Shown here: in pieces, positions 1 to 64,000 of the stretch
How positions within the stretch are numbered: position 1 is the first letter of the stretch
How the letters are laid out: the number at the start of each line of letters is the position of its first letter
Assembly: GCA_041550235.1 (NCBI GenBank)
Contig: JBFEPE010000002.1
Location: 909-64,908 of the forward strand
Origin: Minisyncoccia bacterium
GTDB taxonomy: Bacteria; Patescibacteriota; Minisyncoccia; UBA6257; JAAZHW01
Reading direction: 5' to 3'
Length of the DNA stretch: 64,000 nucleotides
Program-made: the position numbers and the translations under genes
The notes under the pieces: model-generated
What the model was told of the DNA's origin: nothing
Database searches by the model: none
Seen by the model: only the letters and a program-made list of their open reading frames with translations

Positions 1-1146
1 GTAGAAATAGGTAAAAAATATTATCCATCAATAAATTTAATAGAGGGATTAGAAAATAAAGAATCGGGGATACCGCCCGATGTAGATTTTTCATTATTTT
101 GGGATGCATGGCGAATAATCCAAACCGATTATTTAAAAAATAATGATTTAGATCGTCAAAAAATGGTTTATGGAGCAATAGAAGGATTGGTAGATTCATT
201 AGACGATCCTCATTCTGTTTTTTTTAGTCCTGAAAGAGCAGATAGATTTTTAGATGATACTGGTGGAAGTTTTAGTGGGGTGGGAATGGAAATTGGAATA
301 AGAAAAAAAGTGCTAACTATTATTGCTCCACTTAAAGGAACACCCGCATATAATGCTGGCTTAAAGGCGGGCGATATGATTTTAGAAATAGATGGTGAGA
401 CAACTGAGGATTTAGCGATTGAGGAGGCAGTTGGCAAAATAAGGGGAGAGAAGGGAACGGAGGTTGTTTTGAATATATATAGGGATAGTTTTGAAAAGCC
501 AAGAGATTTCTCAGTGATTAGAGATACAATTATTATTCCATCATCAGAGGTTAATTTCTTGGAAAATAATATCGCCCACTTAAAATTGATGAATTTCAAT
601 GAGAATGCTCCTAATGCATTTTATAATTCGGCTCTTGAAATTGCGGGCAGAAATAGTTCGGGTATTATTTTGGATTTGAGAAATAATCCTGGCGGGTATT
701 TGGAAATTTCCGTTCATATTGCTAGTTGGTTTTTGAATAGTGGCGAAGTTGTTGTTCGTCAAAATATTAAGGGGATAGAAGAGGATGTTTTGAGGTCATC
801 AGGTAATGAGGCATTTTCAGAGGTGCCAATTGTAATTTTAGTAAATGAAGGAAGTGCTTCAGCTTCTGAGATTTTGGCAGGTGCATTGAGGGATAATAGG
901 GGAGTTAAGATGGTTGGGAAAAAGACATTTGGGAAGGGTTCTGTTCAGGTAATGGAAAAATTATTTGATGATTCTATGATTAAGCTCACGATAGCAGAGT
1001 GGCTCACTCCTAATGGGATTTCCATAAATAATAATGGGCTTGAGCCCGATTATGAAGTGGATTTACCGGAAGATTGGCAAGAAGGAGATGATGATCCTCA
1101 ATTAGATAAGGCAGTTGAGATCCTCAATGAGATTATAGGGAGATAA
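1..1146 (+). CDS. ctpA: C-terminal processing (tail-specific) peptidase, S41 family; 5'-partial (reading frame is open from base 1)
   Basis: Frame-1 translation from nt 1 continues upstream of the listed ORF (..FSLFWDAWRIIQTDYLKNNDL..). PDZ-like region and S41 motifs are present. The stop is at 1146. Confidence 0.85.
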   Translation, partial: VEIGKKYYPSINLIEGLENKESGIPPDVDFSLFWDAWRIIQTDYLKNNDLDRQKMVYGAIEGLVDSLDDPHSVFFSPERADRFLDDTGGSFSGVGMEIGIRKKVLTIIAPLKGTPAYNAGLKAGDMILEIDGETTEDLAIEEAVGKIRGEKGTEVVLNIYRDSFEKPRDFSVIRDTIIIPSSEVNFLENNIAHLKLMNFNENAPNAFYNSALEIAGRNSSGIILDLRNNPGGYLEISVHIASWFLNSGEVVVRQNIKGIEEDVLRSSGNEAFSEVPIVILVNEGSASASEILAGALRDNRGVKMVGKKTFGKGSVQVMEKLFDDSMIKLTIAEWLTPNGISINNNGLEPDYEVDLPEDWQEGDDDPQLDKAVEILNEIIGR

Positions 1147-1222
1147 TTTTTAAATATTTTTAGATAATAAAAAAGCAGGGCATACAGAGTGCCCTGTTTT
1201 TAGTTGCCTGTATTTCAGGCAA

Positions 1223-1645
1223 CTATTCTTGATTAATATCCTGAACCACTATTTTAAATAGTGATTCCTTGGGCGAGGTGCATCTTAAAACGATGCGACG
1301 ACTTTCATTTGGGAAGAGAAGAATGACTAGCCCATTTCCCTCTTTGGGTTCAAAGGGGATTTTTGAGCGAAAGTTTATCCCCATTTCTGAGCATTCTGCA
1401 CACAAGCAACTTTTAGGATGATATATGAAGAATTTTCTCCCCTCGGCTCTTAAAACATAGATGGTCCCATACTGCCTTACTTCTATTTCCAAAGGACCTT
1501 CTTCGAATTTAAATTCTCCTTTCACCTCTACCTTTCCTACTTTTGTTTTAATTATACTTTCTTTTTTTTCTACCACCCTTATTTTTGAAAGTAGAGATGA
1601 GGCGACAATTAAAACGATTAAAAAAATCAAAGATGTCTTTTTCAT
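1223..1645 (-). CDS. hypothetical secreted/lipoprotein-like protein (N-terminal signal peptide, Cys pair CLCAEC)
   Basis: 140-aa ORF with hydrophobic N-terminus MKKTSLIFLIVLIVASS. An AGGAG-like RBS lies upstream on the minus strand. Confidence 0.5.
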   Translation of the reverse strand: MKKTSLIFLIVLIVASSLLSKIRVVEKKESIIKTKVGKVEVKGEFKFEEGPLEIEVRQYGTIYVLRAEGRKFFIYHPKSCLCAECSEMGINFRSKIPFEPKEGNGLVILLFPNESRRIVLRCTSPKESLFKIVVQDINQE

Positions 1646-1785
1646 TTTTTTCTCCTGTTTTTTTTATATTCTATTTTTAAACATTCTTTAAGAAACTTTT
1701 CCCAGTTTCTTGCCTCTATTATATCATAAATAAATATATTTGTCAATATGCGGGGATAATTTGATATATAATGGTAAGGACGAAC

Positions 1786-1940
1786 ACCCCGTCTCAGCCA
1801 CGTTGAAATTGCGAAGCAATTTCTTTCGTGGCGAGCCACCCCTCTATAAGAGGGCAGAATGTCCGCCTATGGCGGGGAATAAGATAAGAAAAGCTTCGAT
1901 GGGCGAAACCCGCCTTCGTCAAGACTTCGGCGAGGCGAAG
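1786..1940. repeat. mosaic GC-rich hairpin repeat block (modules ACACCCCGTCTC, CCACGTTGAAATTGCGAAGCAATTTC, CCACCCCTCTATAAGAGGG, GTCCGCCTATGGCGGGGAATAAG, AACCCGCCTTCGTCAAGACTTCGGCGAGGCGAAG)
   Basis: The same modules recur at 13615-13900, 20920-20975, 30615-30800, 39480-39535, 50930-51200, 57745-58030 and 60680-60785, in both orientations. Confidence 0.7.
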
Positions 1941-1946
1941 AAAAAT

Positions 1947-2387
1947 ATGAAGATTATATTATTAAAAGATGTGAGGGGGATTGGGAAGAAAAATGAAATT
2001 AAAATAGTGGCGGATGGATTCGCCCGAAATTTTTTGATTCCAAATGGATTAGCAATATTGGCAACAAAAGAAAAAGAGAAAAAAATTGATGAGTTAAATG
2101 TCAAAAAAAATAGAGATGATGAAAAAATGAAATTAAAGCAAAAAGAATTGGTGAAAAAAATAGAATCAATAAAATTAGAATTTGAATTAAGGGGAGGGAA
2201 GGGGACTGCCTTTGGTTCAGTGAGTAAGGAAGATATTCAATCAAAATTGAAGAAAGAGGGTATTGATATTAGTATTAAGCAAATAGAGTTAGAAAAGAAT
2301 ATTAAGAAAAGTGGGGAAAATAATATAAAAATAAAATTTGCCCCGCAGATTGAGGCAAATCTAAGAATTTTGGTGAAGATAATTTAA
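1947..2387 (+). CDS. rplI: 50S ribosomal protein L9
   Basis: [36 protein letters not shown] matches the L9 N-domain. The listed ORF start at 1740 is read-through of the upstream repeat block. Confidence 0.85.
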
Positions 2388-2399
2388 TTTATAATCAAG

Positions 2400-2578
2400 G
2401 CGAGAATAAAACTATTTTTCTAATAACAGCACCCCACCCCTCGCAGGGCGAGGGGTCGATATATGCTATTATTTTTATATATTTAGATTACGATGAGAAT
2501 AAAATTATTTCTAATAGCAACAATCCACCCCTCGCGGGGCGAGGGGTGGGCATATCTTATATTATTTAATAGATTATG
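2400..2578 (+). repeat. two tandem ~88-bp upstream copies of the first ~35 nt of the downstream gene, each followed by a CCCCTCGC-NNN-GCGAGGGG hairpin
   Basis: GCGAGAATAAAACTATTTTTCTAATAACAGC (2400), GATGAGAATAAAATTATTTCTAATAGCAACAAT (2493) and GATGAGAATAAAACTATTTTTCAAAAAAGCAAT (2578, the real gene start) align. Hairpins lie at 2438-2460 and 2526-2550. Confidence 0.7.
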
Positions 2579-3703
2579 ATGAGAATAAAACTATTTTTCA
2601 AAAAAGCAATTATGGAGATAATGAGTTGGGTGGTTGGAATTTGGGGGGTTTTGAGTAGAAAAAAATTTTCAAATAACCCTCAAAAAATAGCCATTCTTTT
2701 TTTGGATTTAGGAATAGGCGATTCAGTTATGCTTTCGCCCATTATCCAAAAAATTGCTGATATATTCAGCCAATCAAAGGTTTTCTTAATAACCCCAACA
2801 GAAGAAATAATCAATTTTAAAAATGTAGAATACCTTAAAGAGAATGAATTTAAAAAAATAAAAAAAGAATTTGATTTAATTATTTCACCCACTTTGTGCC
2901 TGTGGCACTTTCCTTATATTTTTTCTGCAAAAAATTGGATTGGATATTTTGCCAAAACAAAAATTCAGTCTAATTTTAACTTTTTAAAAAATAAAAAAAT
3001 TATTTATTATAAACCAATAGGAGGGCATTATATTATTAGAGGAATTAATTTAATAAAGGCAATAAACAAAGAGGCGGGGGATGAGATGGAAAGAGATTTT
3101 AATAACAAGAGTATTGAATATCCTCTCTTAATATCAAAAGAGCCATCGTATTTTAAAGATGAATTGGAGGGTAAAAAATATATTGCATTAGCACCTGTTT
3201 GTAAGTCTTTGGCAAAGCAATGGCCATTGATGAATTTTGTTGAGATTTGTCGTTATCTTTTTAAAAATAAGGGATTAGATAAAATTGTTTTGTTGGGCGA
3301 TGGCAGTCAATGGGACAAAAATTTTATTTCTAATATGATAAAAGAATTGAGTGATTTGCCACAGGGGGTAATACTTGATGTTGCTGGAAAGAATACACTC
3401 ACGGAAACAATATTTGTTATTAAAAATTCTGAAATTTTTGTCGGGCTTGATTCGGCGCCAGCTCATTTTGCATATTTAAATACCAAGAAGGTGCTGACTA
3501 TTTTTGTAAATATAAATCCTATGGAGATATCTCCGGTTGGAAATTTGAAAAATGTGGAATTTTTGTTTCCCGATGATGAGAGTTATATTTATGGTTATAG
3601 TGGGCTATTAGAAGGGGATGTTGAGTTTTCTCAGAAGTTATTAAAATCAATGCCTGTTCAAAAGGCAATAGATAAGATAAATAATTTATTTGACAAAAGA
3701 TAA
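2576..3703 (+). CDS. glycosyltransferase family 9 (ADP-heptose:LPS heptosyltransferase-like)
   Basis: GT9 hallmark VGLDSAPAHFAYLNTKKVLTIF (GxDSGxxHLAAA-like) and N-terminal IAILFLDLGIGDSVMLSPI. The N-terminal ~35 aa are atypical, so the start is uncertain. Confidence 0.6.
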   Translation: MMRIKLFFKKAIMEIMSWVVGIWGVLSRKKFSNNPQKIAILFLDLGIGDSVMLSPIIQKIADIFSQSKVFLITPTEEIINFKNVEYLKENEFKKIKKEFDLIISPTLCLWHFPYIFSAKNWIGYFAKTKIQSNFNFLKNKKIIYYKPIGGHYIIRGINLIKAINKEAGDEMERDFNNKSIEYPLLISKEPSYFKDELEGKKYIALAPVCKSLAKQWPLMNFVEICRYLFKNKGLDKIVLLGDGSQWDKNFISNMIKELSDLPQGVILDVAGKNTLTETIFVIKNSEIFVGLDSAPAHFAYLNTKKVLTIFVNINPMEISPVGNLKNVEFLFPDDESYIYGYSGLLEGDVEFSQKLLKSMPVQKAIDKINNLFDKR

Positions 3704-3779
3704 ATTATGAGTATAATGTATATTGAGTAGTGAATATGAAATATTCTTTTTTTATCGGAAAGGTCGCACTACTTATTGA

Positions 3780-4118
3780 TTGAAAGAAAAAATAATTATG
3801 GCTTCAGCAAACAGCGATAAGGATTTTCTTGAATTCATTATCAAGGCATTAGTTGATAATCCTGACAAGGTGGAAGTAAATAGGGTTGTTGATGAGATGG
3901 GAGTCTTGCTAAATGTTAAAATCGATCCTAAGGATATGGGTAGGATTATTGGCAGGGCTGGTGCAACTATCAGAGCTATTCGTTCTTTAACTAAATTAGT
4001 TGGTCTAAAGAATAATGCTCGTGTGAATGTCAAGATTGAGGAACCTGCTGGTGGTTCAAGAGTTTCCGGTGGATCAAGTGAGTCATCTGATGTAATGGAT
4101 GATTTGAATAATATCTAG
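3780..4118 (+). CDS. khpA: KH-domain RNA-binding protein (KhpA/UPF0109-like)
   Basis: KH GxxG motif MGRIIGRAGATIRAIRSL. Typical size for a small KH protein. Confidence 0.65.
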   Translation: MKEKIIMASANSDKDFLEFIIKALVDNPDKVEVNRVVDEMGVLLNVKIDPKDMGRIIGRAGATIRAIRSLTKLVGLKNNARVNVKIEEPAGGSRVSGGSSESSDVMDDLNNI

Positions 4119-4146
4119 GAAATTTTTAATTAGTATTTACTATAAA

Positions 4147-4186
4147 AGACTAATCCCGTCCTTTCGGACGGGATTAGTCTTTTTGT
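4147..4186 (+). terminator. rho-independent terminator
   Basis: AGACTAATCCCGTCC-TTTC-GGACGGGATTAGTCT followed by TTTTT. Confidence 0.75.
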
Positions 4187-4217
4187 GCCGTATTCCCTTT
4201 TTTAAAAAATCAACAAG

Positions 4218-4299
4218 TGCCGGGGGCGGGAATCGAACCCGCATGAATTGCTTCACACGATTTTGAGTCGTGCGCGTCTACCAATTCCGCCACCCCGGC
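4218..4299 (-). tRNA. tRNA-Leu(CAA), class II with long variable arm; CCA not encoded
   Basis: Reverse complement reads GCCGGGGTGGCGGAATTGGTAGACGCG-CACGA-CTCAAAA-TCGTG..GCGGGTTCGATTCCCGC-CCCCGGC-A. Cloverleaf with anticodon CAA. Confidence 0.85.
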
Positions 4300-4411
4300 T
4301 TATTTATATTATTATTCTACAAAATTTTAAATAAATTGGAATACCCTGCTCGCATTGATTTTTTGATAATAATTTGGTATTATTTGATTATTAAATAAGT
4401 AATTATAAATA

Positions 4412-4442
4412 CCTCCTCCCCCGCCGAAGGCGGGGGAGGAGG
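4412..4442. repeat. perfect 31-bp GC hairpin palindrome CCTCCTCCCCCGCC-GAA-GGCGGGGGAGGAGG
   Basis: Read directly. Member of the dispersed CCGCC-NNN-GGCGG hairpin family. Confidence 0.8.
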
Positions 4443-4484
4443 TATAAGAATAGTCAGCATATAATTTTAATAAATAGCAAAAAT

Positions 4485-5327
4485 ATGAAAAAAATAGGAA
4501 TCATTACAATAATAATCTTGCTCTTGCTTGGGCTAATCGCTGGATTAATAATCGGCTGGTTAGCAGGCAGAAAGGGATTAGAAGATTGCCAAAAAAATAA
4601 GGGACCATTAAATGCGACCTATGATGTTGAGGGAGAATTATTTACCCTTTCACAAGGAGAGGCAGAGAAAAAACTTTCTCAAACAGGTGGGTCTTCAATT
4701 ATTAAAGTGAAAATTTGGGAGGAGCCAGTTTACGGAGATTTAAATAGCGATGGCATAAGTGATGCCGCATTGATTTTTACTTACGAAGATGAAGATGACT
4801 TTGTTAATTATTATATTTCAGCCGCAATAAAAGATGAGACAAATGACAAATATGATGGATTAAGAGCGGTTTTTTTGGGAGAAGAAATTTCCCCAAAGAA
4901 TTTAATAATCGAAGAAGGTGCAATATTTGTAGATTATGACGATAGGGGACAGAGCGATTCAATATCAGTGAAGCCATATATTGCTCTAGCCAAAACATTT
5001 TTTGTAGAAAGTAATCAGTTGAAAGAATTGGATGTTTTTGCAATTGGCGGACAAAGGGATGATTTTGGTTGTTTGGGTCCAGCAGGGTATTCTTGGGACT
5101 CGGAAATAGAGGCATGTATTCGCCCTTGGGAAATAAATGAAGCCCAAAGAGAGGCGGCAAAAATCGCTGTGGATTATGTTGGATCAGCGGAGGGAATTAC
5201 TATTTTAGAGGTGGAGCAATTTAAATGCCCTGGCTGTTTTCGTGTTTCAATAGAAAAAGATGATAAAAAAATATTAGTGAATTTAGTTGATTTAAAAATA
5301 ACAAAGGTGGAGGAGCATGAATATTAA
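4485..5327 (+). CDS. hypothetical membrane-anchored protein (N-terminal TM, extracytoplasmic domain)
   Basis: 280-aa ORF with TM helix IGIITIIILLLLGLIAGLIIGWLAG. No recognisable family. Confidence 0.5.
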   Translation: MKKIGIITIIILLLLGLIAGLIIGWLAGRKGLEDCQKNKGPLNATYDVEGELFTLSQGEAEKKLSQTGGSSIIKVKIWEEPVYGDLNSDGISDAALIFTYEDEDDFVNYYISAAIKDETNDKYDGLRAVFLGEEISPKNLIIEEGAIFVDYDDRGQSDSISVKPYIALAKTFFVESNQLKELDVFAIGGQRDDFGCLGPAGYSWDSEIEACIRPWEINEAQREAAKIAVDYVGSAEGITILEVEQFKCPGCFRVSIEKDDKKILVNLVDLKITKVEEHEY

Positions 5328-5802
5328 ATTCAATAAAAAAAATGGCTTTACTTTATTAGAGGTTTTAATATCCATTTCTATTTTAGCAATAATAGGTGTT
5401 ATTGGATTTACTTATTTAGCAAATTATAGGAGGTCGTCTCAGTTGAATTTAGAAGCGGGTAGAATAGTTGGTTATTTTCGCCAGACACAAAATAATGCAA
5501 TAGCCGGTAAGAATTTATCAGATTGGGGGATTCATTTTTCTAATCCGAGTGGAGATGGTGGGGATTTTTTTGTTATTTTTGAGGGGAGTTCTTTTGGCTC
5601 AAGCACTACAACAGAGAGAATTTATCTAAATAAGGGGGTTGGGTTTAGCATTCCCGCCGATGATAGTTCCATTGATGTTATCTTTCAGAGAAATAGTGGA
5701 AGGACAAGTTCCTCTACTATTTCAATAATATCAAAGGTTAATACAAATTTAAGCAAGCAAATTAAAATAAATTCATTAGGACAAATAATCAGCAGCGAAT
5801 AG
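5317..5802 (+). CDS. prepilin-type N-terminal cleavage/methylation domain protein (type IV pilin/pseudopilin)
   Basis: N-terminal KKNGFTLLEVLISISILAIIGV matches the GFxxxE prepilin signal. Confidence 0.7.
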   Translation: MNIKFNKKNGFTLLEVLISISILAIIGVIGFTYLANYRRSSQLNLEAGRIVGYFRQTQNNAIAGKNLSDWGIHFSNPSGDGGDFFVIFEGSSFGSSTTTERIYLNKGVGFSIPADDSSIDVIFQRNSGRTSSSTISIISKVNTNLSKQIKINSLGQIISSE

Positions 5803-5865
5803 TCATTAAACAATTAAAAGAGAGTCATATTAAGGGCCGAGGTCGTCATTAAATTATAAAAGAAT

Positions 5866-6333
5866 ATGGATAAAGAAACAGAAAAAATACTGACTCTTTT
5901 AGAGACAAATGAAACCCTATTAGAAAAATTCTACTCATTATGCAGAGCTCATTTCCCCGAAAAAAAAGATTTTTTTGAGCATTTAATGAAGGATGAAAAT
6001 AATCATGCTCAATGGGTAAGAATGATGAGGGCAAAGATAATGAAAGATGGAATTTCTCTTAGAGAATCAATTTGGACAAATTCACTCGCTAAATTTTTTG
6101 AAAAATCAACTAATGCGATATCAGATCTCGTCTCAAAAAAAATGGACTTAACTAAGGCATTGTTTTCAGCTGTGGAGTTAGAAAAAGGAATGTTAGAGAA
6201 GGATTATTTTGAATCAATGATCCCTCATTTAAAATCAGAAGAAACTAAAGATTTTTTAATTCGTCTTTCAAATGCAACAAAAATTCATCTTAAAGAGGTT
6301 GAAGAAGAATGGAAAAAAGAAGTATCATCTTAA
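5866..6333 (+). CDS. hypothetical protein (possible ferritin-like/helical bundle)
   Basis: 155-aa ORF with good coding composition and no diagnostic motif. Confidence 0.45.
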   Translation: MDKETEKILTLLETNETLLEKFYSLCRAHFPEKKDFFEHLMKDENNHAQWVRMMRAKIMKDGISLRESIWTNSLAKFFEKSTNAISDLVSKKMDLTKALFSAVELEKGMLEKDYFESMIPHLKSEETKDFLIRLSNATKIHLKEVEEEWKKEVSS

Positions 6334-7106
6334 AAAAAGAAGAGAATCAAATATTAAACGAGAAGCATAAAGGCATTAAGAATGTCGGTTTTTTTAATGA
6401 CTTAGAAAAATTAAAAAAAGGGGTGCCAGTTGATTATATTATTGGTTGGGTTGATTTTTTAAATTGTAAAATAGATTTGTCTCTTAAGCCTCTCATCCCA
6501 AGAGTAGAAACAGAATTTTGGGTTGAGAAGGTAATAATGGAAATATTAGAATTATCAAAAGATAATAAATTAAAAGTTTTAGATATTTTTTCTGGCTCAG
6601 GCTGTATTGGCGTTTCAATATTAAAAAATTGCCCCAATACAAAAGTTGATTTTGCCGAAGTTAATTCAAAATTTATTAAACAAATAAAAAAGAATCTATC
6701 GATAAACAAAATTCTCTATCCTTCATCATTGAAAGATAGAGGCAGGGCAAATATTATTCAATCAAATATTTTTGATAATATTAAAGATAAATATGATATT
6801 ATTTTGGCAAATCCGCCCTATGTTTCCACTAATAGAAGGGGCAATGTTCAAAGATCAGTTTTGGAATATGAGCCGAGTGAGGCTGTTTTTGGTGGAAAAG
6901 ATGGGCTATTTTTTATTAGAGATTTTTTAGCGAAAGCGAAAGATTATTTGTTGTCAAAAGGCAATATAGAGCCATTTATTTATTTAGAGTTTGATTCTTT
7001 TCAAAAAAGCAAAATAGAAAATATGCTTGCAGAATATAATTATTCAAGTTGGCAATTTTTCAAAGATCAATTCAATCGCTGGCGATTTGCTAAAATTTTT
7101 AAGTAG
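6309..7106 (+). CDS. prmC: release factor glutamine N5-methyltransferase PrmC/HemK
   Basis: NPPY motif (ILANPPYVS), SAM-binding VLDIFSGSGCIG, and N-terminal substrate-binding region. Confidence 0.8.
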   Translation: MEKRSIILKKEENQILNEKHKGIKNVGFFNDLEKLKKGVPVDYIIGWVDFLNCKIDLSLKPLIPRVETEFWVEKVIMEILELSKDNKLKVLDIFSGSGCIGVSILKNCPNTKVDFAEVNSKFIKQIKKNLSINKILYPSSLKDRGRANIIQSNIFDNIKDKYDIILANPPYVSTNRRGNVQRSVLEYEPSEAVFGGKDGLFFIRDFLAKAKDYLLSKGNIEPFIYLEFDSFQKSKIENMLAEYNYSSWQFFKDQFNRWRFAKIFK

Positions 7107-7160
7107 CAGACGATAATTATTATATATTTTGAGAAACATTAAGATAAGATAATACTGATA

Positions 7161-7189
7161 CATCCCCCCCGCCTACGGCGGGGGGGATG
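7161..7189. repeat. GC hairpin CATCCCCCCCGCC-TAC-GGCGGGGGGGATG
   Basis: Read directly. Same family as 4412-4442. Confidence 0.8.
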
Positions 7190-7273
7190 TATGCTTGGTT
7201 TATTATATAATCTGCCCCTCGCGAAGTATGTTATCCGCCTTTGGCAGGCAAGGGCAGGTGCCATTAGCAAAGA

Positions 7274-8056
7274 TTACTTATAATAAATATTGGGAAGATG
7301 GCGGATGTCTAAATATTCTAATGAGGCGAAATCAAAATTTTGCGAAATGAGATTATTTATCGCTAATAAATTTCTCTTTAAATCAAGGGAATCAATCATT
7401 ATTTCCCAATTTGATTCCTCATTTCCCAAAATAAGATTAATATTTTTTGATTCTATTTCCATCTCAATAAGTCCAAATTTATTATCAGCAACATCCTTTA
7501 TTTTTATGATATCATCAAAGTCTTCTTCAGAGAAAATATAGTCGCCTAATTCATACAATCTCCCCGAAAAATCATTTATAAATAGCACATTTTTTTCTAA
7601 TAAGTGATTATTAGAAAAGGCAATAAATATCTGCCCCTTATTATCAAATAAGAAGCATTTTTCATAATCTTCTTTTTGGCATAATTTTCCAAATATTTCT
7701 TTTTCAATTATTTTTATTTCCAATTCTTTATTTTTCCAGCCCTTTATAATATCAAAATCACTTATTGGTAGAAATTGAGAAAAGAAATTTTTTATATTTT
7801 TCTTTTTGATAAGAAGAAGGTTGTTTGATAGTTTTTTTTGAGATAAGTATTCACCCCACTCATTTTCTAATAATTCTCTGTCTAAAAACTTGATATCGCC
7901 TGATAATTTTGATTCTTTTATTTTGAAAAAGTTTGAGAAAATTGTGAAATAAGATAATAGAATTATCATCACAAAAATTGATAGAAAGACTATCATTTCT
8001 ATCCTTTTTTTGTCTTTATTTTTTGATTTCCTTGTCGGAGAGCGATATATTGTCAT
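7274..8056 (-). CDS. ftsQ: cell division protein FtsQ/DivIB-like (short basic cytoplasmic tail, one TM, POTRA-like periplasmic domain)
   Basis: Architecture and low-level pattern (basic N-tail, TM IVFLSIFVMIILLSYFTIF, C-terminal ..LEYLDIRHLPNIYYK) fit FtsQ. Similarity is weak. Confidence 0.5.
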   Translation of the reverse strand: MTIYRSPTRKSKNKDKKRIEMIVFLSIFVMIILLSYFTIFSNFFKIKESKLSGDIKFLDRELLENEWGEYLSQKKLSNNLLLIKKKNIKNFFSQFLPISDFDIIKGWKNKELEIKIIEKEIFGKLCQKEDYEKCFLFDNKGQIFIAFSNNHLLEKNVLFINDFSGRLYELGDYIFSEEDFDDIIKIKDVADNKFGLIEMEIESKNINLILGNEESNWEIMIDSLDLKRNLLAINNLISQNFDFASLEYLDIRHLPNIYYK

Positions 8057-8136
8057 ATATTTGATTATATTAAATATTTAATATATTGCTAATTTTTTAA
8101 GGTTAGAGTTGTAAAAAATTTGGTGGGTAAATAAGA

Positions 8137-9180
8137 GTGGGGTATAATGAGAAAATAATTAAAAAATTTATGAAAATAAAAAGACCCGAATCAAAAAAAT
8201 CTATCTTCCAAGTTCTTATTGATGAAATACAAATTCCATCTATTTGGTTATGGAAATGGTCAGAGAAAGATTATAAAAAAAGCCTAGAGTTAAACATTGA
8301 TGGATATATGGTAAATTTTTACTTTCTTTTGGACAAATTTTCGCAAGACGAAAAATTAAAAGATAGACAATGGCCCATGAGAGGAAGAGTAATCATTTTT
8401 ATTAAAAATCTAGATAAAATATTTGTAGATGGCTTAAAAAATCCGGCAGGAAAAAATTCGCAATTGGTTGCAGAAAAAATATACAATATATATAAGATAA
8501 CTTTAGACAAGGTTGTTTCTTATAGTCGCTGGGTAACAAATTTACCGAGCATTTTAGACGGCATACCTACTAGTTTTGGGGAGATGTTTGGGAACGAAAA
8601 ATTAATTTTGTCGAAAACACATGTTCATTGGAGAGAAGGAAATGATGAATTTAAACCGTTTCAGCCCAAAATAAAAAAAACGAAAGGAAAAATTAACCCA
8701 GTCTTTAAGAGTAAAAATTTGTTGACGGTTGAAAAATGGCAAAAAGTTAGAAATTTTACTAACGGCGATATATCAATATTAAATAGCGAAATCGAGGAGC
8801 TTTTACGCATAAAATCAAAAGCAATTTGGAGAGAGAAGAGAATTGCAGTAATTGAGACAGCGGCTTTGATGGAGGTAATAATTAGAAATAAAGTTCATAA
8901 AGCATTAGAAAAACAGGGCCAAAGTAAAACCAAAATTGAATGTTTTAATGAAGAGGCAGGATTTTCCACATTATTAAACCTTTTATTGCCATTGATTTTG
9001 ACTAGAAATGAAGTTAAGAAATATAAGAAACATATCGATAACTTGGATAAATTAAGAAAAATACGAAATAATATCATGCATCGAAATATTAAAAATGAAA
9101 ACATTAATGAAGAACATATAATCTTGGCTATAAATTCAGCAATAAAAATTATTCAAATTTTAAATAAAAAATTCATCTGA
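8137..9180 (+). CDS. hypothetical protein with C-terminal HEPN-like motif (R-x4-H: RNNIMH); possible Abi-type defence RNase
   Basis: 347-aa ORF with a helical C-terminal region containing KIRNNIMHRN. Confidence 0.45.
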   Translation: MGYNEKIIKKFMKIKRPESKKSIFQVLIDEIQIPSIWLWKWSEKDYKKSLELNIDGYMVNFYFLLDKFSQDEKLKDRQWPMRGRVIIFIKNLDKIFVDGLKNPAGKNSQLVAEKIYNIYKITLDKVVSYSRWVTNLPSILDGIPTSFGEMFGNEKLILSKTHVHWREGNDEFKPFQPKIKKTKGKINPVFKSKNLLTVEKWQKVRNFTNGDISILNSEIEELLRIKSKAIWREKRIAVIETAALMEVIIRNKVHKALEKQGQSKTKIECFNEEAGFSTLLNLLLPLILTRNEVKKYKKHIDNLDKLRKIRNNIMHRNIKNENINEEHIILAINSAIKIIQILNKKFI

Positions 9181-9484
9181 TTTTCCTAATCATGATAAAA
9201 TTTATACTCTTAATTCTGAGTAAAAAAATGGGCCCAGGAAAGCCCTAGTCCCACTTAATATCTTTAATATATCAAATTTAAATAAAATGTCAAATTTTAA
9301 ATTGTGGATAATTTTTTAAATTAGCAAAAAAGATAATTATGGATATAATATAGATAAAATATTGAACCATCCACTCCCGCCCGCCGTAGGCGGGGGATAT
9401 CGGCAAATCAAATAAAATTATATAGTTAATAAATCCCCTCGCCCTTGCGGGCGAGGGGATGGATGACAAATTATTATCAAAAAT

Positions 9485-10252
9485 ATGTTGGATATTAAAT
9501 TAAAAAAGGAAATTATCTTAATAGTTGTAGCAATAATTTTGCTGGCAGTTGTTTTGGTTGGTTATTTTGTTTTTAATAATTCTGATGAAGAAGATGTTAT
9601 TAATAATAATGATGCAAGAGAGAATGGGACAAACAGAGAGATATTGATTTCACAAGAAGAATTAAATGAGTTGATGGCACAAGGAAAAACTATGAGAGAG
9701 GCATTAAAAGAGATAATCTTAAAAGATGCAGACCAAGAGACTCTTATTGAATTAGAGGATGGTTTTTACAAGGATAAAAATAGAATATATGATACTCAAA
9801 TGCGCTGCTTATCAGAATCAGAACAATTAAAAATTGATCCTGAGACTTTTGAAGTGGGAAGATGTTTTATAAAAGATAACGATAGTGTTTATTTAAGGGC
9901 AAGATCAGGTTGCTTCGGAAATTGTCCGCTTGAAAAAATTGAGGGAGTAGATTCTGAAAGTTTTACTAGTATTTGGAATAATTTTTTCAAGGATAAAAAT
10001 AATGTCTATTATGGTAAAGATATTGTGAGGGAGGCAGATCCGGAAAGTTTTGAGATTCTCGCTTCGCCCTCTAGTATCATGGGATGTTATGGGAGGGATA
10101 ATAATAGAGTGTATTATTTTGGTGGTGCATTTTCTAGCGAGATAATTCTTAATGCTGACCTTGAAACATTTGAGGTTGTAAAATGTGGTTTATTAGAGAG
10201 AATCGCCAAAGATAAATATAGAACATATGAGCATATGGTCTTAGAGGAATAA
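9485..10252 (+). CDS. DKNYY-repeat family secreted protein
   Basis: Repeats FYKDKNRIY / FIKDNDSVY / FFKDKNNVYYG / YGRDNNRVYYFG, with an N-terminal signal anchor. Confidence 0.5.
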   Translation: MLDIKLKKEIILIVVAIILLAVVLVGYFVFNNSDEEDVINNNDARENGTNREILISQEELNELMAQGKTMREALKEIILKDADQETLIELEDGFYKDKNRIYDTQMRCLSESEQLKIDPETFEVGRCFIKDNDSVYLRARSGCFGNCPLEKIEGVDSESFTSIWNNFFKDKNNVYYGKDIVREADPESFEILASPSSIMGCYGRDNNRVYYFGGAFSSEIILNADLETFEVVKCGLLERIAKDKYRTYEHMVLEE

Positions 10253-10278
10253 AGGTCAAAAATTAAAATATCAAAAAT

Positions 10279-11553
10279 ATGCTAAATATAAAATCAAAAA
10301 AGGAAATAGGTATTTTGATTATTGCTATAGTGATAGTTGCGGCTTTCTTTATTGTTGGGGATCTTATCCCTCGGGGAGAAGAAAAATGGGAGGGAAATAA
10401 TATCTCAATTCAAATTCCAAAAACAAATATAAAAATAATTCTCCCCAATAATCATCAGCAAGAGTCTATTGTGTATTATGAAGATCAAAAGATGGCGATA
10501 TCATTTGATGAGTTTTATAATCCTAATCATTTTGATGAGTTAGAAAATTTTCCCATCATTTCCTCAATTTCTTTATCTACTGGAAAGTCAATAGCCGATT
10601 ATATAAATCAAACTAGCAAAAATAGCCAAGATTTAATCAAGAAAATGGATAATTTATATTTTTATTATGAGCAAAAAAGGAGGTTTGATTTAGAAGAGGA
10701 TTTTTTAAATTTTAAATTTAGAAAAATTGGCGATAGAAGTTATCATGTGAGCGAAAGAATATGTCAGGGGGATATTTATGGTTGCACAATACTAATGTAT
10801 ACAACTTTTTTGGAAAATATAAAAATTGATATCTCAATAGGATTTTATAGAAAAGCTACTAATGAGCAGATGGATGAATTGGTCTCTCAAATAAAAATTA
10901 TTGATGAAAATCAAGAGACATTGGATATTTCAGAATCATTAAGGTCTTGGTATGAGAAAAGTGATGACGAGAAAATGAGAAGTTATATTGATGAAAATGG
11001 ATATAGGAGATTATCAGAATATGCAAATAATAAAGATTTTGAATATACCTGCATATCGCAAGAAGAAGGAGATTTAATGGTGAGAGCGAGGGATGAATTT
11101 AATAAAATGACCGCCGAAATAACAAAATATTCAAATTTTGAAAAAGGAATCAGTCTTGATTTTGGGAGATATGGATTTGATGAAAAAAATGGAAGCATTT
11201 ATTTTGGGCCAAAAACTCTTAGTGGAGGTGGTTGTAGTTTAAATGATTTTAGGGCATATAAACTCATGTTTGTAGAGTCAAGAACAAAAGAAGAAATTAT
11301 CAGAGATGTGAAAAGCAAGGAATATGATGATGTTTCAGATGGGCGGAAATTATTAGAAACAAGAAAAATCAATAATTTTGATGTTGTGATTTGGAAGCAA
11401 TGGGGAGGACTTCCAACCTTATCATTTTATTTTGAAATACCGGGTAAGGGGAAAAATTATTTTTTCAAGATTTTTGATTCAGTAATTAGTGGGGATAGAG
11501 ATTTTAATGCTGTTTTGGATGTCATTAAGACAATAGAGTTGTTAGAAATTTAA
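10279..11553 (+). CDS. hypothetical membrane-anchored protein, 424 aa
   Basis: Shares the N-terminal leader MLNIKSKKEIGILIIAIVIV with the upstream gene (MLDIKLKKEIILIVVAIILL). No family assigned. Confidence 0.45.
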   Translation: MLNIKSKKEIGILIIAIVIVAAFFIVGDLIPRGEEKWEGNNISIQIPKTNIKIILPNNHQQESIVYYEDQKMAISFDEFYNPNHFDELENFPIISSISLSTGKSIADYINQTSKNSQDLIKKMDNLYFYYEQKRRFDLEEDFLNFKFRKIGDRSYHVSERICQGDIYGCTILMYTTFLENIKIDISIGFYRKATNEQMDELVSQIKIIDENQETLDISESLRSWYEKSDDEKMRSYIDENGYRRLSEYANNKDFEYTCISQEEGDLMVRARDEFNKMTAEITKYSNFEKGISLDFGRYGFDEKNGSIYFGPKTLSGGGCSLNDFRAYKLMFVESRTKEEIIRDVKSKEYDDVSDGRKLLETRKINNFDVVIWKQWGGLPTLSFYFEIPGKGKNYFFKIFDSVISGDRDFNAVLDVIKTIELLEI

Positions 11554-11788
11554 TCTATTGCTAATTTTTTTTGAGGTTGGGGTTATAAAAAATTTGAAAT
11601 GCAGTCTTTTTACTTTGCATAGGGAAGGGCATTGGGCTTGATAAATAAATAAAAATGTTTATACTTTGATAATTAAAGATAGAATAATACTTATATTTGA
11701 ATAAGTGATGTTTTTAATTATATTGGAATAGTTGGATACACCTCTCTCCTCCGCCTTCGGCGGAGGGGAAATAATATCAAAATATACT

Positions 11789-12400
11789 ATGAAAAAGTTT
11801 ATATTAGGAAAAAAAATAGGGATGACAACTATTTATATAGAAGATAAGCAAACACCAATGACATTGATATCAGCGGGTCCTATTGTAGTTTCTCAAATAA
11901 GAAATAAAGAAAAAGATGGATATCAAGCGATTCAAGTTGCTTTTTCAGAGCAGAAGCCACAAAGATTATCAAAGGCAGAAAAAAATCACCTTGGTGATTT
12001 AGGGGCATTTCAATATTTGAGAGAGTTTAGAATAGATGGGGATGGCGAATTTAAGAGGGGAGATAAGATGGATTTATCAATATTTGAAGAGGGAGACAAG
12101 GTGGTGGTAAGTGGAATTAGCAAGGCAAAGGGATTCCAAGGAGTAGTTAAGAGGCATGGATTTCATGGCGGTCCAAAAAGTCATGGTCAAAAGCATTCAT
12201 TAAGAGCCCCGGGTTCTATTGGCTCAACTGGTCCGCAAAGAGTTATGAAGGGCAAGAAAATGGCTGGGAGAATGGGCGGAGACAGAATAACTTTGAAAAA
12301 TAGAAAAATTGTGTATATTGATAAGGAAAAGAATTTGTTAGGCATTAAGGGTGCAATCCCCGGACGAAGAGATACGATATTAGAAATCTCAGCGGTTTAA
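11789..12400 (+). CDS. rplC: 50S ribosomal protein L3
   Basis: MKKFILGKKIGMTTIY..GFQGVVKRHGFHGGPKSHGQ. Start trimmed from the listed ORF, which reads through an upstream hairpin. Confidence 0.9.
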   Translation: MKKFILGKKIGMTTIYIEDKQTPMTLISAGPIVVSQIRNKEKDGYQAIQVAFSEQKPQRLSKAEKNHLGDLGAFQYLREFRIDGDGEFKRGDKMDLSIFEEGDKVVVSGISKAKGFQGVVKRHGFHGGPKSHGQKHSLRAPGSIGSTGPQRVMKGKKMAGRMGGDRITLKNRKIVYIDKEKNLLGIKGAIPGRRDTILEISAV

Positions 12401-12451
12401 TAATAATTATTTAATAAAAAGTCGGTTTTTAATTTTTAAATTAATAAAAAT

Positions 12452-12805
12452 ATGAATAAAAATGAACAAATAGGTGGTGGTAATGAGAATAATCAAGAAG
12501 ATTGGAAAAAGAAAAAAATATCAGTATTAGAATTTACAAAAAGAACGACAATCGATGCAGAAGATGGAAAAAAGGTTAAGATTTGGGAGGCTCTTTTTGG
12601 GGGTGATAATAACAAAAATTTATCTGCTGGCAATAGGATTGCTAAAAAAATTAATGATTTACAGAATCTGGTGACAGGTGGCACAATAGAAGAGGCACAA
12701 AAGGCAAATGAGGAATTAGGCGAAATGATTGAGGGGCTACAACAAATACACAAAGTCGTTGATTATGCATTGAATGAAGACCCCGAGGGTTTGATTAAAA
12801 AATAA
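12452..12805 (+). CDS. hypothetical 117-aa protein inserted between rplC and rplD
   Basis: ORF with coding-like composition and no motif. Confidence 0.4.
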   Translation: MNKNEQIGGGNENNQEDWKKKKISVLEFTKRTTIDAEDGKKVKIWEALFGGDNNKNLSAGNRIAKKINDLQNLVTGGTIEEAQKANEELGEMIEGLQQIHKVVDYALNEDPEGLIKK

Positions 12806-12952
12806 GACAAGTGGCGGGATTATTTGAGTTATTTTATTTATGATGATAATGCGATTATAAAGTAGTGGAAAATAAATATCCCCCCGCCCTTTATGGGCGG
12901 GGAATAAAAAGGTTGAGATTATGCGATTTATTTAATATTAAATGGTTATAAC

Positions 12953-13591
12953 ATGAAGACAACAATATACAATCAAGATAATAAAGAAATAGGGGATATT
13001 GATCTACCGGGCTTTATTTTCGGTAAAAAATGGAGGCCAGATGTAGTCCATCAAGTATTAGTAGCAATTCAGGCAAACAGAAGAAAAAATATCGCTCACA
13101 CAAAAGGAACAGGAGAAAAAAGAGGTGGAGGAAAGAAGCCATGGAGACAAAAAGGGACTGGTAGAGCAAGGCATGGAACTATTAGGTCGCCATTATGGAG
13201 AGGAGGAGGAGTTACATTTGGCCCAACAAAGGAGAGGAATTTTACTAAGAAGGTAAATAAGAAAGTAAAGAGATTGGCTCTTTTTTCAGCCCTCTCCAAA
13301 AAATTATTAGATAAAGAAATAAAGGTGATTGATGATATTAAATTGGAAAGCCCAAAAACAAAGGCGGCTCACTTAATTTTGAAAAATCTTATCCCAGAAA
13401 AGAAAAATTCAGGACTTTTGATTTTGGACAAGGGTAATCCGGAAATATCAAGGTCAGTAAGAAATCTAACTATTGCTCAAACGGCGACGGTGAGAAACTT
13501 CAATTTGGAGGATATATTAAAGTATAAGAATATAATATTCACAAAGGATGCAATCGCCGAATTAGGCAATGTTTATAAGGAGAAGAAATAA
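12953..13591 (+). CDS. rplD: 50S ribosomal protein L4
   Basis: GTGEKRGGGKKPWRQKGTGRARHGTIRSPLWRGGGVTFGP. Confidence 0.9.
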   Translation: MKTTIYNQDNKEIGDIDLPGFIFGKKWRPDVVHQVLVAIQANRRKNIAHTKGTGEKRGGGKKPWRQKGTGRARHGTIRSPLWRGGGVTFGPTKERNFTKKVNKKVKRLALFSALSKKLLDKEIKVIDDIKLESPKTKAAHLILKNLIPEKKNSGLLILDKGNPEISRSVRNLTIAQTATVRNFNLEDILKYKNIIFTKDAIAELGNVYKEKK

Positions 13592-13614
13592 TGTAATATG
13601 AGAGATATATTGTT

Positions 13615-13900
13615 ATAGATTAAAGCATTCCCCCGTCCGCCAGAGGCGGATGTGCCACCTTCGGCGGGGGGCACCCCGCCTTCGCCAAGGCTTCGGCAGG
13701 GCAATGCCCGTCCAGCCAGAGGCTGGCCACCCCTCTATTAGAGGGCAGTATGTCCGCCTATGGCGGGGAATAAGATTTATATCTTAGGTGGTAGTGGATA
13801 TGAGGTTTGATTGTATATAAAACTATGAGTATATTGTTATAAATTAAAGACCCTCCCCCCGCCGAAGGCGGGGGGAGGGTCAAGAGGCTTAATATAACAA
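13615..13900. repeat. composite BIME-like block of GC hairpin modules between rplD and rplW
   Basis: Contains GTCCGCCAGAGGCGGATGTGCCACC, CACCCCGCCTTCGCCAAGGCTTCGGCAGGGCAATGCCCG, CCACCCCTCTATTAGAGGGCAGTATGTCCGCCTATGGCGGGGAATAAG, and CCCTCCCCCCGCCGAAGGCGGGGGGAGGG. Confidence 0.7.
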
Positions 13901-13913
13901 CAATAATATAACT

Positions 13914-14345
13914 ATGAGTATATTTGATAAAAAAACTAAAAAAGACGAGAGCAAAGATGAGAAAAAGAAGGAGATAAAAGAAATTAAGGAGGTAAATGAG
14001 ATAAGAGAAACAAAAAATGGCTTGAAAAAATCAAGAAGTCATTTAGAATACCTAATTCTAAGACCTCATATCACTGAAAAATCAAGCGGATTATCCGCTG
14101 AGAGAAAGTTTGTATTTAAAGTAGAAAAATCGGCAAATAAGACAGAGATAGGAAAAGCAATAGAGAAAATATACAATGTGAAGGTTGATGTTGTGAGAAT
14201 AGTAAATATGCCTTCAAAGAAAAGAAGATTGGGAAGAAGTATGGGCAAGAGGTCCGGCTTCAAGAAGGCAATTGTTCAATTGAAGGAAGGATATAATATT
14301 GATATATTACCAAGCACCGCCCAGTCGGATGTAGCAAAGAAGTAG
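13914..14345 (+). CDS. rplW: 50S ribosomal protein L23 (with K/E-rich N-terminal extension)
   Basis: LILRPHITEKSSGLSAERKFVFKVEKSANKTEIGKAIEKIYNVKVDVVRI. Confidence 0.85.
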   Translation: MSIFDKKTKKDESKDEKKKEIKEIKEVNEIRETKNGLKKSRSHLEYLILRPHITEKSSGLSAERKFVFKVEKSANKTEIGKAIEKIYNVKVDVVRIVNMPSKKRRLGRSMGKRSGFKKAIVQLKEGYNIDILPSTAQSDVAKK

Positions 14346-14391
14346 GGGGATATATAAATACAAAAGTCAAGGGTGGGGGGAAGCATTACTT

Positions 14392-16626
14392 CTATTCCTC
14401 CTCATACTCATCTTCCCCCTCATCGGAAATCTCTTCTCCCTCAATTCCCCCGATATTATCGCGAGGCATTGATTCGGGAACATCCTCGGGGATATCATCA
14501 TCAATATTGGCGGATGATGGAGTGGCGACAAGAACTTCTCTTGGTTTCGCTCCCTCTCCTTGTCCAATCACACCTCTTTCCTCAAGCATATCAATTAACC
14601 TTGCCGCTCTCGCATATCCAATTCTTAATCTCCTTTGCAAAAGAGAAGAAGATGCCTTTTGTGCTTCCACAACAACCTTATATGCCTCGGGATATAAATC
14701 GTCCTCATCATCCAATCCCGGGACAGAATCAAAATCAATTTGGCTATTATTTAACCTATTATTTGTTTCAGCAACCTCTTGAAAATCCTCTATCTCCTCA
14801 TTTTCAGAAATATAATCTTCATTATTCTCAATAATATATTTTACCACACGGGAAATCTCATCTTCTGAAACGAAGACTCCTTGAATTCTCTTTGGCTTAG
14901 AGCTCTCAGCTGCTTGGAATAATAAATCACCTTGTCCCAATAGTTTTTCAGCACCAGAATTATCTAAAATAGTTCGGGAATCAATTTGACTAGCAACTCT
15001 AAGAGCAATTCTTGCTGAAATATTTGCTTTAATTAAACCAGTGATGACCTCTGTTGATGGTCTTTGGGTGGAGACAATTAAATGAATCCCTGTTGCTCTT
15101 GCCATTTGGGCTAATCTCACAATTGATCCCTCCACTTCTCTTCCATAACTTGCCATCAAATCAGCCAACTCATCAATTACAACTAAAATATATGGCATAA
15201 TGTCTTTTTTCTCTTTTAGCATTTTTTTATTAAATGAATCAATATCTCTTGATTTTGCCTCTTCTAATTCCTCATATCTTTTTTCCATTTCTAATACTGC
15301 CCACTTCAAAGCCATAATGGCTTTTTTAGGTTTTGTAATCACATCAGAAACGAGATAGGGGAGATTATTGTATGTTGTGAGTTCCACTCTTTTTGGGTCA
15401 ATCAATAATATTCTTAATGTTTCTGGGGTATTTTTGAAAAGCAAACTTGATAGAATTGTATGAATGGCAACTGATTTTCCTGAACCAGTGCTTCCAGCAA
15501 CCAAAAGGTGGGGCATTTTTGCAATATCCATATATACTGGTTGTCCGCTCACATCTCTACCTAATGGAACGGATAATAATCCTGTTTCTGAAAATTGATT
15601 TAGAGATAAAAGATTCCTCAATCTTACTTGTGCTTTTGATTTATTTGGGACTTCAATACCAACTAATGATTTTCCGGGAATAGGGGCCTCTATTCTTATT
15701 GGGTGAGCGGCCAATGCTAATGATAGGTCGTTTTGAAGAGAAATAATTTTTGATAATTTTACTCCTTCCGCTGGCTTTAGAGTATATCTTGTAACAGTTG
15801 GCCCGATATTTATTTCATCCATCTCAACAGGAATATTGAAATTTGAAAGGGTTCTTCTGATTATTTGGGAATTTGTTTTTATGTCTCCGCTTGTTGGTTT
15901 TTCAGAATCTGATTCTAATAAATCTAAACTTGGGAAATTCCAGTTTGCTAATATATTTGCACTCACTTTCTTCGGCTGAATATCTTCTTTGTCCATCTTA
16001 TCTTTATTTTTACCTGTCAATTTTGAGATTATATTTTTTTCTTTTTTAGGCTCTTCTTTCACTTCCTCTTCTTCTATCTCTTCTTCACCCTCTTCATCTA
16101 ATTCATCATCCTCATCATATTCATCCACAGGATATTGAGATGACTTCTTTTTCTTTTTAAATTTTAGAGAAAACTCAAATATTATAATGAGACCAATAAT
16201 GGCAATCATTATTTCAAAAACAATTCCACCCCAAAAACTAAGCACTTTTTCAATTGCCCCAGCTATTCTCCCAAAGAATCCAGCCGAAGTTGATTTTATT
16301 ATGTCTGAAATTCCTAATGCTCCGAATGTGAATAATAGAAGCCCAAACAATGTGGAGCCATATATTTTTTGTCGCAATGAACTGATAAATATTGCCCCGG
16401 CTGATATGAATATGATAGGGGAGAGGAAATATAACCAGCCAAACATATATTGAAATGATTTTTTGATATAATAGCCAGCAATTCCTGCTCCTCCAAAGAA
16501 ACTTAATAATAGTATTATTGCTATTCCGAGGCATATTATCCCAACTATTATTTTTCTTGTCCGCTCTTCTAAATTAGGAGTCCAAATTTTTATTTTTCTT
16601 TTATTTTTAGATTTTTTTCTTGCCAT
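14392..16626 (-). CDS. ftsK: DNA translocase FtsK (TM N-domain, acidic linker, AAA+ motor, C-terminal gamma wHTH)
   Basis: Walker A VAGSTGSGKSV; gamma domain SSLLQRRLRIGYARAARLIDMLEERGVIG. Start placed at MARKKSK. The longer listed start at 16734 would overlap the hicA operator. Confidence 0.85.
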   Translation of the reverse strand: MARKKSKNKRKIKIWTPNLEERTRKIIVGIICLGIAIILLLSFFGGAGIAGYYIKKSFQYMFGWLYFLSPIIFISAGAIFISSLRQKIYGSTLFGLLLFTFGALGISDIIKSTSAGFFGRIAGAIEKVLSFWGGIVFEIMIAIIGLIIIFEFSLKFKKKKKSSQYPVDEYDEDDELDEEGEEEIEEEEVKEEPKKEKNIISKLTGKNKDKMDKEDIQPKKVSANILANWNFPSLDLLESDSEKPTSGDIKTNSQIIRRTLSNFNIPVEMDEINIGPTVTRYTLKPAEGVKLSKIISLQNDLSLALAAHPIRIEAPIPGKSLVGIEVPNKSKAQVRLRNLLSLNQFSETGLLSVPLGRDVSGQPVYMDIAKMPHLLVAGSTGSGKSVAIHTILSSLLFKNTPETLRILLIDPKRVELTTYNNLPYLVSDVITKPKKAIMALKWAVLEMEKRYEELEEAKSRDIDSFNKKMLKEKKDIMPYILVVIDELADLMASYGREVEGSIVRLAQMARATGIHLIVSTQRPSTEVITGLIKANISARIALRVASQIDSRTILDNSGAEKLLGQGDLLFQAAESSKPKRIQGVFVSEDEISRVVKYIIENNEDYISENEEIEDFQEVAETNNRLNNSQIDFDSVPGLDDEDDLYPEAYKVVVEAQKASSSLLQRRLRIGYARAARLIDMLEERGVIGQGEGAKPREVLVATPSSANIDDDIPEDVPESMPRDNIGGIEGEEISDEGEDEYEEE

Positions 16627-16720
16627 ATTAAATCTTAATTGCCTATATTTTAACAGAAAATATATTTTATGAAATAGGGGGGATAATTTTTTGGCAGTAA
16701 TTATCCACAATAAGCACTTG

Positions 16721-16757
16721 ATATATAGCCACATTTTGGTATAATGTGGCTATATAT
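16721..16757 (+). promoter_or_regulatory. 14-bp inverted repeat ATATATAGCCACAT-N9-ATGTGGCTATATAT enclosing TGGTATAAT (extended -10); putative autoregulated promoter/operator of the hicA-like operon
   Basis: Palindrome read directly. Sits 12 nt upstream of the 16769 ATG. Confidence 0.55.
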
Positions 16758-16768
16758 TATTATAATAC

Positions 16769-17005
16769 ATGTCAAGAATTGATAATTTGATTAAGAAATT
16801 TAATAATAATCCATCATCTTGCAGATATTCAGATATAGAAAAAATCTTAATTTATTTTGGATTTGAGAAAATTAAAGCCAAGGGAAGCCATATTAAGTTT
16901 AAGCATCGTAAGTTAAATTTTGATTTCATTATCCCTATTCATAATAATGAATGTAAGGATTTTTATAAAAACCAAGCAAAAAAACAAATTGATAAAATAA
17001 TTTAA
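16769..17005 (+). CDS. hicA: HicA-family mRNA interferase toxin-like protein
   Basis: 78 aa with ..IEKILIYFGFEKIKAKGSHIKFKH..IIPIHNNE.. (HicA GSH-x-K-x-K and downstream P-x-H pattern). Confidence 0.55.
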   Translation: MSRIDNLIKKFNNNPSSCRYSDIEKILIYFGFEKIKAKGSHIKFKHRKLNFDFIIPIHNNECKDFYKNQAKKQIDKII

Positions 17006-17014
17006 ATAAATAAT

Positions 17015-17329
17015 ATGAAAAAAACTACTGGATACATTACAATAAATAATAAAAAGCATAAGTATATCTTAGAGAAAAGAAAGTCTAATATCTTTTTTGA
17101 TTGCGAAGATGCTAATATTTCTCAAGAGTTTTTAGCCGAGGATATACCAAATCTAATATTGGATTTACCAAATCTGATAATGGCTGAAAAAGAATACAAA
17201 AAGAATCAATCAGAAGTGATAAGATTTAGAATATCATCAAAAGACAAGCGAAAAATAGAGCAGAAAGCAATAAGCCGAGGATATGATTCAATCTCTAAGT
17301 ATATGAGAGATATTGCCCTACATCAATAA
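17015..17329 (+). CDS. putative antitoxin with C-terminal ribbon-helix-helix (HicB-like partner)
   Basis: 104 aa. C-terminus VIRFRISSKDKRKIEQKAISRGYDSISKYMRDIAL is RHH/CopG-like. 9-nt gap to hicA. Confidence 0.45.
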   Translation: MKKTTGYITINNKKHKYILEKRKSNIFFDCEDANISQEFLAEDIPNLILDLPNLIMAEKEYKKNQSEVIRFRISSKDKRKIEQKAISRGYDSISKYMRDIALHQ

Positions 17330-17462
17330 TTTTTAATTGTGGATAATTTTATTTGACTTTTAATATTCATCCAATATAATATGAGTACATTAAGACAAAG
17401 GGGTTCCCGGAAGGTTAGTTGCCTAAGGCCTCCCTTTTTTTATTTTCAATTTTTTCATAAGA

Positions 17463-17912
17463 TTATTTTTTGCCACTTTTTAAATTTATTTTTCTAATTT
17501 CAAGCAATTTATTTATAGCCTCCTCAAATGAACCAACAATCCACCCAGTTTTTTTAACAAATTCTATTGACCACTTGGGATTTCTTTCTAGTTTCCAAAT
17601 AATAATTAAATTATTACAGAAATCGCCCGGATTTTCTACATTATTACCATAAAAAACTCCTATTTCTATCCATGTGCCTTCTGATGGGGATAAACTTGGG
17701 TTGGCTATTAAATAGTTAGAGGTTTTTACTGCCCTTAAATCATCGGGGAAAAAAGTGTCTGGAGAAGTTTGGTCGGAATCAAATTCCCAATCATAAAAAT
17801 CAAAATCCTTTAATTTCTTAAAAGATTCTTTCCAATCATTATCATATTCATTTGATTGCCCTGCTAAATATACTTTTGGTTTTTTATTTTTTTCAAAAGC
17901 ATTGTTTTCCAT
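17463..17912 (-). CDS. nucleoside 2-deoxyribosyltransferase-like protein
   Basis: KVYLAGQSNEYDNDW .. GTWIEIGVFYG resembles the YLAGP..F / GTxFE(I/L)G motifs of PF05014. Confidence 0.5.
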   Translation of the reverse strand: MENNAFEKNKKPKVYLAGQSNEYDNDWKESFKKLKDFDFYDWEFDSDQTSPDTFFPDDLRAVKTSNYLIANPSLSPSEGTWIEIGVFYGNNVENPGDFCNNLIIIWKLERNPKWSIEFVKKTGWIVGSFEEAINKLLEIRKINLKSGKK

Positions 17913-17934
17913 AAATTAAATATGATTATTTAAG

Positions 17935-18006
17935 TCCGCCCGGTAGGATTCGAACCTACGACCATTTGCTTAAGAGGCAACTGCTCTACCACTGAGCTAC
18001 GGGCGG
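17935..18006 (-). tRNA. tRNA-Lys(CTT)
   Basis: RC: CCGCCCG-TA-GCTC-AGTGGTA-GAGC-A-GTTGC-CTCTTAA-GCAAA-TGGTC-GTAGG-TTCGAAT-CCTAC-CGGGCGG-A. Confidence 0.85.
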
Positions 18007-18057
18007 ATATTATTTTTTTAATGAGAAATTTATTCGGGCGATTGAATTATTTAAAAG

Positions 18058-18131
18058 TCCGCCCGGTAGGATTCGAACCTACGACCATTTGCTTAAAAGG
18101 CAACTGCTCTACCGGACTGAGCTACGGGCGG
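18058..18131 (-). tRNA. tRNA-Lys(TTT)
   Basis: Near-identical to the neighbouring tRNA-Lys(CTT), but with anticodon loop CTTTTAA and a longer D-loop. Confidence 0.85.
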
Positions 18132-18186
18132 ATATTATTTAATATAAGAGAATGTTAATATTTGAGAGATAAAAAGTCAAATATCG

Positions 18187-18270
18187 TGCTGGGAGGGAGA
18201 GTCGAACTCCCACAGGATAAATCCCAATAGGTCCTAAGCCTACCGCGTCTACCAATTCCGCCATCCCAGC
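18187..18270 (-). tRNA. tRNA-Leu(TAG), class II
   Basis: RC: GCTGGGA-TG-GCGGAATTGGTAGACGC-G-GTAGG-CTTAGGA-CCTAT-(long variable arm)-GGGAG-TTCGACT-CTCCC-TCCCAGC-A. Confidence 0.85.
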
Positions 18271-18369
18271 ATTTATTGATTATATTATCAAATTATCAAG
18301 AAAAATCCACACCCCGCGAAGTGGGGGATGGGTATCGCCAAATATTATCTTGAGCATTAATACAAAATG

Positions 18370-19353
18370 CTAAATCTTAGGGAGGATTGCTGATGATAAT
18401 CTAATGAATGCTTCTTGGCTTGTTGCCGATAGGAAATAATTATTATACCAGCCATAATAAAATTCTAATCCGGTTGAAAACCTCAAAAATCTTGTGCTAA
18501 TAGGACCGATGTCTAAACTTGAGAAAACTCCACTGGCGACACCCGGATCTTGTAGATAATGAGATGTGAGAATTTCAGGATTTTGAGAAATCATTCTTTC
18601 AAATTCAGTGCTGAAATTACTCTTAATATTTGAAATGGCAAAAACCGGAATGTCTGAAACATCTAATTCCAAAATATATCCAAGGCGATTTATTCCTTCG
18701 GCTCCGGGATTAAATATCATAAATGAAAATTGTTCTTTGAAGTTTGGAATTACTGAGCTATTAATTTCTGGGAAATTTGAAAAGATTGTTTCTAAAAATA
18801 ATTCTCCGCTCAAAAGAGATTCTCGCTCGCCAACATCAACCGTCAAGACAATTTCTTTTGCATTATTTGGCTCAAAGTTTTCTCTAAATCCCTGTGATAT
18901 TATTCTTTCTAAATCTACTATTCCACCTTTATATTTTACAAATATTTTTTCATTGAGTGGATTGACGAATAGGGATGTATGAGCTGGTGGAGGAGTTTCT
19001 GTTGGGGTTGGGATAACTTCTTCAGGAATGGATGGCTTTAATAAGAAATATACGGTCCCTCCTCCTAATATGAATATGAAAATAAGTCCAATAATAATTG
19101 GAAGCACTTTGCTTTTTTTTCTCCCTTCTTGTTGTGAGGGAATTGTTCCTTCTGTTTCAAAGAATGGCTGGGCTTTTTCTTGAGGCATTGGCTCCTCTTT
19201 TCTTCCTTCTATATCCTCTAACCTTTTTCCCAAAATTTTCCCAACATTTACTTGTCCGCCTGATTCTCTCATTTCCTCAACATCGCTTTTAAGAGTGCGA
19301 ATTCTGATGTTTGATGGAGGACGACTTATTTTATTTTCATTTTCTTCTGCCAT
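18370..19353 (-). CDS. hypothetical membrane-anchored protein with Pro/Thr-rich linker
   Basis: 327-aa ORF with TM VLPIIIGLIFIFILGGGTVYFLL, followed by PTPTETPPPAHT. Confidence 0.45.
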   Translation of the reverse strand: MAEENENKISRPPSNIRIRTLKSDVEEMRESGGQVNVGKILGKRLEDIEGRKEEPMPQEKAQPFFETEGTIPSQQEGRKKSKVLPIIIGLIFIFILGGGTVYFLLKPSIPEEVIPTPTETPPPAHTSLFVNPLNEKIFVKYKGGIVDLERIISQGFRENFEPNNAKEIVLTVDVGERESLLSGELFLETIFSNFPEINSSVIPNFKEQFSFMIFNPGAEGINRLGYILELDVSDIPVFAISNIKSNFSTEFERMISQNPEILTSHYLQDPGVASGVFSSLDIGPISTRFLRFSTGLEFYYGWYNNYFLSATSQEAFIRLSSAILPKI

Positions 19354-19562
19354 ATTATTATTATTTTTGATAGACTATTTCTTATATCCCCCCGCCCCTT
19401 CGGGGCGGGGGGATAAGTTGCCTCTAATCATCCCCTCGCCGACAAAGTCGGCGAGGGGGGGGGATAGATTCACAATATTATTCTATCATTATTATTGATT
19501 CAAAACAATTTTTTAAATAATGGAATTTGATATATAAATAAAAGTAAATAAAATAAAAGAAT

Positions 19563-20138
19563 ATGAAAAAAGAAAAGCAATTAAATATTAAAAGAGTTTT
19601 TGTATTTATAGATGCTTCTAATGTTTGGAGTATTGTTAAATCAATAAAGAGGTTTGTTGAATATAAAAATCTTGAAAATTATTTTAAGAAAAAATTTAAT
19701 GCAGAGAAAATTAAAATATTTTATTATGATGCCTATCCAAAAAATGGGACGAGGAAATATAATTTAGATGATAAGCACAAGTTTTTTACTTATCTCAAAA
19801 AAGGATTAGGTTTTATGGTGGTTAAAAAAGAATTAAAAAGAATCTCTGTTGTTAGTGGGGATAGCGAATCAATAATTGAAAAAGGGAATATGGATGTTGA
19901 AATAGTCATTGATGCTATTCACAATTTAAATAAATATGATATTGCGATTTTATTTAGTGGTGATTCTGACTTTTTAGCTTTGATTAATTATTTAAAAAGC
20001 AATCAAAAAAAAGTTTATATATATTCATCAAAAGATAATATCTCACAGGAATTAAAAACAGGGGGAGATGGTTATTTCGATTTGAAAAATATAAATGAAA
20101 TTTGGGGCAAGGAATTAAAGCATCGCAAGAACTTATAA
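19563..20138 (+). CDS. NYN-domain (LabA-like) protein, putative RNase
   Basis: VFVFIDASNVW .. NMDVEIVIDAIH .. ILFSGDSDFLALI are NYN/PIN-like acidic motifs. Confidence 0.65.
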   Translation: MKKEKQLNIKRVFVFIDASNVWSIVKSIKRFVEYKNLENYFKKKFNAEKIKIFYYDAYPKNGTRKYNLDDKHKFFTYLKKGLGFMVVKKELKRISVVSGDSESIIEKGNMDVEIVIDAIHNLNKYDIAILFSGDSDFLALINYLKSNQKKVYIYSSKDNISQELKTGGDGYFDLKNINEIWGKELKHRKNL

Positions 20139-20415
20139 TAAAAAAATCACCCTCAGTTAAGAGGATGACCCAACGATGTATGACCCTTTCGGTTTTCAAA
20201 ACCAAAAGACATATTTATTCTATCAAATATTTAATAAATGTCAAATTAAATCTAATGGCTTGTTTTGTTATTATTTAATTATAGAATTAAATCTATAATT
20301 AATTATATACTCAATCCATGAATTTATTATTAAGCAGTTTTTGGAAAATAAAAAAACCCGACTTTGTTATTACTTCTAACAAGGTCGGGCGACACTCTTT
20401 TTTTATGATATTTTA

Positions 20416-20766
20416 CTATATGGTGGTATACGGTTTCCCGTTATTCCATTTTATTTCAAATCCTAGAAGAGTGGCCGACAACAAGATGTCGCTTGGATTT
20501 ATTGCTTTCATCACAACATTTCTCATATTTATAAAGGTGGCAATAATCTTTGGATGATTGGGGCTTTTTTGGTTTGATGGCAAGTCTTCTTGCAAATCGA
20601 TTAATTTGTCCAAATATTCAATAATTATTTTTTTTAATAATTTAGGTATATCATTTCTGTTTGAGCATAATTTGTCAAAACTAGAGGATCGCCATATCTC
20701 AATATCAAAAAAATAACTACCACCAGTTTTCATTTTTGTTATTAATATTTTTCTCTTTGGAAGCAT
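20416..20766 (-). CDS. hypothetical 116-aa protein
   Basis: Strong RBS (AAGGAG, 7 nt upstream of ATG on the minus strand). Confidence 0.45.
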   Translation of the reverse strand: MLPKRKILITKMKTGGSYFFDIEIWRSSSFDKLCSNRNDIPKLLKKIIIEYLDKLIDLQEDLPSNQKSPNHPKIIATFINMRNVVMKAINPSDILLSATLLGFEIKWNNGKPYTTI

Positions 20767-20985
20767 TTTTTATTCTCCTTATTTTAAATTTTTTACAACA
20801 GGCGGCAAAACATCTAATATCAATTTGGCATATATAAATCTATTTGTCAATAGATTGATTTTTTTTGTTTTATAATGGGAAGGTAATGAAGAAGAGGGGG
20901 AAATCCCGCCTTTGGCGGGGAAAACACCCCGTCTCGCATGAGGCGAGCCACCCCTCTATAAGAGGGGAATTATAATACAATTAAT

Positions 20986-22014
20986 ATGGCAAAGACAAAA
21001 GAGAGTTCTTCAAAAGAAGAAGCACATCAAAAAGATATTGCTCTTGATGAGGCAATCAAAAATATTCAATCAAAATATGGCGAGGGCTCAATAATGAAAT
21101 TGGGCGAAGCCCCAAAAGTTGATGTTGAGGTCATACCAACCGGCTCATTATCATTAGACCTCGCATTAGGAGTAGGCGGCATTCCAAGAGGAAGAATAAT
21201 TGAGATATTTGGACCAGAATCAAGTGGGAAAACAACCCTTGCTCTACATATTATTGCATCAGCACAAAAAAAGGGAGGTAAGGCCGCCTTTATTGATGCT
21301 GAACATGCCCTTGACCCAGAATATGCCAAAAGAATCGGAGTAGAAATAAAGGAATTATTTATTTCTCAGCCGGACAACGGAGAGGAGGCGATGGCAATAA
21401 TGGAAAACTTAGTGAGGTCAGGTTCATTGGATGTGATAGTAGTTGATTCAGTGGCCGCTCTCACTCCAAGAGCAGAAATAGAGGGGGAGATGGGCGCTCA
21501 TCATGTTGGACTTCAAGCAAGATTAATGTCTCAAGCATTAAGAAAAATAACTGCATTGGCTCAAAAAACAAAGACGACAATTATTTTTATCAATCAAATA
21601 AGAATGAAGATTGGAGTAATGTTTGGAAATCCCGAAACAACATCGGGAGGAAGAGCATTGAGATTTTATTCGTCAGTGCGGTTAGATATTAGGAAGACGG
21701 CTCAAGTAAAGAAGGGTGAGGAGATAATTGGCTCTCGAACAAAAGTAAAGGTTGTGAAAAACAAAGTAGCCGCTCCATTCAAAGTTGCTGAGTTTGATTT
21801 ATATTACAATGAAGGCATATCAAGAGATGGTGAAATTTTAGGTCTTAGTGCAAAGTTGGAAATTATATCAAAGTCGGGTAATACTTATTCATTTGAGGGA
21901 GAGAAATTGGGAGTTGGAGCGGATAATGCGAGAAGATTTCTGAAGGAAAATCAAAAAGTTTCAAGAGAGATAGAGAAATTAATATTAAAGAAGGCAAAGG
22001 AATTGGCAAGGTAG
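20986..22014 (+). CDS. recA: recombinase RecA
   Basis: [52 protein letters not shown]. Confidence 0.95.
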
Positions 22015-22253
22015 TTTTGATAGATTTTTTTGGGAGGTGGGGATAATAGAATCACAATGATTAAAAATTTCTTTAAATATTATTAAAATCCCTCCCCGCC
22101 CCTTCGGGGCGGGGAGGGATTTGCTGTTTTTGTTCGCCTCAATATTAAAAATCAAAATATATGCCATTAAAAAATATTATTGAAACAACATAAATGCTTC
22201 CCCCCGCCGTAGGCGGAGGAAGATTCGCCTTACTTATCTTATAATCAAAAAAT

Positions 22254-22412
22254 ATGCTAATAAATAAAATAATTGAAAAAAATAAAAAGGAGATAATCTC
22301 CGGTATCTTTATTTTTTTGATTGTATCAATAAGTTTCGGCTTAGGATTTATTGTCGCCTCAAAGATGATAATAAAGACTCCAATTATCTTTCAGCAATGT
22401 AATAATCAATAA
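22254..22412 (+). CDS. small (52 aa) single-TM membrane protein, not in the ORF track
   Basis: Own translation: MLINKIIEKNKKEIISGIFIFLIVSISFGLGFIVASKMIIKTPIIFQQCNNQ*. Ends 9 nt before the tRNA-Thr. Confidence 0.3.
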   Translation: MLINKIIEKNKKEIISGIFIFLIVSISFGLGFIVASKMIIKTPIIFQQCNNQ

Positions 22413-22421
22413 TGATTGATG

Positions 22422-22494
22422 AGCCGAAGGCGAGAATTGAACTCGCGACCTCTGCTTTACGAAAGCATTGCTCTACCAACTGAGCTACTTCGGC
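22422..22494 (-). tRNA. tRNA-Thr(CGT)
   Basis: RC: GCCGAAG-TA-GCTC-AGTTGGTA-GAGC-A-ATGCT-TTCGTAA-AGCAG-AGGTC-GCGAG-TTCAATT-CTCGC-CTTCGGC-T. Confidence 0.85.
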
Positions 22495-22643
22495 GATTTT
22501 TTATGATTATATTTTTTTGTGGCATTGTTGCAAGATGCTTTTTTAAATCACTACATTATTCCCGCCCCGCAAGGCGGGGCGGGGGGCACCTCTTTTTTTC
22601 AAAATCTCAAAATTATTATAACCTATTATATAAATAATAAAAA

Positions 22644-22683
22644 AAGCGAGCGACTACACCCATTTTGGTAGTCGCTCTTTTTC
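22644..22683. terminator. bidirectional rho-independent terminator (A-run / GAGCGACTAC..GTAGTCGCTC / T-run)
   Basis: AAAAAAGCGAGCGACTACACCCATTTTGGTAGTCGCTCTTTTT. Confidence 0.6.
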
Positions 22684-22989
22684 CAAACTTGAATTCGCCA
22701 ATTTTGGTATTACGAATTGGTTTGGTTAATGTTGGCATCGTTGCGTTTAAACTGCAGGTTATTCTTCTTCATCTTATTATCCTCCATGGATAAAGGGTTT
22801 TTAAACCACTCATTATCTCTTCTTAAGAGACAAATGACCATATTCAGTATGCCCGCTAATAAGACACCTGAATCTTATGAATCCGCATGAAAAAGATTCT
22901 AAATTTATAATACCAAAAATAAATTTTGATAGCAAGAGTTTGTTTGTGGATAGGAACAACCCGCCTTATTTCTTATTTGATTAAAAATT

Positions 22990-22998
22990 TGATATAAT
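22990..22998 (+). promoter_or_regulatory. extended -10 element TGATATAAT upstream of the 571-aa gene
   Basis: TTTGATATAAT lies 78 nt upstream of the ATG. An AGAGGAG RBS lies at 23057-23063. Confidence 0.4.
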
Positions 22999-23075
22999 GA
23001 TTAAAAATAATTGAGCCAAATATAGGCCATCGTCAAAATTCACAATAATAAATCTCCAAGAGGAGAAAAATTAAG

Positions 23076-24791
23076 ATGAATAAATTAATAAAAGATTCTT
23101 TCGTCTTGTCTAATCTAAACAAAGTCAATTCGCCTGATTTGAAAAAAATTAGACAAAATTTATCTAAGGAAATATTAAGAAATAGAAAAAGAAATGGGCT
23201 TTTTTCTCAAAATGCCGGAGAAAATTTTGCCATCTTTACCGCCCTTTGCCAAGGCGACCGAGATTTTTTCAAAACAAAAGATTTAGCGAAGATATTGAAA
23301 TATCTCACATCTTTAGAGGTTGAAGAAGGTGGTCCTTACTTTACTTCCCTTGAAGAAAAAAAGATTGATTTGGGGATAAATTGCCAAATCGGATGTTTCT
23401 TAAATTCTTACGAAGTTAATCTTTCAAAAATAGATGAGTTGGTGGAAGATGCAATAGACTCAAATAATTATGATTCAGATTTTTACTCAAACCCCCACAT
23501 TGTTATTTATCTTATTTCAAATTTCTATAATGGCTCTAAAAAAGAAAAATTAAAGAAGCAGATTTTAAAAAGAATAAAGGGCAATATTGAGAGATTGAAT
23601 TTGTCATTGCTCTGTTTGTCATTGTTCAATTTGGGTTATAGAGATAAAAAATTTAAAAATATTTGTCTATTTGACGAAAACGAAGATTCTAAATCAGATT
23701 TTGAATCGTCTTTTTGTTTTTTGTTAAAAAATAGAATAAACAAAGAATATTCTGAAAATATAGAGGGTGAGAGATTAAAAAGAGAAAAAGAACAGAGCGA
23801 AAAAGAAGAAAAGAGAATGATGGATAAAATTTTAATTTTGGCAAAAAAAAGATTTTCTTCTTTGCCAAAGGAAATGAGGGAATTATCAATGAAGCAAATA
23901 AAGAGAACGATGAATGGTAATTTTGATAAACAAATGCCGTTGATTAGTTATTATTTTAAAAAAGCGATAGGCAAAAGAGGGGAGTCAATCTCTGAGGATT
24001 TTATAGCAGAGGTGGGATTGATAAATACTTTTTTCTGGACTGCCTTTATTATTTATGATGATTTTTGGGACGAAGATGAAGAAAGAAATCCTCAAATATT
24101 GCCAGTGGCGAATTTATTTGCAAGGGAGATGAATAATTTTTTTGCCAAGTTTTTTGATAACAATAAAAACGGCTTTGGCAATTTTTATTCATCATTATTT
24201 GATAAGTTGGATGCAGCCAATAATTGGGAAACGATTCATTGCCGGGCTGAAATAAGGGATGGAAAATTCATTATTCCCGATAAGTTGCCGGATTACAAAA
24301 ATTATGAGAAAAAATATGAGCCGGCGGCTGCTCATATATTGGGACCAGTATTGATAATGAAAAAAATTGGTTTTTCTGAGGACAGCAGGGAAATGAGATA
24401 TTTGATTGATTATTTTAGAAATTATTTAATAGCGATGCAGATGAATGATGATGCTCATGATTGGAAAGAGGACTTAAATCGCGGTCATTTAAGCACGGCG
24501 GTTGTTTTGTTAATTAAGGATTTTTTGAAAAAATATCCAGACAAAAAAGAGATTGATTTGAGGGATGATATTGAAAAACTTCAAGAAGTTTTTTGGTTTG
24601 AGACAATGCCGGTTATTTGCGAGAGGGCAATTAAGTATTGCGAAAAATCAAGAAGAGCGATGCTGAAAATGGATTTCATTGAGGATTATAAGCCATTAGA
24701 AAAATTTATTAATATCCCCGAGGGAGCGATGATAGAGGCTCAAGAAAAGCAATCAGAATCAAGCGAATTCATTAAGGAGTGGAGCAGTTAG
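23076..24791 (+). CDS. 571-aa protein with isoprenoid-synthase-like metal-binding motifs (DDFWD and NDDAHDWKE about 134 aa apart) after a ~300-aa N-terminal region of unknown fold
   Basis: IIYDDFWDEDEE (DDxxD) and MNDDAHDWKEDL (DDxxD / NDxxHxxxE) are spaced as in class I terpene synthases and trans-prenyltransferases. The family assignment is inference only. Confidence 0.4.
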   Translation: MNKLIKDSFVLSNLNKVNSPDLKKIRQNLSKEILRNRKRNGLFSQNAGENFAIFTALCQGDRDFFKTKDLAKILKYLTSLEVEEGGPYFTSLEEKKIDLGINCQIGCFLNSYEVNLSKIDELVEDAIDSNNYDSDFYSNPHIVIYLISNFYNGSKKEKLKKQILKRIKGNIERLNLSLLCLSLFNLGYRDKKFKNICLFDENEDSKSDFESSFCFLLKNRINKEYSENIEGERLKREKEQSEKEEKRMMDKILILAKKRFSSLPKEMRELSMKQIKRTMNGNFDKQMPLISYYFKKAIGKRGESISEDFIAEVGLINTFFWTAFIIYDDFWDEDEERNPQILPVANLFAREMNNFFAKFFDNNKNGFGNFYSSLFDKLDAANNWETIHCRAEIRDGKFIIPDKLPDYKNYEKKYEPAAAHILGPVLIMKKIGFSEDSREMRYLIDYFRNYLIAMQMNDDAHDWKEDLNRGHLSTAVVLLIKDFLKKYPDKKEIDLRDDIEKLQEVFWFETMPVICERAIKYCEKSRRAMLKMDFIEDYKPLEKFINIPEGAMIEAQEKQSESSEFIKEWSS

Positions 24792-24822
24792 ATTATTTAA
24801 AAATGATGTATAATATAGATAT

Positions 24823-27195
24823 ATGGATAAAAGTGTGGTAAAAAAATATATTGACTCTCAAAAAAATAAAGCAGTTGAAATGCTTGATTTTGATAATGAA
24901 AAAATAAAATACTCTGATTTAATTAAACAACACAGGGAAATAAAGAATTTTAAGGGAAATGAAGAAATTGTCCGAGCTTATTTATTGTCTAAACTTTCAA
25001 ATGAATTGGGATACAAATTGGAAAATATTGAGATAGAGAAAGAGTATAATCTTGGAAGACCAAAAACAAATAAGCCGAGAATTGACTTAATTGTTCGGGA
25101 TGATGAGGGAAACGCTTTTTTATATATTGAAGTGAAAGGTCCTAATGAATTTGAGAAAAATAAAGATGAAGTAATTGAAAAACAATTATTTGGTTTGGCA
25201 TCTCAAGAAAAAGGACAGGGTAAAAATATAAAATACCTTGTTCTTTATTCAATTGATGTGTTAGGTGAAAAAATAAAAGACAAAGTGGTAATTATTGATT
25301 ATGAAAAATATCCATCTTTTGACAAGTGGGAAGAAGAAAGGAATTTCACCGATGAGTTGCCAAAGAGATATGGCAATGCTCAAAAAGAGCCATATAAGAA
25401 AGGAGGAAAAAAGGATTTGAGAACTGATTTTGCAAATGAAGAATTAGAGGCAAAAAGAAAAAATCTTCATAATGTTTTGTGGGGTGGCGGAGGAACTGAT
25501 GACAATGATATATTTTCTTCATTAGTTAATATAATTTTGGCTAAGATTCAAGATGAAAGAGAAAGAAAAAACGGCGAAAAATATCAATTTCAAATTTTTT
25601 CTTTTCAAGATGGGGGTAGTTTTGAAAGTAATGAAGAAATTTTTGAAAGAATAAACAAACTTTACAGAAGGTCATTGAAGGAAATAATGTATATGACAGA
25701 CGAAAAAGAAATAAACGAAAGTTTTATAATTGACAAAAAGAAGTTTTCTTTGAATAAATTAAAATATACCATTCAAGAATTGGAGGAATATTCATTTATT
25801 GAGGGAAGAAGTAGTTTGGGCGGAAGGGATATTTTGGGCCAATTTTTTGAAGGTATTGTGAGGGACGGCTTTAAGCAAAATAAAGGTCAATTTTTTACTC
25901 ATTCCAATATTATTAAGTTTATTCTTTATACCCTTCAATTAGATAAATTAGCGATAGAAAAAATAAATAAAGATAAGGAAATTCCTTATTTGATTGATCC
26001 ATCGGCTGGAAGCGGGACATTTTTAATTGAATATATGAATTTCATCACTGAAAATATAAAAAGGAAATATAGGGATAAGTTGGATAATAATTTTAATATT
26101 AAAGAAAGGATAAATGATTGGATGCCTGATGGGAGGGAAAATAAATGGGCAAAGGATTTTATTTACGGAATAGAGCATAATTTTAATTTAGGAACTGCCT
26201 CAAAGGTAAATATGGTTTTGCACGGTGATGGCTCTACTAATATTTTTGTCAAAGATGGTTTATTGCCATTCAATTATTATAAAAAAGAAAATGGAATAAA
26301 TATTTTAAAGAATTCGAAGGATGATGAAAAATATTTTGATAAAAGCATTAATGGAAAATTTGACATTGTCATTACTAATCCGCCATTCTCAGTAGATTTA
26401 GACAAGGACACTAAAAAAACATTAAAAGATAGTTTTGTTTTTGGGGATAAGAAAAATTCGGAAAATCTTTTTGTGGAAAGGTGGTATCAATTATTAAAAG
26501 AAAATGGTCGGCTGGGAGTAGTTTTGCCCGAGAGTGTTTTTGATACCGCAGAAAACAAATATATCAGATTATTTTTGTATAAATACTTTAAAATAAAAGC
26601 AGTCGTTTCTCTGCCTCAGTTAGCATTTCAGCCATATACTTCAACTAAAACAAGCTTGCTTTTTGCCCAAAAGAAAACAAAGAAAGAAATTGAAAAATGG
26701 AATGAATTATGGGCAACTTACTCAAATGATTACAATCAATTAAAAACGAGAGCAGAAAAAGAAGTAGAGCATTTTATTAAGGGAAAAGAAATGGATAAAA
26801 AATGGGCCATCTATAAGGAGACAGAAAAAAAGAGAAAAGACAATATTTTAAGATTATTAATTAATAATATTGATGAGGATGATAAAAATTTATCTCTTCA
26901 AAAATTAGTTGAAAAATATCAAGATGAGATAATCGATTTGTTGAAAATAGAAAAAGAAACGGATGTTTTTGGTTTTGTTAATGCTTGGTGGGTGTTTGGC
27001 AATGTTTCAAAAGAATTGGATTATTCTATTTTTATGGCTGAAGTGGAAAATATTGGTTATAAGCGGACAACGAGGGGAGAAAAGACGACATCAAACGACT
27101 TATTTAGGGTGAATAAAGAAGGCGGGGTTATTATTGATGATGTAAAAAAAGAAACTGCCTTGGATTTTATAAGGTCTGATGTAATATGGGATTAG
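24823..27195 (+). CDS. Type IIB/IIG-like restriction-modification enzyme: N-terminal PD-(D/E)xK nuclease domain fused to gamma-class N6-adenine methyltransferase (BcgI-A-like)
   Basis: N-terminus RIDLIVRDDEGNAFLYIEVKG (D..EVK nuclease motif). MTase motif I LIDPSAGSGTFLIE and motif IV IVITNPPFS. No HsdR in the window. Confidence 0.65.
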   Translation: MDKSVVKKYIDSQKNKAVEMLDFDNEKIKYSDLIKQHREIKNFKGNEEIVRAYLLSKLSNELGYKLENIEIEKEYNLGRPKTNKPRIDLIVRDDEGNAFLYIEVKGPNEFEKNKDEVIEKQLFGLASQEKGQGKNIKYLVLYSIDVLGEKIKDKVVIIDYEKYPSFDKWEEERNFTDELPKRYGNAQKEPYKKGGKKDLRTDFANEELEAKRKNLHNVLWGGGGTDDNDIFSSLVNIILAKIQDERERKNGEKYQFQIFSFQDGGSFESNEEIFERINKLYRRSLKEIMYMTDEKEINESFIIDKKKFSLNKLKYTIQELEEYSFIEGRSSLGGRDILGQFFEGIVRDGFKQNKGQFFTHSNIIKFILYTLQLDKLAIEKINKDKEIPYLIDPSAGSGTFLIEYMNFITENIKRKYRDKLDNNFNIKERINDWMPDGRENKWAKDFIYGIEHNFNLGTASKVNMVLHGDGSTNIFVKDGLLPFNYYKKENGINILKNSKDDEKYFDKSINGKFDIVITNPPFSVDLDKDTKKTLKDSFVFGDKKNSENLFVERWYQLLKENGRLGVVLPESVFDTAENKYIRLFLYKYFKIKAVVSLPQLAFQPYTSTKTSLLFAQKKTKKEIEKWNELWATYSNDYNQLKTRAEKEVEHFIKGKEMDKKWAIYKETEKKRKDNILRLLINNIDEDDKNLSLQKLVEKYQDEIIDLLKIEKETDVFGFVNAWWVFGNVSKELDYSIFMAEVENIGYKRTTRGEKTTSNDLFRVNKEGGVIIDDVKKETALDFIRSDVIWD

Positions 27196-27198
27196 ATT

Positions 27199-28641
27199 AT
27201 GATAAAAAGTTTTATAATACAATTTAAGGATTTGGGTTTTGATAAATTTATCAGAAATAATTTTAGAACATTTAATCTAAAATTGAAGATAGATGATTTT
27301 TTTGTTTCTAATAGTGGATTAAAGTTTATTCGCATTAAAGATATTTTTAATATTATTTCAGGGCTTGCTTTTAAGAGTGATGATTATGAACTAGAGGGCA
27401 TTCCCTTAATTAGAATTGGAGATATTGGCGGTAATTTTAAAAACACAAAATATTTGCCCGAGGAATACGAAAAAATATACAAAGATTTTTTATTGAAGAA
27501 ATTTGATTTAATTGTTGGACTAACAGGGGATGGGGATTTTAAGATTGATTTAATAGATACGGATAATAAATACTTACTTAATCAAAGGGTAGGGGTATTG
27601 CGAGTTAAAAACAAAAGAGAGGATGTAAATATTTTATTTTACTATTATCTTTTGAGATGTCTTAATTTTATTGCGGTTCAATTTAATTATTTTTCTAATG
27701 GCAAAACACAATTAAATATAAGCCCCTTTGATTTATTAAATATAAAAATCCCTCTTATCTCTAAGCAAAAACAGGATGAGGTTGTAGAGAAGATAATCCC
27801 TATTGAAAACAACATCAAGAAATTAAAAAATAAGATAGAAAAACCACAAGACATAATTAATGAAGTTTTTGCCGAAGAATTTGGTTTTGATGTTTTTTTA
27901 TTGAATCAATTTGGGAAAGGAATGACCGCGGGGACACAAAATTTGCCCGATAAAAAATTAAGGATTTTTCAAAGAAATTTTTCTGAATTTTCAAGAAGCG
28001 ATATCTTAAGGTTTTCAACGAGATTTCATAATAATTCAACCAAAAATTTAATGAATTTTTTTAATACAATAGAATCTATAAAAGTAAAAGATGTTGTTGA
28101 TTATTGCGAAAAAGGAGTGCAACCAAAATACAATGAAAATGGGGAGATTCCGGTTATAAAAATAATAAATTTGAAGAATAATCATATTGATTTTTTAGAA
28201 ACTGAAAAAATATCAAGGCAATATTTTAATAAATTGGGTAATAAAAATAAATTAAAATTGAATGATATAATCATTTGTGCTACTGGGAAAATATCACTTG
28301 GAAAAATAGATATTTATGAAAACAAAGAAGATGCTATCACTTCATTAGATAATTATATTTTAAGATTAAGAAATATCTATAATCCATTGTTTTTTACCTA
28401 TTTTTTTAGGTCTATTATGGGCTACTTCCAAATAGAAAGAGACTTCACTGGAACTACAAATCAAATTCATCTTTATTGGGATCAAATTTCTAATTTTAGG
28501 GTCCCCAACATCCCATTATCTCATCAAAATAAAATAGTTGAGAATATAAAATCTCGATTAGATAAACAAGAAGAGATTGAAAAAGAAATAGAGATAGAAA
28601 GAAATAAAATAGACAAAATAATTGAGTTGGTTGTGAGATGA
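27199..28641 (+). CDS. restriction-modification specificity subunit with two target-recognition domains (HsdS/BcgI-B-like)
   Basis: Two TRD halves (LIRIGDIGGNF..LLNQRVGVLRV and VIKIINLKNNHIDF..), each followed by a conserved coiled-coil spacer. Starts 4 nt after the upstream gene. Confidence 0.75.
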   Translation: MIKSFIIQFKDLGFDKFIRNNFRTFNLKLKIDDFFVSNSGLKFIRIKDIFNIISGLAFKSDDYELEGIPLIRIGDIGGNFKNTKYLPEEYEKIYKDFLLKKFDLIVGLTGDGDFKIDLIDTDNKYLLNQRVGVLRVKNKREDVNILFYYYLLRCLNFIAVQFNYFSNGKTQLNISPFDLLNIKIPLISKQKQDEVVEKIIPIENNIKKLKNKIEKPQDIINEVFAEEFGFDVFLLNQFGKGMTAGTQNLPDKKLRIFQRNFSEFSRSDILRFSTRFHNNSTKNLMNFFNTIESIKVKDVVDYCEKGVQPKYNENGEIPVIKIINLKNNHIDFLETEKISRQYFNKLGNKNKLKLNDIIICATGKISLGKIDIYENKEDAITSLDNYILRLRNIYNPLFFTYFFRSIMGYFQIERDFTGTTNQIHLYWDQISNFRVPNIPLSHQNKIVENIKSRLDKQEEIEKEIEIERNKIDKIIELVVR

Positions 28642-28672
28642 TGTAATTAAAAAATATTAAGACAAATATATT

Positions 28673-29140
28673 ATGGTGAATAATAATAAAGGTAAAAAAT
28701 TTAATGAAGGCGATAAGATAATCGCATTCACTGACGGAGGAAGTCGGGGAAATCCTGGACCTGCCGCCATTGGTGTATATATCAAGGGAACGAATGGCGA
28801 AGAAAAGAAATATTATGAATTCATTGGCGAGGCAACTAATAATGTCGCCGAATATAAGGCGATGATCTTTGCTTTAAAAAAGATAAGGCAATTAGCCGGG
28901 AGAGATGCTCTTAAGAAAATTTTTGTGGAAATAAATATGGATTCTGAATTAATTGTGCGACAATTGAATGGGGAATATAAGGTTGAGGAAAAAGAACTTC
29001 AAGGATTATTTATGGAAGTTTGGAATTTAAGATTTGATTTTCCAAATTTGAAATTTAATTATATTCCTCGCGAGGAAAATAAGATGGCTGACTCCCTCGT
29101 CAATATCTGCTTAGACGAGGAGGCAAGTAGATTATTTTAA
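28673..29140 (+). CDS. rnhA: ribonuclease HI
   Basis: FTDGGSRGNPGPAAIGV .. NNVAEYKAMIFALKK. Confidence 0.85.
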   Translation: MVNNNKGKKFNEGDKIIAFTDGGSRGNPGPAAIGVYIKGTNGEEKKYYEFIGEATNNVAEYKAMIFALKKIRQLAGRDALKKIFVEINMDSELIVRQLNGEYKVEEKELQGLFMEVWNLRFDFPNLKFNYIPREENKMADSLVNICLDEEASRLF

Positions 29141-29264
29141 GGTGTTTGTAATTTTGATTTTGATAATTATATAAATACACCCCCGCCTATGGCGGGGGGG
29201 GGATTAAGCACTCCATTGTATTTGATAAATAGATAAGTAAAATAAGAATAAGAGGAATAAAAAT

Positions 29265-29870
29265 ATGAAATTAATAATTGGAACAAAAAATCAAGCCAAA
29301 CTAAAACAAATTAAGGGGGCTCTATCTGATTTAGATCTTGAAATAGTTGGGTTGCAAGATAAGGATATTCCACAGGTAGAAGAGGATGGAAAGACGGCTC
29401 AAGAGAACGGAAGAAAAAAAGCATTGGCATATGCCCAATTTTTGAACGAAATAGTTTTCTCAATGGACAATGCCTTATATATTGATGGTATTCCCGAAGG
29501 GAGTCAGCCCGGAATAAATGTGAGGCGGATAAATGGTAGAAAGGATAGACCAACTGATGAGGAATTGTTAGATTATTATTCTAATCTGATTTCTGATTTA
29601 GGAGGAGTGGCAAACGGGCATTGGGAATTTGCTATCTGTATAGCCAATCCAAAAGGAGAAGTAAAAGAGACGACTATAATTTCTAAAAGAATTTTTTCTT
29701 CAAAGCCAAGTGAAAAAATAATGGAAGGATATCCATTAGAATCAATTCAAATTGATGTGAAGTCGGGGAAATACATTTCTGAAATGACCCAAGAAGAACA
29801 AGACGATTTTTGGAAAAGAATGATTGGAGAGCCCTTAGAAAAATTTGTTAAGGAGGCATTGGGAATCTAA
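29265..29870 (+). CDS. Ham1/RdgB-family (non-canonical purine NTP pyrophosphatase-like) protein with divergent active-site segment
   Basis: KLIIGTKNQAKLKQI .. VEEDGKTAQENGRKKA .. PGINVRRI .. ISEMTQEEQ align to the RdgB blocks. The canonical ADDSGL reads SMDNAL. Confidence 0.55.
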   Translation: MKLIIGTKNQAKLKQIKGALSDLDLEIVGLQDKDIPQVEEDGKTAQENGRKKALAYAQFLNEIVFSMDNALYIDGIPEGSQPGINVRRINGRKDRPTDEELLDYYSNLISDLGGVANGHWEFAICIANPKGEVKETTIISKRIFSSKPSEKIMEGYPLESIQIDVKSGKYISEMTQEEQDDFWKRMIGEPLEKFVKEALGI

Positions 29871-29871
29871 G

Positions 29872-29897
29872 TCAGGAGCATCGGCTCCTGTTTTTTT
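29872..29897 (+). terminator. rho-independent terminator CAGGAGCATCGGCTCCTG + T7
   Basis: Read directly after the stop at 29870. Confidence 0.75.
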
Positions 29898-30086
29898 GTT
29901 TGAAGGAATGGAAATAATTGTCAGATGTGAATAAGTTGTGGAATAGTTTGGGGATATAATTATTTCCGCCTCAAAAAACCCTTTAATTAAGGGCTTTTTT
30001 TGTTTTTGAAAAATAAATTTTTTAGATAAAAAATGATTTTGAAATTTTTTAAAAGTGGTGTAGAATATAATCGTTGTGGGGAATTG

Positions 30087-30131
30087 TGGATAAGTATGGG
30101 GATATGTATGTCCTTTTGTGGATAAGTGATT
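30087..30131 (+). promoter_or_regulatory. cluster of DnaA-box-like 9-mers (TGTGGATAA x2 plus TTGTGGGGAA) upstream of mraZ
   Basis: GGAATTGTGGATAAGTATGGGGATATGTATGTCCTTTTGTGGATAAGTG. An AT-rich tract lies at 29990-30060. Confidence 0.4.
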
Positions 30132-30145
30132 ATTAAATACAACCT

Positions 30146-30577
30146 ATGTTTTTTGGAGAATACCATCACAATTTAGATGAAAAAGGGAGGCTGGCAATAC
30201 CAGTCAAATTTAGGTCGGCCCTTAAAAACGGAGCCGTTGTCGCCAAAAGTTTGGAGGGGGCATTGGCAATATATCCAAGAAAAGACTGGCAGGATTTTGC
30301 TACAAAATTAAGTGGGCTTCCAATTAGTCAAAAGGATGCAAGGTCTTTCTCAAGATTTTTCCTCACAAGTGCAATGGAAGTTGATTTAGATTCTCAAGGA
30401 AGAATATTGATTCCGGATTATTTGAGAAAATATAGTGAGATGAAAAAGAAGGCAGTCATAACTGGTCTTGGTCAAAAGATTGAGGTTTGGGATGAGAAGA
30501 AGTGGGAGGATTATAAGGATAAGGCGGAAAAGAATTCTGTTGAGACAGCGGAGAAGTTGGGTGATTTAGGAATTTAG
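30146..30577 (+). CDS. mraZ: transcriptional regulator MraZ
   Basis: Duplicated MraZ half-domains: HNLDEKGRLAIPVKFR and LDSQGRILIPDYLRK. Confidence 0.85.
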   Translation: MFFGEYHHNLDEKGRLAIPVKFRSALKNGAVVAKSLEGALAIYPRKDWQDFATKLSGLPISQKDARSFSRFFLTSAMEVDLDSQGRILIPDYLRKYSEMKKKAVITGLGQKIEVWDEKKWEDYKDKAEKNSVETAEKLGDLGI

Positions 30578-30614
30578 ATTTTGATGTTGGTTGGTAAGTT
30601 AATATAGGAAATAT

Positions 30615-30800
30615 AGGGCAAGGAGAAACACCCCGTCTGTTTTCGGCGGGACGTAATAAATTATTTCATAATTTAAACGTCCCAGCCACGTTGAAATTGC
30701 GAGGCAATTTTTTACGTGGCGAGGCGAAACCCGCCTTCGTCAACCCGCCTTCGCTAAAGCTACGGCAGGGCAAGGGACTTCGGCGAGGCGAAGAAAAATA
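30615..30800. repeat. composite GC-hairpin repeat block
   Basis: ACACCCCGTCTG, CCACGTTGAAATTGCGAGGCAATTTTTTACGTGGCGAGGCGAAACCCGCCTTCG, CTACGGCAGGGCAAGGGACTTCGGCGAGGCGAAG. Confidence 0.7.
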
Positions 30801-30857
30801 ACCCGTTTCTGCACATTGCTTGTTGCTTTGTGCAAAAACAGGTTTGATTGATCGAGA

Positions 30858-31061
30858 TTATTTGTTCTTTTGTTGGTTTCGACTAGGGATTTTAATAAGG
30901 ATAAGCCAAAGAATTTGCAGGGTAATAACCAAAATCAAGTAGATGTTGAGATTTATTATTGTGTGGGGGTAAGATAATAAATGGAATAATCCCGCCCCAA
31001 ACAATATTGGCCAAAGTGTAAATATGAGCATAAAGACTGGACCAAATATTATCTTAATCAT
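30858..31061 (-). CDS. small hydrophobic membrane protein (67 aa, 2 TM)
   Basis: Last gene of a minus-strand three-gene unit. 4-nt overlap with the upstream ORF. Confidence 0.4.
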   Translation of the reverse strand: MIKIIFGPVFMLIFTLWPILFGAGLFHLLSYPHTIINLNIYLILVITLQILWLILIKIPSRNQQKNK

Positions 31062-31315
31062 CCCGCACCTCCTTGTTCTTGACTATTCTCAATGATTTCA
31101 AAAATACTTTCTTGGACTTTTTCTTCAGATTTTGATAAATGATTGAGTAGGGCATTCATGATGGCAGTATTCCTTGTGTATCTACTTACCCCTATTCCAT
31201 ATCCTATAGGACAATGCATTTCTTTATCATAATATAGTCTTGCCTCCCATCTGAATTCATCATCGGGGGAAAATTTTGTAGAAACATAGATTTTAGGTTT
31301 AAATTCTTTTCCCAT
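31058..31315 (-). CDS. hypothetical 85-aa protein
   Basis: AGGAGG RBS precedes the ATG. Coding-like composition. Confidence 0.5.
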   Translation of the reverse strand: MGKEFKPKIYVSTKFSPDDEFRWEARLYYDKEMHCPIGYGIGVSRYTRNTAIMNALLNHLSKSEEKVQESIFEIIENSQEQGGAG

Positions 31316-31325
31316 TTCAGCCTCC

Positions 31326-31478
31326 TTACACGAACATTAGAAGCACAAAAGATCCGATGAGAATGGCGCTTGCGATAATGATAGCGATTTTGATTTTCCG
31401 TTTAGTATTCTTGCCGAAATTTCCTTTCAGAGAATTCTTTCCTAATTTTCTGTTTTGTCTGTTCTTTCTCTTACTCAT
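31326..31478 (-). CDS. small (50 aa) basic-N-terminus, single-TM protein; not in the ORF track
   Basis: Own translation: MSKRKNRQNRKLGKNSLKGNFGKNTKRKIKIAIIIASAILIGSFVLLMFV*. RBS ATAGGAGGTA lies upstream. Confidence 0.4.
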   Translation of the reverse strand: MSKRKNRQNRKLGKNSLKGNFGKNTKRKIKIAIIIASAILIGSFVLLMFV

Positions 31479-31560
31479 TTTTAAATACCTCCTATATTTT
31501 TAAATTTTTTCAAAATTTACTACTACTACTATTTAATAACGAAAATAAAAATTTGTCAAT

Positions 31561-32442
31561 ATGCATATACCAGTATTATTAAAAGAAACAATAGACTTGC
31601 TCAACCCTCAATCAAATGAGAATTTTGTTGATTGCACTATCGGAGAGGGCGGGCATAGTTTAGCAATCTTACAAAAAACATCTCCTTTGGGAAAAATATT
31701 AGGGATTGATTTAGATGTTGAGACATTAGAGAGAGTAGGCAAGAAATTAGAGTCATATAAAGAGCGGACGATTTTAGTTCAAGACAACTTTAAAAATTTA
31801 GAGAATATTTTAGAGAAATCAAATTTCAAAAATATTTCAGGGATATTATTTGATTTAGGAATGAGTTCTATATCATTAGAGGAATCAGAGAGGGGATTTA
31901 GTTTTCAAAAAGAAGAGCCACTTTTGATGAATTATGGGAGTGATTATATATTTACCGCTTCTGAAATTGTAAATGATTGGTCAAGAGAGGATATTGAAAA
32001 AATATTAAAAGATTTTGGTGAAGAAAGATTTGCTAAAAATATTTCCCAAGAAATTGTAAAAAGGAGAGTAGATTATCCAATAAAGACGACGACTGATTTG
32101 GTGGAAATAATAAGATCGGCAATTCCTAAAAAATTTCAGCGAGGAAAGATTCATCCAGCGACAAAGACATTTCAAGCGATAAGAATTGCAGTAAATAATG
32201 AGTTAGAAAATATTCAGTTGGGATTAGATGGGGCAGTAAATTCATTGGAGAAAGGCGGAAAGATTGCAGTGATTAGTTTTCATTCTTTGGAGGACAGAAT
32301 TGTGAAGTGGTTTTTTAAGCAAAAGAAAGAAGAGGGGATTTTAGAAATTTTGACGAAAAAGCCAATTACTCCTTCTGACAAAGAGATGGAAAATAATCCT
32401 CGGGCAAGGTCGGCAAAGTTAAGGGTGGCAATGATAATATAG
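31561..32442 (+). CDS. rsmH: 16S rRNA (cytosine1402-N4)-methyltransferase RsmH (MraW)
   Basis: MHIPVLLKETIDLL..DCTIGEGGHSLAIL..FDLGMSS. Confidence 0.85.
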   Translation: MHIPVLLKETIDLLNPQSNENFVDCTIGEGGHSLAILQKTSPLGKILGIDLDVETLERVGKKLESYKERTILVQDNFKNLENILEKSNFKNISGILFDLGMSSISLEESERGFSFQKEEPLLMNYGSDYIFTASEIVNDWSREDIEKILKDFGEERFAKNISQEIVKRRVDYPIKTTTDLVEIIRSAIPKKFQRGKIHPATKTFQAIRIAVNNELENIQLGLDGAVNSLEKGGKIAVISFHSLEDRIVKWFFKQKKEEGILEILTKKPITPSDKEMENNPRARSAKLRVAMII

Positions 32443-32523
32443 ATGTCGTTAAAATAAAAAAATTACCCCGCCTTCGCTAAAGCAGAATGTCCGCCTATGG
32501 CGGGCTATGGCGGGCAAAGAAAT

Positions 32524-32928
32524 ATGACAGTGATAAGCTTCAAACAAAATAGCTTTAATAATAAAGCGAAAAGAACGGTCTCAAAAAGAAGAAATTCTTC
32601 TACTCGTTCTATCTCAATAAATAGAGGAACTATTATATTAAATATAATGCTTCTCGGTTTAATTATTTCCCTAATATCAATATATTGCATCTCAATAGCA
32701 AGGACGACAAGTTGGCGATTGGATGTGAGGAGTTTGGAAAAGAAAATTTTAACATTGGAAGAAAAGAATGCAGAATTGAAGATGTCGTCGTCGCAAAGTC
32801 AGAAAAGCGGAGAATTAGAAAATAGTATTTATAATAATTTTATTTATGAGGAATGGCCAGAGTATTTTTCTTTAAGTGGCGAAAATAATAATCCCATCAA
32901 TGATTCATTAGGATTACTGGAAAGATAG
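32524..32928 (+). CDS. ftsL: FtsL-like cell division protein (single TM plus coiled coil)
   Basis: Position directly after rsmH. TM IILNIMLLGLIISLISIYCI then LEKKILTLEEKNAELK. Start trimmed past the hairpin-derived ATGs. Confidence 0.5.
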   Translation: MTVISFKQNSFNNKAKRTVSKRRNSSTRSISINRGTIILNIMLLGLIISLISIYCISIARTTSWRLDVRSLEKKILTLEEKNAELKMSSSQSQKSGELENSIYNNFIYEEWPEYFSLSGENNNPINDSLGLLER

Positions 32929-33125
32929 GGTAATTATTTTGCGGATGTATTTAAAAATGGTAAAATAATTAAAATATGAAATTTGAATATTAAGACAGGA
33001 TGAAGAAATTCCCTCCCCCCGCCGTAGGCGGGGGGAGGGAATAGTAGATTCTTATCTATCCGAACAAAATATCTTGCGCAAATTAAAATCACTTATAAAA
33101 AATAATTATTAATAAAAAATAAAAT

Positions 33126-34769
33126 ATGAAATTTGAATATATATACATTGATAAAGAAGATGATGTTTCCAAGATAGTGGAAAAAATTTTGGATTCAAAA
33201 AGTGATAACTGCATCCTATTTATTCCAGACGATGCAGATGTTGCTGATAGCATAGTCAATTTTAAATTAATATTAAGAGAAGCAAAAGCAGGCAAAAAGA
33301 ATGTCTTCTTAAATTCAGATAGCGATGAAATAAAGAAAATGGCAGAAAAAGCCGGTTTTACCGTTGTTGAATATCAAGGAAATAAAAAAAGTAAAAACAA
33401 AAGAAAGGGTCCATCCTTTATATTAGACATATCTCCTCCAAAAGAAGATTCAAATAAAAAAAGAGTGGCAAGCAAAAAGAAGACAGAAAAAGACGAAGAG
33501 GGGGATGATGCTGATGAGATAGATGACGATAAAGATAAAAAATCAAGAGGAAAAAGAAAAAAAATGGAAGATATAAGGGATGAATATAGCAGTAGAAAAT
33601 CAAGAAAGATGAGCGAGGCGAAAAATGGCGGATGGAAGATGAAAAAAGTTATTGCCGTTGTAATATTATTATTTATTGTAATATTCTTCCCATTTTACTT
33701 ATTTACAAAAGCAGATGTTACGATAATAAGCGAGAAATATATTTTTGAGGCCCAAGAGGCAGTTTTGGCTTCACCTAATATAAAAGAAGTTGAAAAAGAA
33801 AGATTTAGAATGCCAGCAAGATATTTGGAATTTGAAAGAGAAATAAATCAAGAATTTAAATCATCAGGTAAGAATTATGTTGAGGCGAAAGCAAAAGGAA
33901 TGATAAGAATATATAATGCCTATAGCTCAAAGTCGCAAGTTTTGGTGGCAACAACAAGATTTTTATCAGAGTCAGGAAAATTATTTAGATTGATAGAGAG
34001 GACAACTATCCCTGGGGCAAAATTAGAAAATGGAGAAATCGTCCCTTCGTATATAGAGGCAGAAGTGATGGCAGATGAGGCGGGAGATGAATTTAATATT
34101 GAGGCAAGTAAATTTTCTATTCCCGGATTTGATGGAACCGTGAGAGAAGGCAAATTCTATGGAGAATCAGAAAGCCCAATGACCGGCGGTTTTGTTGGTG
34201 AGGCAAATATTATTTCAAAAGGAGATATTGTCAATGCGAGAAATGAATTAAATGAATTGGTGGAAATTTCTTTAGGAGAAGAAATTAGAAGCAAGTTAGG
34301 TGATGATTATGAATTATTAAGTGATGCAAAAGAATTGATAATTGAGAGTTTAGAATTTGATAAGGAGGAGGGCGATGTTGGAGATTCTTTCAAGGGTGGA
34401 ATAAAAGCGAAATTAAGATTGATGGCTTTTTCTAAAAAGGGGATAGAGGATATTTTTAAATACCAATCTCAAATGGCGATTTCTGAATTAGAAGGGAAGG
34501 AGTTAATTGTTTCCGAATTTGATTATGGGGCCCCAAGAATTGATTTTGATACCAACCAACTTTCTTTTCCAGTCAAAGTAAAGATGACTTTCAGAGATCC
34601 AATTGATTCGGATTTTTTGAGGGATAGCATTTCGGGGATGTCTCTTGATGGGGCTAAGGAATTTTTTATGGAACAGGAGGGAATAAGGCAGGTTGATATA
34701 AAGATTGCCCCCGGCATTTCCCCAATTCTTCCACTGAGAAATAATAATATAGATATTATCTTGAATTAG
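33126..34769 (+). CDS. hypothetical bitopic membrane protein (cytoplasmic N-domain, Lys-rich linker, TM, large extracytoplasmic domain)
   Basis: 547-aa ORF. Occupies the position where ftsI is usually found, but has no PBP motifs. Confidence 0.5.
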   Translation: MKFEYIYIDKEDDVSKIVEKILDSKSDNCILFIPDDADVADSIVNFKLILREAKAGKKNVFLNSDSDEIKKMAEKAGFTVVEYQGNKKSKNKRKGPSFILDISPPKEDSNKKRVASKKKTEKDEEGDDADEIDDDKDKKSRGKRKKMEDIRDEYSSRKSRKMSEAKNGGWKMKKVIAVVILLFIVIFFPFYLFTKADVTIISEKYIFEAQEAVLASPNIKEVEKERFRMPARYLEFEREINQEFKSSGKNYVEAKAKGMIRIYNAYSSKSQVLVATTRFLSESGKLFRLIERTTIPGAKLENGEIVPSYIEAEVMADEAGDEFNIEASKFSIPGFDGTVREGKFYGESESPMTGGFVGEANIISKGDIVNARNELNELVEISLGEEIRSKLGDDYELLSDAKELIIESLEFDKEEGDVGDSFKGGIKAKLRLMAFSKKGIEDIFKYQSQMAISELEGKELIVSEFDYGAPRIDFDTNQLSFPVKVKMTFRDPIDSDFLRDSISGMSLDGAKEFFMEQEGIRQVDIKIAPGISPILPLRNNNIDIILN

Positions 34770-34908
34770 TTGGATATTTAGATTTGTGAATATATAAATA
34801 TATAAATATATAAGATGGTAATGATAAAGAAATCTATCTCCGCCCCGCCAAGGGCGGGGCGGAGATTTTAAGAATAGGTTTTGAATTAGAGGGTTGGTTT
34901 TTGGGGTA

Positions 34909-34936
34909 TTGACAAATTATTTAAATTGTGTATAAT
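34909..34936 (+). promoter_or_regulatory. near-consensus sigma70 promoter TTGACA-N16-TATAAT
   Basis: GGGGTATTGACAAATTATTTAAATTGTGTATAATGG. Confidence 0.6.
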
Positions 34937-34942
34937 GGATAG

Positions 34943-35215
34943 CAGATAATGAGTGGTTTGCTATAGGCAACACTCTTTCGCTATTAGCGAGATTAAATCA
35001 TAGCAGGGATAAGACCGGTCTTGGCGGGTCCCCGGCGAAAAAAAGATAGGCTATCTTCTTTTCGCTCAACAGCCAAGTCTCTCACGAAAAAAAGAATCCT
35101 GCGTGAGAGAGCATATCAGGACCAACTATTTACAATAATAGTTGAAGTAGTATGAAGAAGGGGCCTGGGCGGTCATTTGGTTTAATAAACCATTTGGTCT
35201 CTCAGGTGCCCATTT
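34943..35215 (+). ncRNA. candidate structured small RNA or long structured leader (about 270 nt), family not identified
   Basis: Follows a consensus promoter. Local stems: CTCTCACG..CGTGAGAG, GGTTTAATAAACC, GACCGGTC. Ends at a T-run (35211-35225). No ORF of 60 aa or more. Confidence 0.35.
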
Positions 35216-35247
35216 TTTATTTTAATAAAATATGATAAAGTAGGGGT

Positions 35248-35454
35248 ATGAATAAAGATGTGCAAAAAATTAAAAAGAGTGTTTGTAAAGTTAGTTGTTG
35301 TCGGGGCGGTTGTTTTAAATCAAGTCATCATATTTCACCTATCAAAAAAGAAGATTTGAAGGAGAAGGCAAAAAGGGCTACATTAAAAGTACTCAAGGAG
35401 TATAAAGGGGTATTTCATAGGCTTGCTGAATATGATAGAGGATTGCCAAAATAA
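35248..35454 (+). CDS. small Cys-rich protein (68 aa), putative cognate antitoxin of the downstream Doc-family toxin
   Basis: Overlaps the Doc ORF by 32 nt. CKVSCCRGGC cluster. Not Phd-like. Confidence 0.4.
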   Translation: MNKDVQKIKKSVCKVSCCRGGCFKSSHHISPIKKEDLKEKAKRATLKVLKEYKGVFHRLAEYDRGLPK

Positions 35455-35899
35455 TATTAATAAGATTAATATTAAGATTATGGAGATTATGTGTCATCCA
35501 ATGGCGATGGATTTTTTTAATTCAAAAACAGATCCAATTTCCTGTTTTTCAAGACATGATAGGAATAAGTTAGAAGCAATTCTTAATAATCCATATCAAA
35601 CATTTAACCAGAAAGAATTATACCCAACATTTAATAAAAAAGTGGCAATACTTTATTATGGATTAATAAAGGGGCATTGTTTTGAGAATGGAAATAAAAG
35701 AATAGCCACTGCTACTCTTTTAGTATTTTTGTTAATAAATGATATTTTTATTACGGGAGATTATCAAGAAATAGAAGACTATTTAGTTGATTTAGCATTG
35801 AGATTGGCATCATCAGAAGGCAACGATAAAATGGATGATTTTCTTTTGGAAATTGAGAAATGGCTTGATGGTAATACAATAAAAACATTAAACTATTAA
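35423..35899 (+). CDS. doc: Fic/Doc-family protein, Doc (death-on-curing) toxin type
   Basis: HCFENGNKRIA matches the Doc signature Hx-F-x-(D/N)-G-N-K-R. Confidence 0.7.
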   Translation: MLNMIEDCQNNINKINIKIMEIMCHPMAMDFFNSKTDPISCFSRHDRNKLEAILNNPYQTFNQKELYPTFNKKVAILYYGLIKGHCFENGNKRIATATLLVFLLINDIFITGDYQEIEDYLVDLALRLASSEGNDKMDDFLLEIEKWLDGNTIKTLNY

Positions 35900-38278
35900 A
35901 TTCTTGATTCGCATTACTTTTTTGATGAAGTCGCCAAAGACATCTATGTTTGGCTTTATTTTTTTTAATTGATAATTTTCCAATTCCGCTCCAATTGATA
36001 AATTATTTTCTGACTTATATCTCTTAATCTCATCTATTAAATCCAAAACAATATCAAATTCTACCAAATCCTTTTTCTGACTATTTTCTAAAGATACCTC
36101 ATCAGGCCAATTAGAAATATGAATACTTTTTTGTCCGTCAATATCCCTAAAACCAGATTGATAAATTTCTTCCGTGATAAATGGCATTATCGGAGCAAAT
36201 AATTTTAAGATAGCTAAAAATACCTTATACAAAGTCCATTGAGCCGCAATTTTTGATTCAATATCATCGCCATAAAGCCGATATTTTACAAACTCTAAAT
36301 ATCTATCAGTAAATTTTGACCAAAAGAAATCATCAATATAATTTCTCGCTTTTGCAAATTCGTATTTCTCAAACTCTGTTGTCGCCAATCTAATAGTAGA
36401 ATTAAGTTCATCAATTATCCAATTATCAGAATAATCCAAAGAAGCATCTTTGAATGATTTTTTCTTGCTCAAATCAAAGTCCTCAATTTGCATTGATAAA
36501 AATTTAAAAGCATTCCAAAGTTTTGTAGTTGTTTTTTTACCTTTTTGAATCTCATCTAAACTAAATCTTAAATTTTGACCCAATCCAGCCCCAGTCGCCC
36601 AATAGCGGAATGAATCAGCTCCGTACTCACTTATCACTTCCTCAGGAGGGGTATAATTTTTTAATCTCTTTGATAATTTTTTACCATCTTGTCCCAAGCC
36701 CCATCCGGAAATCATTAAATTTTCAAATGGAATATCATTGAATTGATAGAAACTCTTTACAATAGAATAAAAATCCCATGTCCTTATTATTTCAAAGGCA
36801 TTTGGACGAACAATCGGAGGGTATAATCTTTCTTTGTCTTTTTCTGATTTCACCAATTCTCTTATTAAGAATTGAGTGCATGATGATGTTGCCCATGTAT
36901 CCATCACATCTTCTTCTGGTTTAATATTTTTACTCCCGCATTTTGGACATTTATTAACGGGTGGCTTGTCCTTTATGGGATTAACGGGCAAATCTTTTTC
37001 GTCAGCAAAAATTGGCTCGGAGCATTCCTCACAATACCATATAGGCAATGGCACTCCATAATATCTCTGTCTTGAAATACACCAATCCCACTTCAAAGAA
37101 TTGACCCACAATTCAAGTATTTTAAATTTGTCTTCGGGATGCCATTTTATTTTTTTACCCATTTCCAACCACTTTTCTTTCAATTCAGGGGTAGATATTT
37201 TAATAAACCACTGCTTGCTATTTACAAATTCAACGGGGGTAGAGCATCTTTCATGGACATTAAGAGAATGAGTGATATCTTCTTGTTTTTCAAGAAGGCC
37301 ATCATTTTTTAAATCATCAATTATCTTTTCTCTCGCATCTCTTAAATCTAATCCTTGATATTTTCCAGCTAATTCTCCTAATTTTCCATTTTCTAAAATA
37401 AGTGGTCTCGTATCCAAATTATCTAATTGCCATTTTTCTAAATCTTCTTTGTCTCCCCATGTGCAAACCATCATAATTCCTGTGCCAAAATTAACATCTA
37501 CTTTTTCGCTTGATTTAATTGGGATAGAATAATCAAATAATGGAACTTTTGCCATTTTGTCAATTAAATCAATATATCTCTTGTCGGTTGGATTAACATA
37601 AAGGGCGACACAAGCCGGCAATAATTCGGGTCTTGTGGTGGCAATAGTTAAGCTTGAGCCATCTTCTTCGCCCTTAAAATTTATATAATTAATTTTTGAT
37701 TCTTCTTCTTTGTCTTCTAAGTCGGCTTGAGCAAGGGCGGTTTGACAAGAAGGACACCAGAGGACAGGGGCCTCTTTTTGATATAATGCCTTTTTTTTAT
37801 ATAAATCTATAAGTGATCCTTGGGAAACTTTTGTTGCGAGTGGCGAGATAGTGCTATATGTCCTGCTCCAATCTACTGACACCCCTAAACTAGACCAAAG
37901 TTTTTTGTATGTTTGAGAACTTATTTCTGTTTCTTTTAGGCAAAGTTCAATAAATTCTTTTTTGCTTATTTTTGATTTATCAATATTATATTTTTTTTCA
38001 ACAAATCTTTCGGTGGGCAAACCATTATCATCAAATCCCATAGGATAAAAAACATTAAAGCCCCGCATTCTTTTATATCTCACAATAAATTCGGCTTGGG
38101 CATAAGACATTATGTGCCCGTGGTGGAGGTGGTCGGCTGATGCATAAGGTGGGGGAGTGTCAACAGAAAAAATTTGCCTTTCAGAATTTTCCTCAAAAGC
38201 AAAAATTTTTTCATCTTCCCAATATTTCCTCCACCTCTCCTCACTCTCTTTGAAGTTGTATTTCTTTGATATATCCAT
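35888..38278 (-). CDS. valS: valyl-tRNA synthetase (compact form)
   Basis: HIGH-region PPPYASADHLHHGHIMSYAQAEFIVRYKRMRGFNV, ATTRPELLPACVALYVNPTDKRY, CPSCQ zinc motif, WDWCISRQRYYG, and KLSKR (KMSKS-like). Confidence 0.75.
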   Translation of the reverse strand: MDISKKYNFKESEERWRKYWEDEKIFAFEENSERQIFSVDTPPPYASADHLHHGHIMSYAQAEFIVRYKRMRGFNVFYPMGFDDNGLPTERFVEKKYNIDKSKISKKEFIELCLKETEISSQTYKKLWSSLGVSVDWSRTYSTISPLATKVSQGSLIDLYKKKALYQKEAPVLWCPSCQTALAQADLEDKEEESKINYINFKGEEDGSSLTIATTRPELLPACVALYVNPTDKRYIDLIDKMAKVPLFDYSIPIKSSEKVDVNFGTGIMMVCTWGDKEDLEKWQLDNLDTRPLILENGKLGELAGKYQGLDLRDAREKIIDDLKNDGLLEKQEDITHSLNVHERCSTPVEFVNSKQWFIKISTPELKEKWLEMGKKIKWHPEDKFKILELWVNSLKWDWCISRQRYYGVPLPIWYCEECSEPIFADEKDLPVNPIKDKPPVNKCPKCGSKNIKPEEDVMDTWATSSCTQFLIRELVKSEKDKERLYPPIVRPNAFEIIRTWDFYSIVKSFYQFNDIPFENLMISGWGLGQDGKKLSKRLKNYTPPEEVISEYGADSFRYWATGAGLGQNLRFSLDEIQKGKKTTTKLWNAFKFLSMQIEDFDLSKKKSFKDASLDYSDNWIIDELNSTIRLATTEFEKYEFAKARNYIDDFFWSKFTDRYLEFVKYRLYGDDIESKIAAQWTLYKVFLAILKLFAPIMPFITEEIYQSGFRDIDGQKSIHISNWPDEVSLENSQKKDLVEFDIVLDLIDEIKRYKSENNLSIGAELENYQLKKIKPNIDVFGDFIKKVMRIKNLIV

Positions 38279-38378
38279 ATTTTGATTATATATTAAATTT
38301 CTTAAATCTCAAATTATTGTATTCGCTCGACTACACATATATTAGACCTTTTTGACTTATTTGTGGTAAAATATAAAT

Positions 38379-38846
38379 ATGAAAGTTGGTGATATTATTA
38401 AAAATAAAAAAATTATTATTATTTCGGCAATTATAATTGCCTTGATTATAATTACTCTTATTATTATCAATATATATTTTGGAACTGGAAAGGAAAATAA
38501 TATTCCTCCTGAAAAAACAATTGAGCAATTAACGATGGAGGCGAGGGAATTTTGTTCTCAAAATGGTGGGGAAGTGCAGGGAAGATTTGATAATGAGAGT
38601 AATCAGTATGAGGTTTGTTTTTTTGAGGGCAATAAAGAGTGTGATATTTTTGAAATGAAAAATGGAGATTGTCCGATTGGTGGAAGGCAAATGGTTTTTT
38701 CAGGCCCAAGAGATTATTGTGTTTCAGTAGGCGGAGAATATTTACCAAAGGAAGATGCCTTAATTGAGGATTTATTCATCACAGGAGATTGCATCTTAGA
38801 TAATGGAGAAGTATTGAATGCATTGGGATTATTTAGAAGTAGATAG
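38379..38846 (+). CDS. hypothetical secreted Cys-rich protein
   Basis: 155 aa with an N-terminal TM/signal and 6 Cys in the mature part. Confidence 0.45.
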   Translation: MKVGDIIKNKKIIIISAIIIALIIITLIIINIYFGTGKENNIPPEKTIEQLTMEAREFCSQNGGEVQGRFDNESNQYEVCFFEGNKECDIFEMKNGDCPIGGRQMVFSGPRDYCVSVGGEYLPKEDALIEDLFITGDCILDNGEVLNALGLFRSR

Positions 38847-38926
38847 TTTTTTAAATCATTGCATTGCCCCGCTCCGCCAGAGGCGGATGTGCCACTTTTG
38901 GCGGACAGGAATAACAATAAATAATT

Positions 38927-39457
38927 ATGAGCATCAAGAGAAAAATAATAATCGCAATTTATTATATAATTATTTTATTTGCCTCTATCTTATTATGGGG
39001 TAGGATTGAATACTCACTTTTTCCTAATAACATCAATGATATATTTTTTTCTATCCTATATGCCATTTCTTTTTCCTTGATGGGATTTTCTATTGTTATT
39101 TTTTTCTACAAAAGATTTGATTGGGCGAAAAGAAATGTTGAGCAATATCAAAATGATTTTAAAAATTTTAAATTATTAAATCATTTGGCAATAATAATAT
39201 TGCCAATTATAGAAGAGATTTTCTTTAGAGGGCTTATTCTTTCTTATTTTGGTTTTTGGATTTCAGTGGTTTTGTTTGGATTGCCTCATGCTATTTTTTT
39301 CAGAAAAGAAGCGGTTTCTACATTCATAACGGTATTCTTATGGGGGATAATTTTCAATACCCTTCTTCTAATCACATCATCATTATTAGCCCCAATAATT
39401 TGTCATATTTTAATAGTTTATTATAGGATTATATTCGTTAAGACTTCGACGGAATGA
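38927..39457 (+). CDS. CPBP-family intramembrane metalloprotease (CAAX protease/Abi-like)
   Basis: IIEEIFFRGLIL (EExxxR) and FGLPHAIFF motifs. Confidence 0.7.
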   Translation: MSIKRKIIIAIYYIIILFASILLWGRIEYSLFPNNINDIFFSILYAISFSLMGFSIVIFFYKRFDWAKRNVEQYQNDFKNFKLLNHLAIIILPIIEEIFFRGLILSYFGFWISVVLFGLPHAIFFRKEAVSTFITVFLWGIIFNTLLLITSSLLAPIICHILIVYYRIIFVKTSTE

Positions 39458-39630
39458 AATAAATTATAAATAATTTAAACATCCCAGCCATGTTGAAATT
39501 GCGAAGCAATTTTTTACATGGCGGGCGAAGTAAAAATATGAGTGAAAATATAGAATCATATAAATACACCGTTTTTTTGGCAGGCAGAGATTTTTTGCTC
39601 CAATGATTTAAATATGATAAAATTATTTAT

Positions 39631-41019
39631 ATGGCTAAAAATAATCCAAAAATTCATTTCTTTGGAGGAGCAAGGAAGGTAGATGGCTCTAACTATATGT
39701 TAGAAGTTGGAAAAGATAAAATATTAATTGATGTCGGACTTCATCAATCAGGCGACTCAAGAGAATTAAATTTAAAAAAATTTCCATTTAATCCAAAAGA
39801 AATTAAGGTAATTATAATCACTCATGCTCACATAGACCATGTTGGTTTGTTGCCACGATTATACAAGGAGGGATTTAGAGGAAAAATATATAGCACTCCT
39901 CCAACAAAAAGTTTTGCCGAAATAATGCTGGAGGACTCCCAAAGAATTTTAGAAAAAGAGGAAAAAATTGCTCCATATTCAATAGAAGATATTCAGAAAA
40001 CATTAGATTTATGGGAGACGATGGAATATCATATCAATAAGGAAATATCTCCTAATATTTCATTTGTTTTTTATAATGCCGGTCATATTTTAGGCTCGGT
40101 CATCACTTTAGTTACTGCCAAGCCATCGCCTCAAGAAGAGACAAAAATTGTATTTTCGGGCGATCTAGGGAATTCATATAATATGCTTTTTCCTGAGCCG
40201 GAGAAATTATCCGAAGGAGATTATTGTTTAATAGAATCAACTTATGGCGACCGGCTTCATGAGGATTTAGGAAGCAAGAAGGATATATTGGAAGATATTA
40301 TTGAGGAAACTGCGAGGAACAATGGTGTCTTGATGATTCCTGCCTTTGCAATGGAAAGAACTCAGGAATTACTTTTTGAATTGAATGAATTAATTCAAAA
40401 AGAAAAAATACCTCAACTGCCAATATTTGTAGATAGCCCGCTTGCGACAAAGATAACAAATGTTCATAGAAAATATCAATCATATTTCAGATTAGAAGCA
40501 TTTAAAGTAGTAGATAGAGACCCAGATGGATTCTTTAATTTCCCTGGATTAAAATTTACCCTTTCTACTGATGAATCAAAATCTATAAATGATATCCCTG
40601 CTCCTAAAATTATTGTGGCAGGGTCTGGTTCATCTCAAGGAGGGAGAATTATTCATCATGAGAAAAGATATTTGCCTGACCCGAACAGCACATTACTTGT
40701 AGTTGGATATCAGATGAAGGGTAGTTTGGGAAGGCGATTAATTGAGGGAGAAAAAAAGGTGAGAATTCATGGAGAGGATGTTTTGGTGAGGGCAAAAATA
40801 GAAATGATAAGTGCTTATAGCGCTCATGCTGATCAAAAGCAACTTTTAAATTGGCTAAAGCCAATGAGATTTTCTTTGAAGAAATTATTTGTCGTTCAAG
40901 GTGATGAGGAATCAAGTATGGCCTTCGCGGAAAAATCAAGGAATTCGTTTGGAATTGATGCAGTCATCCCCGTCCATGGTCAGGTGATAGAGCTAGAGAC
41001 AAGACGAATTGAGAAATAG
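39631..41019 (+). CDS. MBL-fold beta-CASP ribonuclease (RNase J/CPSF-like)
   Basis: ITHAHIDHVGLLPRL (HxHxDH), YSTPPTKSF, and C-terminal beta-CASP His (SAHADQ). Confidence 0.7.
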   Translation: MAKNNPKIHFFGGARKVDGSNYMLEVGKDKILIDVGLHQSGDSRELNLKKFPFNPKEIKVIIITHAHIDHVGLLPRLYKEGFRGKIYSTPPTKSFAEIMLEDSQRILEKEEKIAPYSIEDIQKTLDLWETMEYHINKEISPNISFVFYNAGHILGSVITLVTAKPSPQEETKIVFSGDLGNSYNMLFPEPEKLSEGDYCLIESTYGDRLHEDLGSKKDILEDIIEETARNNGVLMIPAFAMERTQELLFELNELIQKEKIPQLPIFVDSPLATKITNVHRKYQSYFRLEAFKVVDRDPDGFFNFPGLKFTLSTDESKSINDIPAPKIIVAGSGSSQGGRIIHHEKRYLPDPNSTLLVVGYQMKGSLGRRLIEGEKKVRIHGEDVLVRAKIEMISAYSAHADQKQLLNWLKPMRFSLKKLFVVQGDEESSMAFAEKSRNSFGIDAVIPVHGQVIELETRRIEK

Positions 41020-41033
41020 TAAGGTGCAATACT

Positions 41034-41762
41034 ATGATATCAAAAAAAATAAGGATTATTTTTGAAAATGAGAATTTCTTAATAATTGATAAGTCAAGTG
41101 GCTTATTAGTTCATTCTATATCAAGCAAGGCAAGGGGTAATGAAAAAACATTAGTTGATTGGTTAATAAATAAATATCCTAATATAAAAGATGTTGGCGA
41201 AAATATTATTCGCCCGGGAATAGTTCATAGATTAGATAGAAACACATCAGGAATTATGATAATTGCTAAAAATAATGAAGCATTTTTTTATTTCAAAAAA
41301 CTTTTTCAAGAAAGAAAGATAAGGAAAAAATATTTAACATTGGTTTGGGGGTTATTAAAGGAAAAAGGGGGGATTATAGATAAGCCAATTGGCAGGATAA
41401 GGGCGGCCACCAAAAGATCAGTTTTAGCTAAAAATATTAGCAATATCAAAGAAGCCATCACGGAATATAAATTGATTAAGGTTTTCAAAGATAAAGAGGG
41501 CAGAGAGTTTTCTCTATTAGAGGTGAGTCCGAAAACAGGGAGAACAAATCAGATAAGGGTTCATCTTCAATATTTAGGTCATCCAATAGTTGGCGATGAT
41601 ATTTATAGCCCTAAAAAATTGGTCGCTCCAAGCGGATTAGATAGAATGTTTCTTCACGCTTTTTCTTTAGAATTTAATTCAATAAGTGGAGAAAGATTTT
41701 TATTTGAAGCAAATCTTCCCCAAGAATTAGAAATTTTTTTATCAGATTTAGAGAAGCAATAG
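41034..41762 (+). CDS. RluA-family pseudouridine synthase
   Basis: Catalytic motif HRLDRNTSGIMIIAKN. Confidence 0.8.
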   Translation: MISKKIRIIFENENFLIIDKSSGLLVHSISSKARGNEKTLVDWLINKYPNIKDVGENIIRPGIVHRLDRNTSGIMIIAKNNEAFFYFKKLFQERKIRKKYLTLVWGLLKEKGGIIDKPIGRIRAATKRSVLAKNISNIKEAITEYKLIKVFKDKEGREFSLLEVSPKTGRTNQIRVHLQYLGHPIVGDDIYSPKKLVAPSGLDRMFLHAFSLEFNSISGERFLFEANLPQELEIFLSDLEKQ

Positions 41763-41913
41763 ATAATATTTTCCATTGATTTTAAATTAAAATAATTTAA
41801 GATGTATAAATAATAATAAACTGAGGCATCCTCCCTCGCCCGTCAAAGGCGGATGTGCCACCTACGGCGAGGGGGGATGTGAAACTTTATAATTTAGCAA
41901 AATAAAAATAATA

Positions 41914-43230
41914 ATGAATAAAATAAATAAAATATCAAAAGCGAGGATGGTGTGGTGGTTAATATTGATAATCATCGTCTCTTTAGTGGCGGGAGCATTT
42001 AGTTACGGCGAAAAAATAACTTTTATTCCCGAATGGATGAAGAAGCCATTTAGATTAGGGTTGGACTTATCGGGCGGAGCCCACTTGCTTTACGAAGTGG
42101 ATATGAGCCAAGTTGATGAGAAAGACAGAGGCGATGTCGCATCAGGACTTAGAGATGTGATTGAAAGAAGAGTAAATCTTTTTGGAGTAGCGGAACCAAG
42201 AGTAGAGAGTGTGAGGGTCAAAGAGGATTATCGTCTCAATGTGGAATTAGCCGGAGTGAAGGATATATCTTTAGCAGTAGCAATGATAGGGGAGACGCCA
42301 TATTTAGAATTTAGAGAGCAAAGAACAGAAGACGAGACAGCAATGATATTAGAGGAGCAAGAAAAAGAAGGAGGAGAGCAATATTTAGGGATTGACCCAT
42401 ATTTTGTTCCATCAACCCCATCACTCACAGGAAAATATTTGAAGTCGGCTCAATTAGATTTTGACCAAACAACATTTGAGCCAATAGTTAATTTGCAATT
42501 CACTGATGAGGGAGGAGATATTTTTGCTGAATTAACAAGGGAAAATAAGGGCAAGATGTTGGCTATTTATTTAGACGGATATCCAATATCAACCCCAGTC
42601 GTGAGAGATGAGATATTGGATGGAAGTGCCCAAATATCAGGAAGATTTACTTCTCAAGAAGCAAAAGAATTAGTGCGAAGGCTTAATGCTGGAGCATTGC
42701 CAGCACCAATTAATCTCATATCTCAGCAAACAGTTGGAGCAAGTTTAGGTCAAGAATCATTAGGGCTTATCGTTAAGGCGGGGGTTATTGGAATATTAGC
42801 AGTAGGGGTATTTATGATTCTTTATTATCAATTATTTGGTCTCTTCGCCGCTATTGCTCTTGCAATTTACACGGCTTTGTCTTTGGCAATATTTAAATTT
42901 ATTCCGGTCACTCTCACATTGTCAGGAGTAGCGGGCTTTATTTTGTCTATCGGAATGGCGGTTGATGCTAATATTTTAATATTTGAAAGAACAAAGGAAG
43001 AGTTGAAAAAGGGGTTAAGTAAGATGAGGGCGATAGAGGAAGGTTTTCAGAGGGCATGGCTTTCTATAAGAGATTCTAATATTTCTACAATAATTACTTG
43101 TTTGGTTTTGTATAATTTTACGACATCTATCATAAAGGGGTTTGCCCTCACTCTTCTTATTGGAGTCCTTATCAGCATGTTTACCGCCATCACCGTCACC
43201 CGAACATTTCTAAGAGTCTTTCATAAGTAA
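41914..43230 (+). CDS. secD: protein translocase subunit SecD
   Basis: LGLDLSGGAHLLYEVD, plus the C-terminal six-TM bundle. Confidence 0.85.
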   Translation: MNKINKISKARMVWWLILIIIVSLVAGAFSYGEKITFIPEWMKKPFRLGLDLSGGAHLLYEVDMSQVDEKDRGDVASGLRDVIERRVNLFGVAEPRVESVRVKEDYRLNVELAGVKDISLAVAMIGETPYLEFREQRTEDETAMILEEQEKEGGEQYLGIDPYFVPSTPSLTGKYLKSAQLDFDQTTFEPIVNLQFTDEGGDIFAELTRENKGKMLAIYLDGYPISTPVVRDEILDGSAQISGRFTSQEAKELVRRLNAGALPAPINLISQQTVGASLGQESLGLIVKAGVIGILAVGVFMILYYQLFGLFAAIALAIYTALSLAIFKFIPVTLTLSGVAGFILSIGMAVDANILIFERTKEELKKGLSKMRAIEEGFQRAWLSIRDSNISTIITCLVLYNFTTSIIKGFALTLLIGVLISMFTAITVTRTFLRVFHK

Positions 43231-43299
43231 TAATAAAATTTTTTTATCATCTTGTTTGTTGTCCTTGTATCTCTCTCTGTCGTCCCCGTATTTTCCCTC

Positions 43300-43390
43300 C
43301 TTGTCACCCCCGCGAAGGCGGGGGTCTAAAAAGATGGCAAGTGGGTGGTGGTAGCGAGGCAGAGATTCCTGCCTTCGCAGGAATGACAAG
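43300..43390. repeat. about 91-bp MITE-like element with CTTGTCA/TGACAAG termini and two internal hairpins (CACCCCCGCGAAGGCGGGGGTCTAAAAA; CTGCCTTCGCAGG)
   Basis: Related copies at 57933-58008 and 63527-63623. Confidence 0.5.
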
Positions 43391-43416
43391 TTTAATTTTG
43401 TTGATTAATTAATAAT

Positions 43417-43950
43417 ATGAGTGATGATGTCTTTAATAGATTAGAAAAAGATTTGTATATTAAATTATTGGATTATGGATTTAAAAATCCACAGGGGTTT
43501 AATTTTAAAACAATTAAGGAGTATTTGAAATTGAATGAATATGATGAGAGGATATTGGAGATAAATATTGAGAATGCATTTATTAACACTAGAAATCGCG
43601 ATGTTGATAGTAAGGCCGCTGTTCAAGAGACAATCTTTCTATGCCTTGCTGATAGGCAGGGTCGTCATTTTGATGAGGGAAAAAAATATGTCCTCACTCT
43701 TGAGGCGAGGGGAAAATATATTGATTATTTAGAACTAACAGAGGCGAGAAAATTTTCACAAAAAGCATCGCTGGATGCAAAAAGGGCAATAAATATTGCA
43801 AAATGGGCATTGATAGTTTCAATTATTATCGCATTCATTTCAATTATATTTTCACTTATTCAAATATTAAGACCTATAAAAATAGACAAAAGCCAATTTA
43901 ATCAAGTTATAGAATATTTAGATAATGGAATGGAGAATGCCACAAAATAA
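43417..43950 (+). CDS. hypothetical protein with C-terminal TM anchor (177 aa)
   Basis: First gene of the secD-secF intervening cluster. Confidence 0.45.
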   Translation: MSDDVFNRLEKDLYIKLLDYGFKNPQGFNFKTIKEYLKLNEYDERILEINIENAFINTRNRDVDSKAAVQETIFLCLADRQGRHFDEGKKYVLTLEARGKYIDYLELTEARKFSQKASLDAKRAINIAKWALIVSIIIAFISIIFSLIQILRPIKIDKSQFNQVIEYLDNGMENATK

Positions 43951-44011
43951 GGGGTAGATAAATCTTTCCGCATCAACCCCCTTGACTTATTTTAAATATA
44001 TGTTATAATCC

Positions 44012-44197
44012 TTGTGGGAGGTTAAAATGAGTGATTTTAATAAAATAAATAATATGCCGGAAAAAACCGTGAGCCAGTTAGAAAAAAAGATAGTGGTCAT
44101 TAAAGAATTGATTGGAAGATTGTCTGGGATTAAAAAAATTGAAACTCAGGCAATGCTGAAAACTTTTTATGTAAAATTAGAGAATTTAAAAAAATAA
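44012..44197 (+). CDS. hypothetical 61-aa protein
   Basis: ORF followed by a terminator. Confidence 0.35.
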   Translation: MWEVKMSDFNKINNMPEKTVSQLEKKIVVIKELIGRLSGIKKIETQAMLKTFYVKLENLKK

Positions 44198-44229
44198 TAG
44201 GCTTGATAATTTATTATCTTGTCTATAAA

Positions 44230-44261
44230 AAACAAGGCTAAATGTTTGGCCTTGTTTTTTA
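44230..44261 (+). terminator. rho-independent terminator ACAAGGC..GCCTTGT + T6
   Basis: AAAAACAAGGCTAAATGTTTGGCCTTGTTTTTT. Confidence 0.7.
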
Positions 44262-44313
44262 ATTATTAATTTTTTCTTTGTGTTTTTTATTTATATAGAT
44301 ATAATAGTAATAT

Positions 44314-44700
44314 ATGAAAGTTAAATTAAATTTTTTACATATCTGCGATGAGGTAATTGCCTCTATTGATGGAAAAATAAGCATTATAGGAATGTTTTCC
44401 GTTATTAATACCTTAAAGGTCCCAGCAAACCACCCAAAATTTTATATAATGGTTAATATGACTGCTGATCCGGGCAAATATGATCAATTAATAGAAATAG
44501 TGTCGCCAAGTGGCAGGGTTGTTTCTAAAATAGAAGGAAAATCGGTAATAATTAAAGAGGGTGGGGTAAGTAATTTTATTGCAAACTTCGTAAATACTCC
44601 ATTGCCCGAATTAGGCAGGTATAAGATTAGGGTCTCTGTTGAGGGGGAAATTTTAAGCGATGATGAGGGCTATTTCTTTGATGTTATAAAAAAAGCATAA
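44314..44700 (+). CDS. hypothetical 128-aa protein
   Basis: Coding-like composition. Unknown family. Confidence 0.45.
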   Translation: MKVKLNFLHICDEVIASIDGKISIIGMFSVINTLKVPANHPKFYIMVNMTADPGKYDQLIEIVSPSGRVVSKIEGKSVIIKEGGVSNFIANFVNTPLPELGRYKIRVSVEGEILSDDEGYFFDVIKKA

Positions 44701-44707
44701 TAATTAT

Positions 44708-45100
44708 ATGAACTATACTTTCTTACAAAAAAGACCATTGTTTTTATATGATAAAGTTTCAAATTCTAGTCAATCACTAGATGAGGTTGTTTTTTCTGAA
44801 AATTATCTTGAAAATTCAAGGGGTTTATTAATTTTTAATTTGAGTTCTGATAAGATATATTTAAAAAATGCCCCGCTATTTATTGACAGAGATGTAGATG
44901 AAGATGGGAATATTATTTATTCAAATTCAGATTTAGAAATATTTGGTTATGGCGATACCGACGAGGAGGCAAGAGCGGATTTTGAAAAAGTATTAGAGGA
45001 TTTATATATTTGTTTTAATCAAGAAAAAGAAAAAAATAATCTTCACAATAATGCAATTCCACTTTGGAATCTTTTGGATAATATTTTAAAAGAGAAGTAA
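44708..45100 (+). CDS. HicB/UPF0150-like antitoxin candidate
   Basis: LEIFGYGDTDEEARADFEKVLEDLY resembles the conserved HicB segment (..GxTxEEAxxNxKEAI..LE). Confidence 0.4.
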   Translation: MNYTFLQKRPLFLYDKVSNSSQSLDEVVFSENYLENSRGLLIFNLSSDKIYLKNAPLFIDRDVDEDGNIIYSNSDLEIFGYGDTDEEARADFEKVLEDLYICFNQEKEKNNLHNNAIPLWNLLDNILKEK

Positions 45101-45106
45101 TACATC

Positions 45107-45385
45107 ATGCAATTAAAAATAAAAGAAGCAAAAAGGGTCATTGATAAATTAGAGATGAGGGGGAGAGAGGGGAATGATACTCTCTGTTATTTTTATCACG
45201 AGGGAAAAATGACTAATATATTTACTAGAATCCCCCACAAAAACGGAGATTTAAAAGGCAAGTTGCCCGATTTCATACGACAGCAATTAAAATTAAATGA
45301 AGAAGATTTTCTGAATTTGAAAAAATGTTCATTGAGTAAAGAAGGATACATTGAAATATTAAAAGAAAAAGGGATAATTGATTAA
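45107..45385 (+). CDS. HicA-like toxin candidate
   Basis: CYFYHEGKMTNIFTRIPHKNGDLKGKLPDFIRQQLKL resembles the HicA C-terminus (..H...G...T.P.H..kel..gtl..Ilkq). Confidence 0.4.
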   Translation: MQLKIKEAKRVIDKLEMRGREGNDTLCYFYHEGKMTNIFTRIPHKNGDLKGKLPDFIRQQLKLNEEDFLNLKKCSLSKEGYIEILKEKGIID

Positions 45386-45405
45386 AATAATAATAATAAA
45401 AAAAT

Positions 45406-46299
45406 ATGAATTTTATAAAAATAAGAAAATATCCATATATTTTTTCAGGGTTGCTAATAATAGCAACAATTTTTGGGATGATTTATTTCGGTTTCAATTT
45501 AGGAATAGACTTCAAGGGTGGTTCATTATTAGAAATAAATCTAAACAAAGAAAATATATCATCAAGTGAAGTAGAGGAGATTATGAATAGTTTTGATTTA
45601 GGCGATAGCATAATCTCAAAAACGGAAAGAGGCAGTTTTATTATTAGAACAAAAGATATATCAGAAGAAACTCATCAAGAGATATTAAGCAATTTCAAAA
45701 ATAAATTTGAGAGGGCTGAAGAGGAAAGATTTGAATCAATAGGTCCTGCTATCGGGCAAGAACTCAGGCAAAAATCAATAACGGCGATGATTTTAGTTGT
45801 CGTAGGAATAGCACTTTATTTAGCATGGGCATTCAGAAAAGTATCTCGCCCAATGTCATCTTGGAAATATGGAATTGTAACAATCATTGCCCTCATTCAC
45901 GATGTTCTAATTCCCGCAGGTGTTTTTGTCTATCTTGGATATTTTTCAGGAATGGAAATAGATTCCTCGTTTATTGTTGCCATTCTCGTTGTATTAGGTT
46001 TTTCCGTCCATGATACAATTGTTGTTTTGGATAGGATAAGAGAGAAATTAAGCACTGAGCCAAAATTGGAATTTGGAGAAATAATCAATAAGAGCATCAA
46101 GGAGACATTAGTGAGGTCGTTCAACACATCCATAACATTAATATTTGTTTTAGTTGCCCTTCTTATTTTTGGACCCGCCTCTCTTTGGGGATTCACATTA
46201 GTTCTTCTTATTGGAACATTAGCAGGAACATATTCATCAATTTTCCTCGCCAGCCCACTCCTTTATGACTGGTATTTGAGAAGCAAGGCAAGGCGATAA
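45406..46299 (+). CDS. secF: protein translocase subunit SecF
   Basis: GIDFKGGSLLEINL and the six-TM domain. Confidence 0.85.
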   Translation: MNFIKIRKYPYIFSGLLIIATIFGMIYFGFNLGIDFKGGSLLEINLNKENISSSEVEEIMNSFDLGDSIISKTERGSFIIRTKDISEETHQEILSNFKNKFERAEEERFESIGPAIGQELRQKSITAMILVVVGIALYLAWAFRKVSRPMSSWKYGIVTIIALIHDVLIPAGVFVYLGYFSGMEIDSSFIVAILVVLGFSVHDTIVVLDRIREKLSTEPKLEFGEIINKSIKETLVRSFNTSITLIFVLVALLIFGPASLWGFTLVLLIGTLAGTYSSIFLASPLLYDWYLRSKARR

Positions 46300-46446
46300 G
46301 ATGATAGTTGGAATAATAAGTTTTGAATATAAAATACACTACCCCCCGCCACAGGCGGGGGTATTTTTATAATCATTTTTAAAATAATAAAAAAGAGAGA
46401 GGGCATCCGCTTTTTAGCAGACACCCCCTTTTCGGGATAGAAATCA

Positions 46447-46959
46447 TTAATCAAATAAATTTTTGTTCCAGTCGATAAGATACTGGCTATCGCCAGCAGG
46501 GAACTTGGATAATAAGTTTGTAAAAGAAAAGGTTGGCGTCTCTTGTTCACTAAGAGGATACATTGTCAGTTTTTTCAACCTCTCAATATTTTCTGAATCC
46601 GTTCTTTCTTTCCATTCTTTTATATAATTCCTCCATTCTTGAATAGAACTGATTTTAATGTGGGCAGGTTCAGCATTGAAATTTTCAATAACAAACTCAG
46701 TAAATCTCATCGTTTCTTGATCCCTTGTCTCACAAGTCTTATAAATATAAAATTCATTATCATGAAATATAAGTTCAAGCGGATAAAGATTTAATAATTT
46801 TTCATTGCTTTCCAAACCGCATTTTAATTTTATTAAATCTGGGCTTAGCAAAGAAACAATTATCTTTGTTTTTTTAGATTCAATACAAACAAAGTCTAAC
46901 ACTTTTTCTTTCCCGTCTGCATGGATTTTCCACCCATTATCTTCTCTTTTTATTTTCAT
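46447..46959 (-). CDS. hypothetical 170-aa protein
   Basis: Start moved to MKIKRED, which has the strong RBS AAGGAGGG. Confidence 0.45.
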   Translation of the reverse strand: MKIKREDNGWKIHADGKEKVLDFVCIESKKTKIIVSLLSPDLIKLKCGLESNEKLLNLYPLELIFHDNEFYIYKTCETRDQETMRFTEFVIENFNAEPAHIKISSIQEWRNYIKEWKERTDSENIERLKKLTMYPLSEQETPTFSFTNLLSKFPAGDSQYLIDWNKNLFD

Positions 46960-47125
46960 GATACCCTCCTTTTTTATAGCCATATCTTATTTAGTTTTAA
47001 TCTTGGCCTCTAACATCATATCACAAATAAAAAGTTTGTCAATAGCAGATATTTTTATATTTTTAAGCATATCTTTAGGAAAATAAGATTTTGAAAAACG
47101 GGAAGAAGGTATTATAATACATAAT

Positions 47126-48157
47126 ATGAGATTCTTAGGAGTAGATATTGGAACATCAAATATAAAAGTAGTTGAACTCTCATCATCAAGTGAGGGTCCA
47201 GTATTAGAGAACTATGGGATATTAGAAACCTATAGTTATTTAGAGCGACCAAATGCCGCTATCCAAACAAGCTACTTTAAAATTGTTGAAAAAAATACAG
47301 CAAATCTTTTTAAGGGTTTATTCAAAGAGATGAGGCCAAAGACAGATAATTCCATTATGTCTTTGCCTATTTTCTCAAGCTTTGTAACCGTTTTTGAATT
47401 ACCTCTCATGGATGAAAAAGAAATAGAAAAAGCAATTCCGTTTGAAGCAAAAAAATATATTCCGATGGACTTATCAGGATTAGAAGTTGATTGGGCGATA
47501 ATAGGAAGAAAAGGAAATAATATCAGTCAAATTTTATTAGTTGCTATATCAAAAGAATTAATTTCAAAATATAGCAATATTGCAAAACTGGCTAATTTAG
47601 ATATTGAGGCATATGAATTAGAAAGCGTTGCTTTTACAAGGTCATTATCTCAGGGAGAAAAGGAGCCGATAATCGTTGCTGATATTGGAAGTCAATCAAT
47701 GAATCTAATAACTATTGATAATGGATATTTGGTTGCCAATGAAAATCTCACGACTGCAGGGGCGGAGATTACTCATATTATATCAAGGTCATTGGGGATT
47801 TCTAAAGAAAGAGCGGAGGAATTTAAGAGGATAAAGGGGTTTAATGTTGAGCCACAAGAAAGAGAAGTGGTTAATTTGATGATGCCAATAATTGATTTTT
47901 TTGGAAATGAGATAGGTAGAGCGGCAAAACTTCATAAGAATAAGACAGGCAAGGATGTTAAGAAAATAATTTTGGCAGGTGGGTCGGCTAATCTACCGGG
48001 AATGGATGATTATTTATCAAATTATTTGAGTATGCCTGTTGAGAGGGCATGGCCATTTGCTGGAATTAAGTATGAATCATTTTTGGAGCCATTACTCCGA
48101 GAGGTTGGCCCGTCTCTCGCCTGCGCAGTTGGATTAGCAATGAGAGAATTGAGGTAG
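47126..48157 (+). CDS. pilM: type IV pilus assembly protein PilM (actin-like ATPase)
   Basis: MRFLGVDIGTSNIKVVEL. Confidence 0.8.
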   Translation: MRFLGVDIGTSNIKVVELSSSSEGPVLENYGILETYSYLERPNAAIQTSYFKIVEKNTANLFKGLFKEMRPKTDNSIMSLPIFSSFVTVFELPLMDEKEIEKAIPFEAKKYIPMDLSGLEVDWAIIGRKGNNISQILLVAISKELISKYSNIAKLANLDIEAYELESVAFTRSLSQGEKEPIIVADIGSQSMNLITIDNGYLVANENLTTAGAEITHIISRSLGISKERAEEFKRIKGFNVEPQEREVVNLMMPIIDFFGNEIGRAAKLHKNKTGKDVKKIILAGGSANLPGMDDYLSNYLSMPVERAWPFAGIKYESFLEPLLREVGPSLACAVGLAMRELR

Positions 48158-48208
48158 GCAAATCTTATCCACTTTTTGTTTGAGTGTTTGTATTGTATAA
48201 TTATAAAT

Positions 48209-48757
48209 ATGGCGGAAATGGGATTAATGGGATCACTTGAAAAAGAGAAATTGCCAAGCGGATGGCTCAATAAATTTATCCGATTTAGTGCTATATTATT
48301 AGTGATTGTTTTTATTGCCTATTTCGGATTACATTATGGATATGAAAGAGTTTTAGAAAGAAGAATTGCCGAAGTGGAGGATAATATAATTGGATTAGAA
48401 AAAGAAATCGCCTCTTCAGACAGAGAAGAAGTTTCCGTCTTCTATTCACAATTAATAAATTTGAGGGATTTATTAGAAGGACATATATACTCTTCGCAAG
48501 TTTTTCAAAGATTAGAATTAATTACTCATCCTCAAGTTGCCTTTACAAATTTTGATTATGATTTCAAGGAAGAAAGATTGAAGTTGGACGGATATTCTGC
48601 GAGTTTGTCTGCTATATCAGAGCAGATTTTGGCATTTCAAAGAACGGCTGATTTTAGAGAGATTGATATTTCTGATATTCGTCAAGCAGCTCAAGGTAGA
48701 ATCAATTTTTCAGCGGAGGTATTTTTCAACCCAAGATTAGTTTTGGATAAGATATAG
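48209..48757 (+). CDS. pilN: PilN-like bitopic protein
   Basis: Follows pilM. N-terminal TM with a coiled periplasmic region. Confidence 0.5.
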   Translation: MAEMGLMGSLEKEKLPSGWLNKFIRFSAILLVIVFIAYFGLHYGYERVLERRIAEVEDNIIGLEKEIASSDREEVSVFYSQLINLRDLLEGHIYSSQVFQRLELITHPQVAFTNFDYDFKEERLKLDGYSASLSAISEQILAFQRTADFREIDISDIRQAAQGRINFSAEVFFNPRLVLDKI

Positions 48758-48761
48758 TAAT

Positions 48762-49334
48762 ATGAAATATACGACGAGGAGAAATATAAGCTTATTAATA
48801 TCATTAGCCCTGATGGTTTCGGCATTAGTGGTATTCTTTAGTTTAGATTGGCCTACTATCAGCAATATATCAGAATCAAGTAAAAAATTATCACAAGTGA
48901 AGGCAAAATATGATGAGCAGTTCCAATCAGTTCAAGTCGCAAAATCAATCATCAATCAATACAAGTCATTATCAGGAGTGAGTCAAACAATATCTTTGAG
49001 TGTCCCACGAGGACCCGAAATTCAAAATGTAGTCGCTCAATTAGATAATTTAGCAAGTCAGAGCGGATTAGAGGTTCAAAGCATAAATTTTGACATGCCA
49101 ACTCTTTCTGCATTAGTGGCAGAGAGGGGAGACCAGTTGGCTAAGAAAAATAGGATATTGAACATATCGCTTTCTTTAAATGGTTCGTATGAGTCATTCA
49201 AGACATGGCTATCGTCAGTTGAGAGTAATATTAGATTGATGGATGTAGAAAATATATCTTTTGCTTCTTTGGGTGGAGCAACTGGTGTAGGAAGATTTAA
49301 TTTCAAGGTCTCTCTAAGTGCTTATTATCAATAG
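48762..49334 (+). CDS. pilO: PilO-like protein
   Basis: Synteny and TM + coiled-coil architecture. Confidence 0.45.
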   Translation: MKYTTRRNISLLISLALMVSALVVFFSLDWPTISNISESSKKLSQVKAKYDEQFQSVQVAKSIINQYKSLSGVSQTISLSVPRGPEIQNVVAQLDNLASQSGLEVQSINFDMPTLSALVAERGDQLAKKNRILNISLSLNGSYESFKTWLSSVESNIRLMDVENISFASLGGATGVGRFNFKVSLSAYYQ

Positions 49335-49462
49335 TAATAATTTTTGAAAATATCTCCCCTCGCCTACGGCGAGGGGAATAATCAAACCCGCCCGCCTGAG
49401 GCGGATGTGCCACCTTCGTCAGCCTTTGGCGGACTTCGGCGAGGCAAGGTAATATAAAAAAT

Positions 49463-49786
49463 ATGGAATTAGTTGAAGAAAAACCAAAAAAGAGAACATT
49501 TCTCTATATCATAATAATAGTTTTGATAATCGCTATTGGCATAGTTTATTTTGTTTTCTTCTCAAGCGGAGACGGATTGGGTGGAATTATTGGCGGTGGC
49601 GAAGTAGAGGATTTTTCATTGGTGCCAGAGGATTTACAGAAGGATGTTACTGGTGGTATTGTTGATTTGAAATTTACTCCGGAGGATATTTTACAAAATC
49701 CTGAATTTACTTCTTTGCAATCATATTCTGAACCAGTGGAATTAAGAACAATCCCCGGACGATCAAATCCATTCATTCCTTTTTAG
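49463..49786 (+). CDS. small single-TM Gly-rich protein (107 aa)
   Basis: ORF following pilO. Confidence 0.4.
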   Translation: MELVEEKPKKRTFLYIIIIVLIIAIGIVYFVFFSSGDGLGGIIGGGEVEDFSLVPEDLQKDVTGGIVDLKFTPEDILQNPEFTSLQSYSEPVELRTIPGRSNPFIPF

Positions 49787-49846
49787 ATTTTAGATTAGTT
49801 TTTTGATGAGGGGAGTAGTCGCATATATTTTAAAAAAATAATTAAT

Positions 49847-50881
49847 ATGGATAAAATAAAAATAGGGATAAATGGTTTGGGGAGGATTGGTCGGGCAATA
49901 TTAAAAATTGCTTATGAGAGACCAGAGATTGAAATAATCGCTGGCAATGATTTAGGCGACTTAGAAAATATCGCCTACTTATTAAAATATGATTCAGTAT
50001 ATGGAAAATGGGAAAAAAATGTTAAAGCCAATATTAAAGAAAATTGTTTAGAAATTGATAATAAAAAAATAAAAGTATTCAAAGAAGCCGACCCATCCAA
50101 ACTCCCATGGAAAAAACTTGATATAGACATAGCCGTTGAGGCAACTGGTGTTTTTGAATCATTTGAAAAATCAAAAGCCCATCTTTCTGCTGGAGCAAAA
50201 AGAGTAATTATTAGCACATCCGCAAAAGACGATGATTTAAGTTATAAATTAGGAGCAACTGTTGTTGTTGGTTCTAACGAAGAAGATTTAGAAAAAGTTA
50301 AAATTACAGCAAACGGTTCTTGCACAACCAATAGTGCAGTTCCAGTAATGGCTATTCTTTCTGAAATATTAGGAATTGAAAATGCACTTTTGAATACAAT
50401 TCATGCTTATACTGCTTCTCAAAGATTGGTTGATGGGCCTAATCCAAGAAATTGGCATTTAGGCAGAGCCGGTGCAATAAATTTAATCCCTACTTCCACA
50501 GGGGCAGCATCTGCAGTAGAAAAAGCAGTTAAGAATTTGAGATGTTCTTTTGATGGATTGGCAATTAGGATTCCTGTTCCAATTATATCATTGGCAGATA
50601 TCACATTTATTTCAAAAAAAGATACAACAAGAGAAGAGGTCAATAATATCTTAAAGAAGGCAGCCAATGAGCCAAGATGGAATAAGACATTTAGAATTGA
50701 GGAGGATCCAATTGTTTCTTCTGATTTGATAGGAGATAAGTTTGCTAGTGTTGCCGACCTTTCATTGACGAGGGTTTCGGGGAAAAGATTAGTCAAAGTT
50801 TTGGTTTGGTATGAGAATGAGTGGGGTTATTCAAATGGATTAGTTGAGCATATCATCAAGGCAGGCAGTTTTTTGAGATAG
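49847..50881 (+). CDS. gap: type I glyceraldehyde-3-phosphate dehydrogenase
   Basis: IGINGLGRIGR and active-site GSCTTNS. Confidence 0.9.
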   Translation: MDKIKIGINGLGRIGRAILKIAYERPEIEIIAGNDLGDLENIAYLLKYDSVYGKWEKNVKANIKENCLEIDNKKIKVFKEADPSKLPWKKLDIDIAVEATGVFESFEKSKAHLSAGAKRVIISTSAKDDDLSYKLGATVVVGSNEEDLEKVKITANGSCTTNSAVPVMAILSEILGIENALLNTIHAYTASQRLVDGPNPRNWHLGRAGAINLIPTSTGAASAVEKAVKNLRCSFDGLAIRIPVPIISLADITFISKKDTTREEVNNILKKAANEPRWNKTFRIEEDPIVSSDLIGDKFASVADLSLTRVSGKRLVKVLVWYENEWGYSNGLVEHIIKAGSFLR

Positions 50882-50929
50882 AGATGATGATTTTTGATAA
50901 TCAATAAAATCCCCAAAGAAAATCAAAAA

Positions 50930-51200
50930 ATAGAGATTAAATAGAAGCAAAAAAACAATACCCCCCCCGCCGCAGGCGGGGGGGGTATTGTCATTCCTGT
51001 CCGCCTGAGGCGGATTATACTCCGGCAGGAATCTAATTCTCCGCCGTAGGCGGACATTCTGCCCTCCATAGAGGGGTGGTTCGTCTCAGGCGGGACGGGC
51101 ATTGCCCTGCCGAAGCCCCTTGCCCTGCCGTAGCCCGCCGTAGGCGGACATTCTGCTTTAGCGAAGGCGGGTTGGCGAAGGCGGGGTGTTTCTCTAAAAT
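50930..51200. repeat. largest composite block of GC-hairpin modules in the window (at least 8 hairpins, several in reverse orientation)
   Basis: CCCCCCCGCCGCAGGCGGGGGGG, CCGCCTGAGGCGG, CCGCCGTAGGCGG, reverse complements of the CCACCCCTCTAT and ACACCCCG modules, CGAAGGCGGG x2. Confidence 0.7.
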
Positions 51201-51278
51201 AAAAAAATTACCACTCTCATCTATCTTTCTTGATAGATTTTGAGTGGCAAGTGATGTCTTTCTTACTACTATTACTTT

Positions 51279-51740
51279 TTATACATGCTTTTTGTCTATA
51301 AAAAACATGTTTGGCACATCCGCTCCTGGAAAAAAATCTCCAAAGATTTCTTTCTTTAAATTTTCGGCATCTAGCGAACTACCCCCCCATCCTAAAAAAA
51401 ATAATACCTTTTCTCCGAAGTGGGAATACTTTATGGACCCTCTTTCCTGTTGGGTAGGCATTTCCGTATAAGTCACAATCCTTTCATTATCATTATCACA
51501 GGTGACAATAAGAGTCGATGTTTTGTCAAGATCAACAGCAAATCGATATTTTTTAAAAAATGATTTGTCATTGTGATGAAAGGCACTTATAATCTCCCTT
51601 ACCCCTCTAACTACTTCTTCGTCGCTCATTGTGGGGAAAAGAAAATCCGCTAAACTAGGCGTAGGTGTTTCAACATAAATCTTGCCTTCTTTGTTCCATA
51701 TACGATCTAAGGCTTTTTGAAAAATATTTTTTTCTCCCAT
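51279..51740 (-). CDS. hypothetical 153-aa protein
   Basis: Start set at MGEKNIF, which has RBS AAGGAG 6 nt upstream. Confidence 0.5.
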   Translation of the reverse strand: MGEKNIFQKALDRIWNKEGKIYVETPTPSLADFLFPTMSDEEVVRGVREIISAFHHNDKSFFKKYRFAVDLDKTSTLIVTCDNDNERIVTYTEMPTQQERGSIKYSHFGEKVLFFLGWGGSSLDAENLKKEIFGDFFPGADVPNMFFIDKKHV

Positions 51741-51864
51741 GATTTTCTCCTTGTGATATTTGATTTTTAAACTACTCAATTATATTATAATATTATTATA
51801 ATTTGTCAATAATAAAAAAATCGCCCCCGAGAGAGCGACAACATCTTCCAGATGGAAGAAAGAA

Positions 51865-52020
51865 GAGTTAGCTTGTCATTTGACTACATGTTAGCACTTC
51901 TATTTTGTTTGTCAATATTAAAACTGTGGATAAGATTATGTGGATCCGGGGGGAATTCTCGCCAGAGGCGAGTCCGCCTTCGGCGGAGAACCCCCAAGAT
52001 GTTGGATGACAAGCCAACTC
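51865..52020. repeat. 156-bp element bounded by 15-bp inverted repeats GAGTTAGCTTGTCAT / ATGACAAGCCAACTC, containing a DnaA-box-like TGTGGATAA and nested GC hairpins
   Basis: Inverted repeats 14/15 complementary. Shares the CTTGTCA core with the MITE-like copies. Confidence 0.5.
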
Positions 52021-52083
52021 TCCCACCCGGCGGACCCAAATAATCATTAACTATTATAATTCAAAATTAATAATTAACAAAAT

Positions 52084-52341
52084 ATGAATCAAAATAAATT
52101 GAAGATAGGTTTAGTGGCGGCTAGGCCAAACTCAGAAAAAGAAGAAATAAAAAAGTTTTCGCAAAATAAAAAATCTGACACACTTCTTTTTCCAGAAGGA
52201 TTTTTGATCTCAGATAATCTATCCTTTGCTCAAGGAATAGCGAGAGAAAATAAAAAATGGATTATTTCAGGAATGGATGACAAAAGAGAAAAAGAGAAAA
52301 AGATAAAAAATTATGCCATTGCTTTTTTTCGCAGGGATTGA
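52084..52341 (+). pseudogene. N-terminal fragment (85 aa) of a carbon-nitrogen hydrolase (nitrilase-superfamily) gene
   Basis: KIGLVAARPNS..DTLLFPEGFL..WIISGMDDKREKEKKIKNYAIAF matches a CN-hydrolase N-terminus. The ORF runs into the convergent AlkD-like gene. Confidence 0.5.
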
Positions 52342-53008
52342 GGCATTTTCTCAATAGCATATCTTAATGCCGTGCGAGGCATCTTATTTTTATTTCTCAT
52401 AATAAAATCAAAAACTTCTTTTTGATAATAGACAGAAGCATCCTTTAACATCCAGCCATATCCCTTTTGAACCAAATCATCCTCGCCCAACATTATTTTT
52501 TTGGCGATTTCAAAAATATTTTTTAGAGGTATTTTTTCAGCAGGAATAAGGCTCACAGCAGATGCTCGTCTTACCCATCTATTATTGGAACTCGTCCATT
52601 TTTTTATTTCTAAAAATAATAAGGGAAATTTTTTAATTAAATAATTTATTGAATGAGTGCAAAAATCATCACACTTTGCCCAATTATTAATATATTTTTG
52701 TACCCATTTTTCAAACAGAAAAAATCATTTTTATCAAATCTATCTCTAAGATTAAACACCCAATTAAAGGCAATCATTGATAATTCATTATAATCCATTT
52801 TCAGCATCTCCTCTGATATTCCAAATACCTCTTTTTTATCCATTGTTTTTATTTCAGAGAAATATTTTTTGGCAATATTCCTTGTATTATTTGCCCTCAC
52901 TCCAAAAATAGTTATTTTTTCTTTGAAGTAATTTTCCGCCCCTCTTTTATATTCAATATCAATATTTTGCCTTAAGTCTTTTATTATGTTTTTTATTATC
53001 TCACTCAT
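52311..53008 (-). pseudogene. AlkD-family DNA alkylation repair protein interrupted by a single frameshift at an A6/T6 homopolymer (plus-strand A-run 52719-52724)
   Basis: ORFs 52646-53008 and 52311-52556 are joined by an open alternative frame (..FFLFEKWVQKYINNWAKCDDFCTHSINYLIKKFPLLFLEIKKWTSSNNRWVRRASAVSLIPAEK..). GYGWMLKD and MPRTALRYAIEKM motifs are present. Confidence 0.6.
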
Positions 53009-53130
53009 ATCATTATTTTAAATCATGAGGAGTCAAATGCCAAATTATAATTTTCCGCCATCCAATATCTTTGCCCTTCCTCTTGATTTGATGTAAAATA
53101 GAGGTGTCGTTTTAAAAAAAGTTTCTAATT

Positions 53131-53643
53131 ATGAATAAAAAGATTGTTGTGAGTGATAAAATGCAAAGTGGATATATTTATTATTTGACTGAGCCAATCG
53201 GTAGAAATTTTAATTCTGAATTTAAGCCGGAATTAACACCCAAAGAAATGTTGGAATTAGGAGTTTTTGGAGGGAGATATATGAGGGATTGCCGAAAAGA
53301 ATTTCCTAAGAGTTGGTATAAAAAAGCCAAACTTCATCCTGATGGGATGCCCGGAAATAGCCCAGAATTGAATTTATTTAAAGTGAATGCTAGTCAGCCC
53401 CTATCGGTTTGGCAAAAAAATGGATGGATTCATCCTGATGATCCTCGGGGTTGGTTTCAGTGGTATTGTAGGTATTATATGGGCAGAAGGCATGAGGACG
53501 ATGAGAGGCAAATAAAAAGATGGAAGGCGATTAAGAGACATATTGGTGCTTTGAAGAAAAATTGTCAGAAAGGAGATTTGACCTGCCGAGTAAAGCAAAG
53601 ACAAGTTCTTATCCATTGGGCTTATGATAGTCGCAAGATGTGA
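53131..53643 (+). CDS. conserved hypothetical protein (170 aa; FGGRYM and GWFQWYCRYYMGRR motifs)
   Basis: Coding-like composition. Family not recalled with confidence. Confidence 0.5.
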   Translation: MNKKIVVSDKMQSGYIYYLTEPIGRNFNSEFKPELTPKEMLELGVFGGRYMRDCRKEFPKSWYKKAKLHPDGMPGNSPELNLFKVNASQPLSVWQKNGWIHPDDPRGWFQWYCRYYMGRRHEDDERQIKRWKAIKRHIGALKKNCQKGDLTCRVKQRQVLIHWAYDSRKM

Positions 53644-53938
53644 TAATAAAAGGTTTTGAGATGATAGCAAAAATTTTGTCTAATGCAAATTAATTCTCAA
53701 ATGTCTTTGACTTTTGATTTATTTCATATAAAATAATCAATATATTGAAATAAATAATATATTTAATAACTTGAGATAGAATAATATTAATCCCCCCCCG
53801 CCATAGGCGGGAGGGGGATATAGGTGTATCATCTATTCAATATATTGAGATAAGATAATTTAAAGCAATACTATTATCTCTCCCCCGACTTCGTCGGGGG
53901 AGAGCATAGACATATCATTTATCAATCAAATAAAAATT

Positions 53939-54682
53939 ATGGAAAAGAGTAATTTAAAACAAGGATTTCAAGAGATGGAAAGAGACGGATTAATAAGCCC
54001 AATGGTTAAGGGATTAGTTGAAAACCGCTCTTATTTAGGTCATAGTTCATCAAGAAGCAATCCAAAAATGAAACAATTTATTGTTGGCTCAAAAGGAAAT
54101 TTAGAAATAATAAATTTAGATAAGACGGCTGAGTTTTTGTCAAAAGCAGTTGATGAGGTAAAAAAATTAGGAGGCGAAGGAAAGAGCATTTTTTTTGTTG
54201 GTTCTGACCCGATAATTAGAGATTTAATTGAAAAAATGGCAATTAAGGCAGAATCACCATATGTTATTGGTAGATGGTTGGGTGGTCTTTTGACAAATTT
54301 TAAAATACTCTCATCAAGATTGAAGCAATTTTTAGATTTACGAGATAAGGAGCAGAAAGGAGAATTAAAGAAATATACGAAGAAGGAGCAGGGTCAATTT
54401 AGGAAAAAGATTGAAAAATTATCGCGATTGTTTTATGGCTTGGAGAATTATAAAAGATTGCCGGATGCTATTATCTTGGTAAATATAAATCTTCATGAGA
54501 CGGCAATTGCTGAGGCGAAAATTATGAAAATACCGGTAATTGCAATTGTAGATACAGATTCAAATCCTGAAAAAGTAGATTATCCAATACCAGCCAGTGA
54601 TCAAGTGAGGTCAAGTGTTGAGTTTGTATTAAATAAATTAGTCGATGGTTATAATGAAGGCAGAAATGCTTTGAAAAAATAA
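53939..54682 (+). CDS. rpsB: 30S ribosomal protein S2
   Basis: LHETAIAEAKIMKIPVIAIVDTDSNPEKVDYPIPASD. Confidence 0.9.
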   Translation: MEKSNLKQGFQEMERDGLISPMVKGLVENRSYLGHSSSRSNPKMKQFIVGSKGNLEIINLDKTAEFLSKAVDEVKKLGGEGKSIFFVGSDPIIRDLIEKMAIKAESPYVIGRWLGGLLTNFKILSSRLKQFLDLRDKEQKGELKKYTKKEQGQFRKKIEKLSRLFYGLENYKRLPDAIILVNINLHETAIAEAKIMKIPVIAIVDTDSNPEKVDYPIPASDQVRSSVEFVLNKLVDGYNEGRNALKK

Positions 54683-54724
54683 TTAACCCGCCTTCGTTGA
54701 AACTTCGGCGGGCGAAGCAGAAAT

Positions 54725-55306
54725 ATGGATATAGAATTAATAAAAAAATTAAGGCAAAAGACAAGAGCATCATTGAAGGATTGCTCTTCAGCCCTTGAAG
54801 AGGCGGGAGGCGACATTGAAAAAGCGGAGGATCTTTTGAAGAGAAGGGGACAGGTTATTGCCTCCAAGAAAAGTGAAAGAGGAACAAGTTCGGGAATTAT
54901 CTATTCATATATTCACAGCAATAATAAGGTAGGTGTTCTTTTAGATTTGAGATGTGAGACTGATTTTGTAGCAAAAAATAACTTATTTAAAGAATTGGCT
55001 CATGAGTTGACCCTGCAAGTAGCGGCCATGAACCCGGAATTTGTTAGCCCCGAGGATGTTTCGGAGGAATATATTGAAAAAGAAAAAGCTGCTTACAGGG
55101 AGCAGATGAAGGATTCTGGCAAACCAGCAGATATTTTAGATAAAATCGCTGAGGGCAAGATTCAAAAAGAATTATCGGAATTGTGTCTTGTAAATCAAAA
55201 ATTTGTAAAAGATAATAATAAGATAATAAAAGAGGTAATTGATGAATATATAGCCAAAACAGGCGAGAATATCAAGGTGGAAAGATTTTGTCGCTTTGAA
55301 ATATAG
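54725..55306 (+). CDS. tsf: elongation factor Ts
   Basis: IELIKKLRQKTRASLKDCSSALEEAGGDIEKAEDLLKRRG. Confidence 0.9.
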   Translation: MDIELIKKLRQKTRASLKDCSSALEEAGGDIEKAEDLLKRRGQVIASKKSERGTSSGIIYSYIHSNNKVGVLLDLRCETDFVAKNNLFKELAHELTLQVAAMNPEFVSPEDVSEEYIEKEKAAYREQMKDSGKPADILDKIAEGKIQKELSELCLVNQKFVKDNNKIIKEVIDEYIAKTGENIKVERFCRFEI

Positions 55307-55314
55307 ATAATTAT

Positions 55315-55929
55315 ATGTTTTATTATATTCCCCAAGCAATTCTTTTCTTATCACTTGTTGCTATTATTTGGATAGTTGCGAAGAATTTGAAAAAAGTTGA
55401 TGCTGTCATTGATGAGAATGATGGCTATTCATTGTCAAATAAATCGCCTAATCGTTTTGGGAAAAAGATATTCAATAATATTGCAATTGAGAAATTTGAT
55501 GATAAGTTTAATAGGATGATTGAAAAGATACTGAGGAGGATTAGAATTTTTATTATAAAGATTGATAGTTTCTTGCAAAAGATAATTGAATCTGTTAAAA
55601 AAAGTTCAAAGCCAAAAAGTATTTTTAAAACAGGCGAGAGTGTTGATTTTATTTCGGATGTAGATAATGATAAAGATGATGGTAGAGAAGAATATGGTGA
55701 TAGGGGAGATGATGAGAAAGAAAAAGAAGAGAACGATGATAAGGGTGAGAGTGATAATGAAAATAACGAGAAAGAGAAGATTGATTATGAAGAAGAAGGT
55801 GATAATGATAATAATGATAATGATGAGGTAGAATATGAGAATAAGGGTAGGGATGAGGATGAGAGGGAAGAAAAAATTGAGGTGAAAAAAATAAAAGTGA
55901 GGATAAGAAGAATTAAGAAAGAAAGATAA
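55315..55929 (+). CDS. membrane-anchored protein with highly acidic D/E-rich repeat tail
   Basis: 204-aa ORF with an N-terminal TM and a (D/E/N/K) low-complexity C-terminal half. Confidence 0.45.
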   Translation: MFYYIPQAILFLSLVAIIWIVAKNLKKVDAVIDENDGYSLSNKSPNRFGKKIFNNIAIEKFDDKFNRMIEKILRRIRIFIIKIDSFLQKIIESVKKSSKPKSIFKTGESVDFISDVDNDKDDGREEYGDRGDDEKEKEENDDKGESDNENNEKEKIDYEEEGDNDNNDNDEVEYENKGRDEDEREEKIEVKKIKVRIRRIKKER

Positions 55930-55948
55930 TAGTGAGAGAATAATAATT

Positions 55949-56022
55949 GCCTGAGTAGCTCAGTTGGTCAGAGCAACGGTTTTGTAAACCGTAGGTCGTC
56001 GGTTCGAATCCGACCTCAGGCT
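55949..56022 (+). tRNA. tRNA-Thr(TGT)
   Basis: GCCTGAG-TA-GCTC-AGTTGGTCA-GAGC-A-ACGGT-TTTGTAA-ACCGT-AGGTC-GTCGG-TTCGAAT-CCGAC-CTCAGGC-T. Confidence 0.85.
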
Positions 56023-56217
56023 CTCTTTTTTTTGCTTTTGTTTGTTTGTGTTGGCGGGATTATAAATCATCTTGAAATATATAAAAAGAATATCAATACA
56101 TCCCCTCCCCGCCGAAGGGCGGGGAGGGGATGCTAAAGGCAATTATTATTGCCTTATTATTATCTTGAAATGTATAAAAAAATGATTTAATATAATACCG
56201 ATGGATGATTGATAATT

Positions 56218-56301
56218 GGGTAGGTGGCGGAGTAGTCAATCGCACCAGACTGTAAATCTGGCGGCCTTGTGCCTACGCAGGTGCAAATCCTGCCCTGCCC
56301 A
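56218..56301 (+). tRNA. tRNA-Tyr(GTA), class II
   Basis: Anticodon arm CCAGA-CTGTAAA-TCTGG. Long variable arm. T-arm GCAGG-TGCAAAT-CCTGC. Confidence 0.85.
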
Positions 56302-56321
56302 CACTTTTTCTTAAATTTAAA

Positions 56322-56348
56322 TAAAAAAACCGCTCAGCGGTTTTTTTA
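56322..56348. terminator. bidirectional terminator A7-CCGCTCAGCGG-T7 shared by the tRNA-Tyr (+) and rpmB (-) transcripts
   Basis: AAAAAAACCGCTCAGCGGTTTTTTT. Confidence 0.7.
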
Positions 56349-56537
56349 TGCCATTTCTTTTTTTGAAATAGTCCGAATACATCTCACACATGCCTTTATC
56401 TTTTGACCATCTCCTAATTTAGTTGATTGAATATTCGCTTTTTGTCGGCGGACATTAACAGGGTTCCATTTACTTCGGACCTTTTTATATTTAATTGCTT
56501 TTTGGGATGATTTCCCGCATATTTCACATTGTCTCAT
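56346..56537 (-). CDS. rpmB: 50S ribosomal protein L28 (zinc-ribbon C+ form)
   Basis: MRQCEICGK..KWNPVNV..CVRCIR. The stop is embedded in the terminator. Confidence 0.7.
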   Translation of the reverse strand: MRQCEICGKSSQKAIKYKKVRSKWNPVNVRRQKANIQSTKLGDGQKIKACVRCIRTISKKEMA

Positions 56538-56864
56538 AATACGATTATATTATACTATTTTAAAAAATAATCAATATTTGCATCATAGTATTAATGAAAA
56601 AACTCCCCCCCGCCGAAGGTGGGGGGGGGGTTGGCTAAGTAATATATAAAAAATAATCAAATATATGTATTCGCCTTCCCCCTCGCCGTTGGCGAGGGGG
56701 AGGATCTGGCTAAGTAATATATAAAAAATAATCAAATAATAATTAATTAATAATGAATAAGATGATATTAATATCCCCCCGCCTTCGGCGGGGGGATATT
56801 GGAATAAATTATCTTATTTATTTAAACATTGATTTTATTTAATAAGTATGTATAATTCAAAAAT

Positions 56865-57233
56865 ATGATACAACCGGAAACAAAATTAAAAATTGCTGAT
56901 AATAGCGGAGCAAAAATGGTCAAGTGCTTTAAGATTCTTGGAGGTAGCAAGAGAAGATATGCTCAAATAGGGGACATTGTTGTCGCTTCCGTTAAGGTTG
57001 CTGAGCCACGAAAGGCAGTTAAGAAAAAGGATGTGGTAAAGTGTGTTATTGTGAGACAAAGAAGGGCTTATCGTCGTCCTGATGGTTCATATATAAGATT
57101 TGATGATAATGCTGCTGTGATAATTGATACAAAGAAGGAGCCGAAGGCAACAAGAATTTTTGGTCCAATTCCAAGAGATCTCCGCGAGAAGGGTTATCAA
57201 AAGATTATATCAATGGCATCCGATGTTATATAG
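56865..57233 (+). CDS. rplN: 50S ribosomal protein L14
   Basis: [27 protein letters not shown]. Confidence 0.9.
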
Positions 57234-57323
57234 CAGGTTTGAATATTTAAAAATAAAAAAAATAGAGGGACAAGTTGCTTTTGATAGCATCTTGTCCCAC
57301 TCAATGTTTTTTCGTTTGCCCTC

Positions 57324-57671
57324 TTAATCTTCTTGCTTTTTCGTCGCAGGCACGCGATAGTCTATGGGTACTCCCTGGCTAAGAACATTTTTCATTGTCC
57401 CGAGGGTGAATGTTAGTAAATAAAATAGCTCGCGTGTGTTTATTCCACCTTCATCATTCGCCAAATTTTTTAGGCAAGGCATCTTTTCTTTAACCGGAAT
57501 ACATACATCCAAATACTTTTTACCATCAATATGCGGGGCTTCAAAGTGGATATTTGCCCCACCGAGATTGTATCCCCTTATGATACAAGATGCAATCATT
57601 GATGCTAGATCCCTAGGCTCTTTAAATTCAACCGTGATTTTATCATCTTCACTTTCTTTATGCTTATGCAT
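57324..57671 (-). CDS. hypothetical 115-aa protein (weak OsmC/Ohr-like Cys pattern) encoded antisense between rplN and rplX
   Basis: Start set at MHKHKESE, which has RBS AAAGGAGG. Motifs ASCIIRG and LDVCIPV. Confidence 0.45.
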   Translation of the reverse strand: MHKHKESEDDKITVEFKEPRDLASMIASCIIRGYNLGGANIHFEAPHIDGKKYLDVCIPVKEKMPCLKNLANDEGGINTRELFYLLTFTLGTMKNVLSQGVPIDYRVPATKKQED

Positions 57672-57744
57672 GGTAAAACCTCCTTTTATATTTCTAAAAT
57701 AATCATAACACATATTTAAATAAAATGTCAAGAGGCGACCCGCT

Positions 57745-58030
57745 TGAGGCGGGCGGGTTGCTGGAGTATTATTTGCCTCTGGTGGAGAGGAACACCCCGT
57801 CTCGCCAAGAGGCGAGCCACCCCTCTATTAGAGGGGAATAAAACAACTTGAAATTATTATTTAATTATTGTAATATAGGGTTTGTTTGGTAATCTTGCGA
57901 GTAAATTACTTTGAATTATGAAATGCCTCCCTCTTGTCACCCCCGCGAAGGCGGGGGTCTAAAAACCTCGCCAAAACGGAGATGCCCGCTTTCGCGGGCA
58001 TGACAAAGAAGAGACGGGAATGACAAAGAA
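57745..58030. repeat. composite GC-hairpin block including a MITE-like copy (57933-58008)
   Basis: CGACCCGCTTGAGGCGGGCGGGTTG, ACACCCCGTCTCGCCAAGAGGCGAGCCACCCCTCTATTAGAGGGG, CTTGTCACCCCCGCGAAGGCGGGGGTCTAAAAA, GATGCCCGCTTTCGCGGGCATGACAA. Confidence 0.7.
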
Positions 58031-58035
58031 AAAAT

Positions 58036-58356
58036 ATGAATTCAATAAAAACAAAAGTTAAAAAAGGAGACGAAGTAATGATGTTGGCAGGAAAAGACAA
58101 AGGCAAAAAAGGAAAAATATTAAGAATATTGAGAGAAAAAAATAAAGTAATGATTGAGGGCTTGAATTTAGTAAAGAAACATCAAAGACCAAGAAAGCAA
58201 GGAGAAAAAGGGGAAATTGTCTCATTGCCAAGATTTGTAGATATTTCAAATGTTGGAATATATTGCTCTCCTTGTGGAAAAGGAGTGAGAGTCGGATATC
58301 GTCTTGATGGCGATCAGAAAATAAGAATTTGTAAAAAATGTCAGCAAAGCATATAA
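58036..58356 (+). CDS. rplX: 50S ribosomal protein L24 with a four-Cys zinc-ribbon-like C-terminal insertion
   Basis: KKGDEVMMLAGKDKGKKGKI..LNLVKKHQRP (KOW), then CSPCGKG..x17..CKKC. Confidence 0.85.
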   Translation: MNSIKTKVKKGDEVMMLAGKDKGKKGKILRILREKNKVMIEGLNLVKKHQRPRKQGEKGEIVSLPRFVDISNVGIYCSPCGKGVRVGYRLDGDQKIRICKKCQQSI

Positions 58357-58916
58357 CAATTGAAGAAAAGCATAAAAAGGACATATTAGATAAGTCAAAG
58401 GAATTATTTGGAGTGAAAAATAAAATGTCTGCCCCAAAAATATCAAAAGTAGTTGTTAATGCAGGATTAGGCAGGAAATTATTAAGTATTGAATCAGGAA
58501 AATCAAGGGAAGAACTTTTGAATAATTTTAAGAGCGACTTAATGTTAATAACCGGTCAAGCATTATCAGAAGCAAAAGCAAAAAAATCAATTGCTTCTTT
58601 TAAGAGCAGGGAAGGAATGGTTATTGGATTGAAGGGGACAATAAGAGGAAAAAGAATGAATGATTTTTTGGACCGACTTATAAATTTCGTGTTTCCAAGA
58701 GTGAGGGACTTTAGAGGATTGTCCTTGAGTAATGTTGATAAGAATGGTAATTTGAATATTGGAATTAAAGAAATGATAGTTTTTCCAGAGGTGCCACCAT
58801 CAAGTTCAAAGAATGTTTTTGGGCTACAAATAACAGTCGTTCCTGAAAATATTAAAAATAGAGAGCAGGCAATTGAGTTTTATAGAATATTGGGCTTTCC
58901 TCTAAAAAAAGGTTGA
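58338..58916 (+). CDS. rplE: 50S ribosomal protein L5
   Basis: [18 protein letters not shown]. 19-nt overlap with rplX. Confidence 0.85.
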
Positions 58917-58932
58917 TTTATTGATAATAAAT

Positions 58933-59118
58933 ATGGCAAAACAATCAGTAATTGCGAGAGCAAAGAAAAAACCAAAATTCTCAACGAGAAAGGTGAATCG
59001 CTGTTTCCGTTGTGGTCGTGCCCGATATCTTATCGGTGATTTTGGAGTTTGTAGAATTTGTTTTAGAGAAATGGTCTCGAATGGCGAAATCCCAGGAATC
59101 AAGAAGTCGTCTTGGTAG
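58933..59118 (+). CDS. rpsN: 30S ribosomal protein S14, zinc-binding type Z
   Basis: [46 protein letters not shown]. Confidence 0.85.
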
Positions 59119-59137
59119 TATAATAAGAAGTAGAAAT

Positions 59138-59527
59138 ATGGATACAATAGCAGATTTATTAACACAAATAAGAAATGCATTAGCGGTTAAGAAACCGCTT
59201 ATTTCTGTTCCACACTCAAACTTCAAACAGAATTTAGCCGAATTATTAAGTCGCAGAGGATATTTGGGAAAGATTGAGAAAACAGGAAGGGGTGTTAAGA
59301 AAAATATTAAAATAGAATTAAATTATGACGAGAATGGAAGCCCAAGAATAGTAGAAATAAAGAAAATAAGCAAGCCCGGACAAAGAATATATTCTACTGC
59401 ATCAGAGATAAAGCCAGTAAAGTCGGGACTGGGTCATAGAATAATCTCTACTTCATCAGGATTAATGTTTGATTTTGAGGCAAGAAAGAAGGGATTAGGA
59501 GGCGAAGTAATCTGCGAAATATTTTAA
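59138..59527 (+). CDS. rpsH: 30S ribosomal protein S8
   Basis: MDTIADLLTQIRNALAVKKPLISVPHSNFK. Start trimmed from the listed ORF, which begins inside rpsZ. Confidence 0.9.
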   Translation: MDTIADLLTQIRNALAVKKPLISVPHSNFKQNLAELLSRRGYLGKIEKTGRGVKKNIKIELNYDENGSPRIVEIKKISKPGQRIYSTASEIKPVKSGLGHRIISTSSGLMFDFEARKKGLGGEVICEIF

Positions 59528-59540
59528 TATCTTTCTTTAA

Positions 59541-59581
59541 ATAAAATCCACCGCCAACCATTTTGGTTGGTTGGTGGCGGA
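59541..59581. repeat. perfect palindrome ATCCACCGCCAACCA-TTTTGG-TTGGTTGGTGGCGGAT (bidirectional terminator-like hairpin after rpsH)
   Basis: Read directly. Confidence 0.6.
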
Positions 59582-60122
59582 TAGGAAAGTGTTCTTCTTC
59601 TAGTCTCTTTTTTCAGATTTCTCCTTACAAGAGTTAGGAGGGGGGTTGGTCTCATTAAAAATATTATGTATATAGAGAGACAGAATAACGAGAAGTTAAC
59701 GGGAGCAATTATGGGCAAAATGTCTAATGGTAATCCAAATAAACCCAAGCATGCTATAATCGTTATTGAAAGCAATAAAATCGGTACCCTAAGCATAATA
59801 TAAACAGCAAGTAATAATAAAATTTTTTTTGCACTCATTTCTTTTCTCCTTATTATAATATTTTCTTACTTTTAAATTGTACTACTTTATCTATACTCAT
59901 TATAACATATTCATAAAAATTTGTCAAGGGGCTGAAAATGTGTCATTATATATCACGAAAATAAGGGTATATATTGAAATCTTTAAATAAATAATTAAAC
60001 TAATAAGATTATATTAAAATAGAGGGATTGCCTCCCCCTCGCAAAGCGAGGGGGAGGCAGGGCATTGATATAATTAATAAATAATTAAACTAATAATAAA
60101 ATAATTAATATCATAAAATACC

Positions 60123-60668
60123 ATGTCAAAAATTGGAAAAGCAAAAATTAAATTACCAAGTGGAGTAGAGGCGAAGATAAGCGACTCTGTTTTTTCCGTT
60201 AAGGGACCAAAGGGAGAATTAAATGAAAAAATATTTGATGGCTTTTCTATTTCTATTGAAGATTCCGAAATATCAGTTATCCCACCAGAAAATGCAGGCA
60301 AACAAATCCCTGCCTTATGGGGAACATTAAGGGCATTGATAAGCAATGCCGTTATAGGAGTGAGCGAAGGATATGAGAAAAAACTTATTGTTGAAGGAAT
60401 AGGATTTAAAGTGGTAATAGAAGGAAAAAATTTAGTCCTAAATTTAGGATTTTCACACTCAATAAATTTTCCAATTCCTGATGGCATTGAGATGACAACA
60501 GAAAAAAATACAATTACAATTAAGGGAATAAATAAGGAATTGGTCGGACAAACAGCGGCTGAAATAAGAGCATTTAAAAAACCAGAGCCATACAAGGGAA
60601 AGGGGATTAGGTATAGTGATGAGGTTGTGAGGCGAAAGGCAGGTAAGAAGGCAGTTGGAGCAGGATAA
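60123..60668 (+). CDS. rplF: 50S ribosomal protein L6
   Basis: MSKIGKAKIKLPSGVEAKI..FSVKGPKGEL. Confidence 0.9.
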   Translation: MSKIGKAKIKLPSGVEAKISDSVFSVKGPKGELNEKIFDGFSISIEDSEISVIPPENAGKQIPALWGTLRALISNAVIGVSEGYEKKLIVEGIGFKVVIEGKNLVLNLGFSHSINFPIPDGIEMTTEKNTITIKGINKELVGQTAAEIRAFKKPEPYKGKGIRYSDEVVRRKAGKKAVGAG

Positions 60669-60679
60669 TGAAGGGTGAT

Positions 60680-60785
60680 ATTCTGCCCGCCCGCCTATGG
60701 CGGGGGGTGATAAGACCCACCTTCGTTAAAACTTCGGCGGGGCAAAACCCGCCTTCGTTAAAACTTCGGCGAGGCGAAGTAAAAA
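60680..60785. repeat. hairpin repeat block (CCGCCCGCCTATGGCGGGGGG; two copies of CCGCCTTCGTTAAAACTTCGGCG(G/A)GGC)
   Basis: Read directly between rplF and rplR. Confidence 0.7.
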
Positions 60786-60787
60786 AC

Positions 60788-61147
60788 ATGAAAAATCAAC
60801 AAAAAGAAAAAAATAGAAAAAAGGTATTTAGGAAAAGAAGGGCAGGGGCTCTTATATTTGGAGATGCTCAAACACCACGATTGTCAGTATTTCGCTCCAA
60901 CTCCCATATTTATGGGCAGATTATTGATGATAAGAAAAGAAGCACTATTGTGAGTGCTTCTGATTTAGAGATAAAGGATAGTAAGTTGAATAAGACTCAA
61001 AGGGCGATGAAGGTTGGTGAGTTGTTGGCAACAAAGGCTAAGTCAGTAAAAATATTAAAGGTTGTTTTTGATAGAGGAGGTAATAGATATCATGGACGAG
61101 TCAAAGCATTAGCTGAAGGATCACGAAAAGGAGGTTTGGTGTTTTAA
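60788..61147 (+). CDS. rplR: 50S ribosomal protein L18
   Basis: PRLSVFRSNSHIYGQIIDD..VFDRGGNRYHGRVKALAEG. Confidence 0.85.
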   Translation: MKNQQKEKNRKKVFRKRRAGALIFGDAQTPRLSVFRSNSHIYGQIIDDKKRSTIVSASDLEIKDSKLNKTQRAMKVGELLATKAKSVKILKVVFDRGGNRYHGRVKALAEGSRKGGLVF

Positions 61148-61235
61148 TTTTTTAATAAAATCACCCGCCCGCCAATGGCGGGGGGGGGTTATAGACTTGT
61201 TTTTGTTTAAATATTTAGTAATATCTTTAATAAAT

Positions 61236-61814
61236 ATGTTTGATAAGAATAATCAACAATTTAATAATAGAGGTAGGGGTAAAAAAGGTCCATTTAAGGG
61301 AAGAGGCAGAAGACCGATGATTGAAAAGAAGTATGATGAAAAACTTCTTAGTTTGGATAGAGTAGTCCGAGTAACCGCTGGAGGAAAGAGGTTTAGTTTT
61401 AGGGCAACTATGGCAATGGGCGACAAGAAGGGAAAGGTAGGAGTAGGTATTGCCAAGGGAAAGGATGTCGCTTCTGCTATTGCCAAAGCAAAGGCGGATG
61501 CTGAAAAAAACATGATTTCTCTTAATATCTCCGAAAGAACAATTCCTCATGAGACAAGGGCAAAATATTGTGCAGCTGATATAATAATAAAACCAGCAAG
61601 CGCTGGTCATGGATTGGTGGCTGGTGGAGCAATAAGAACAATTTGTGATTTAGTAGGAATAAGGGATATTTCAGCTAAGAAGTTGGGAAATACGAGCAAT
61701 CAATTGAGTAATGCGAGGGCGACTATTCTCGCTCTACAAAAGTTGAGATTTAAGGATTTAGGAAAGAAGGAGGAGGTTGCTTCTTCTGTCACTCCTGCGG
61801 AGGCAGGGGCTTAA
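61236..61814 (+). CDS. rpsE: 30S ribosomal protein S5
   Basis: RVVRVTAGGKRFSFRATMAMGDKKGKVGVGIAKGKDV. Confidence 0.85.
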   Translation: MFDKNNQQFNNRGRGKKGPFKGRGRRPMIEKKYDEKLLSLDRVVRVTAGGKRFSFRATMAMGDKKGKVGVGIAKGKDVASAIAKAKADAEKNMISLNISERTIPHETRAKYCAADIIIKPASAGHGLVAGGAIRTICDLVGIRDISAKKLGNTSNQLSNARATILALQKLRFKDLGKKEEVASSVTPAEAGA

Positions 61815-61907
61815 AGTATAAGACAAAAAATGAGAGAAACATGAGATGCCCCGCCTAAGGCGGGCAGGCTGCCGGAGTATTATCCGCCTCTGGCGGGGAA
61901 TATAAAT

Positions 61908-62330
61908 ATGCAAATACATACAATAACAAAAACATATAAAACAAAGGCGAAGAAGAGAGTTGGAAGAGGAGGGAAAAGGGGGACATACTCAGGAAAGGGA
62001 ATGAAGGGTCAGAAGTCTCGAGCGGGAAAGAATATTCGTCCAGCTGAAAGAGATTATATTATTAGGTTGCCTAAGAAAAGAGGTGTTAAGTTTAAGTCCA
62101 TAAAAATAAAGCCGGAAATAATAAATATATCTCAATTAGATAAGAATTTTAAGAATAATGATACAATATCTCCAAGGGCATTATTGGATAAGGGATTAGT
62201 TAAGAAGCAAGGTAGAAAAAATCCTGAAGTTAAGATATTAGCAATGGGCGATACAAAGAAGAAGTTTATTATTAAGAATTGTCAATTTTCCAAAGAAGCA
62301 GGCAATAAGCTCGGAATCAGCACAAATTAA
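61908..62330 (+). CDS. rplO: 50S ribosomal protein L15
   Basis: KKRVGRGGKRGTYSGKGMKGQKSRAG. Confidence 0.85.
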   Translation: MQIHTITKTYKTKAKKRVGRGGKRGTYSGKGMKGQKSRAGKNIRPAERDYIIRLPKKRGVKFKSIKIKPEIINISQLDKNFKNNDTISPRALLDKGLVKKQGRKNPEVKILAMGDTKKKFIIKNCQFSKEAGNKLGISTN

Positions 62331-62665
62331 TTTTTATTATTTTGTGCTCTTTGATTATCTGTCTGATATTATTTTGATTATTTTATTTTTTGTTTTTTGT
62401 TTCTGTCATCTCTGCTTTTCTTTTGTCATACCTGTCCGTTAGAGGTGGCACATCCGCCTCAGGCGGGCGGATAGTACTTCGGCAGCTTGCCCGCCTATGG
62501 CGGGAATGACAATAAAAATTTATTGAAATAAAAAAATAGGACAGAGGTTGCTTTTTCTCAAAGCAACATGTCCAATAGACCTCTTGCAAAATAGCAATCA
62601 TCTTCCATTCTTTTAGGCAGAAACCTCCCAAATTTCAGAATATTATCTATGAATTAGATAACATT

Positions 62666-63058
62666 CTAAAGTTTTTGCATAGAGCAAAGACAAATCCACC
62701 AAACAAAAACATTAAGGATTAAAAATCCTGCCCTCGAAAACCCCACTACATCACTATTCTTGCTTTTGATTCCACGGATGCTTAATATCGATAAATAAAG
62801 AAAGAAGATGACACCGAATATAACATCGTCCATCATGAGTATTTTTTGAAAACCAAGTTCTAATATTAGTATTGTTGAAAAAATTGCCGTCAAAGAGAAT
62901 AGTATCACCATTTTATTTTCTTCTTTTCCCCACCATCCGCTTAATTTCTCTTTTTTTTCTTTCCACCAATTCCACCAATTTTTACTTGAAATCTTTAATT
63001 TATCAAAAGATGATAAATGTAGATATTTTTTGGAAAGTTCCTTATATGATAAACTCAT
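62666..63058 (-). CDS. hypothetical Trp-rich membrane protein (130 aa)
   Basis: ORF with a GAGAGG RBS, encoded antisense between rplO and secY. Confidence 0.4.
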   Translation of the reverse strand: MSLSYKELSKKYLHLSSFDKLKISSKNWWNWWKEKKEKLSGWWGKEENKMVILFSLTAIFSTILILELGFQKILMMDDVIFGVIFFLYLSILSIRGIKSKNSDVVGFSRAGFLILNVFVWWICLCSMQKL

Positions 63059-63140
63059 TTTACACCTCTCTTATATTTTTAATTTTTTGGGGTACATCTG
63101 CCTCTATCATATCACAAATAAATTATTTGTCAAATTTTGA

Positions 63141-63180
63141 AAAATAAAAAACTGATGCCGACTTTTATTTTTGGCATCAG
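63141..63180 (-). terminator. rho-independent terminator (minus strand) CTGATGCC..GGCATCAG + T-run
   Basis: Plus strand reads AAAATAAAAAACTGATGCCGACTTTTATTTTTGGCATCAG. Confidence 0.6.
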
Positions 63181-63200
63181 GATAATGAGTTATTTTTTAT

Positions 63201-63356
63201 TTATTGAGCATTAGGGAATATCCCAAAAATTTCCCTTATTTCTTTGCCTATTAATAGATCCATTCTTGCAATCCATAAGACCAATCCAATGATTATTAAA
63301 ATAATCTGAGATATACTTAATTCTCTTAAAAAATTAAAAAACCACTCCATTTCCAT
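63201..63356 (-). CDS. small (51 aa) single-TM protein, not in the ORF track
   Basis: Own translation: MEMEWFFNFLRELSISQIILIIIGLVLWIARMDLLIGKEIREIFGIFPNAQ*. RBS GGGAGGT. Followed by a terminator. Confidence 0.4.
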   Translation of the reverse strand: MEMEWFFNFLRELSISQIILIIIGLVLWIARMDLLIGKEIREIFGIFPNAQ

Positions 63357-63484
63357 TTTTAACCTCCCGAAATCAGAATATCAAATAATTATCAAAAAGT
63401 CAAGGAGCAGAAATACGAGTGTGTTATATTGATATTTATTAAGAAATGATTAGAATGATAATGTGATGTGGCTGATATATTTGT

Positions 63485-63650
63485 CGACAAAAAAACACCC
63501 CGTCCCGCATGAGGCGGACATGACACTCTCTTTGTCGCCCCCGCGAAGGCGGGGGTCTAAAAACAAAGCAAAGCGGAGATGCCTGCCTTCGCAGGCATGA
63601 CAATAAAAGTGGGAATGACAAGGGGGGGATAATTTATCTATTTCGTAATT
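63485..63650. repeat. composite GC-hairpin block including a MITE-like copy (63527-63623), immediately upstream of secY
   Basis: ACACCCCGTCCCGCATGAGGCGGACATGACA, CTTTGTCGCCCCCGCGAAGGCGGGGGTCTAAAAA, GATGCCTGCCTTCGCAGGCATGACAA, GGGAATGACAAGG. Confidence 0.7.
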
Positions 63651-63668
63651 CAAAGAATAATATAAAAA

Positions 63669-64000
63669 ATGAAATTTTTTGAGAAAATAAGGCAGGTATT
63701 TCTATTACCTGACTTAAGAAAAAAAATATTTATAGTCTTGGCTCTATTAGTAGTAGTCCGATTATTTGCCGCCGTTCCAGTTCCGGGAATAGATGCCGAA
63801 AGATTGAAGGCAATTTTTGCTTCCAGTCAATTGCTGGGAATATTAAATATATTCTCAGGAGGAACACTTAGCAACTTATCCATTGTGATGCTTGGAGTTG
63901 CCCCATATATTACCGCGACGATTATTATGCAACTTTTGACAATGGTTTTCCCAAGATTAAAAGAAATGTATCATGAAGAAGGTGAGGCAGGCAAGCAAAA
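63669..64000 (+). CDS. secY: preprotein translocase SecY, 3'-partial (runs off the window end)
   Basis: Own translation: MKFFEKIRQVFLLPDLRKKIFIVLALLVVVRLFAAVPVPGIDAERLKAIFASSQLLGILNIFSGGTLSNLSIVMLGVAPYITATIIMQLL.. Absent from the ORF track because no stop codon falls inside the window. Confidence 0.85.
   Translation, partial: MKFFEKIRQVFLLPDLRKKIFIVLALLVVVRLFAAVPVPGIDAERLKAIFASSQLLGILNIFSGGTLSNLSIVMLGVAPYITATIIMQLLTMVFPRLKEMYHEEGEAGKQ

Follow-up and report, generated by a model that had tools for sequence, protein, structure and literature searches.

A probable hicBA cassette in a strain-variable islet between secD and secF of a Paceibacteria chromosome

We analyzed the DNA that separates secD and secF in a 64,000-nucleotide stretch of a Paceibacteria (CPR) chromosome, hereafter the window. 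Five ORFs on the same (+) strand, a MITE-like repeat, and a strong internal terminator were found between the two genes. We consider this islet likely to be a strain-variable accessory insertion and a two-part composite, the right part of which is a probable hicBA cassette. The insertion polymorphism and the composite structure were observed directly: the left part (43233-44271) consists of the repeat and two orphan genes, ORF1 and ORF2, and the right part (about 44272-45402) is a 1.13-kb cassette consisting of a DUF6941 gene (ORF3), ORF4, and ORF5. Only the right 1.13 kb of the islet is demonstrably mobile. The unusual features of the cassette are its short HicB, the linkage of DUF6941 to the pair, and the Asp that stands in place of the catalytic His. 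The splitting of an essential-gene pair by a small strain-variable islet of the toxin–antitoxin type is a common bacterial pattern, which is seen here in CPR/Paceibacteria together with an exact empty site.

The flanking genes were identified by their Pfam domains, and both exhibited the expected domain architecture. The left flank, secD (41914-43230, + strand, 438 aa), matched SecDF_P1_head (E = 3.8e-30), SecD_1st, and SecD_SecF_C, and the right flank, secF (45406-46299, + strand, 297 aa), matched SecD_SecF_C (E = 7.9e-54). The coordinates and the identities of the two genes agree with the initial annotation, which had described the two genes as split by DNA with five ORFs of 177, 61, 128, 130, and 92 aa; all five ORFs were found on the + strand at the positions given there. 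The two flanking genes are protein-export genes, and the host is a tiny-celled member of the Paceibacteria.

An empty site was found in the closest relative (L003), which shares 94–96% nucleotide identity with the window over 8.8 kb and has an identical upstream gene order. The secD products of the two sequences are 99% identical, and the product of the window secF is 98% identical to the L003 protein P0001. In L003, the gap between secD and secF is 19 nt. The blastn alignment of L003 ends at 43232 of the window and restarts at 45394, with 5 nt only of L003 DNA between the two blocks, which defines an insertion of 2,161 bp at 43233-45393. The filled site was present in the window, in an independent MAG contig (L001, JBFFCO010000087), and in a Logan assembly (L002). 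The claim that the intervening DNA is accessory was borne out by this comparison: the five genes are not conserved core genes in relatives, because secD and secF lie 19 nt apart in L003.

A chimeric join at repeats during assembly was considered as an alternative, and GC-rich REP-like repeats do break the contigs of relatives here: the L002 contig starts at 43303, inside the MITE-like repeat, and two contigs with the cassette in other surroundings (L086 and L096) end in repeats. We regard such an artefact as very improbable, since the junction between ORF5 and secF occurs not only in the window but also in L001 and L002, three assemblies in all (L002 contains the entire right side of the islet), the DNA at the junction between secD and the islet is unique and ends 70 nt upstream of the repeat, and the window contig is continuous across both sides.

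The left part of the islet contains the repeat (43300-43390), the presence of which had been noticed in the initial annotation. The terminal inverted repeats of this element are imperfect, with 28-nt arms that show 79% complementarity, and each arm forms one of its two GC-rich hairpins. The predicted fold has a dG of −42.5 kcal/mol (z = −3.6). Further copies were found at 57934-58006 and 63532-63603, which gives three aligned copies in the window, and no occurrence of the repeat motifs was expected by chance. The element resembles REP/MITE-type repeats in its short length (70–90 nt), its imperfect terminal inverted repeats, its GC-rich hairpins, its several intergenic copies, and its breaking of assemblies, but differs from them in its low copy number, three in 64 kb.

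ORF1 (43417-43950, + strand, 177 aa) and ORF2 (44027-44197, + strand) are orphans. Each forms a singleton cluster; ORF1 was found on this contig only. Neither protein gave a family match in Pfam, NCBIfam, PHROGs, or PADLOC, and no homologues at all were found for either; a scan of viral contigs with ORF1 gave no match. By our estimate, an ORF of the length of ORF1 is very unlikely to arise by chance in 30%-GC DNA (about 5e-7). A hydrophobic stretch, WALIVSIIIAFISIIFSLIQIL, can be read from its sequence near the C-terminus. For ORF2, we prefer the ATG at 44027, which follows GGAGG and gives a protein of 56 aa, to the TTG at 44012, which gives the 61 aa listed previously; the gene call on L002 independently gave 56 aa. 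A candidate promoter lies upstream of ORF2 at 43982-44009 (+ strand; TTGACT, a 16-nt spacer, and TATAAT with an extended TG). It was the best site of the scan (11 of 12 positions plus the TG) and was recognized by its match to the consensus only. The ORF2 unit is closed by a predicted intrinsic terminator (44226-44261, + strand), which divides the two halves of the islet. Its 16-bp stem has a dG of −19 kcal/mol (z = −6.5), and none of 200 shuffled sequences folded as well, in agreement with the earlier proposal of an internal terminator at 44230-44261.

The right part (44272-45402, + strand) carries three genes and its own upstream region, and copies with about 96% identity occur in other contexts. 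The L086 copy is 96.4% identical to window positions 44272-45395 and has genes for DUF3800, a KAP NTPase, and a MazE-like protein on its upstream side. The L096 copy is 95.8% identical to positions 44276-45402; the DNA on both sides is different, and the downstream neighbour is not secF but a gene for a class II aminoacyl-tRNA synthetase. The gene order DUF6941, ORF4-like, ORF5-like recurs in the high-GC IMG/VR contigs L091, where the cassette adjoins a tyrosine integrase gene and a tRNA fragment, and L092, where it is near a serine recombinase gene. In another context (L094), a fragment of rve_3 lies beside a homologous cassette, and in L088 a radA-like gene is the downstream neighbour and is co-directional with the cassette. 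The cassette is thus mobile.

The first cassette gene, ORF3 (44314-44700, + strand, 128 aa), encodes a DUF6941 protein (Pfam PF22091, E = 2.1e-20). This was the sole match of the five islet proteins in Pfam, NCBIfam, PHROGs, and PADLOC, and the statement in the initial annotation that none of the five belongs to a housekeeping family held in these databases. DUF6941 genes occupy the equivalent position in L091 (E = 1.4e-18) and L092 (E = 8.9e-17). The DUF6941 gene is part of the hicBA operon and not a separate gene, and its repeated occurrence as the first gene of the operon gives a first functional context for this domain; of about 8 independent lineages with a pair of the ORF4/ORF5 type, only 3 showed the linkage. 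No match to ORF3 was obtained in the scan of viral contigs, nothing relevant was found in the PDB sequence search with the single sequence and a small family profile, and a literature search for DUF6941 returned no paper.

We investigated the spacing of secD and secF among related Patescibacteria using metagenome contigs, since a SecF scan of the genome collection gave one locus only. The gap was ≤200 bp in 67 of the 71 loci, which agrees with the initial description of the two genes as normal neighbours, and the genes were adjacent in almost all outgroups with 43–74% protein identity. These data bear on the alternative that the islet is ancestral in the species and that L003 lost it by deletion. 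The cassette differs by approximately 4% from the copies in other strains, as core genes do, which indicates that it is not a very recent arrival, and the 11-bp direct repeats at both borders of the islet could mediate a deletion. Against this, the adjacency of the genes in nearly all outgroups indicates that adjacency is ancestral and that this lineage acquired the islet at some stage, and the occurrence of cassettes of the identical type at other loci of close relatives indicates active movement. We therefore regard an ancestral islet as unlikely and favour its insertion.

The left copy of this direct repeat, TAATAATAAAA, overlaps the secD stop codon (43228-43238, + strand), and the right copy lies directly before the secF ATG (45391-45401, + strand); both can be seen in the sequences of the junctions. 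We counted 6 occurrences of the 11-mer in the window, where 0.95 would be expected, and two of the six are at the islet borders. Since it lies in an AT-rich, low-complexity region, it is suggestive only as a trace of insertion. No clean target-site duplication was found at the borders, this AT-rich repeat being the sole candidate, and no recombinase or transposase was found in the islet in Pfam, NCBIfam, PHROGs, or PADLOC. The mechanism by which the islet was inserted is one that we infer. With a GC content of 0.303 (window mean 0.332, sd 0.027; 15th percentile), the islet does not stand out clearly as foreign; the GC shift that the initial annotation had suggested looking for is weak, and the proposed check of GC and codon usage was not informative.

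It is distinctly unlikely, in our view, that the islet is what decay has left of a larger integrative element or prophage with the secD–secF junction as its former target. The tyrosine integrase gene and tRNA fragment (L091), the serine recombinase gene (L092), and the rve_3 fragment (L094) beside the related cassettes would fit such an origin, as would the unrelated cargo at the same junction elsewhere: L004 has a DUF4268 gene there, and L037 has two unknown ORFs. However, phage and recombinase genes are absent in or near the islet, the best PHROG match was no better than E = 0.01, and no att-like repeats other than the AT-rich 11-mer were found. Furthermore, tblastn searches with ORF5 and a central family member gave no match in 50,697 phage and 72,556 plasmid records, so that an origin from a plasmid or a known phage is unsupported. 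A strain-variable accessory insertion, the reading that we prefer, resembles other strain-variable islets and defence hotspots in its presence or absence among strains of approximately 96% identity, in the conserved core genes on either side, in the different cargo that other lineages carry there, and in the toxin–antitoxin and defence-like genes among the cargo. It differs from them in that it is very small, lies within an operon whose two genes encode subunits of a single machine, and lacks a recombinase, a tRNA, clear att sites, and a compositional shift.

The last cassette gene, ORF5 (45107-45385, + strand, 92 aa), encodes a protein with a predicted HicA fold of the Class 8 type, that is, a dsRBD followed by two C-terminal helices. 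The AF2 model from a 131-sequence alignment (pLDDT 90.5) exhibited an alpha-beta-beta-beta-alpha core (H5-14, E18-20, E25-31, E34-42, and H53-60) and two additional helices at residues 65-72 and 78-88. This model superseded an earlier one from 13 sequences (pLDDT 66.7), with which the matches to HicA were not significant. In a Foldseek search of the PDB, the top match of the model was the HicA structure 1WHZ (probability 1.00, TM 0.74, rmsd 2.5 Å), and HicA 6G26 was matched with probabilities of 0.93 and 0.82. The initial annotation had considered the last two ORFs to look like a HicB/HicA pair. Direct searches with the window ORF4 and ORF5 in Pfam, NCBIfam, PADLOC, and PDB sequence profiles gave no match for either, and small family profiles of the two likewise yielded nothing relevant in the PDB, but the fold of ORF5 and the profile comparisons of both proteins point to such a pair. 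ORF5 and its 12 close homologues did not match PF07927 (HicA_toxin) even at E ≤ 10, and 36 of the 131 members of the extended family did (best E = 1.9e-7). When ORF5 was compared by hhalign with the Class 8 HicA sequences of Table S1 of Gerdes 2024 (mBio 15:e03293-23, PMC10865869), from which all Class 8 sequences for hhalign were taken, the full-length match had a probability of 98.9% (E = 3.7e-17). The ORF5 family also aligned across the whole of E. coli HicA (hhalign probability 87.6%). The model and these comparisons together show, at the level of predicted structure and profiles, a HicA fold with Class 8 homology. The family comprises about 820 cluster representatives.

HicA toxins are mRNA interferases with a dsRBD fold, and E. 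coli HicA has a conserved catalytic His (H23), which is essential for toxicity. Asp24 of ORF5 aligned to the catalytic His of canonical and Class 8 HicA, and Asp occupies this column in all but one of the 12 closest homologues. In the extended family, the column contains 79 His, 41 Asp, and 9 Glu. The RNase activity and the toxicity of ORF5 are uncertain because of this replacement, and the alternation of His, Asp, and Glu raises the question of whether members of the family are still RNases. The other core motifs of HicA, a PHK/SHG motif and an IRxQLKL helix, are retained.

ORF4 (44708-45100, + strand, 130 aa) is a putative antitoxin of a short HicB type, assigned by its position beside ORF5 and by hhalign. 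The end of ORF4 and the start of ORF5 are separated by 6 nt, and an ORF4-like gene (100–145 aa) lies directly upstream of the ORF5 homologue in seven of seven further contexts (L087, L088/89, L090, L091, L092, L093, and L094), where it abuts or overlaps the ORF5-like gene, often by 4 nt. No HicB match was found for ORF4 in Pfam, and a word-indexed homologue search returned only ORF4 itself; the family was assembled from the genes adjoining ORF5 homologues. This family matched the C-terminal HicB-fold domain of Class 8 HicB with a probability of 96.9% (E = 1.8e-10; ORF4 residues 32-130 to HicB residues 246-341), and the probability against E. coli HicB was 5%. The HicB fold, by which HicB binds HicA, is a partial RNase H-like domain. 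The N-terminal region of ORF4, about 50 aa long, is variable, and we detected no DNA-binding domain in the protein; PF12910 (PHD_like) matched weakly in two of four members, with a best E of 0.0015 that is below the cut-off. Judged from profile similarity and gene position, the earlier designation of ORF4 as HicB-type appears right in substance.

Gerdes 2024 (PMC10865869) described Class 8 hicBA, as tabulated mostly from Euryarchaeota, with a HicA of about 95 aa that has two extra conserved C-terminal helices and a HicB of 331–356 aa with three domains. In the same classification (PMC10865869), a DNA-binding domain for autoregulation (HTH, RHH, or Phd/YefM) is present in HicB of Classes 3–6 and absent in Classes 1, 2, 7, and 8. 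The present pair resembles Class 8 hicBA in the tightly linked order of hicB followed by hicA, in the homology, seen by profile comparison, between ORF4 and the last, HicB-fold domain of the Class 8 antitoxin, in the absence of a recognizable DNA-binding domain in HicB, and in the two extra C-terminal helices of ORF5. It differs in that ORF4 and its relatives (100–145 aa) correspond to the last domain only, in its occurrence in Patescibacteria and metagenomic elements, in the Asp that replaces the invariant Class 8 His in ORF5, and in the DUF6941 gene that precedes the pair. DUF6941 shows no relationship to the N-terminal domains of the Class 8 antitoxin: the idea that it is a detached N-terminal part of that protein was rejected at the sequence level (hhalign probability 0.2%). 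The recently proposed Class 8 HicA lineage, which had comprised a few examples, most of them archaeal, is widened by these data to about 820 clusters, in a family with a HicB reduced to its last domain. Class 2 hicBA (Gerdes 2024, PMC10865869) is similarly a two-gene module with a small HicB that lacks a DNA-binding domain and with an order reversed relative to E. coli hicAB. The alignment of the ORF5 family over all of E. coli HicA is a likeness to E. coli HicAB; ORF5 differs from the HicA of Class 2 and of E. coli by a helical extension of roughly 30 aa and by the lack of the catalytic His, and ORF4, with its variable N-terminal region, is only marginally similar to E. coli HicB.

In tripartite toxin–antitoxin–chaperone (TAC) systems, the third gene encodes a SecB-like chaperone and follows the toxin and antitoxin genes. 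Such systems, including HicAB-type members, are said to have been treated by Bordes et al. in 2016. The present cassette shares with them three co-transcribed genes around a type II toxin–antitoxin pair, whereas its third gene encodes DUF6941, which is predicted to be all-beta, and is placed first.

We propose that ORF4 and ORF5 probably constitute a type II hicBA toxin–antitoxin pair in which ORF4 would bind and neutralize ORF5, the putative toxin, with DUF6941 as a presumed third, co-transcribed component. The self-contained, tightly spaced operon of DUF6941, short HicB, and HicA moves as a unit between genomic sites and between mobile elements, and the cassette would stabilize itself and the neighbouring DNA or serve in phage defence. 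Alternatively, ORF4 and ORF5 may be derived from HicBA and no longer act as toxin and antitoxin, with ORF5 a non-toxic RNA-binding or adaptor protein of a system centred on DUF6941, such as a phage-sensing or defence module; the C-terminal helices of ORF5 would then be an interaction surface. This is possible, though we find it doubtful. The Asp in ORF5 and its near subfamily and the mixed residues in the wider family are consistent with such a role, and so are the tight three-gene operon kept in distant elements, the defence-like surroundings in L086, and the placement of HicA domains in many defence contexts by Gerdes 2024 (PMC10865869). Asp or Glu could, however, serve as an alternative general base, the remaining HicA core is conserved, and the gene for the putative HicB-fold partner is always kept and translationally coupled, as for a toxin that requires neutralization. 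A toxin–antitoxin pair is the reading that we retain.

The islet probably also affects the transcription of secF. The secF ATG lies 20 nt past the ORF5 stop codon; with this spacing and a terminator in the islet, secF is probably transcribed from promoters of the islet rather than with secD. A candidate for this role lies in the 3′ end of ORF5 at 45351-45378 (+ strand; TTGAAA, a 16-nt spacer, and GATAAT), which matches the consensus at 10 of 12 positions and was recognized by this match only. A more far-reaching proposal is that the cassette represents a tripartite mobile module not described before, composed of DUF6941, the short HicB, and a HicA of the Class 8 type in which Asp or Glu often takes the place of the catalytic His. 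This promoter-bearing 1.1-kb cassette would tend to land directly upstream of housekeeping genes and in the same orientation (secF, the class II aminoacyl-tRNA synthetase gene in L096, and the radA-like gene in L088) and would take over their transcription, so that the expression of host genes helps to retain it. We put this forward tentatively and consider it rather improbable as a whole. With a terminator placed between secD and secF, the locus provides a natural test, within a minimal genome, of whether a selfish cassette may bring the transcription of a housekeeping gene under its control.

secD (41914-43230, + strand; Pfam SecDF_P1_head, E = 3.8e-30, SecD_1st, and SecD_SecF_C) and secF (45406-46299, + strand; Pfam SecD_SecF_C, E = 7.9e-54) were separated by five ORFs in the ORF list for 40500-47500, all on the same strand as the two flanking genes: ORF1 (177 aa, 43417-43950), ORF2 (61 aa, 44012-44197), ORF3 (128 aa, 44314-44700; DUF6941), ORF4 (130 aa, 44708-45100), and ORF5 (92 aa, 45107-45385). 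ORF2 is better read as 56 aa from the ATG at 44027, because GGAGG precedes this codon and the independent gene call in the Logan contig L002 has the same start. A near-consensus promoter-like site (TTGACT, 16 nt spacer, TG-n-TATAAT) lies at 43982-44009, and an intrinsic terminator with a 16-bp stem (dG -19 kcal/mol, z = -6.5) at 44226-44261. The element at 43300-43390 comprises two GC-rich hairpins forming 28-nt arms that are 79% complementary; two further copies occur in the window (57934-58006 and 63532-63603), and 0 occurrences of its motifs are expected by chance. The five ORFs, the internal terminator, and the MITE-like element that the initial annotation had placed between secD and secF were all borne out.

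SecF homologues place the source organism among the Paceibacteria (Patescibacteria/CPR). We compared the locus with L003, a Logan contig of the closest relative with context (SecF 98% identical at the protein level), which has in common with the window the upstream genes for Fic, a 796-aa aminoacyl-tRNA synthetase, an Rce1-like protein, a beta-CASP protein, and a pseudouridine synthase. The secD-secF spacing in L003 was 19 nt. In blastn, L003 matched window 35311-43232 and 45394-46316 at 94-96% identity, and the break in the alignment at 43232/45394 indicates that the window contains an extra 2,161 bp (43233-45393, the islet) replacing 5 nt. The ORF5-secF junction was also present in the independent MAG contig L001 (JBFFCO010000087) and in L002, and the filled state is therefore real. 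The compositional shift for which the initial annotation had proposed a check was not marked across the islet (GC 0.303 vs 0.332 +/- 0.027 for the window). The 11-bp direct repeat TAATAATAAAA was found at both borders (43228-43238 and 45391-45401), with 6 copies observed in the window vs 0.95 expected. Because the DNA is of low complexity and the empty site has no clean single copy, TAATAATAAAA represents a possible microhomology and not a proven target duplication. In L001, an extra hairpin of ~28 nt, CCCGCCTTCGTTAAAACTTCGGCGGGCG, lies at 310-341, after the ORF5 stop codon and ahead of secF; it is absent from the window and is a further indication that small repeats are mobile at this junction.

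To survey the secD-secF spacing in other lineages, 80 metagenome loci were fetched with a SecF profile, and secD and secF were placed by tblastn. Both gene ends were visible in 71 loci, and the gap was ≤200 bp in 67 of these, with frequent overlap of the two genes. These results indicate that secD-secF adjacency is ancestral and agree with the earlier statement that the two genes are normally adjacent. The exceptions contained unrelated DNA, namely a DUF4268 gene in L004 (7037-7996), the housekeeping gene metK in L023 (2204-3403), and two ORFs without a family in L037 (5735-6999), or had a gap of ~410 bp (L082, ~295-706). The junction occasionally takes insertions, in ~4 of 71 lineages. Judged from these sequence comparisons, the islet is accessory, and the empty site of L003 together with the adjacency in the surveyed loci upholds the proposal of an accessory island at a conserved locus.

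The islet is also composite, with a right part that behaves as a unit. ORF1 and ORF2 each formed a singleton cluster among 15 billion proteins and matched no family in profile scans. Window 44272-45402 (the cassette), which comprises the stretch just past the terminator, ORF3, ORF4, and ORF5, recurred at ~96% identity in two other settings. In the contig L086 (105-2583), genes for DUF3800, a KAP-family P-loop NTPase, and a 54-aa MazE/AbrB-like protein come before the copy and REP-like repeats after it, a neighbourhood whose gene content resembles a defence island. L086 and the empty-site contig L003 come from the same sample. In L096 (GCA_041548905.1), unrelated DNA precedes the copy, and a class II aminoacyl-tRNA synthetase gene replaces secF 41 nt after it. 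The order DUF6941, ORF4-like, and ORF5-like was also found in two far more distant high-GC IMG/VR contigs, adjoining a tyrosine integrase and a tRNA fragment in L091 and near a serine recombinase in L092. The ORF4-like/ORF5-like pair occurred without DUF6941 in L087, L088/L089, L090, L093, and L094, where the two genes abut or overlap each time; in L094 the pair adjoins an rve_3 fragment. In L087 (203-1174), the pair is preceded by a gene for a ClpP-like SDH-type serine protease, possibly a different third partner. The cassette in L096 (1307-2611) is immediately upstream of, and co-directional with, the synthetase gene, and the pair in L088 (1704-2255) has the same position relative to a RadA-like gene (zinc ribbon and KaiC/RecA ATPase). 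With secF, these make three cases of location directly upstream of a co-directional housekeeping gene, which is a hint and not an established pattern.

ORF4, ORF5, and their small family profiles gave no match in Pfam, NCBIfam, PADLOC, or PDB sequences. ORF5 had 12 close homologues, and an exhaustive profile search extended the family to 820 cluster representatives at E ≤ 1e-3. When 131 family members were scanned singly, 36 matched PF07927 HicA_toxin (best E = 1.9e-7). The AlphaFold model of ORF5 from the 131-member alignment (pLDDT 90.5) has an alpha-beta-beta-beta-alpha order followed by two helices, and Foldseek against the PDB ranked Thermus HicA 1WHZ first (prob 1.00, TM 0.74, rmsd 2.5 A) and the Burkholderia HicA chains of 6G26 third and fourth. 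The ORF5 family profile aligned with E. coli HicA from end to end (hhalign 87.6%, E = 3.5e-6). At the position of the catalytic His of HicA (H23 in E. coli), ORF5 has Asp24. Asp occupied this position in 11 of the 12 close homologues, and the column of the 131-member alignment contained 79 His, 41 Asp, and 9 Glu. This split suggests that the ORF5 family may include two or three functional subtypes.

Gerdes (2024, PMC10865869) described 14 classes of HicA contexts. Class 8 HicA has a length of ~95 aa, ends in an additional pair of helices, and is encoded after a HicB of 331-356 aa, in which the HicB fold lies in the last HicB domain (PMC10865869). We aligned both families by hhalign with the Class 8 sequences from Table S1 of that paper. 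The ORF5 family matched Class 8 HicA over its full length (98.9%, E = 3.7e-17), and the ORF4 family matched Class 8 HicB (96.9%, E = 1.8e-10), with ORF4 32-130 on HicB 246-341. The match of ORF4 to E. coli HicB was marginal (5%), with the alignment as expected, (G)YG-D/E-T-x-x-EA. DUF6941 had no similarity to Class 8 HicB. From these matches, ORF4 and ORF5 probably form a hicBA module that belongs to the Class 8 HicA lineage and has a minimal putative HicB, ORF4 being 130 aa in contrast to the much longer Class 8 HicB. The catalytic His is invariant in the Class 8 HicA set, whereas ORF5 has Asp24. With a short HicB-type protein, a HicA of the Class 8 type in which Asp takes the catalytic position, and DUF6941, the cassette is a variant outside the 14 published classes. 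The HicB/HicA guess for ORF4 and ORF5 is therefore supported by the Class 8 alignments and the HicA fold of ORF5, although direct profiles missed it; with the insertion relative to L003, the initial observation is confirmed and its interpretation supported overall.

The cassette is most likely a type II toxin-antitoxin or defence-type module, and small strain-variable islets with a toxin-antitoxin cassette are well known. ORF5 would be a putative HicA-type effector and ORF4 its putative HicB-fold neutraliser. DUF6941 may be a co-translated third partner; its stop is 7 nt before ORF4 in the window and 3 nt before the ORF4-like gene in L091 and L092. The islet encodes no insertion machinery, and candidate routes of insertion would be AT-rich microhomology recombination, REP-like repeat recombination, or delivery on integrase-bearing elements. 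A strong terminator lies within the islet, whose end is 20 nt from the secF ATG; secF is therefore probably transcribed from within the islet, starting either in the promoter region of the cassette or at a promoter-like site found by signal scan at 45351-45378.

Several types of GC-rich, REP-like hairpin repeat are scattered across the genome (window 13632-13776, 20920-20972, 30731-30785, 46343-46361, 49380-49440, 51036-51184, 57790-57839, and 62442-62511). Such repeats match the contig ends of L086, L096, and L002, which indicates that short-read assemblies break there. By synteny with the Pfam-annotated L003 and L002, the Fic-domain gene (35423-35899) overlaps the end of the convergent gene for the 796-aa synthetase, and the region downstream of secF (47126-49334) has a pilM-pilN-pilO cluster and, after it, a glyceraldehyde-3-phosphate dehydrogenase gene. 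A 178-aa ORF (46447-46983, - strand), convergent with secF, matched no profile library; it is kept in L003 and L002 and is therefore an uncharacterised core gene outside the islet.

Follow-up and report, generated by a model that had tools for sequence, protein, structure and literature searches.

A repeated two-hairpin element of a Paceibacteria genome is probably an inverted dimer of CGTC-1 REP / Ssn-related-motif hairpins

The 64-kb stretch of Paceibacteria (CPR) DNA analyzed here, which we refer to as the window, carries several copies of an element built from two outward-facing hairpins. We propose that each copy is an inverted dimer of CGTC-1 REP / Ssn-related-motif (SRM) hairpins, recognized and nicked as single-stranded DNA (ssDNA) by an Ssn-type nuclease, and we put the probability of this reading at about 0.7. 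Matches to published patterns, the conservation of bases that are critical in Ssn work, and the association of the element with a nuclease gene at one locus in another phylum (Caulobacterales L029) together point to an inverted heterodimer of CGTC-1 / Ssn-related hairpins. The host range of CGTC-REP / Ssn-motif repeats would thereby extend to a Paceibacteria (CPR) genome: the host group is new, and the kind of repeat is known. In a streamlined, AT-rich episymbiont lineage, abundant G+C-rich repeats in ribosomal-protein and secDF operons were unexpected.

The original prediction described three copies of a MITE-like element, each directly upstream of a gene start. The three copies and their common blocks are real: the 26-mer CCCCCGCGAAGGCGGGGGTCTAAAAA has three exact plus-strand matches in the window, at 43307, 57940 and 63538, and was found in none of 100 dinucleotide-preserving shuffles. 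The predicted second block, GAT(T/G)CC(T/C)GC(C/T)TTCGC(A/G)GG(A/C)ATGACAA, is likewise present in all three copies, where it forms a hairpin with compensated stem changes (TCCTGC/GCAGGA, GCCCGC/GCGGGC and GCCTGC/GCAGGC). Each copy does lie directly upstream of a gene, with start codons at 43417, 58036 and 63669, and the distance from the 3' end of a copy to the start codon is 8-46 nt rather than the 30-45 nt first given. Copy 1 precedes an orphan 177-aa ORF, the first of a five-gene insert between secD and secF; copy 2 precedes rplX and copy 3 secY. All three lie at the edges of accessory insertions within the secDF and spc operons. Copy 2, placed at 57933-58008 in the original prediction, indeed starts there and runs on to 58027. 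The count of three holds for exact copies and has to be raised overall, as the window also contains a fourth, diverged copy at 61787-61901 and solo arm modules at 50988-51035 and 62424-62512. All four copies are in the sense orientation immediately upstream of genes that are functionally unrelated (the orphan ORF, rplX, secY and, for copy 4, rplO). The window copies are intergenic except for copy 4, whose left arm codes for the final nine codons and the stop codon of rpsE.

The termini CTTGTCA and TGACAAG, on which the original prediction was built, are inverted as claimed, but they are only the outer tips of two arms of ~27 bp; the real repeat is the whole arm, and copy 3 begins TTTGTCG rather than CTTGTCA. 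Each arm is the reverse complement of the other and forms a hairpin of its own (left, GTCACCCCCGCGAAGGCGGGGGTCT; right, read on the other strand, GTCATTCCCGCGAAGGCGGGAATCT). Since hairpin 2 is thus the reverse complement of hairpin 1, the element consists of two ~27-bp arms facing outward. The string GAATGACAAG, which had been taken for a separate terminal block in copy 1, is the 3' end of the second hairpin. Each arm comprises a 5' (C/T)GTC tag, a G+C-rich stem of 8 bp in both hairpins, a 4-nt loop (GAAG, CTTC or TTTC) and a C-Y-N tail (CTA or CTC). The tags sit at the ends of the element, and the arms are separated by a spacer of 17-34 bp in the window copies, or longer. The parts of the element in the window are as follows.

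43300-43390, plus strand: copy 1; downstream start codon at 43417.
43302..43328, plus strand: copy 1 left arm, TGTCACCCCCGCGAAGGCGGGGGTCTA, with TGTC tag, 8-bp stem, GAAG loop and CTA tail; matches the relaxed SRM pattern.
43329..43361, plus strand: copy 1 G/T-rich "long" spacer, containing GATGGCAAGTGGGTGGTGGTAGCGAGGCAG.
43362..43388, minus strand: copy 1 right arm, reading TGTCATTCCTGCGAAGGCAGGAATCTC on the minus strand; the left-arm motif inverted.
50988..51035, plus strand: solo extended-arm module, TTGTCATTCCTGTCCGCCTGAGGCGGATTATACTCCGGCAGGAATC, inside a 240-bp hairpin mosaic.
57848-57876: promoter-like TTGAAA-17-TAATAT, just upstream of the outer arm at 57909..57924.
57909..57924, plus strand: left arm of an outer AT-rich inverted repeat, CTTTGAATTATGAAAT, a lineage-specific second layer.
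57933-58027, plus strand: copy 2; downstream start codon at 58036.
57935..57961, plus strand: copy 2 left arm.
57978..58005, minus strand: copy 2 right arm, TGTCATGCCCGCGAAAGCGGGCATCTCC; a strict match to the published SRM search pattern.
58015..58027, plus strand: copy 2 extra half-arm, GGGAATGACAAAG, a tandem partial duplicate comprising the right-arm stem half and tag.
61787..61813, plus strand: left arm of copy 4 (diverged), TGTCACTCCTGCGGAGGCAGGGGCTTA; in the stem, one change is compensated and one gives a wobble pair.
61843..61901, plus strand: copy 4 right arm of the "extended" form, its ATxCC…GGAAT stem enclosing other hairpin modules.
62424..62512, minus strand: solo extended-arm module bounded by TTGTCAT…ATGACAA; its 3' part, 62482-62511 on the minus strand, is a strict SRM pattern match.
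63530-63622, plus strand: copy 3; downstream start codon at 63669.
63533..63559, plus strand: copy 3 left arm, TGTCGCCCCCGCGAAGGCGGGGGTCTA; an A-to-G change at the first stem base gives a G-T pair.
63576..63602, minus strand: copy 3 right arm, TGTCATGCCTGCGAAGGCAGGCATCTC on the minus strand.
63610..63622, plus strand: copy 3 extra half-arm, GGGAATGACAAGG.
63640..63655, plus strand: right arm of the outer AT-rich inverted repeat, ATTTCGTAATTCAAAG.

Further copies beyond the window, anticipated in the original prediction, do exist, about 35 of them in a closely related Paceibacteria MAG. Scanning one genome per species for the exact pattern yielded 47 loci, and 33 copies came from one MAG, Candidatus Paceibacteria bacterium Mix_mud12.2021.10.51 (JBFFCO01; the sister genome), whose copies are all intergenic. 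Its proteins are 90-100% identical to window proteins, which places the window in that species or a close relative of it. The two-arm unit is also present in contigs attributed to Pirellulales, Alphaproteobacteria (including Caulobacterales), Omnitrophota and Dehalococcoidia. Its asymmetry is kept across phyla, with a CCCCC stem on the left and an ATTCC or ATCCC stem on the right, and the arms are near-identical in at least six phyla; the tag reads TGTC in Paceibacteria and CGTC in the other phyla. Contigs of Syntrophobacteraceae and Micavibrio carry related units in which the right arm is diverged or degenerate. A partner arm is recognizable in 26 of 35 Paceibacteria copies and in 11 of 26 copies from other phyla. 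In a metagenome scan, a 28-mer of the left arm found one match, a full dimer without a GIY-YIG gene in a contig of 54% G+C (L050); a lineage-specific pattern found none in metagenomes, and a scan of viral contigs for the element also returned no match. What is conserved across phyla is the inverted heterodimer, not the single hairpin.

The spacers of simple dimers span 7-40 bp and fall into three recurring types common to several loci, which indicates that whole units, rather than single hairpins, have been copied. The "long" spacer of copy 1 belongs to one such subfamily, also found in ~10 copies of the sister genome. In 13 sister-genome copies the right arm is extended by other hairpin modules nested inside its stem, and the extended right arm of copy 4 is homologous to these. 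The outer AT-rich inverted repeat (CTTTGAATTACGAAAT / ATTTCGTAATTCAAAG) contributes at least one arm around the dimer in 19 of the 35 Paceibacteria copies. At a practical level, the repeats break short-read assemblies of the window organism, of which one short-read contig ends inside hairpin 1. A full-text literature search for the arm sequences found no other description of them.

Single-strand folding of the three copies on both strands gave z-scores of -3.1 to -4.6 against shuffled controls, and the predicted folds are either two local hairpins or one long arm-to-arm stem. We aligned 23 simple dimers and found hairpin 2 to be 100% paired, with two positions changed on both sides of the stem in seven sequences each. 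Outside the tags, the flanking ends pair for another 3-5 bp, again with compensated changes, as in two alphaproteobacterial copies that read CCGCTCA/TGAGCGG. Positions T9, C10 and C31 are invariant in this alignment and G8 is conserved in at least 90% of copies; in the two exceptions to the conserved tag, both arms have changed together (CTCA/TGAG). The end pairing includes T-G wobbles that favor the top strand, which is slightly more stable than the bottom strand (mean -2.4 kcal/mol, p = 0.04 in a strand-asymmetry test, a weak effect).

The right arm resembles the Neisseria dRS3 repeat. REPs have been sorted into GTAG-tagged and CGTC-tagged super-families (Di Nocera et al. 2013, PMC3733652). 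Within the latter, CGTC-1 repeats combine a CGTC tag, often TGTC (or CCTC), with an 8-bp stem, a 4-nt loop and a short tail; they form mostly inverted dimers, some of them heterodimers, with 20-100-bp spacers of conserved types; and they include Neisseria dRS3 and Rickettsia RPE-6, with Micavibrio as a further host (Di Nocera et al. 2013, PMC3733652). No dedicated transposase is reported for CGTC-1 repeats, and CGTC repeats are reportedly never found next to RAYT or IS200 genes (Di Nocera et al. 2013, PMC3733652). Our element fits this definition in its tag, 8-bp stem, 4-nt loop and short unpaired tail, and equally in its inverted-dimer organization with conserved spacer types. CGTC-1 stems also have A-T pairs at the first and second positions. 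Right arms of the ATTCC type fit this trait (A-T, T-A), whereas in right arms with ATGCC (window copies 2 and 3) or ATCCC (some other loci) only the first pair does; the left-arm stem has A-T as its first pair and C-G, rather than A-T, as its second.

The CGTC-1 family is also that of the NTS and SRM hairpins. The NTS, a longer, oriented form of dRS3 (CGTCATTCCCGCGMAVGCGGGAATCYRG), and the related SRM are bound and cut by Ssn, a single-domain GIY-YIG nuclease of ~94 aa (Chenal et al. 2025, PMC11893778). Ssn acts on ssDNA only and in one orientation only, and its cut site is a few nucleotides 5' of the motif; cutting depends most on the GTC that precedes the palindrome, binding on the C that follows it (Chenal et al. 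2025, PMC11893778). As a rule, the motif borders the ssn genes, which encode single-domain cd10448 GIY-YIG proteins (Chenal et al. 2025, PMC11893778). We searched the window with the published SRM pattern, HGTCWY N0-2 YYVSBRH N0-5 WNVSBRG N0-2 RNCYNB (Chenal 2025, PMC11893778), and obtained two strict matches, 57978-58005(-) and 62482-62511(-), against 0.04 in 50 shuffles; a relaxed version gave seven matches against 0.1 in 50 shuffles. Each of the other five arms of copies 1-3 deviates from the pattern at a single position, be it the final base, a base of the stem or the W that follows the tag. At 25 of 28 positions, right arms of the sister genome agree with the NTS consensus CGTCATTCCCGCGMAVGCGGGAATCYRG, and across the 23 aligned copies the bases critical in Ssn work, GTC ahead of the palindrome and C behind it, are invariant or nearly so.

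An association with a nuclease gene comes from the Caulobacterales locus L029, where a single-domain GIY-YIG gene of 95 aa (Pfam PF01541, E = 3e-18) has a complete two-arm unit on each side and the very arm variant of our element 30 nt upstream. Three tandem motifs of a different variant flank a second Ssn-like gene, at a Dehalococcoidia locus. The only gene that we found bracketed by the two-arm unit is a GIY-YIG nuclease gene in another phylum, which gives circumstantial support to the published suggestion that arm-ssn-arm units are IS-like. The original prediction envisaged a cognate full-length element with a transposase: no transposase was found near the copies, and the GIY-YIG gene and its flanking arms at L029 are instead a candidate full-length form of the element, in another phylum. 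Within the 64-kb window, no GIY-YIG gene was detected by tblastn, by a motif regex or by an HMM made from three GIY-YIG proteins, and no Ssn-type gene was found in ~164 kb of the sister MAG. One sister-MAG locus (L016) does contain a distant 77-aa GIY-YIG gene, located beside a tRNA and not flanked by the hairpins described here; in NCBIfam and PDB searches its product matched UPF0213 structures only, which does not place it relative to Ssn.

These features bear directly on how the element should be classified. Part of the original MITE description stands, in that the element is short, non-coding, multi-copy, intergenic and probably mobile, with terminal inverted repeats, two hairpins and subfamilies of whole-unit spacers, but the class itself does not. 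A classical MITE would be a deletion derivative of a DDE-transposase insertion sequence that moves by cut-and-paste via its terminal inverted repeats, and we judge this origin very unlikely. The expected target-site duplications are absent at every boundary offset: with 37 copies checked at 64 offsets, a shared 2 nt was seen in no more than 4 of 37 copies at any offset and a shared 3 nt or longer in 0-1, and outside the ends the flanks complement each other instead of forming direct repeats. No transposase was seen among the window ORFs tested, a subset of the total, or at loci adjoining the copies, and near-identical arms in at least six phyla are typical of CGTC REPs, not of IS-derived MITEs. 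The predicted empty sites in related genomes did not materialize in clean form, as exact-protein look-ups either found no match or led back to the same organism, whose contigs are broken at the repeat. At two orthologous loci of these near-identical strains, at 53.7-53.9 kb and 1.7-1.95 kb, with flanking proteins 83-100% identical, the sister genome carries the dimer and the window carries unrelated G+C-rich hairpin modules, and the switch point falls directly after a conserved promoter-like sequence. Such turnover looks like the replacement of whole leader segments, not simple insertion. A strain variant (L002) carries an inserted hicBA cassette immediately 5' of the promoter ahead of the rplX copy. 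A GTAG-type REP or REPIN moved by a RAYT (an IS200-like tyrosine transposase), or a PATE of IS200/IS605, would share with our element the hairpin dimer and, as a natural partner, a hairpin-specific ssDNA enzyme (PMC11893778); with a tag of (C/T)GTC, with CGTC repeats reported never to flank RAYT or IS200 genes (PMC3733652), and with no RAYT-type gene among the subset of window ORFs tested, we regard this assignment as highly improbable. CGTC-type REP / Ssn-related-motif inverted dimer is a better label for the element than classical MITE.

A different group of explanations assigns the hairpins a role as signals in RNA or as recombination sites. G+C-rich hairpins between genes, with copies 1-3 at the edges of accessory insertions, could be passive signals such as intrinsic terminators, mRNA 3'-end stabilizers or the recombination sites of an integron-like cassette system, but neither hairpin is followed by a T-run on either strand, the copies lie upstream rather than downstream of genes, and neither an integrase nor attC core sites (GTTRRRY) were found, so that we give this group almost no weight. 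Separately, the core motifs of hammerhead and twister ribozymes are absent, and there is no array of the kind expected of a CRISPR repeat. A cis-acting leader RNA, in which a regulatory or stabilizing 5'-UTR is maintained by selection at the RNA level and the paired ends and two hairpins correspond to P1, P2 and P3, has more in its favor and is still unlikely. The sense placement of all four window copies 8-46 nt before start codons, the promoter-like sites just upstream of copies 2 and 3, the compensated changes in the hairpin and in the end pairing, and the T-G (U-G in RNA) pairs that stabilize the top strand are all compatible with it. Placement and strand-favoring wobbles therefore keep an RNA-level role as one reading of the data. 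Yet compensated changes are equally expected of an ssDNA hairpin, the genes downstream share no function, and in other phyla the two-arm unit occurs in unrelated contexts, including around the nuclease gene. The suggestion in the original prediction that the element was co-opted as a promoter or leader does not hold in general: of the 33 sister-genome copies, 22 have the following gene in the sense orientation and 11 in antisense, a split that is not decisive, with five copies antisense to both neighbors, and the promoter-like hexamers of copies 2 and 3 lie upstream of the element rather than inside it. Rfam matches in the window at the gathering threshold are limited to tRNAs, and copy 2, searched at E up to 1, reached at best 15-23 bits against cut-offs of 35-100. 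Because of the 22-to-11 orientation and the slight strand asymmetry, we rank an RNA function as a minority rival. Given promoter-like hexamers outside and upstream of the copies, the window copies are probably transcribed as leaders, most likely as a tolerated by-product and not as their function.

Returning to the inverted dimer of CGTC-1 / Ssn-related hairpins, we suggest that the element acts as DNA. In a single-stranded state, during replication, DNA uptake or transcription, each arm would fold into a hairpin that a small GIY-YIG nuclease of the Ssn family could bind, nicking a few nucleotides 5' of the tag. With the arms inverted and their tags pointing outward, the predicted nick sites lie just outside the two ends of the element, one on each strand. 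This geometry would fit an IS-like arm-ssn-arm unit together with its gene-less derivative, the dimer, and the repeats would then spread and be exchanged among intergenic sites as whole units. Binding and cutting in the window lineage, mobility, and effects on recombination or mRNA are what we infer from this scheme. A bolder version holds that the two-arm heterodimer (CCCCC-stem plus ATTCC-stem) is the mobile, gene-less form of arm-ssn-arm, an ssDNA element driven by an Ssn-type nuclease that crossed phyla into CPR; we offer it tentatively and consider it more doubtful than not. If it were true, the dimers would mark intergenic hot spots in DNA-scavenging, competence-dependent cells, where accessory cassettes (hicBA, orphan ORFs) and alternative mRNA leaders would be swapped into essential operons such as spc and secDF. 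CPR bacteria are thought to depend on DNA uptake, and the window contains pilM and prepilin-like genes. Given this presumed reliance on DNA uptake, a role in ssDNA restriction or recombination, as reported in Neisseria, would be biologically relevant.

Among the closest known systems are CGTC-1 repeats, with which the element shares a tag that changes to TGTC, the sizes of stem, loop and tail, inverted dimers with conserved spacer types, heterodimers of differing stems, occasional intragenic units, and unusually similar sequences in several phyla. It differs in its host, a Paceibacteria (CPR) genome of 33% G+C from a group not included in the survey of Di Nocera et al. (PMC3733652), in the C-G second pair of the left arm in place of A-T, in tails of CTA/CTC instead of CCA, and in the many copies with modules nested in the right arm and an outer AT-rich inverted repeat. 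With the NTS/SRM system it has in common a hairpin with an orienting GTC flank and a C after the palindrome. That system comprises hundreds of intergenic copies bracketing genes, and its arm-ssn-arm layout is seen here at L029 with the very arm variant of our element; on the other hand, neither the window nor 164 kb of the sister MAG yielded an ssn gene, and Chenal 2025 treats single motifs whereas the conserved unit here is a two-arm heterodimer. REPIN/RAYT systems likewise involve inverted REP doublets, the presumed mobile unit, which are partnered by a hairpin-specific ssDNA enzyme and lack target duplications, but their tag is GTAG and their enzyme a Y1 transposase rather than a GIY-YIG nuclease, and neither enzyme was found here. 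The NIMEs of Neisseria are short units bounded by inverted copies of one hairpin (dRS3), form mosaic intergenic arrays of different modules, and show strain-to-strain replacement at a locus, all of which recall our element; they belong to another lineage with unrelated internal modules, and the DNA-uptake sequences and Correia elements are not present here.

The dimer is itself one component of a larger set of hairpins in the window. In this 33% G+C DNA, G+C-rich islands make up 24% of intergenic bases versus 4.8% of coding bases, and 37 of the 53 intergenic regions of at least 60 nt contain at least one. The islands consist of several hairpin families combined into mosaics, a system reminiscent of Neisseria's mosaic intergenic elements and of enterobacterial BIMEs.

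Small orphan ORFs on the reverse strand break up the spc (ribosomal-protein) operon of the window in the rplN/rplX, rpsH/rplF and rplO/secY gaps, and a five-gene insert separates secD from secF. The edges of the spc and secD-secF insertions in the window are occupied by hairpin repeats. An insertion also distinguishes L002, a strain variant from another sample: a hicB-hicA cassette (L002 1-700), absent from the window at 57800-57860, lies between module CCACCCCTCTATTAGAGGGGAAT and the promoter that precedes rplX, and comes with a decayed right-arm leader. The window itself contains a HicA/ribbon-helix-helix pair and a Fic/DOC-family gene, and therefore has more small accessory modules in this reduced genome.

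Insertions and accessory genes in the window
57324-57713, 59524-59838, 62666-63058 and 63201-63356, reverse strand: small orphan ORFs in the spc operon
43417-45385, forward strand: five-gene insert between secD and secF, including DUF6941
16769-17329: HicA toxin gene with ribbon-helix-helix partner
35432-35899: Fic/DOC-family gene

The genome has 33% G+C, and its intergenic DNA contains mosaic arrays built from several further families of G+C-rich hairpin modules. Stems of the CCCCCCGCC-NNN-GGCGGGGGG type mark one such family, which has 17 copies in the window, where G+C-rich islands hold 24% of intergenic bases versus 4.8% of coding bases. At two orthologous loci with flanking proteins 83-100% identical (window 53680-53940 versus L037, and window 1700-1950 versus L026, both loci from the sister genome), the whole stretch from a conserved promoter-like sequence to the start codon consists of a different hairpin module set. 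Because the promoter-to-start segment is wholly replaced in each case, mRNA leaders seem, from these alignments, to be exchanged among strains.

A different inverted repeat, AT-rich and 16 bp long (CTTTGAATTACGAAAT / ATTTCGTAATTCAAAG), brackets many dimers; across 228 kb of Paceibacteria loci it occurs at 38 sites. Since a -10-like TATAAT often precedes it, this repeat may be a transcript-start mark or a protein-binding site. Immediately beyond both ends of many dimers, in the window and at many of the sister-genome copies (Paceibacteria MAG JBFFCO01), lie tandem partial duplicates of a stem half plus tag (GGGAATGACAAG on the right side, CTGTCGTCCCCG-like on the left), which may have been left by successive rounds of cutting and repair, or by insertions nested in one another.

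Repeats and arrays in the window
1778-1937, 13622-13771, 30616-30794, 49351-49450, 50953-51194, 57727-57839 and 60673-60775: examples of G+C-rich hairpin mosaics
57909-57924 and 63640-63655: 16-bp AT-rich inverted repeat
43276-43292, 58015-58027 and 63610-63622: partial duplicates of stem half plus tag

Contigs assembled from short reads of the same organism stop within hairpin 1 (L051 at 5400-5416, L001 at 1-30), and the repeats thus break up this lineage's assemblies. The element is also carried by L047, a contig binned as Deltaproteobacteria that is visibly AT-rich around the match, and by L003, binned as Pirellulales (45% G+C). In both, its flanks are Paceibacteria-like (…GAAATACCTCCC…GTCAC), and on this resemblance both may be mis-binned CPR DNA.

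Finally, ribosomal protein S5 ends in nine residues (SSVTPAEAGA) that, along with the stop codon, are specified by the diverged left arm at 61787-61814, so that here the repeat supplies coding sequence. Rickettsia palindromic elements have likewise been reported to add coding sequence, as this arm does in the S5 gene, rpsE.

Follow-up and report, generated by a model that had tools for sequence, protein, structure and literature searches.

Mosaic intergenic blocks of a Minisyncoccia bacterium are probably accumulations of nested CGTC/TGTC-type palindromic repeats

The genomes of candidate-phyla bacteria rank among the smallest and most streamlined known, and their ribosomal protein operon serves as a conserved marker block. 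Here we ask what kind of DNA makes up a series of GC-rich blocks that lie between ribosomal protein genes, as well as between other genes, in a 64-kb stretch of the genome of a Minisyncoccia bacterium (the window, i.e. all 64,000 nucleotides analysed). We counted 18 such intergenic blocks, none of which overlaps a called gene. Their combined length is 1,796 nt, which corresponds to 2.8% of the window and to 16% of the intergenic DNA in it, and their GC content is 58.5%, as compared with 32.4% elsewhere. An earlier, sequence-only reading had listed 14 blocks assembled from a common set of hairpin modules, and all 14 were present at the positions it gave, GC-rich, intergenic, and with the listed modules in common. 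Its list was incomplete, however, as it omitted the blocks at 38866-38915, 41828-41878, and 43297-43389, and it gave as a single block (57745-58030) what we count as two, which brings the total to 18. Its statement that the blocks separate normally contiguous ribosomal genes was borne out at L4|L23, S2|EF-Ts, L14|L24, L6|L18, S5|L15, and L15|SecY, and the L6-L18-S5-L15-SecY gaps in two other Patescibacteria are 2-9 nt long and free of such islands.

The focal block at 50930-51200 illustrates how these mosaics are composed. It is bounded by the intrinsic terminator of the minus-strand gene 51279-51779, which the terminator scan placed at 50954-50992 on the minus strand, where a T-run follows a G/C stem of 18 bp. 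Adjoining it is a TGTC-tagged REP (50988-51030), which in its plus-strand reading is TTGTC-ATTCCTG...CAGGAAT-CTA, matches positions 3119-3157 of locus L003 at 92%, and has the module GGAGTATAATCCGCCTCAGGCGG nested in its loop (51001-51023, minus strand). All further parts read on the minus strand. These are a first copy of M4, a 22-nt TGTC-tagged mini-hairpin (CAGAATGTCCGCCTACGGCGGA, 51040-51061); a remnant of a double-hairpin unit (CCCGTC-hairpin-ACCACCCCTCTATGGAGGG, with GGCAGGGCAATGCCC before it, 51062-51118), the reverse complement of 13689-13738; an M5 (CCCGCCTTCGCTAAAGC...TACGGCAGGGCAAG, 51119-51176) that is 91% complementary to 32467-32519 and has the second focal M4 copy nested in its loop (51134-51155); and a unit head, ACACCCCGCC, fused to a truncated M5 (CCGCCTTCGCCAA, 51177-51195), with which the minus-strand reading of the block begins (5' end) and which overlaps a covariance-model match at 51147-51194. 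The sequence-only reading had described 51060-51120 as the reverse complement of 13700-13760, and the two regions do pair, with arms at 13689-13738 and 51068-51117 (50 nt, 88% complementary). The focal block has three further inverted matches, at 32467-32519, 1850-1885, and 30703-30760, and the window as a whole yielded repeat families D2-D13 and inverted pairs I1-I18.

With the exception of the block that follows L15, the other blocks all read on the plus strand. The block in the L9 5'UTR (1784-1941) contains a unit (38.5 bits) whose P1 hairpin encloses the long hairpin M2; an M4 has entered at AGAGGG^GAAT, and an M5 ends 5 nt before the ATG. The L4/L23 block (13629-13775) holds, in order, M6 (CGTC-tagged, GGCGGATGTGCCACC), M5, M7, the 3' part of a unit, and M4, while a CCCGCC hairpin and an intact double-hairpin unit (20919-20973; 66.5 bits, E 4e-13) make up the block in the recA 5'UTR (20903-20970). 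After mraZ (30623-30800) there follow a unit head with P1, an AT-loop hairpin, M2, a truncated M5, M5/M7, and an M5 tail, and the block between mraW and the next gene (32464-32517) is an M5 with a nested M4. Among the blocks absent from the earlier list, the one at 38866-38915 consists of M6 and a GGAATAACAA end, the one at 41828-41878 of an M6 with a compensated outer stem (CCCTCGCC/GGCGAGGG), and the one at 43297-43389 is a head-to-head dimer of TGTC-REPs, NTS/SRM-like, with the tags outside, 8-bp stems, and 4-nt loops. The long hairpin M2 forms the block at 39470-39531, with a compensatory change (GCCATG/CATGGC); a G/C hairpin, M6, and an M5 tail lie between pilO and the next gene (49350-49450); and the entire S2/EF-Ts spacer (54685-54718) is one M5. 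The block at 57732-57842, which is flanked by the divergent promoters of L24 and a minus-strand ORFan gene, contains an intact unit (57787-57842, 61.4 bits) together with a decayed M8 that has G-T pairs, and the L24 5'UTR (57930-58025) carries another head-to-head TGTC-REP dimer, the right arm of which fits the published SRM pattern. The L6/L18 block (60680-60783) is a CCGCC hairpin with two tandem M5 copies, and the S5/L15 block (61843-61900) a hairpin with M8. In the convergent gap after L15 (62416-62512), M6 lies on the minus strand beside a TGTC hairpin that fits the SRM pattern, and in the SecY 5'UTR (63495-63625) a unit head with P1 precedes a third head-to-head TGTC-REP dimer.

The copy numbers of the modules far exceed those in shuffled sequence. 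The generic hairpin CCGCC-NNN-GGCGG is present in 30 copies (0.01 expected), and most window hairpins have a 5-bp stem and a 3-nt loop. Six copies each were found of the 22-nt CAGAATGTCCGCCTAYGGCGGG and of CCGCCTTCG-N6-CTTCGGCG (0.00 expected for both), five of GGCGGATGTGCCACCT (0.01 expected), and three of GGAGTATTATCCGCCTCNGGCGG (0.00 expected); ACACCCCGTC has five exact or near-exact copies, CCACCCCTCTAT four plus one reverse-complement copy, GGCAGGGCAAKG four, and GAAATTGCGARGCAATTT three. The points at which one module enters another can be read from pairs of copies: GCTAAAG^CTACGGC at 30750 corresponds to GCTAAAG[CAGAATGTCCGCCTAYGGCGGG]CTAYGGC at 32475 and 51155, and AGAGGG^GAAT of intact units to AGAGGG[22-mer CAGAATGTCCGCCTAYGGCGGG]GAAT at 1855 and 13746. 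Similarly, M2 is nested within P1 at 1779-1863 and M8 within the TGTC-REP loop at 50988-51030. The mosaics are built largely via hairpin-in-hairpin nesting, rather than by juxtaposition of REPs and linkers. Module boundaries in the window had no consistent duplication, and neither a target-site duplication nor a defined target was established. Pfam found no IS or transposase in the window, and the blocks lack the combination of resident-IS TIRs and target-site duplications that distinguishes MITEs.

Could the blocks simply have grown in place, through slippage, duplication, and GC-biased hairpin repair, with recombination between blocks homogenizing the modules and no mobile step at all? Some blocks do contain tandem duplications (CTATGGCGGG twice at 32495; M5 at 60714 and 60746), an extra hairpin after L15 in the sister strain (L005) is flanked by a direct repeat of ~24 nt, and the stems are strictly Watson-Crick, as mismatch repair of hairpins would yield. 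We nevertheless regard this origin as very improbable, given that loci separated by as much as 60 kb, and the contexts of different hosts, contain identical 22-nt and 16-nt modules, that inserts have discrete boundaries within other modules, and that unrelated organisms, an archaeon among them, have the unit and M5 as well. M2, M4, and M6-M8 were not found beyond this strain pair. Viral contigs matched the 14-16-nt modules (120 matches each), but we attribute all of these matches to chance; the phages concerned are GC-rich (median GC 0.61), and none of the matches had a second module close by.

The blocks are also not the same in sister strains of 93-98% identity. A 36-nt hairpin upstream of GAPDH is present in L003 only, and the S5-L15 spacer is occupied by a block in the window versus a minus-strand gene cassette in L005. 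Three modules follow L15 in the window, as against one hairpin in L005 within the same TTGTC...GACAA frame. Exact-protein look-ups for further sister-strain contigs returned either the same strain or nothing.

The double-hairpin unit, ACACCCCGTC-hairpin-GCCACCCCTCT-NNN-AGAGGGGAAT, can be written as the pattern ACACCCCGYC, the P1 hairpin, and NCACCCCTCY-N3-RGAGGGGAAT. Its layout, in which a CGTC tag and a variable stem are followed by a GCCA tail and a CCCCTCT/AGAGGGG stem, has been conserved between distant taxa, and we found it in 20 metagenome loci with GC contents of 30-55%. Within the window, covariance model R1 scored highest at the intact copies at 20919-20973 and 57787-57842, followed by five nested or truncated copies with 38.5 to 11.8 bits. 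The sequence-only reading had called for a check of module covariation, and an alignment of 26 units gave a clear outcome: all five P1 pairs (5/5) covary, 91.9% of the cells are paired, one-sided (G-T) changes number 0 in 344 cells, and none of 500 shuffles equaled the observed score. The (G)CCA tail after P1 is nearly invariant in the 26 units. Both strands of the blocks fold about equally (e.g. -83.3 vs -82.9 kcal/mol for the opposite strand), which is a signature of DNA palindromes. The G-U share in whole-block MFE folds, 10.6% as compared with 10.9% in shuffles, is uninformative, whereas the aligned-unit test is informative.

The orientation of the blocks bears on whether they act as RNA. 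The sequence-only reading had described modules in both orientations, which is correct relative to the plus strand but not relative to the neighboring genes, as 10 of the 10 blocks in co-directional gaps are oriented as the genes that flank them. The reversed focal block, for its part, falls within the interval from the stop codon to the terminator of one gene on the minus strand. Such strong co-orientation with genes is unexpected for neutral selfish DNA, and it fits an RNA-level role too. The modules might be cis-acting RNA stem-loops for mRNA stability, processing, or operon uncoupling, in which case their repetition would reflect design reuse. Apart from the co-orientation and the placement of the focal block, this explanation gains from several blocks that follow promoter-like sites and end 5-12 nt short of start codons, from the strong structure of every block (folding z between -1.8 and -5.8), from solo units in other genomes, most of which point the same way as the gene downstream (about 6-7 vs 1), and from the established precedent of E. 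coli REPs, which stabilize upstream mRNA. We still consider it unlikely as the reason for the repeats. The same modules precede genes as unrelated as L9, recA, SecY, the pilO neighbor, and EF-Ts, they are gained and lost between the sister strains, and the block at 57732-57842 sits between divergent promoters. The equal folding of both strands, the lack of any wobble pair in the 344 cells of the unit alignment, in-frame ORF copies in both orientations elsewhere, and inverted unit pairs around a nuclease gene all argue against it as well. None of the blocks matched an Rfam family: at gathering thresholds, the whole window yielded tRNAs only, and permissive scans of two blocks gave merely sub-threshold, terminator-like noise.

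A coding role for the leaders was likewise considered and rejected, as the frame of the downstream gene was free of stop codons in 9 of 15 blocks, versus 6 and 5 in the other two frames. The open frame of the focal block had no words in common with any of 5.8 billion proteins, while the frame of the L9 leader matched, among 1.84 billion representatives, a repetitive eukaryote-like NLR-type protein that we take to be spurious. The empty protein searches with block translations indicate that these particular mosaics are not called as ORFs elsewhere.

Two further explanations, guide-RNA arrays of a CRISPR- or TIGR-like kind and errors of assembly, are already contradicted by the data and retain next to no probability. 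TIGR arrays have been found in Patescibacteria and are described as lacking strong repeat conservation. However, the blocks have no periodic repeat-spacer layout, no Cas or Tas gene adjoins any of them, and they are dispersed singly among housekeeping genes. Short-read contigs often end within blocks, which is typical of repeats and could point to misassembly, but over the blocks, short-read contigs obtained independently from the same strain show 100% identity. An artefact was therefore ruled out by independent assemblies that agree base for base.

To which kind of repeat, then, do the blocks belong? The sequence-only reading had seen in them the organization of REP/BIME arrays, and this stands insofar as they are mosaics of shared hairpin modules, clustered as in BIMEs, but not insofar as it implies the E. 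coli type. Like REPs, they are short, imperfect extragenic palindromes in many copies (18 blocks and the 30 CCGCC-N3-GGCGG hairpins), and like the REPs and BIMEs of E. coli, they are clustered into mosaics, lie in operon spacers and 3'UTRs, and would form ssDNA hairpins that are probably recognized by a dedicated nuclease (PMC3116915, PMC3337134, PMC8266576). In contrast, the flanks of 33 hairpins contained no GTAG tag at the hairpin foot, and GTAG occurred inside loops only. BIMEs alternate Y and Z REPs with defined linkers, whereas the blocks here have one orientation each, with nesting, and only the TGTC elements form inverted pairs within blocks. Neither tblastn nor Pfam found a RAYT or Y1 transposase in the 64-kb window. 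A degraded RAYT-like gene lies beside a unit in one metagenome locus only, and we do not favor a RAYT as the main partner.

The tags instead resemble those of the CGTC superfamily of REPs, which includes dRS3 of Neisseria and RPE-4 and RPE-6 of Rickettsia (Di Nocera, De Gregorio, and Rocco 2013, PMC3733652). Its members have an unpaired CGTC, TGTC, or CCTC tag, an 8-9 bp stem starting with A-T, a loop of 4-5 nt, and an unpaired 3-nt tail with the consensus CCA, and they occur predominantly as head-to-head dimers and rarely in clusters (PMC3733652). Here, flank inspection found a [CT]GTC tag on 7 of the 33 hairpins, and unpaired CGTC or TGTC tags are carried by the unit (CCCCGTC plus hairpin), M4, M6, and five TGTC elements. 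In these five (0.01 expected), the tag is combined with a stem of 8 bp that starts with A-T, a loop of 4 nt, and a tail of 3 nt, either CTC or CTA, and the elements form three head-to-head dimers. Stems of 8-9 bp that start with A-T were also seen in several cross-taxon units (e.g. CGTC-ATTCCGA...TCGGAAT). Shared with the superfamily are the tag at one end of the palindrome, the 3-nt tail (CCA in the unit), the head-to-head dimers, in-frame intragenic copies in related loci, and the lack of an adjacent transposase (PMC3733652). The differences are that most window hairpins are shorter, that clusters and nesting are usual rather than rare, that the unit has a second conserved hairpin, and that the host is a member of the Patescibacteria with ~32% GC, a group we did not see among the host phyla of that study (PMC3733652).

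The three head-to-head dimers further resemble the NTS/SRM repeats of Ssn, a group of GIY-YIG nucleases specific for single strands, which bind the hairpin and cut upstream of it in ssDNA only (Chenal et al. 2025, PMC11893778). Likenesses extend to the tag, the ATNCCYGC stem, the 4-nt loop, and the tail (TGTCATTCCTGCGAAGGCAGGAATCTC as compared with CGTCATTCCCGCGMAVGCGGGAATCYRG), to the enrichment in symbiont-type genomes, and to a nuclease gene set between inverted repeats, as the single-domain GIY-YIG gene ssn (cd10448) is flanked by NTS/SRM repeats (PMC11893778). The published SRM search pattern, HGTCWYN(0-2)YYVSBRHN(0-5)WNVSBRGN(0-2)RNCYNB (PMC11893778), matched at 57978-58005 and 62482-62511, versus 0.04 matches in shuffles, and three further elements miss it solely through a compensated change of a C-G to a T-A pair. 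No window element came within 3 mismatches of the Neisseria NTS, and no ssnA-like gene and no GIY-YIG motif or Pfam match was found in the window. Taken together, the tags place the window repeats with the CGTC/TGTC-tagged superfamily and not with the GTAG/RAYT kind (PMC3733652, PMC11893778). We favor the explanation that the blocks are accumulated non-autonomous CGTC/TGTC-type palindromic repeats, which probably proliferated in the Paceibacteria lineage, inserted into one another, and were moved in trans.

Which enzyme might move such repeats was an open question for the CGTC type in 2013 (PMC3733652) and was partly answered by Ssn in 2025 (PMC11893778). The partner of NTS/SRM repeats is a GIY-YIG enzyme, whereas the gene associated with the double-hairpin unit here is DUF559, of the Vsr-like PD-(D/E)xK type (PMC11893778 for NTS/SRM), and its domain matches the solved structure 3HRL, an endonuclease-like protein. 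At the DNA level, an inverted unit pair surrounds the DUF559 gene at five loci (L257, L264, L268 from Parcubacteria GW2011_GWC2_38_7, L270, and L271), the genes flanked in this way belonging to bacteria as well as archaea, and at L257 and L270 there are intragenic, in-frame unit copies in both orientations. Unit-encoding flanks were found in 74 of 120 DUF559 homologues, with the unit in the expected orientation in 42 of 61 N-terminal and 57 of 76 C-terminal extensions, versus 0.3 in shuffles, and the cassette occupies three different positions in homologous R-M genes. These associations raise the possibility, which we advance tentatively, that DUF559 partners the CGTC-tagged double-hairpin repeat as a mobile or homing cassette, with the solo units and blocks of the window as its non-autonomous progeny. 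The association is a correlation, and other causes could likewise have brought units close to the gene. A tblastn search of the 64-kb window found no DUF559, so the units of the window are solo copies. Our literature searches found no paper on the function of DUF559, on its link to these repeats, or on DUF559 as a mobile element, and nothing relevant on the module sequences or on repeat-encoded peptides. DUF559 is a concrete, testable candidate for a second enzyme family for these repeats. If it does partner the unit, a third pairing of nuclease and REP would join those of RAYT (GTAG REPs) and Ssn (NTS); in it, a cassette of inverted unit, DUF559, and unit would enter genes in-frame, notably R-M genes, in both bacteria and DPANN archaea. 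Vsr-like repair of T:G to C:G in extruded stems would then yield stems that are strictly Watson-Crick and GC-rich despite AT-rich genomes. A hairpin-specific DUF559 would be a new REP-type partner and possibly a sequence- and structure-specific DNA tool.

For the accumulated palindromic repeats as a whole, the most likely account is one of selfish ssDNA-hairpin elements that would be mobilized in trans. The 64-kb window has no nuclease or transposase gene (DUF559, GIY-YIG, or Y1/RAYT), which weighs against this account. The hairpins would extrude on ssDNA, either on the lagging-strand template or in transcription bubbles, and a tag- and hairpin-specific nuclease encoded elsewhere in the genome would recognize and nick them, the candidates being, for the TGTC/NTS-like hairpins, a GIY-YIG enzyme of the Ssn type and, for the double-hairpin unit, a Vsr-like DUF559 enzyme. 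Repair or recombination could afterwards copy or relocate the hairpins, and copies may survive only where they do no harm, namely in spacers rich in AT and when they point the same way as the genes on either side. Transcribed copies would probably be incidental 5' or 3' stem-loops of mRNA, like E. coli REPs, rather than the reason for their existence, and any effect on mRNA would be secondary. Yeast mitochondrial GC clusters and Rickettsia palindromic elements are likewise GC-rich, nested, in-frame, and strain-polymorphic, with unrelated sequences and hosts. In fungal and sponge mitochondria, elements known as double-hairpin or repetitive hairpin elements also share the invasion of compact, AT-rich genomes by GC-rich hairpins, mutual insertion, in-frame insertion into genes, and strain polymorphism, although again the sequences and hosts are unrelated (PMC2800124). 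None of these elements is known to have a tag-plus-nuclease relationship.

Selfish hairpin DNA on this reading accounts for that 16% of the intergenic DNA in a streamlined genome, where it splits L6/L18/S5/L15 and turns over between strains. The contig breaks at the blocks matter for assembly, and the blocks themselves for binning and for synteny-based phylogenomics. The organism also has pilM/N/O genes and is probably reliant on the uptake of DNA, and the arrays could also mark or restrict incoming ssDNA, like NTS and Ssn in Neisseria.

The window is AT-rich (GC about 32%) and mostly plus-stranded in its genes, with positive GC skew throughout, and short-read contigs of SRR29257546 were 100% identical to it. 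Exact protein matches together with a genome scan assigned it to a population of Candidatus Paceibacteria (Patescibacteria/CPR). All 14 blocks of the sequence-only reading proved to be GC-rich intergenic islands with the listed modules in common, and we found three more (38866-38915, 41828-41878, and 43297-43389). The island proposed as a single block at 57745-58030 was counted here as two. The 18 blocks comprise 1,796 nt, which amounts to 2.8% of the window or 16% of the intergenic DNA within it, with a GC content of 58.5% versus 32.4%, and none overlaps a called gene. Their motifs were far more frequent in the window than expected, as CCGCC-NNN-GGCGG occurred 30 times (0.01 expected), the 22-mer CAGAATGTCCGCCTAYGGCGGG and the CCGCCTTCG-N6-CTTCGGCG arrangement six times each (0 expected for both), and GGCGGATGTGCCACCT five times (0.01 expected). 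Pfam matches identified the adjoining genes as L9, L4, L23, recA, mraZ, mraW, beta-CASP RNase, pseudouridine synthase, SecD, PilO, GAPDH, S2, EF-Ts, L14, L24, L6, L18, S5, L15, and SecY. The blocks had also been described as separating ribosomal protein genes that are normally contiguous, and this holds: along L6-L18-S5-L15-SecY, two other Patescibacteria have spacings of 2-9 nt without such islands, whereas the corresponding gaps in the window measure 119, 49, 93, and 1,338 nt.

Inverted matches of 36-58 nt (78-92%) connect the focal block (50930-51200) with four other blocks. Reading along the minus strand 3' of gene 51279-51779, its first element is a ACACCCCGCC head joined directly to a truncated CCGCCTTCG module. 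Next come a complete CCGCCTTCGCTAAAGC...TACGGCAGGGCAAG module, whose loop contains the 22-nt hairpin, then GGCAGGGCAATGCCC followed by a CGTC-tagged hairpin and ACCACCCCTCTATGGAGGG, then the 22-mer again, and finally a TGTC-tagged palindrome (plus strand TTGTCATTCCTG...CAGGAATC), whose loop holds a nested GGAGTATAATCCGCCTCAGGCGG hairpin. An 18-bp terminator with its T-run on the minus strand closes the block. Since it lies between the minus-strand gene and this terminator, the focal block is a ~200-nt insert in the 3'UTR of that gene and is 'reversed' relative to the plus strand only. Likewise, all reversed blocks in the window and in the two loci (L003 and L005) of the sister MAG GCA_041559835.1 are found 3' of minus-strand genes, while 10 of 10 blocks between two plus-strand genes are plus-oriented, and those in divergent gaps lie on the side of the plus-strand gene, mostly downstream of promoter-like sites. 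Nearly all genes of the window are co-directional with replication, so this bias is not assignable to transcription over replication strand. Module edges are discrete, and paralogous 'empty' sites were found inside other modules: GCTAAAG^CTACGGC at 30750 is filled by the 22-mer at 32475 and 51155 (GCTAAAG[22-mer]CTAYGGC), and AGAGGG^GAAT of intact units is filled by it at 1855 and 13746 (AGAGGG[22-mer]GAAT). A 37-nt hairpin (M2) is similarly placed within the first stem of a unit at 1779-1863.

The sister MAG is 93-98% identical to the window over the genes in common, and within this overall identity the repeats are in rapid flux, co-oriented with genes. A 36-nt hairpin (ACCCCTGCCTTCGCAGGGGTGACAAG...) upstream of GAPDH in L003 is missing from the window, and the region after GAPDH is rearranged between the two strains. 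Where the window has a module block between S5 and L15, L005 has a minus-strand gene cassette, and after L15 a TTGTC...GACAA frame common to both strains holds one hairpin in L005 versus three modules in the window. The ribosomal protein cluster is also broken up by small minus-strand ORFan genes with near-consensus TTGACA/TATAAT promoters and their own terminators (57324-57731, 59524-59838, 62666-63058, and 51279-51779 in the window; 760-1250 in L005), at sites including the L14/L24 and L15/SecY spacers. None had a Pfam or NCBIfam match, and the sister strain, with its different cassette between S5 and L15, has only the terminator at 62530-62573 in common.

Every block folds more stably than its shuffles (z -1.8 to -5.8), and the opposite strand folds about equally well. 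No Rfam family was found in the blocks at gathering thresholds, and nothing meaningful at permissive ones. When seven CCGCCTTCG modules are compared, their inner 3-bp stem is always paired, with two positions alternating between T-A and C-G and no wobble pairs. We therefore regard the hairpins as DNA palindromes rather than RNA motifs. As a separate observation, at 60647-61147 and 1734-2387 the blocks upstream of L18 and L9 keep the frame of the downstream gene open for 47 and 71 codons, with stops in the other two frames, but this was not significant across all 15 blocks checked.

An identity with GTAG/RAYT repeats was rejected, as the window has no GTAG tag, no Y/Z alternation, and no RAYT. 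The CGTC-tagged REP superfamily defined by Di Nocera et al. (PMC3733652) has an unpaired CGTC/TGTC/CCTC tag, 8-9-bp stems starting with A-T, 4-5-nt loops, a CCA-type tail, head-to-head dimers, and intragenic copies, and as its authors remarked, it is without a transposase. Later, Chenal et al. (PMC11893778) showed the GIY-YIG nuclease SsnA to be flanked by the NTS repeat CGTCATTCCCGCGMAVGCGGGAATCYRG and by 'SRM' hairpins related to it; the enzyme binds to the hairpin when the DNA is single-stranded and cleaves immediately upstream of it. The window unit (...CCCCGTC, hairpin, GCCA) fits this kind, as do five elements of the form TGTC, ATNCCYGC, 4-nt loop, GCRGGNAT, CTC/CTA (0.01 expected), which make up three head-to-head dimers (43297-43389, 57930-58025, and 63528-63603), and two matches to the published SRM pattern (0.04 expected). 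Unlike those families, most window hairpins have 5-bp stems with triloops, and clustering is the rule; moreover, only 7 of 33 simple hairpins carry a CGTC/TGTC tag, and the Neisseria NTS differs from every window element by more than 3 mismatches. The fit is thus partial. The sequence-only reading of REP/BIME arrays was essentially right in its REP-like part but not as to family: the blocks consist of CGTC/TGTC-tagged palindromic repeats, nested in one another, in a CPR genome. No target-site duplication could be defined, and no DUF559, GIY-YIG, or Y1 protein is encoded within the 64-kb window; the repeats would be mobilised in trans.

Modules M2, M4, and M6-M8 were found in this strain pair only. 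In contrast, GCCACCCCTCTATWAGAGGG retrieved 20 loci of 30-55% GC in a single metagenome scan, almost all with ACACCCCGTC upstream even though the search did not require it, and the interval between the two is a hairpin of 3-18 bp and arbitrary sequence. Among 26 distinct aligned units, 5 of 5 pairs of this first stem (P1) covary, 91.9% of cells are paired, none shows a one-sided (G-T) change, and 0 of 500 shuffles reached the covariation score, a pattern consistent with a structure that is read in DNA, or in both strands. Two intact units in the window were recovered with a covariance model, at 20919-20973 (66.5 bits) and 57787-57842 (61.4 bits), plus five nested or truncated ones. Elsewhere, a 1,000-codon restriction-modification (R-M) gene (L257, 36% GC) encloses in-frame an entire DUF559 domain, along with one CCGCCTTCG module and five units oriented both ways, and units are also present within hsdS of a Gallionella MAG (L270). 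Two further unit loci (L249 1840-2360 and L263) have a degraded RAYT/COG1943-like gene, itself interrupted by a GC-rich palindrome (GGGGCGACCGGCCGGTCGCCCC), directly upstream of two units. Six other contigs (L248, L251, L259, L260, L261, and L266) with different flanking genes have in common a ~200-nt conserved stretch in which an AT-rich promoter-like leader precedes a unit with stem ATTCCGATGCTCGGAAT, followed by GAACTGATTGTATGAATTTTGGCTTCG...; the stretch could be a larger mobile element or small RNA gene containing the unit.

The DUF559 domain of L257 and L264 lies between two units, the upstream one reverse-complemented and the downstream one forward. At the DNA level, this inverted bracket recurs in a Parcubacteria genome (L268), an Aenigmarchaeota MAG (L271), and the Gallionella MAG (55% GC), where the stems are compensated to CCCCTCC/GGAGGGG. 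Among 120 DUF559 homologues, the reverse unit is encoded (NSPxxEGW..DGVV or FPSxRGV) in 42 of 61 N-terminal extensions of at least 12 residues, and the forward unit (NTPS..TPLxEGN or HPSxRGE) in 57 of 76 C-terminal extensions, compared with 0.3 for shuffled extensions. DUF559 cassettes, which are widespread, have one of the window modules as their terminal repeat, a proposed partnership that we consider the most test-worthy part of the finding; our literature search found no paper on it. The cassette occupies three different positions among homologous R-M genes, and its domain matches the solved 'endonuclease-like protein' 3HRL. In L271 (JAGHAB010000109.1, 2990-3700), it opens with a 97-nt duplicate, 91% identical, that covers the ribosome-binding site plus 29 initial codons of the N6/N4 methyltransferase gene downstream. 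DUF559 is thereby expressed as a fusion and the methyltransferase left intact, and the duplication looks like homing with co-converted flanks. Cassettes and solo units in L270, L271, and L257/L264 lie in or between R-M genes (type I hsdS/hsdM, type III res/mod, and a type IIG enzyme), which suggests a preference for R-M loci.

The window holds other structured DNA as well. Long perfect G/C hairpins (CCCCCCGCC-NNN-GGCGGGGGG) occur at 17 sites, mostly without a T-run (e.g., 13851-13879, 33011-33039, 61160-61190, and 56589-56800), some of them inside operons, such as in the L18/S5 spacer. They may represent terminators, or a further class within the repeat ecosystem of the blocks, and at 56589-56738 they make up tandem units, 91% identical, of a hairpin plus a promoter-like sequence. 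Two GC-rich, apparently structured non-coding stretches (34900-35235 and 51936-52040) had no Rfam match at E up to 0.1 and are candidates for unannotated small RNAs, the former having a consensus promoter and a terminator with ~300 nt between them.
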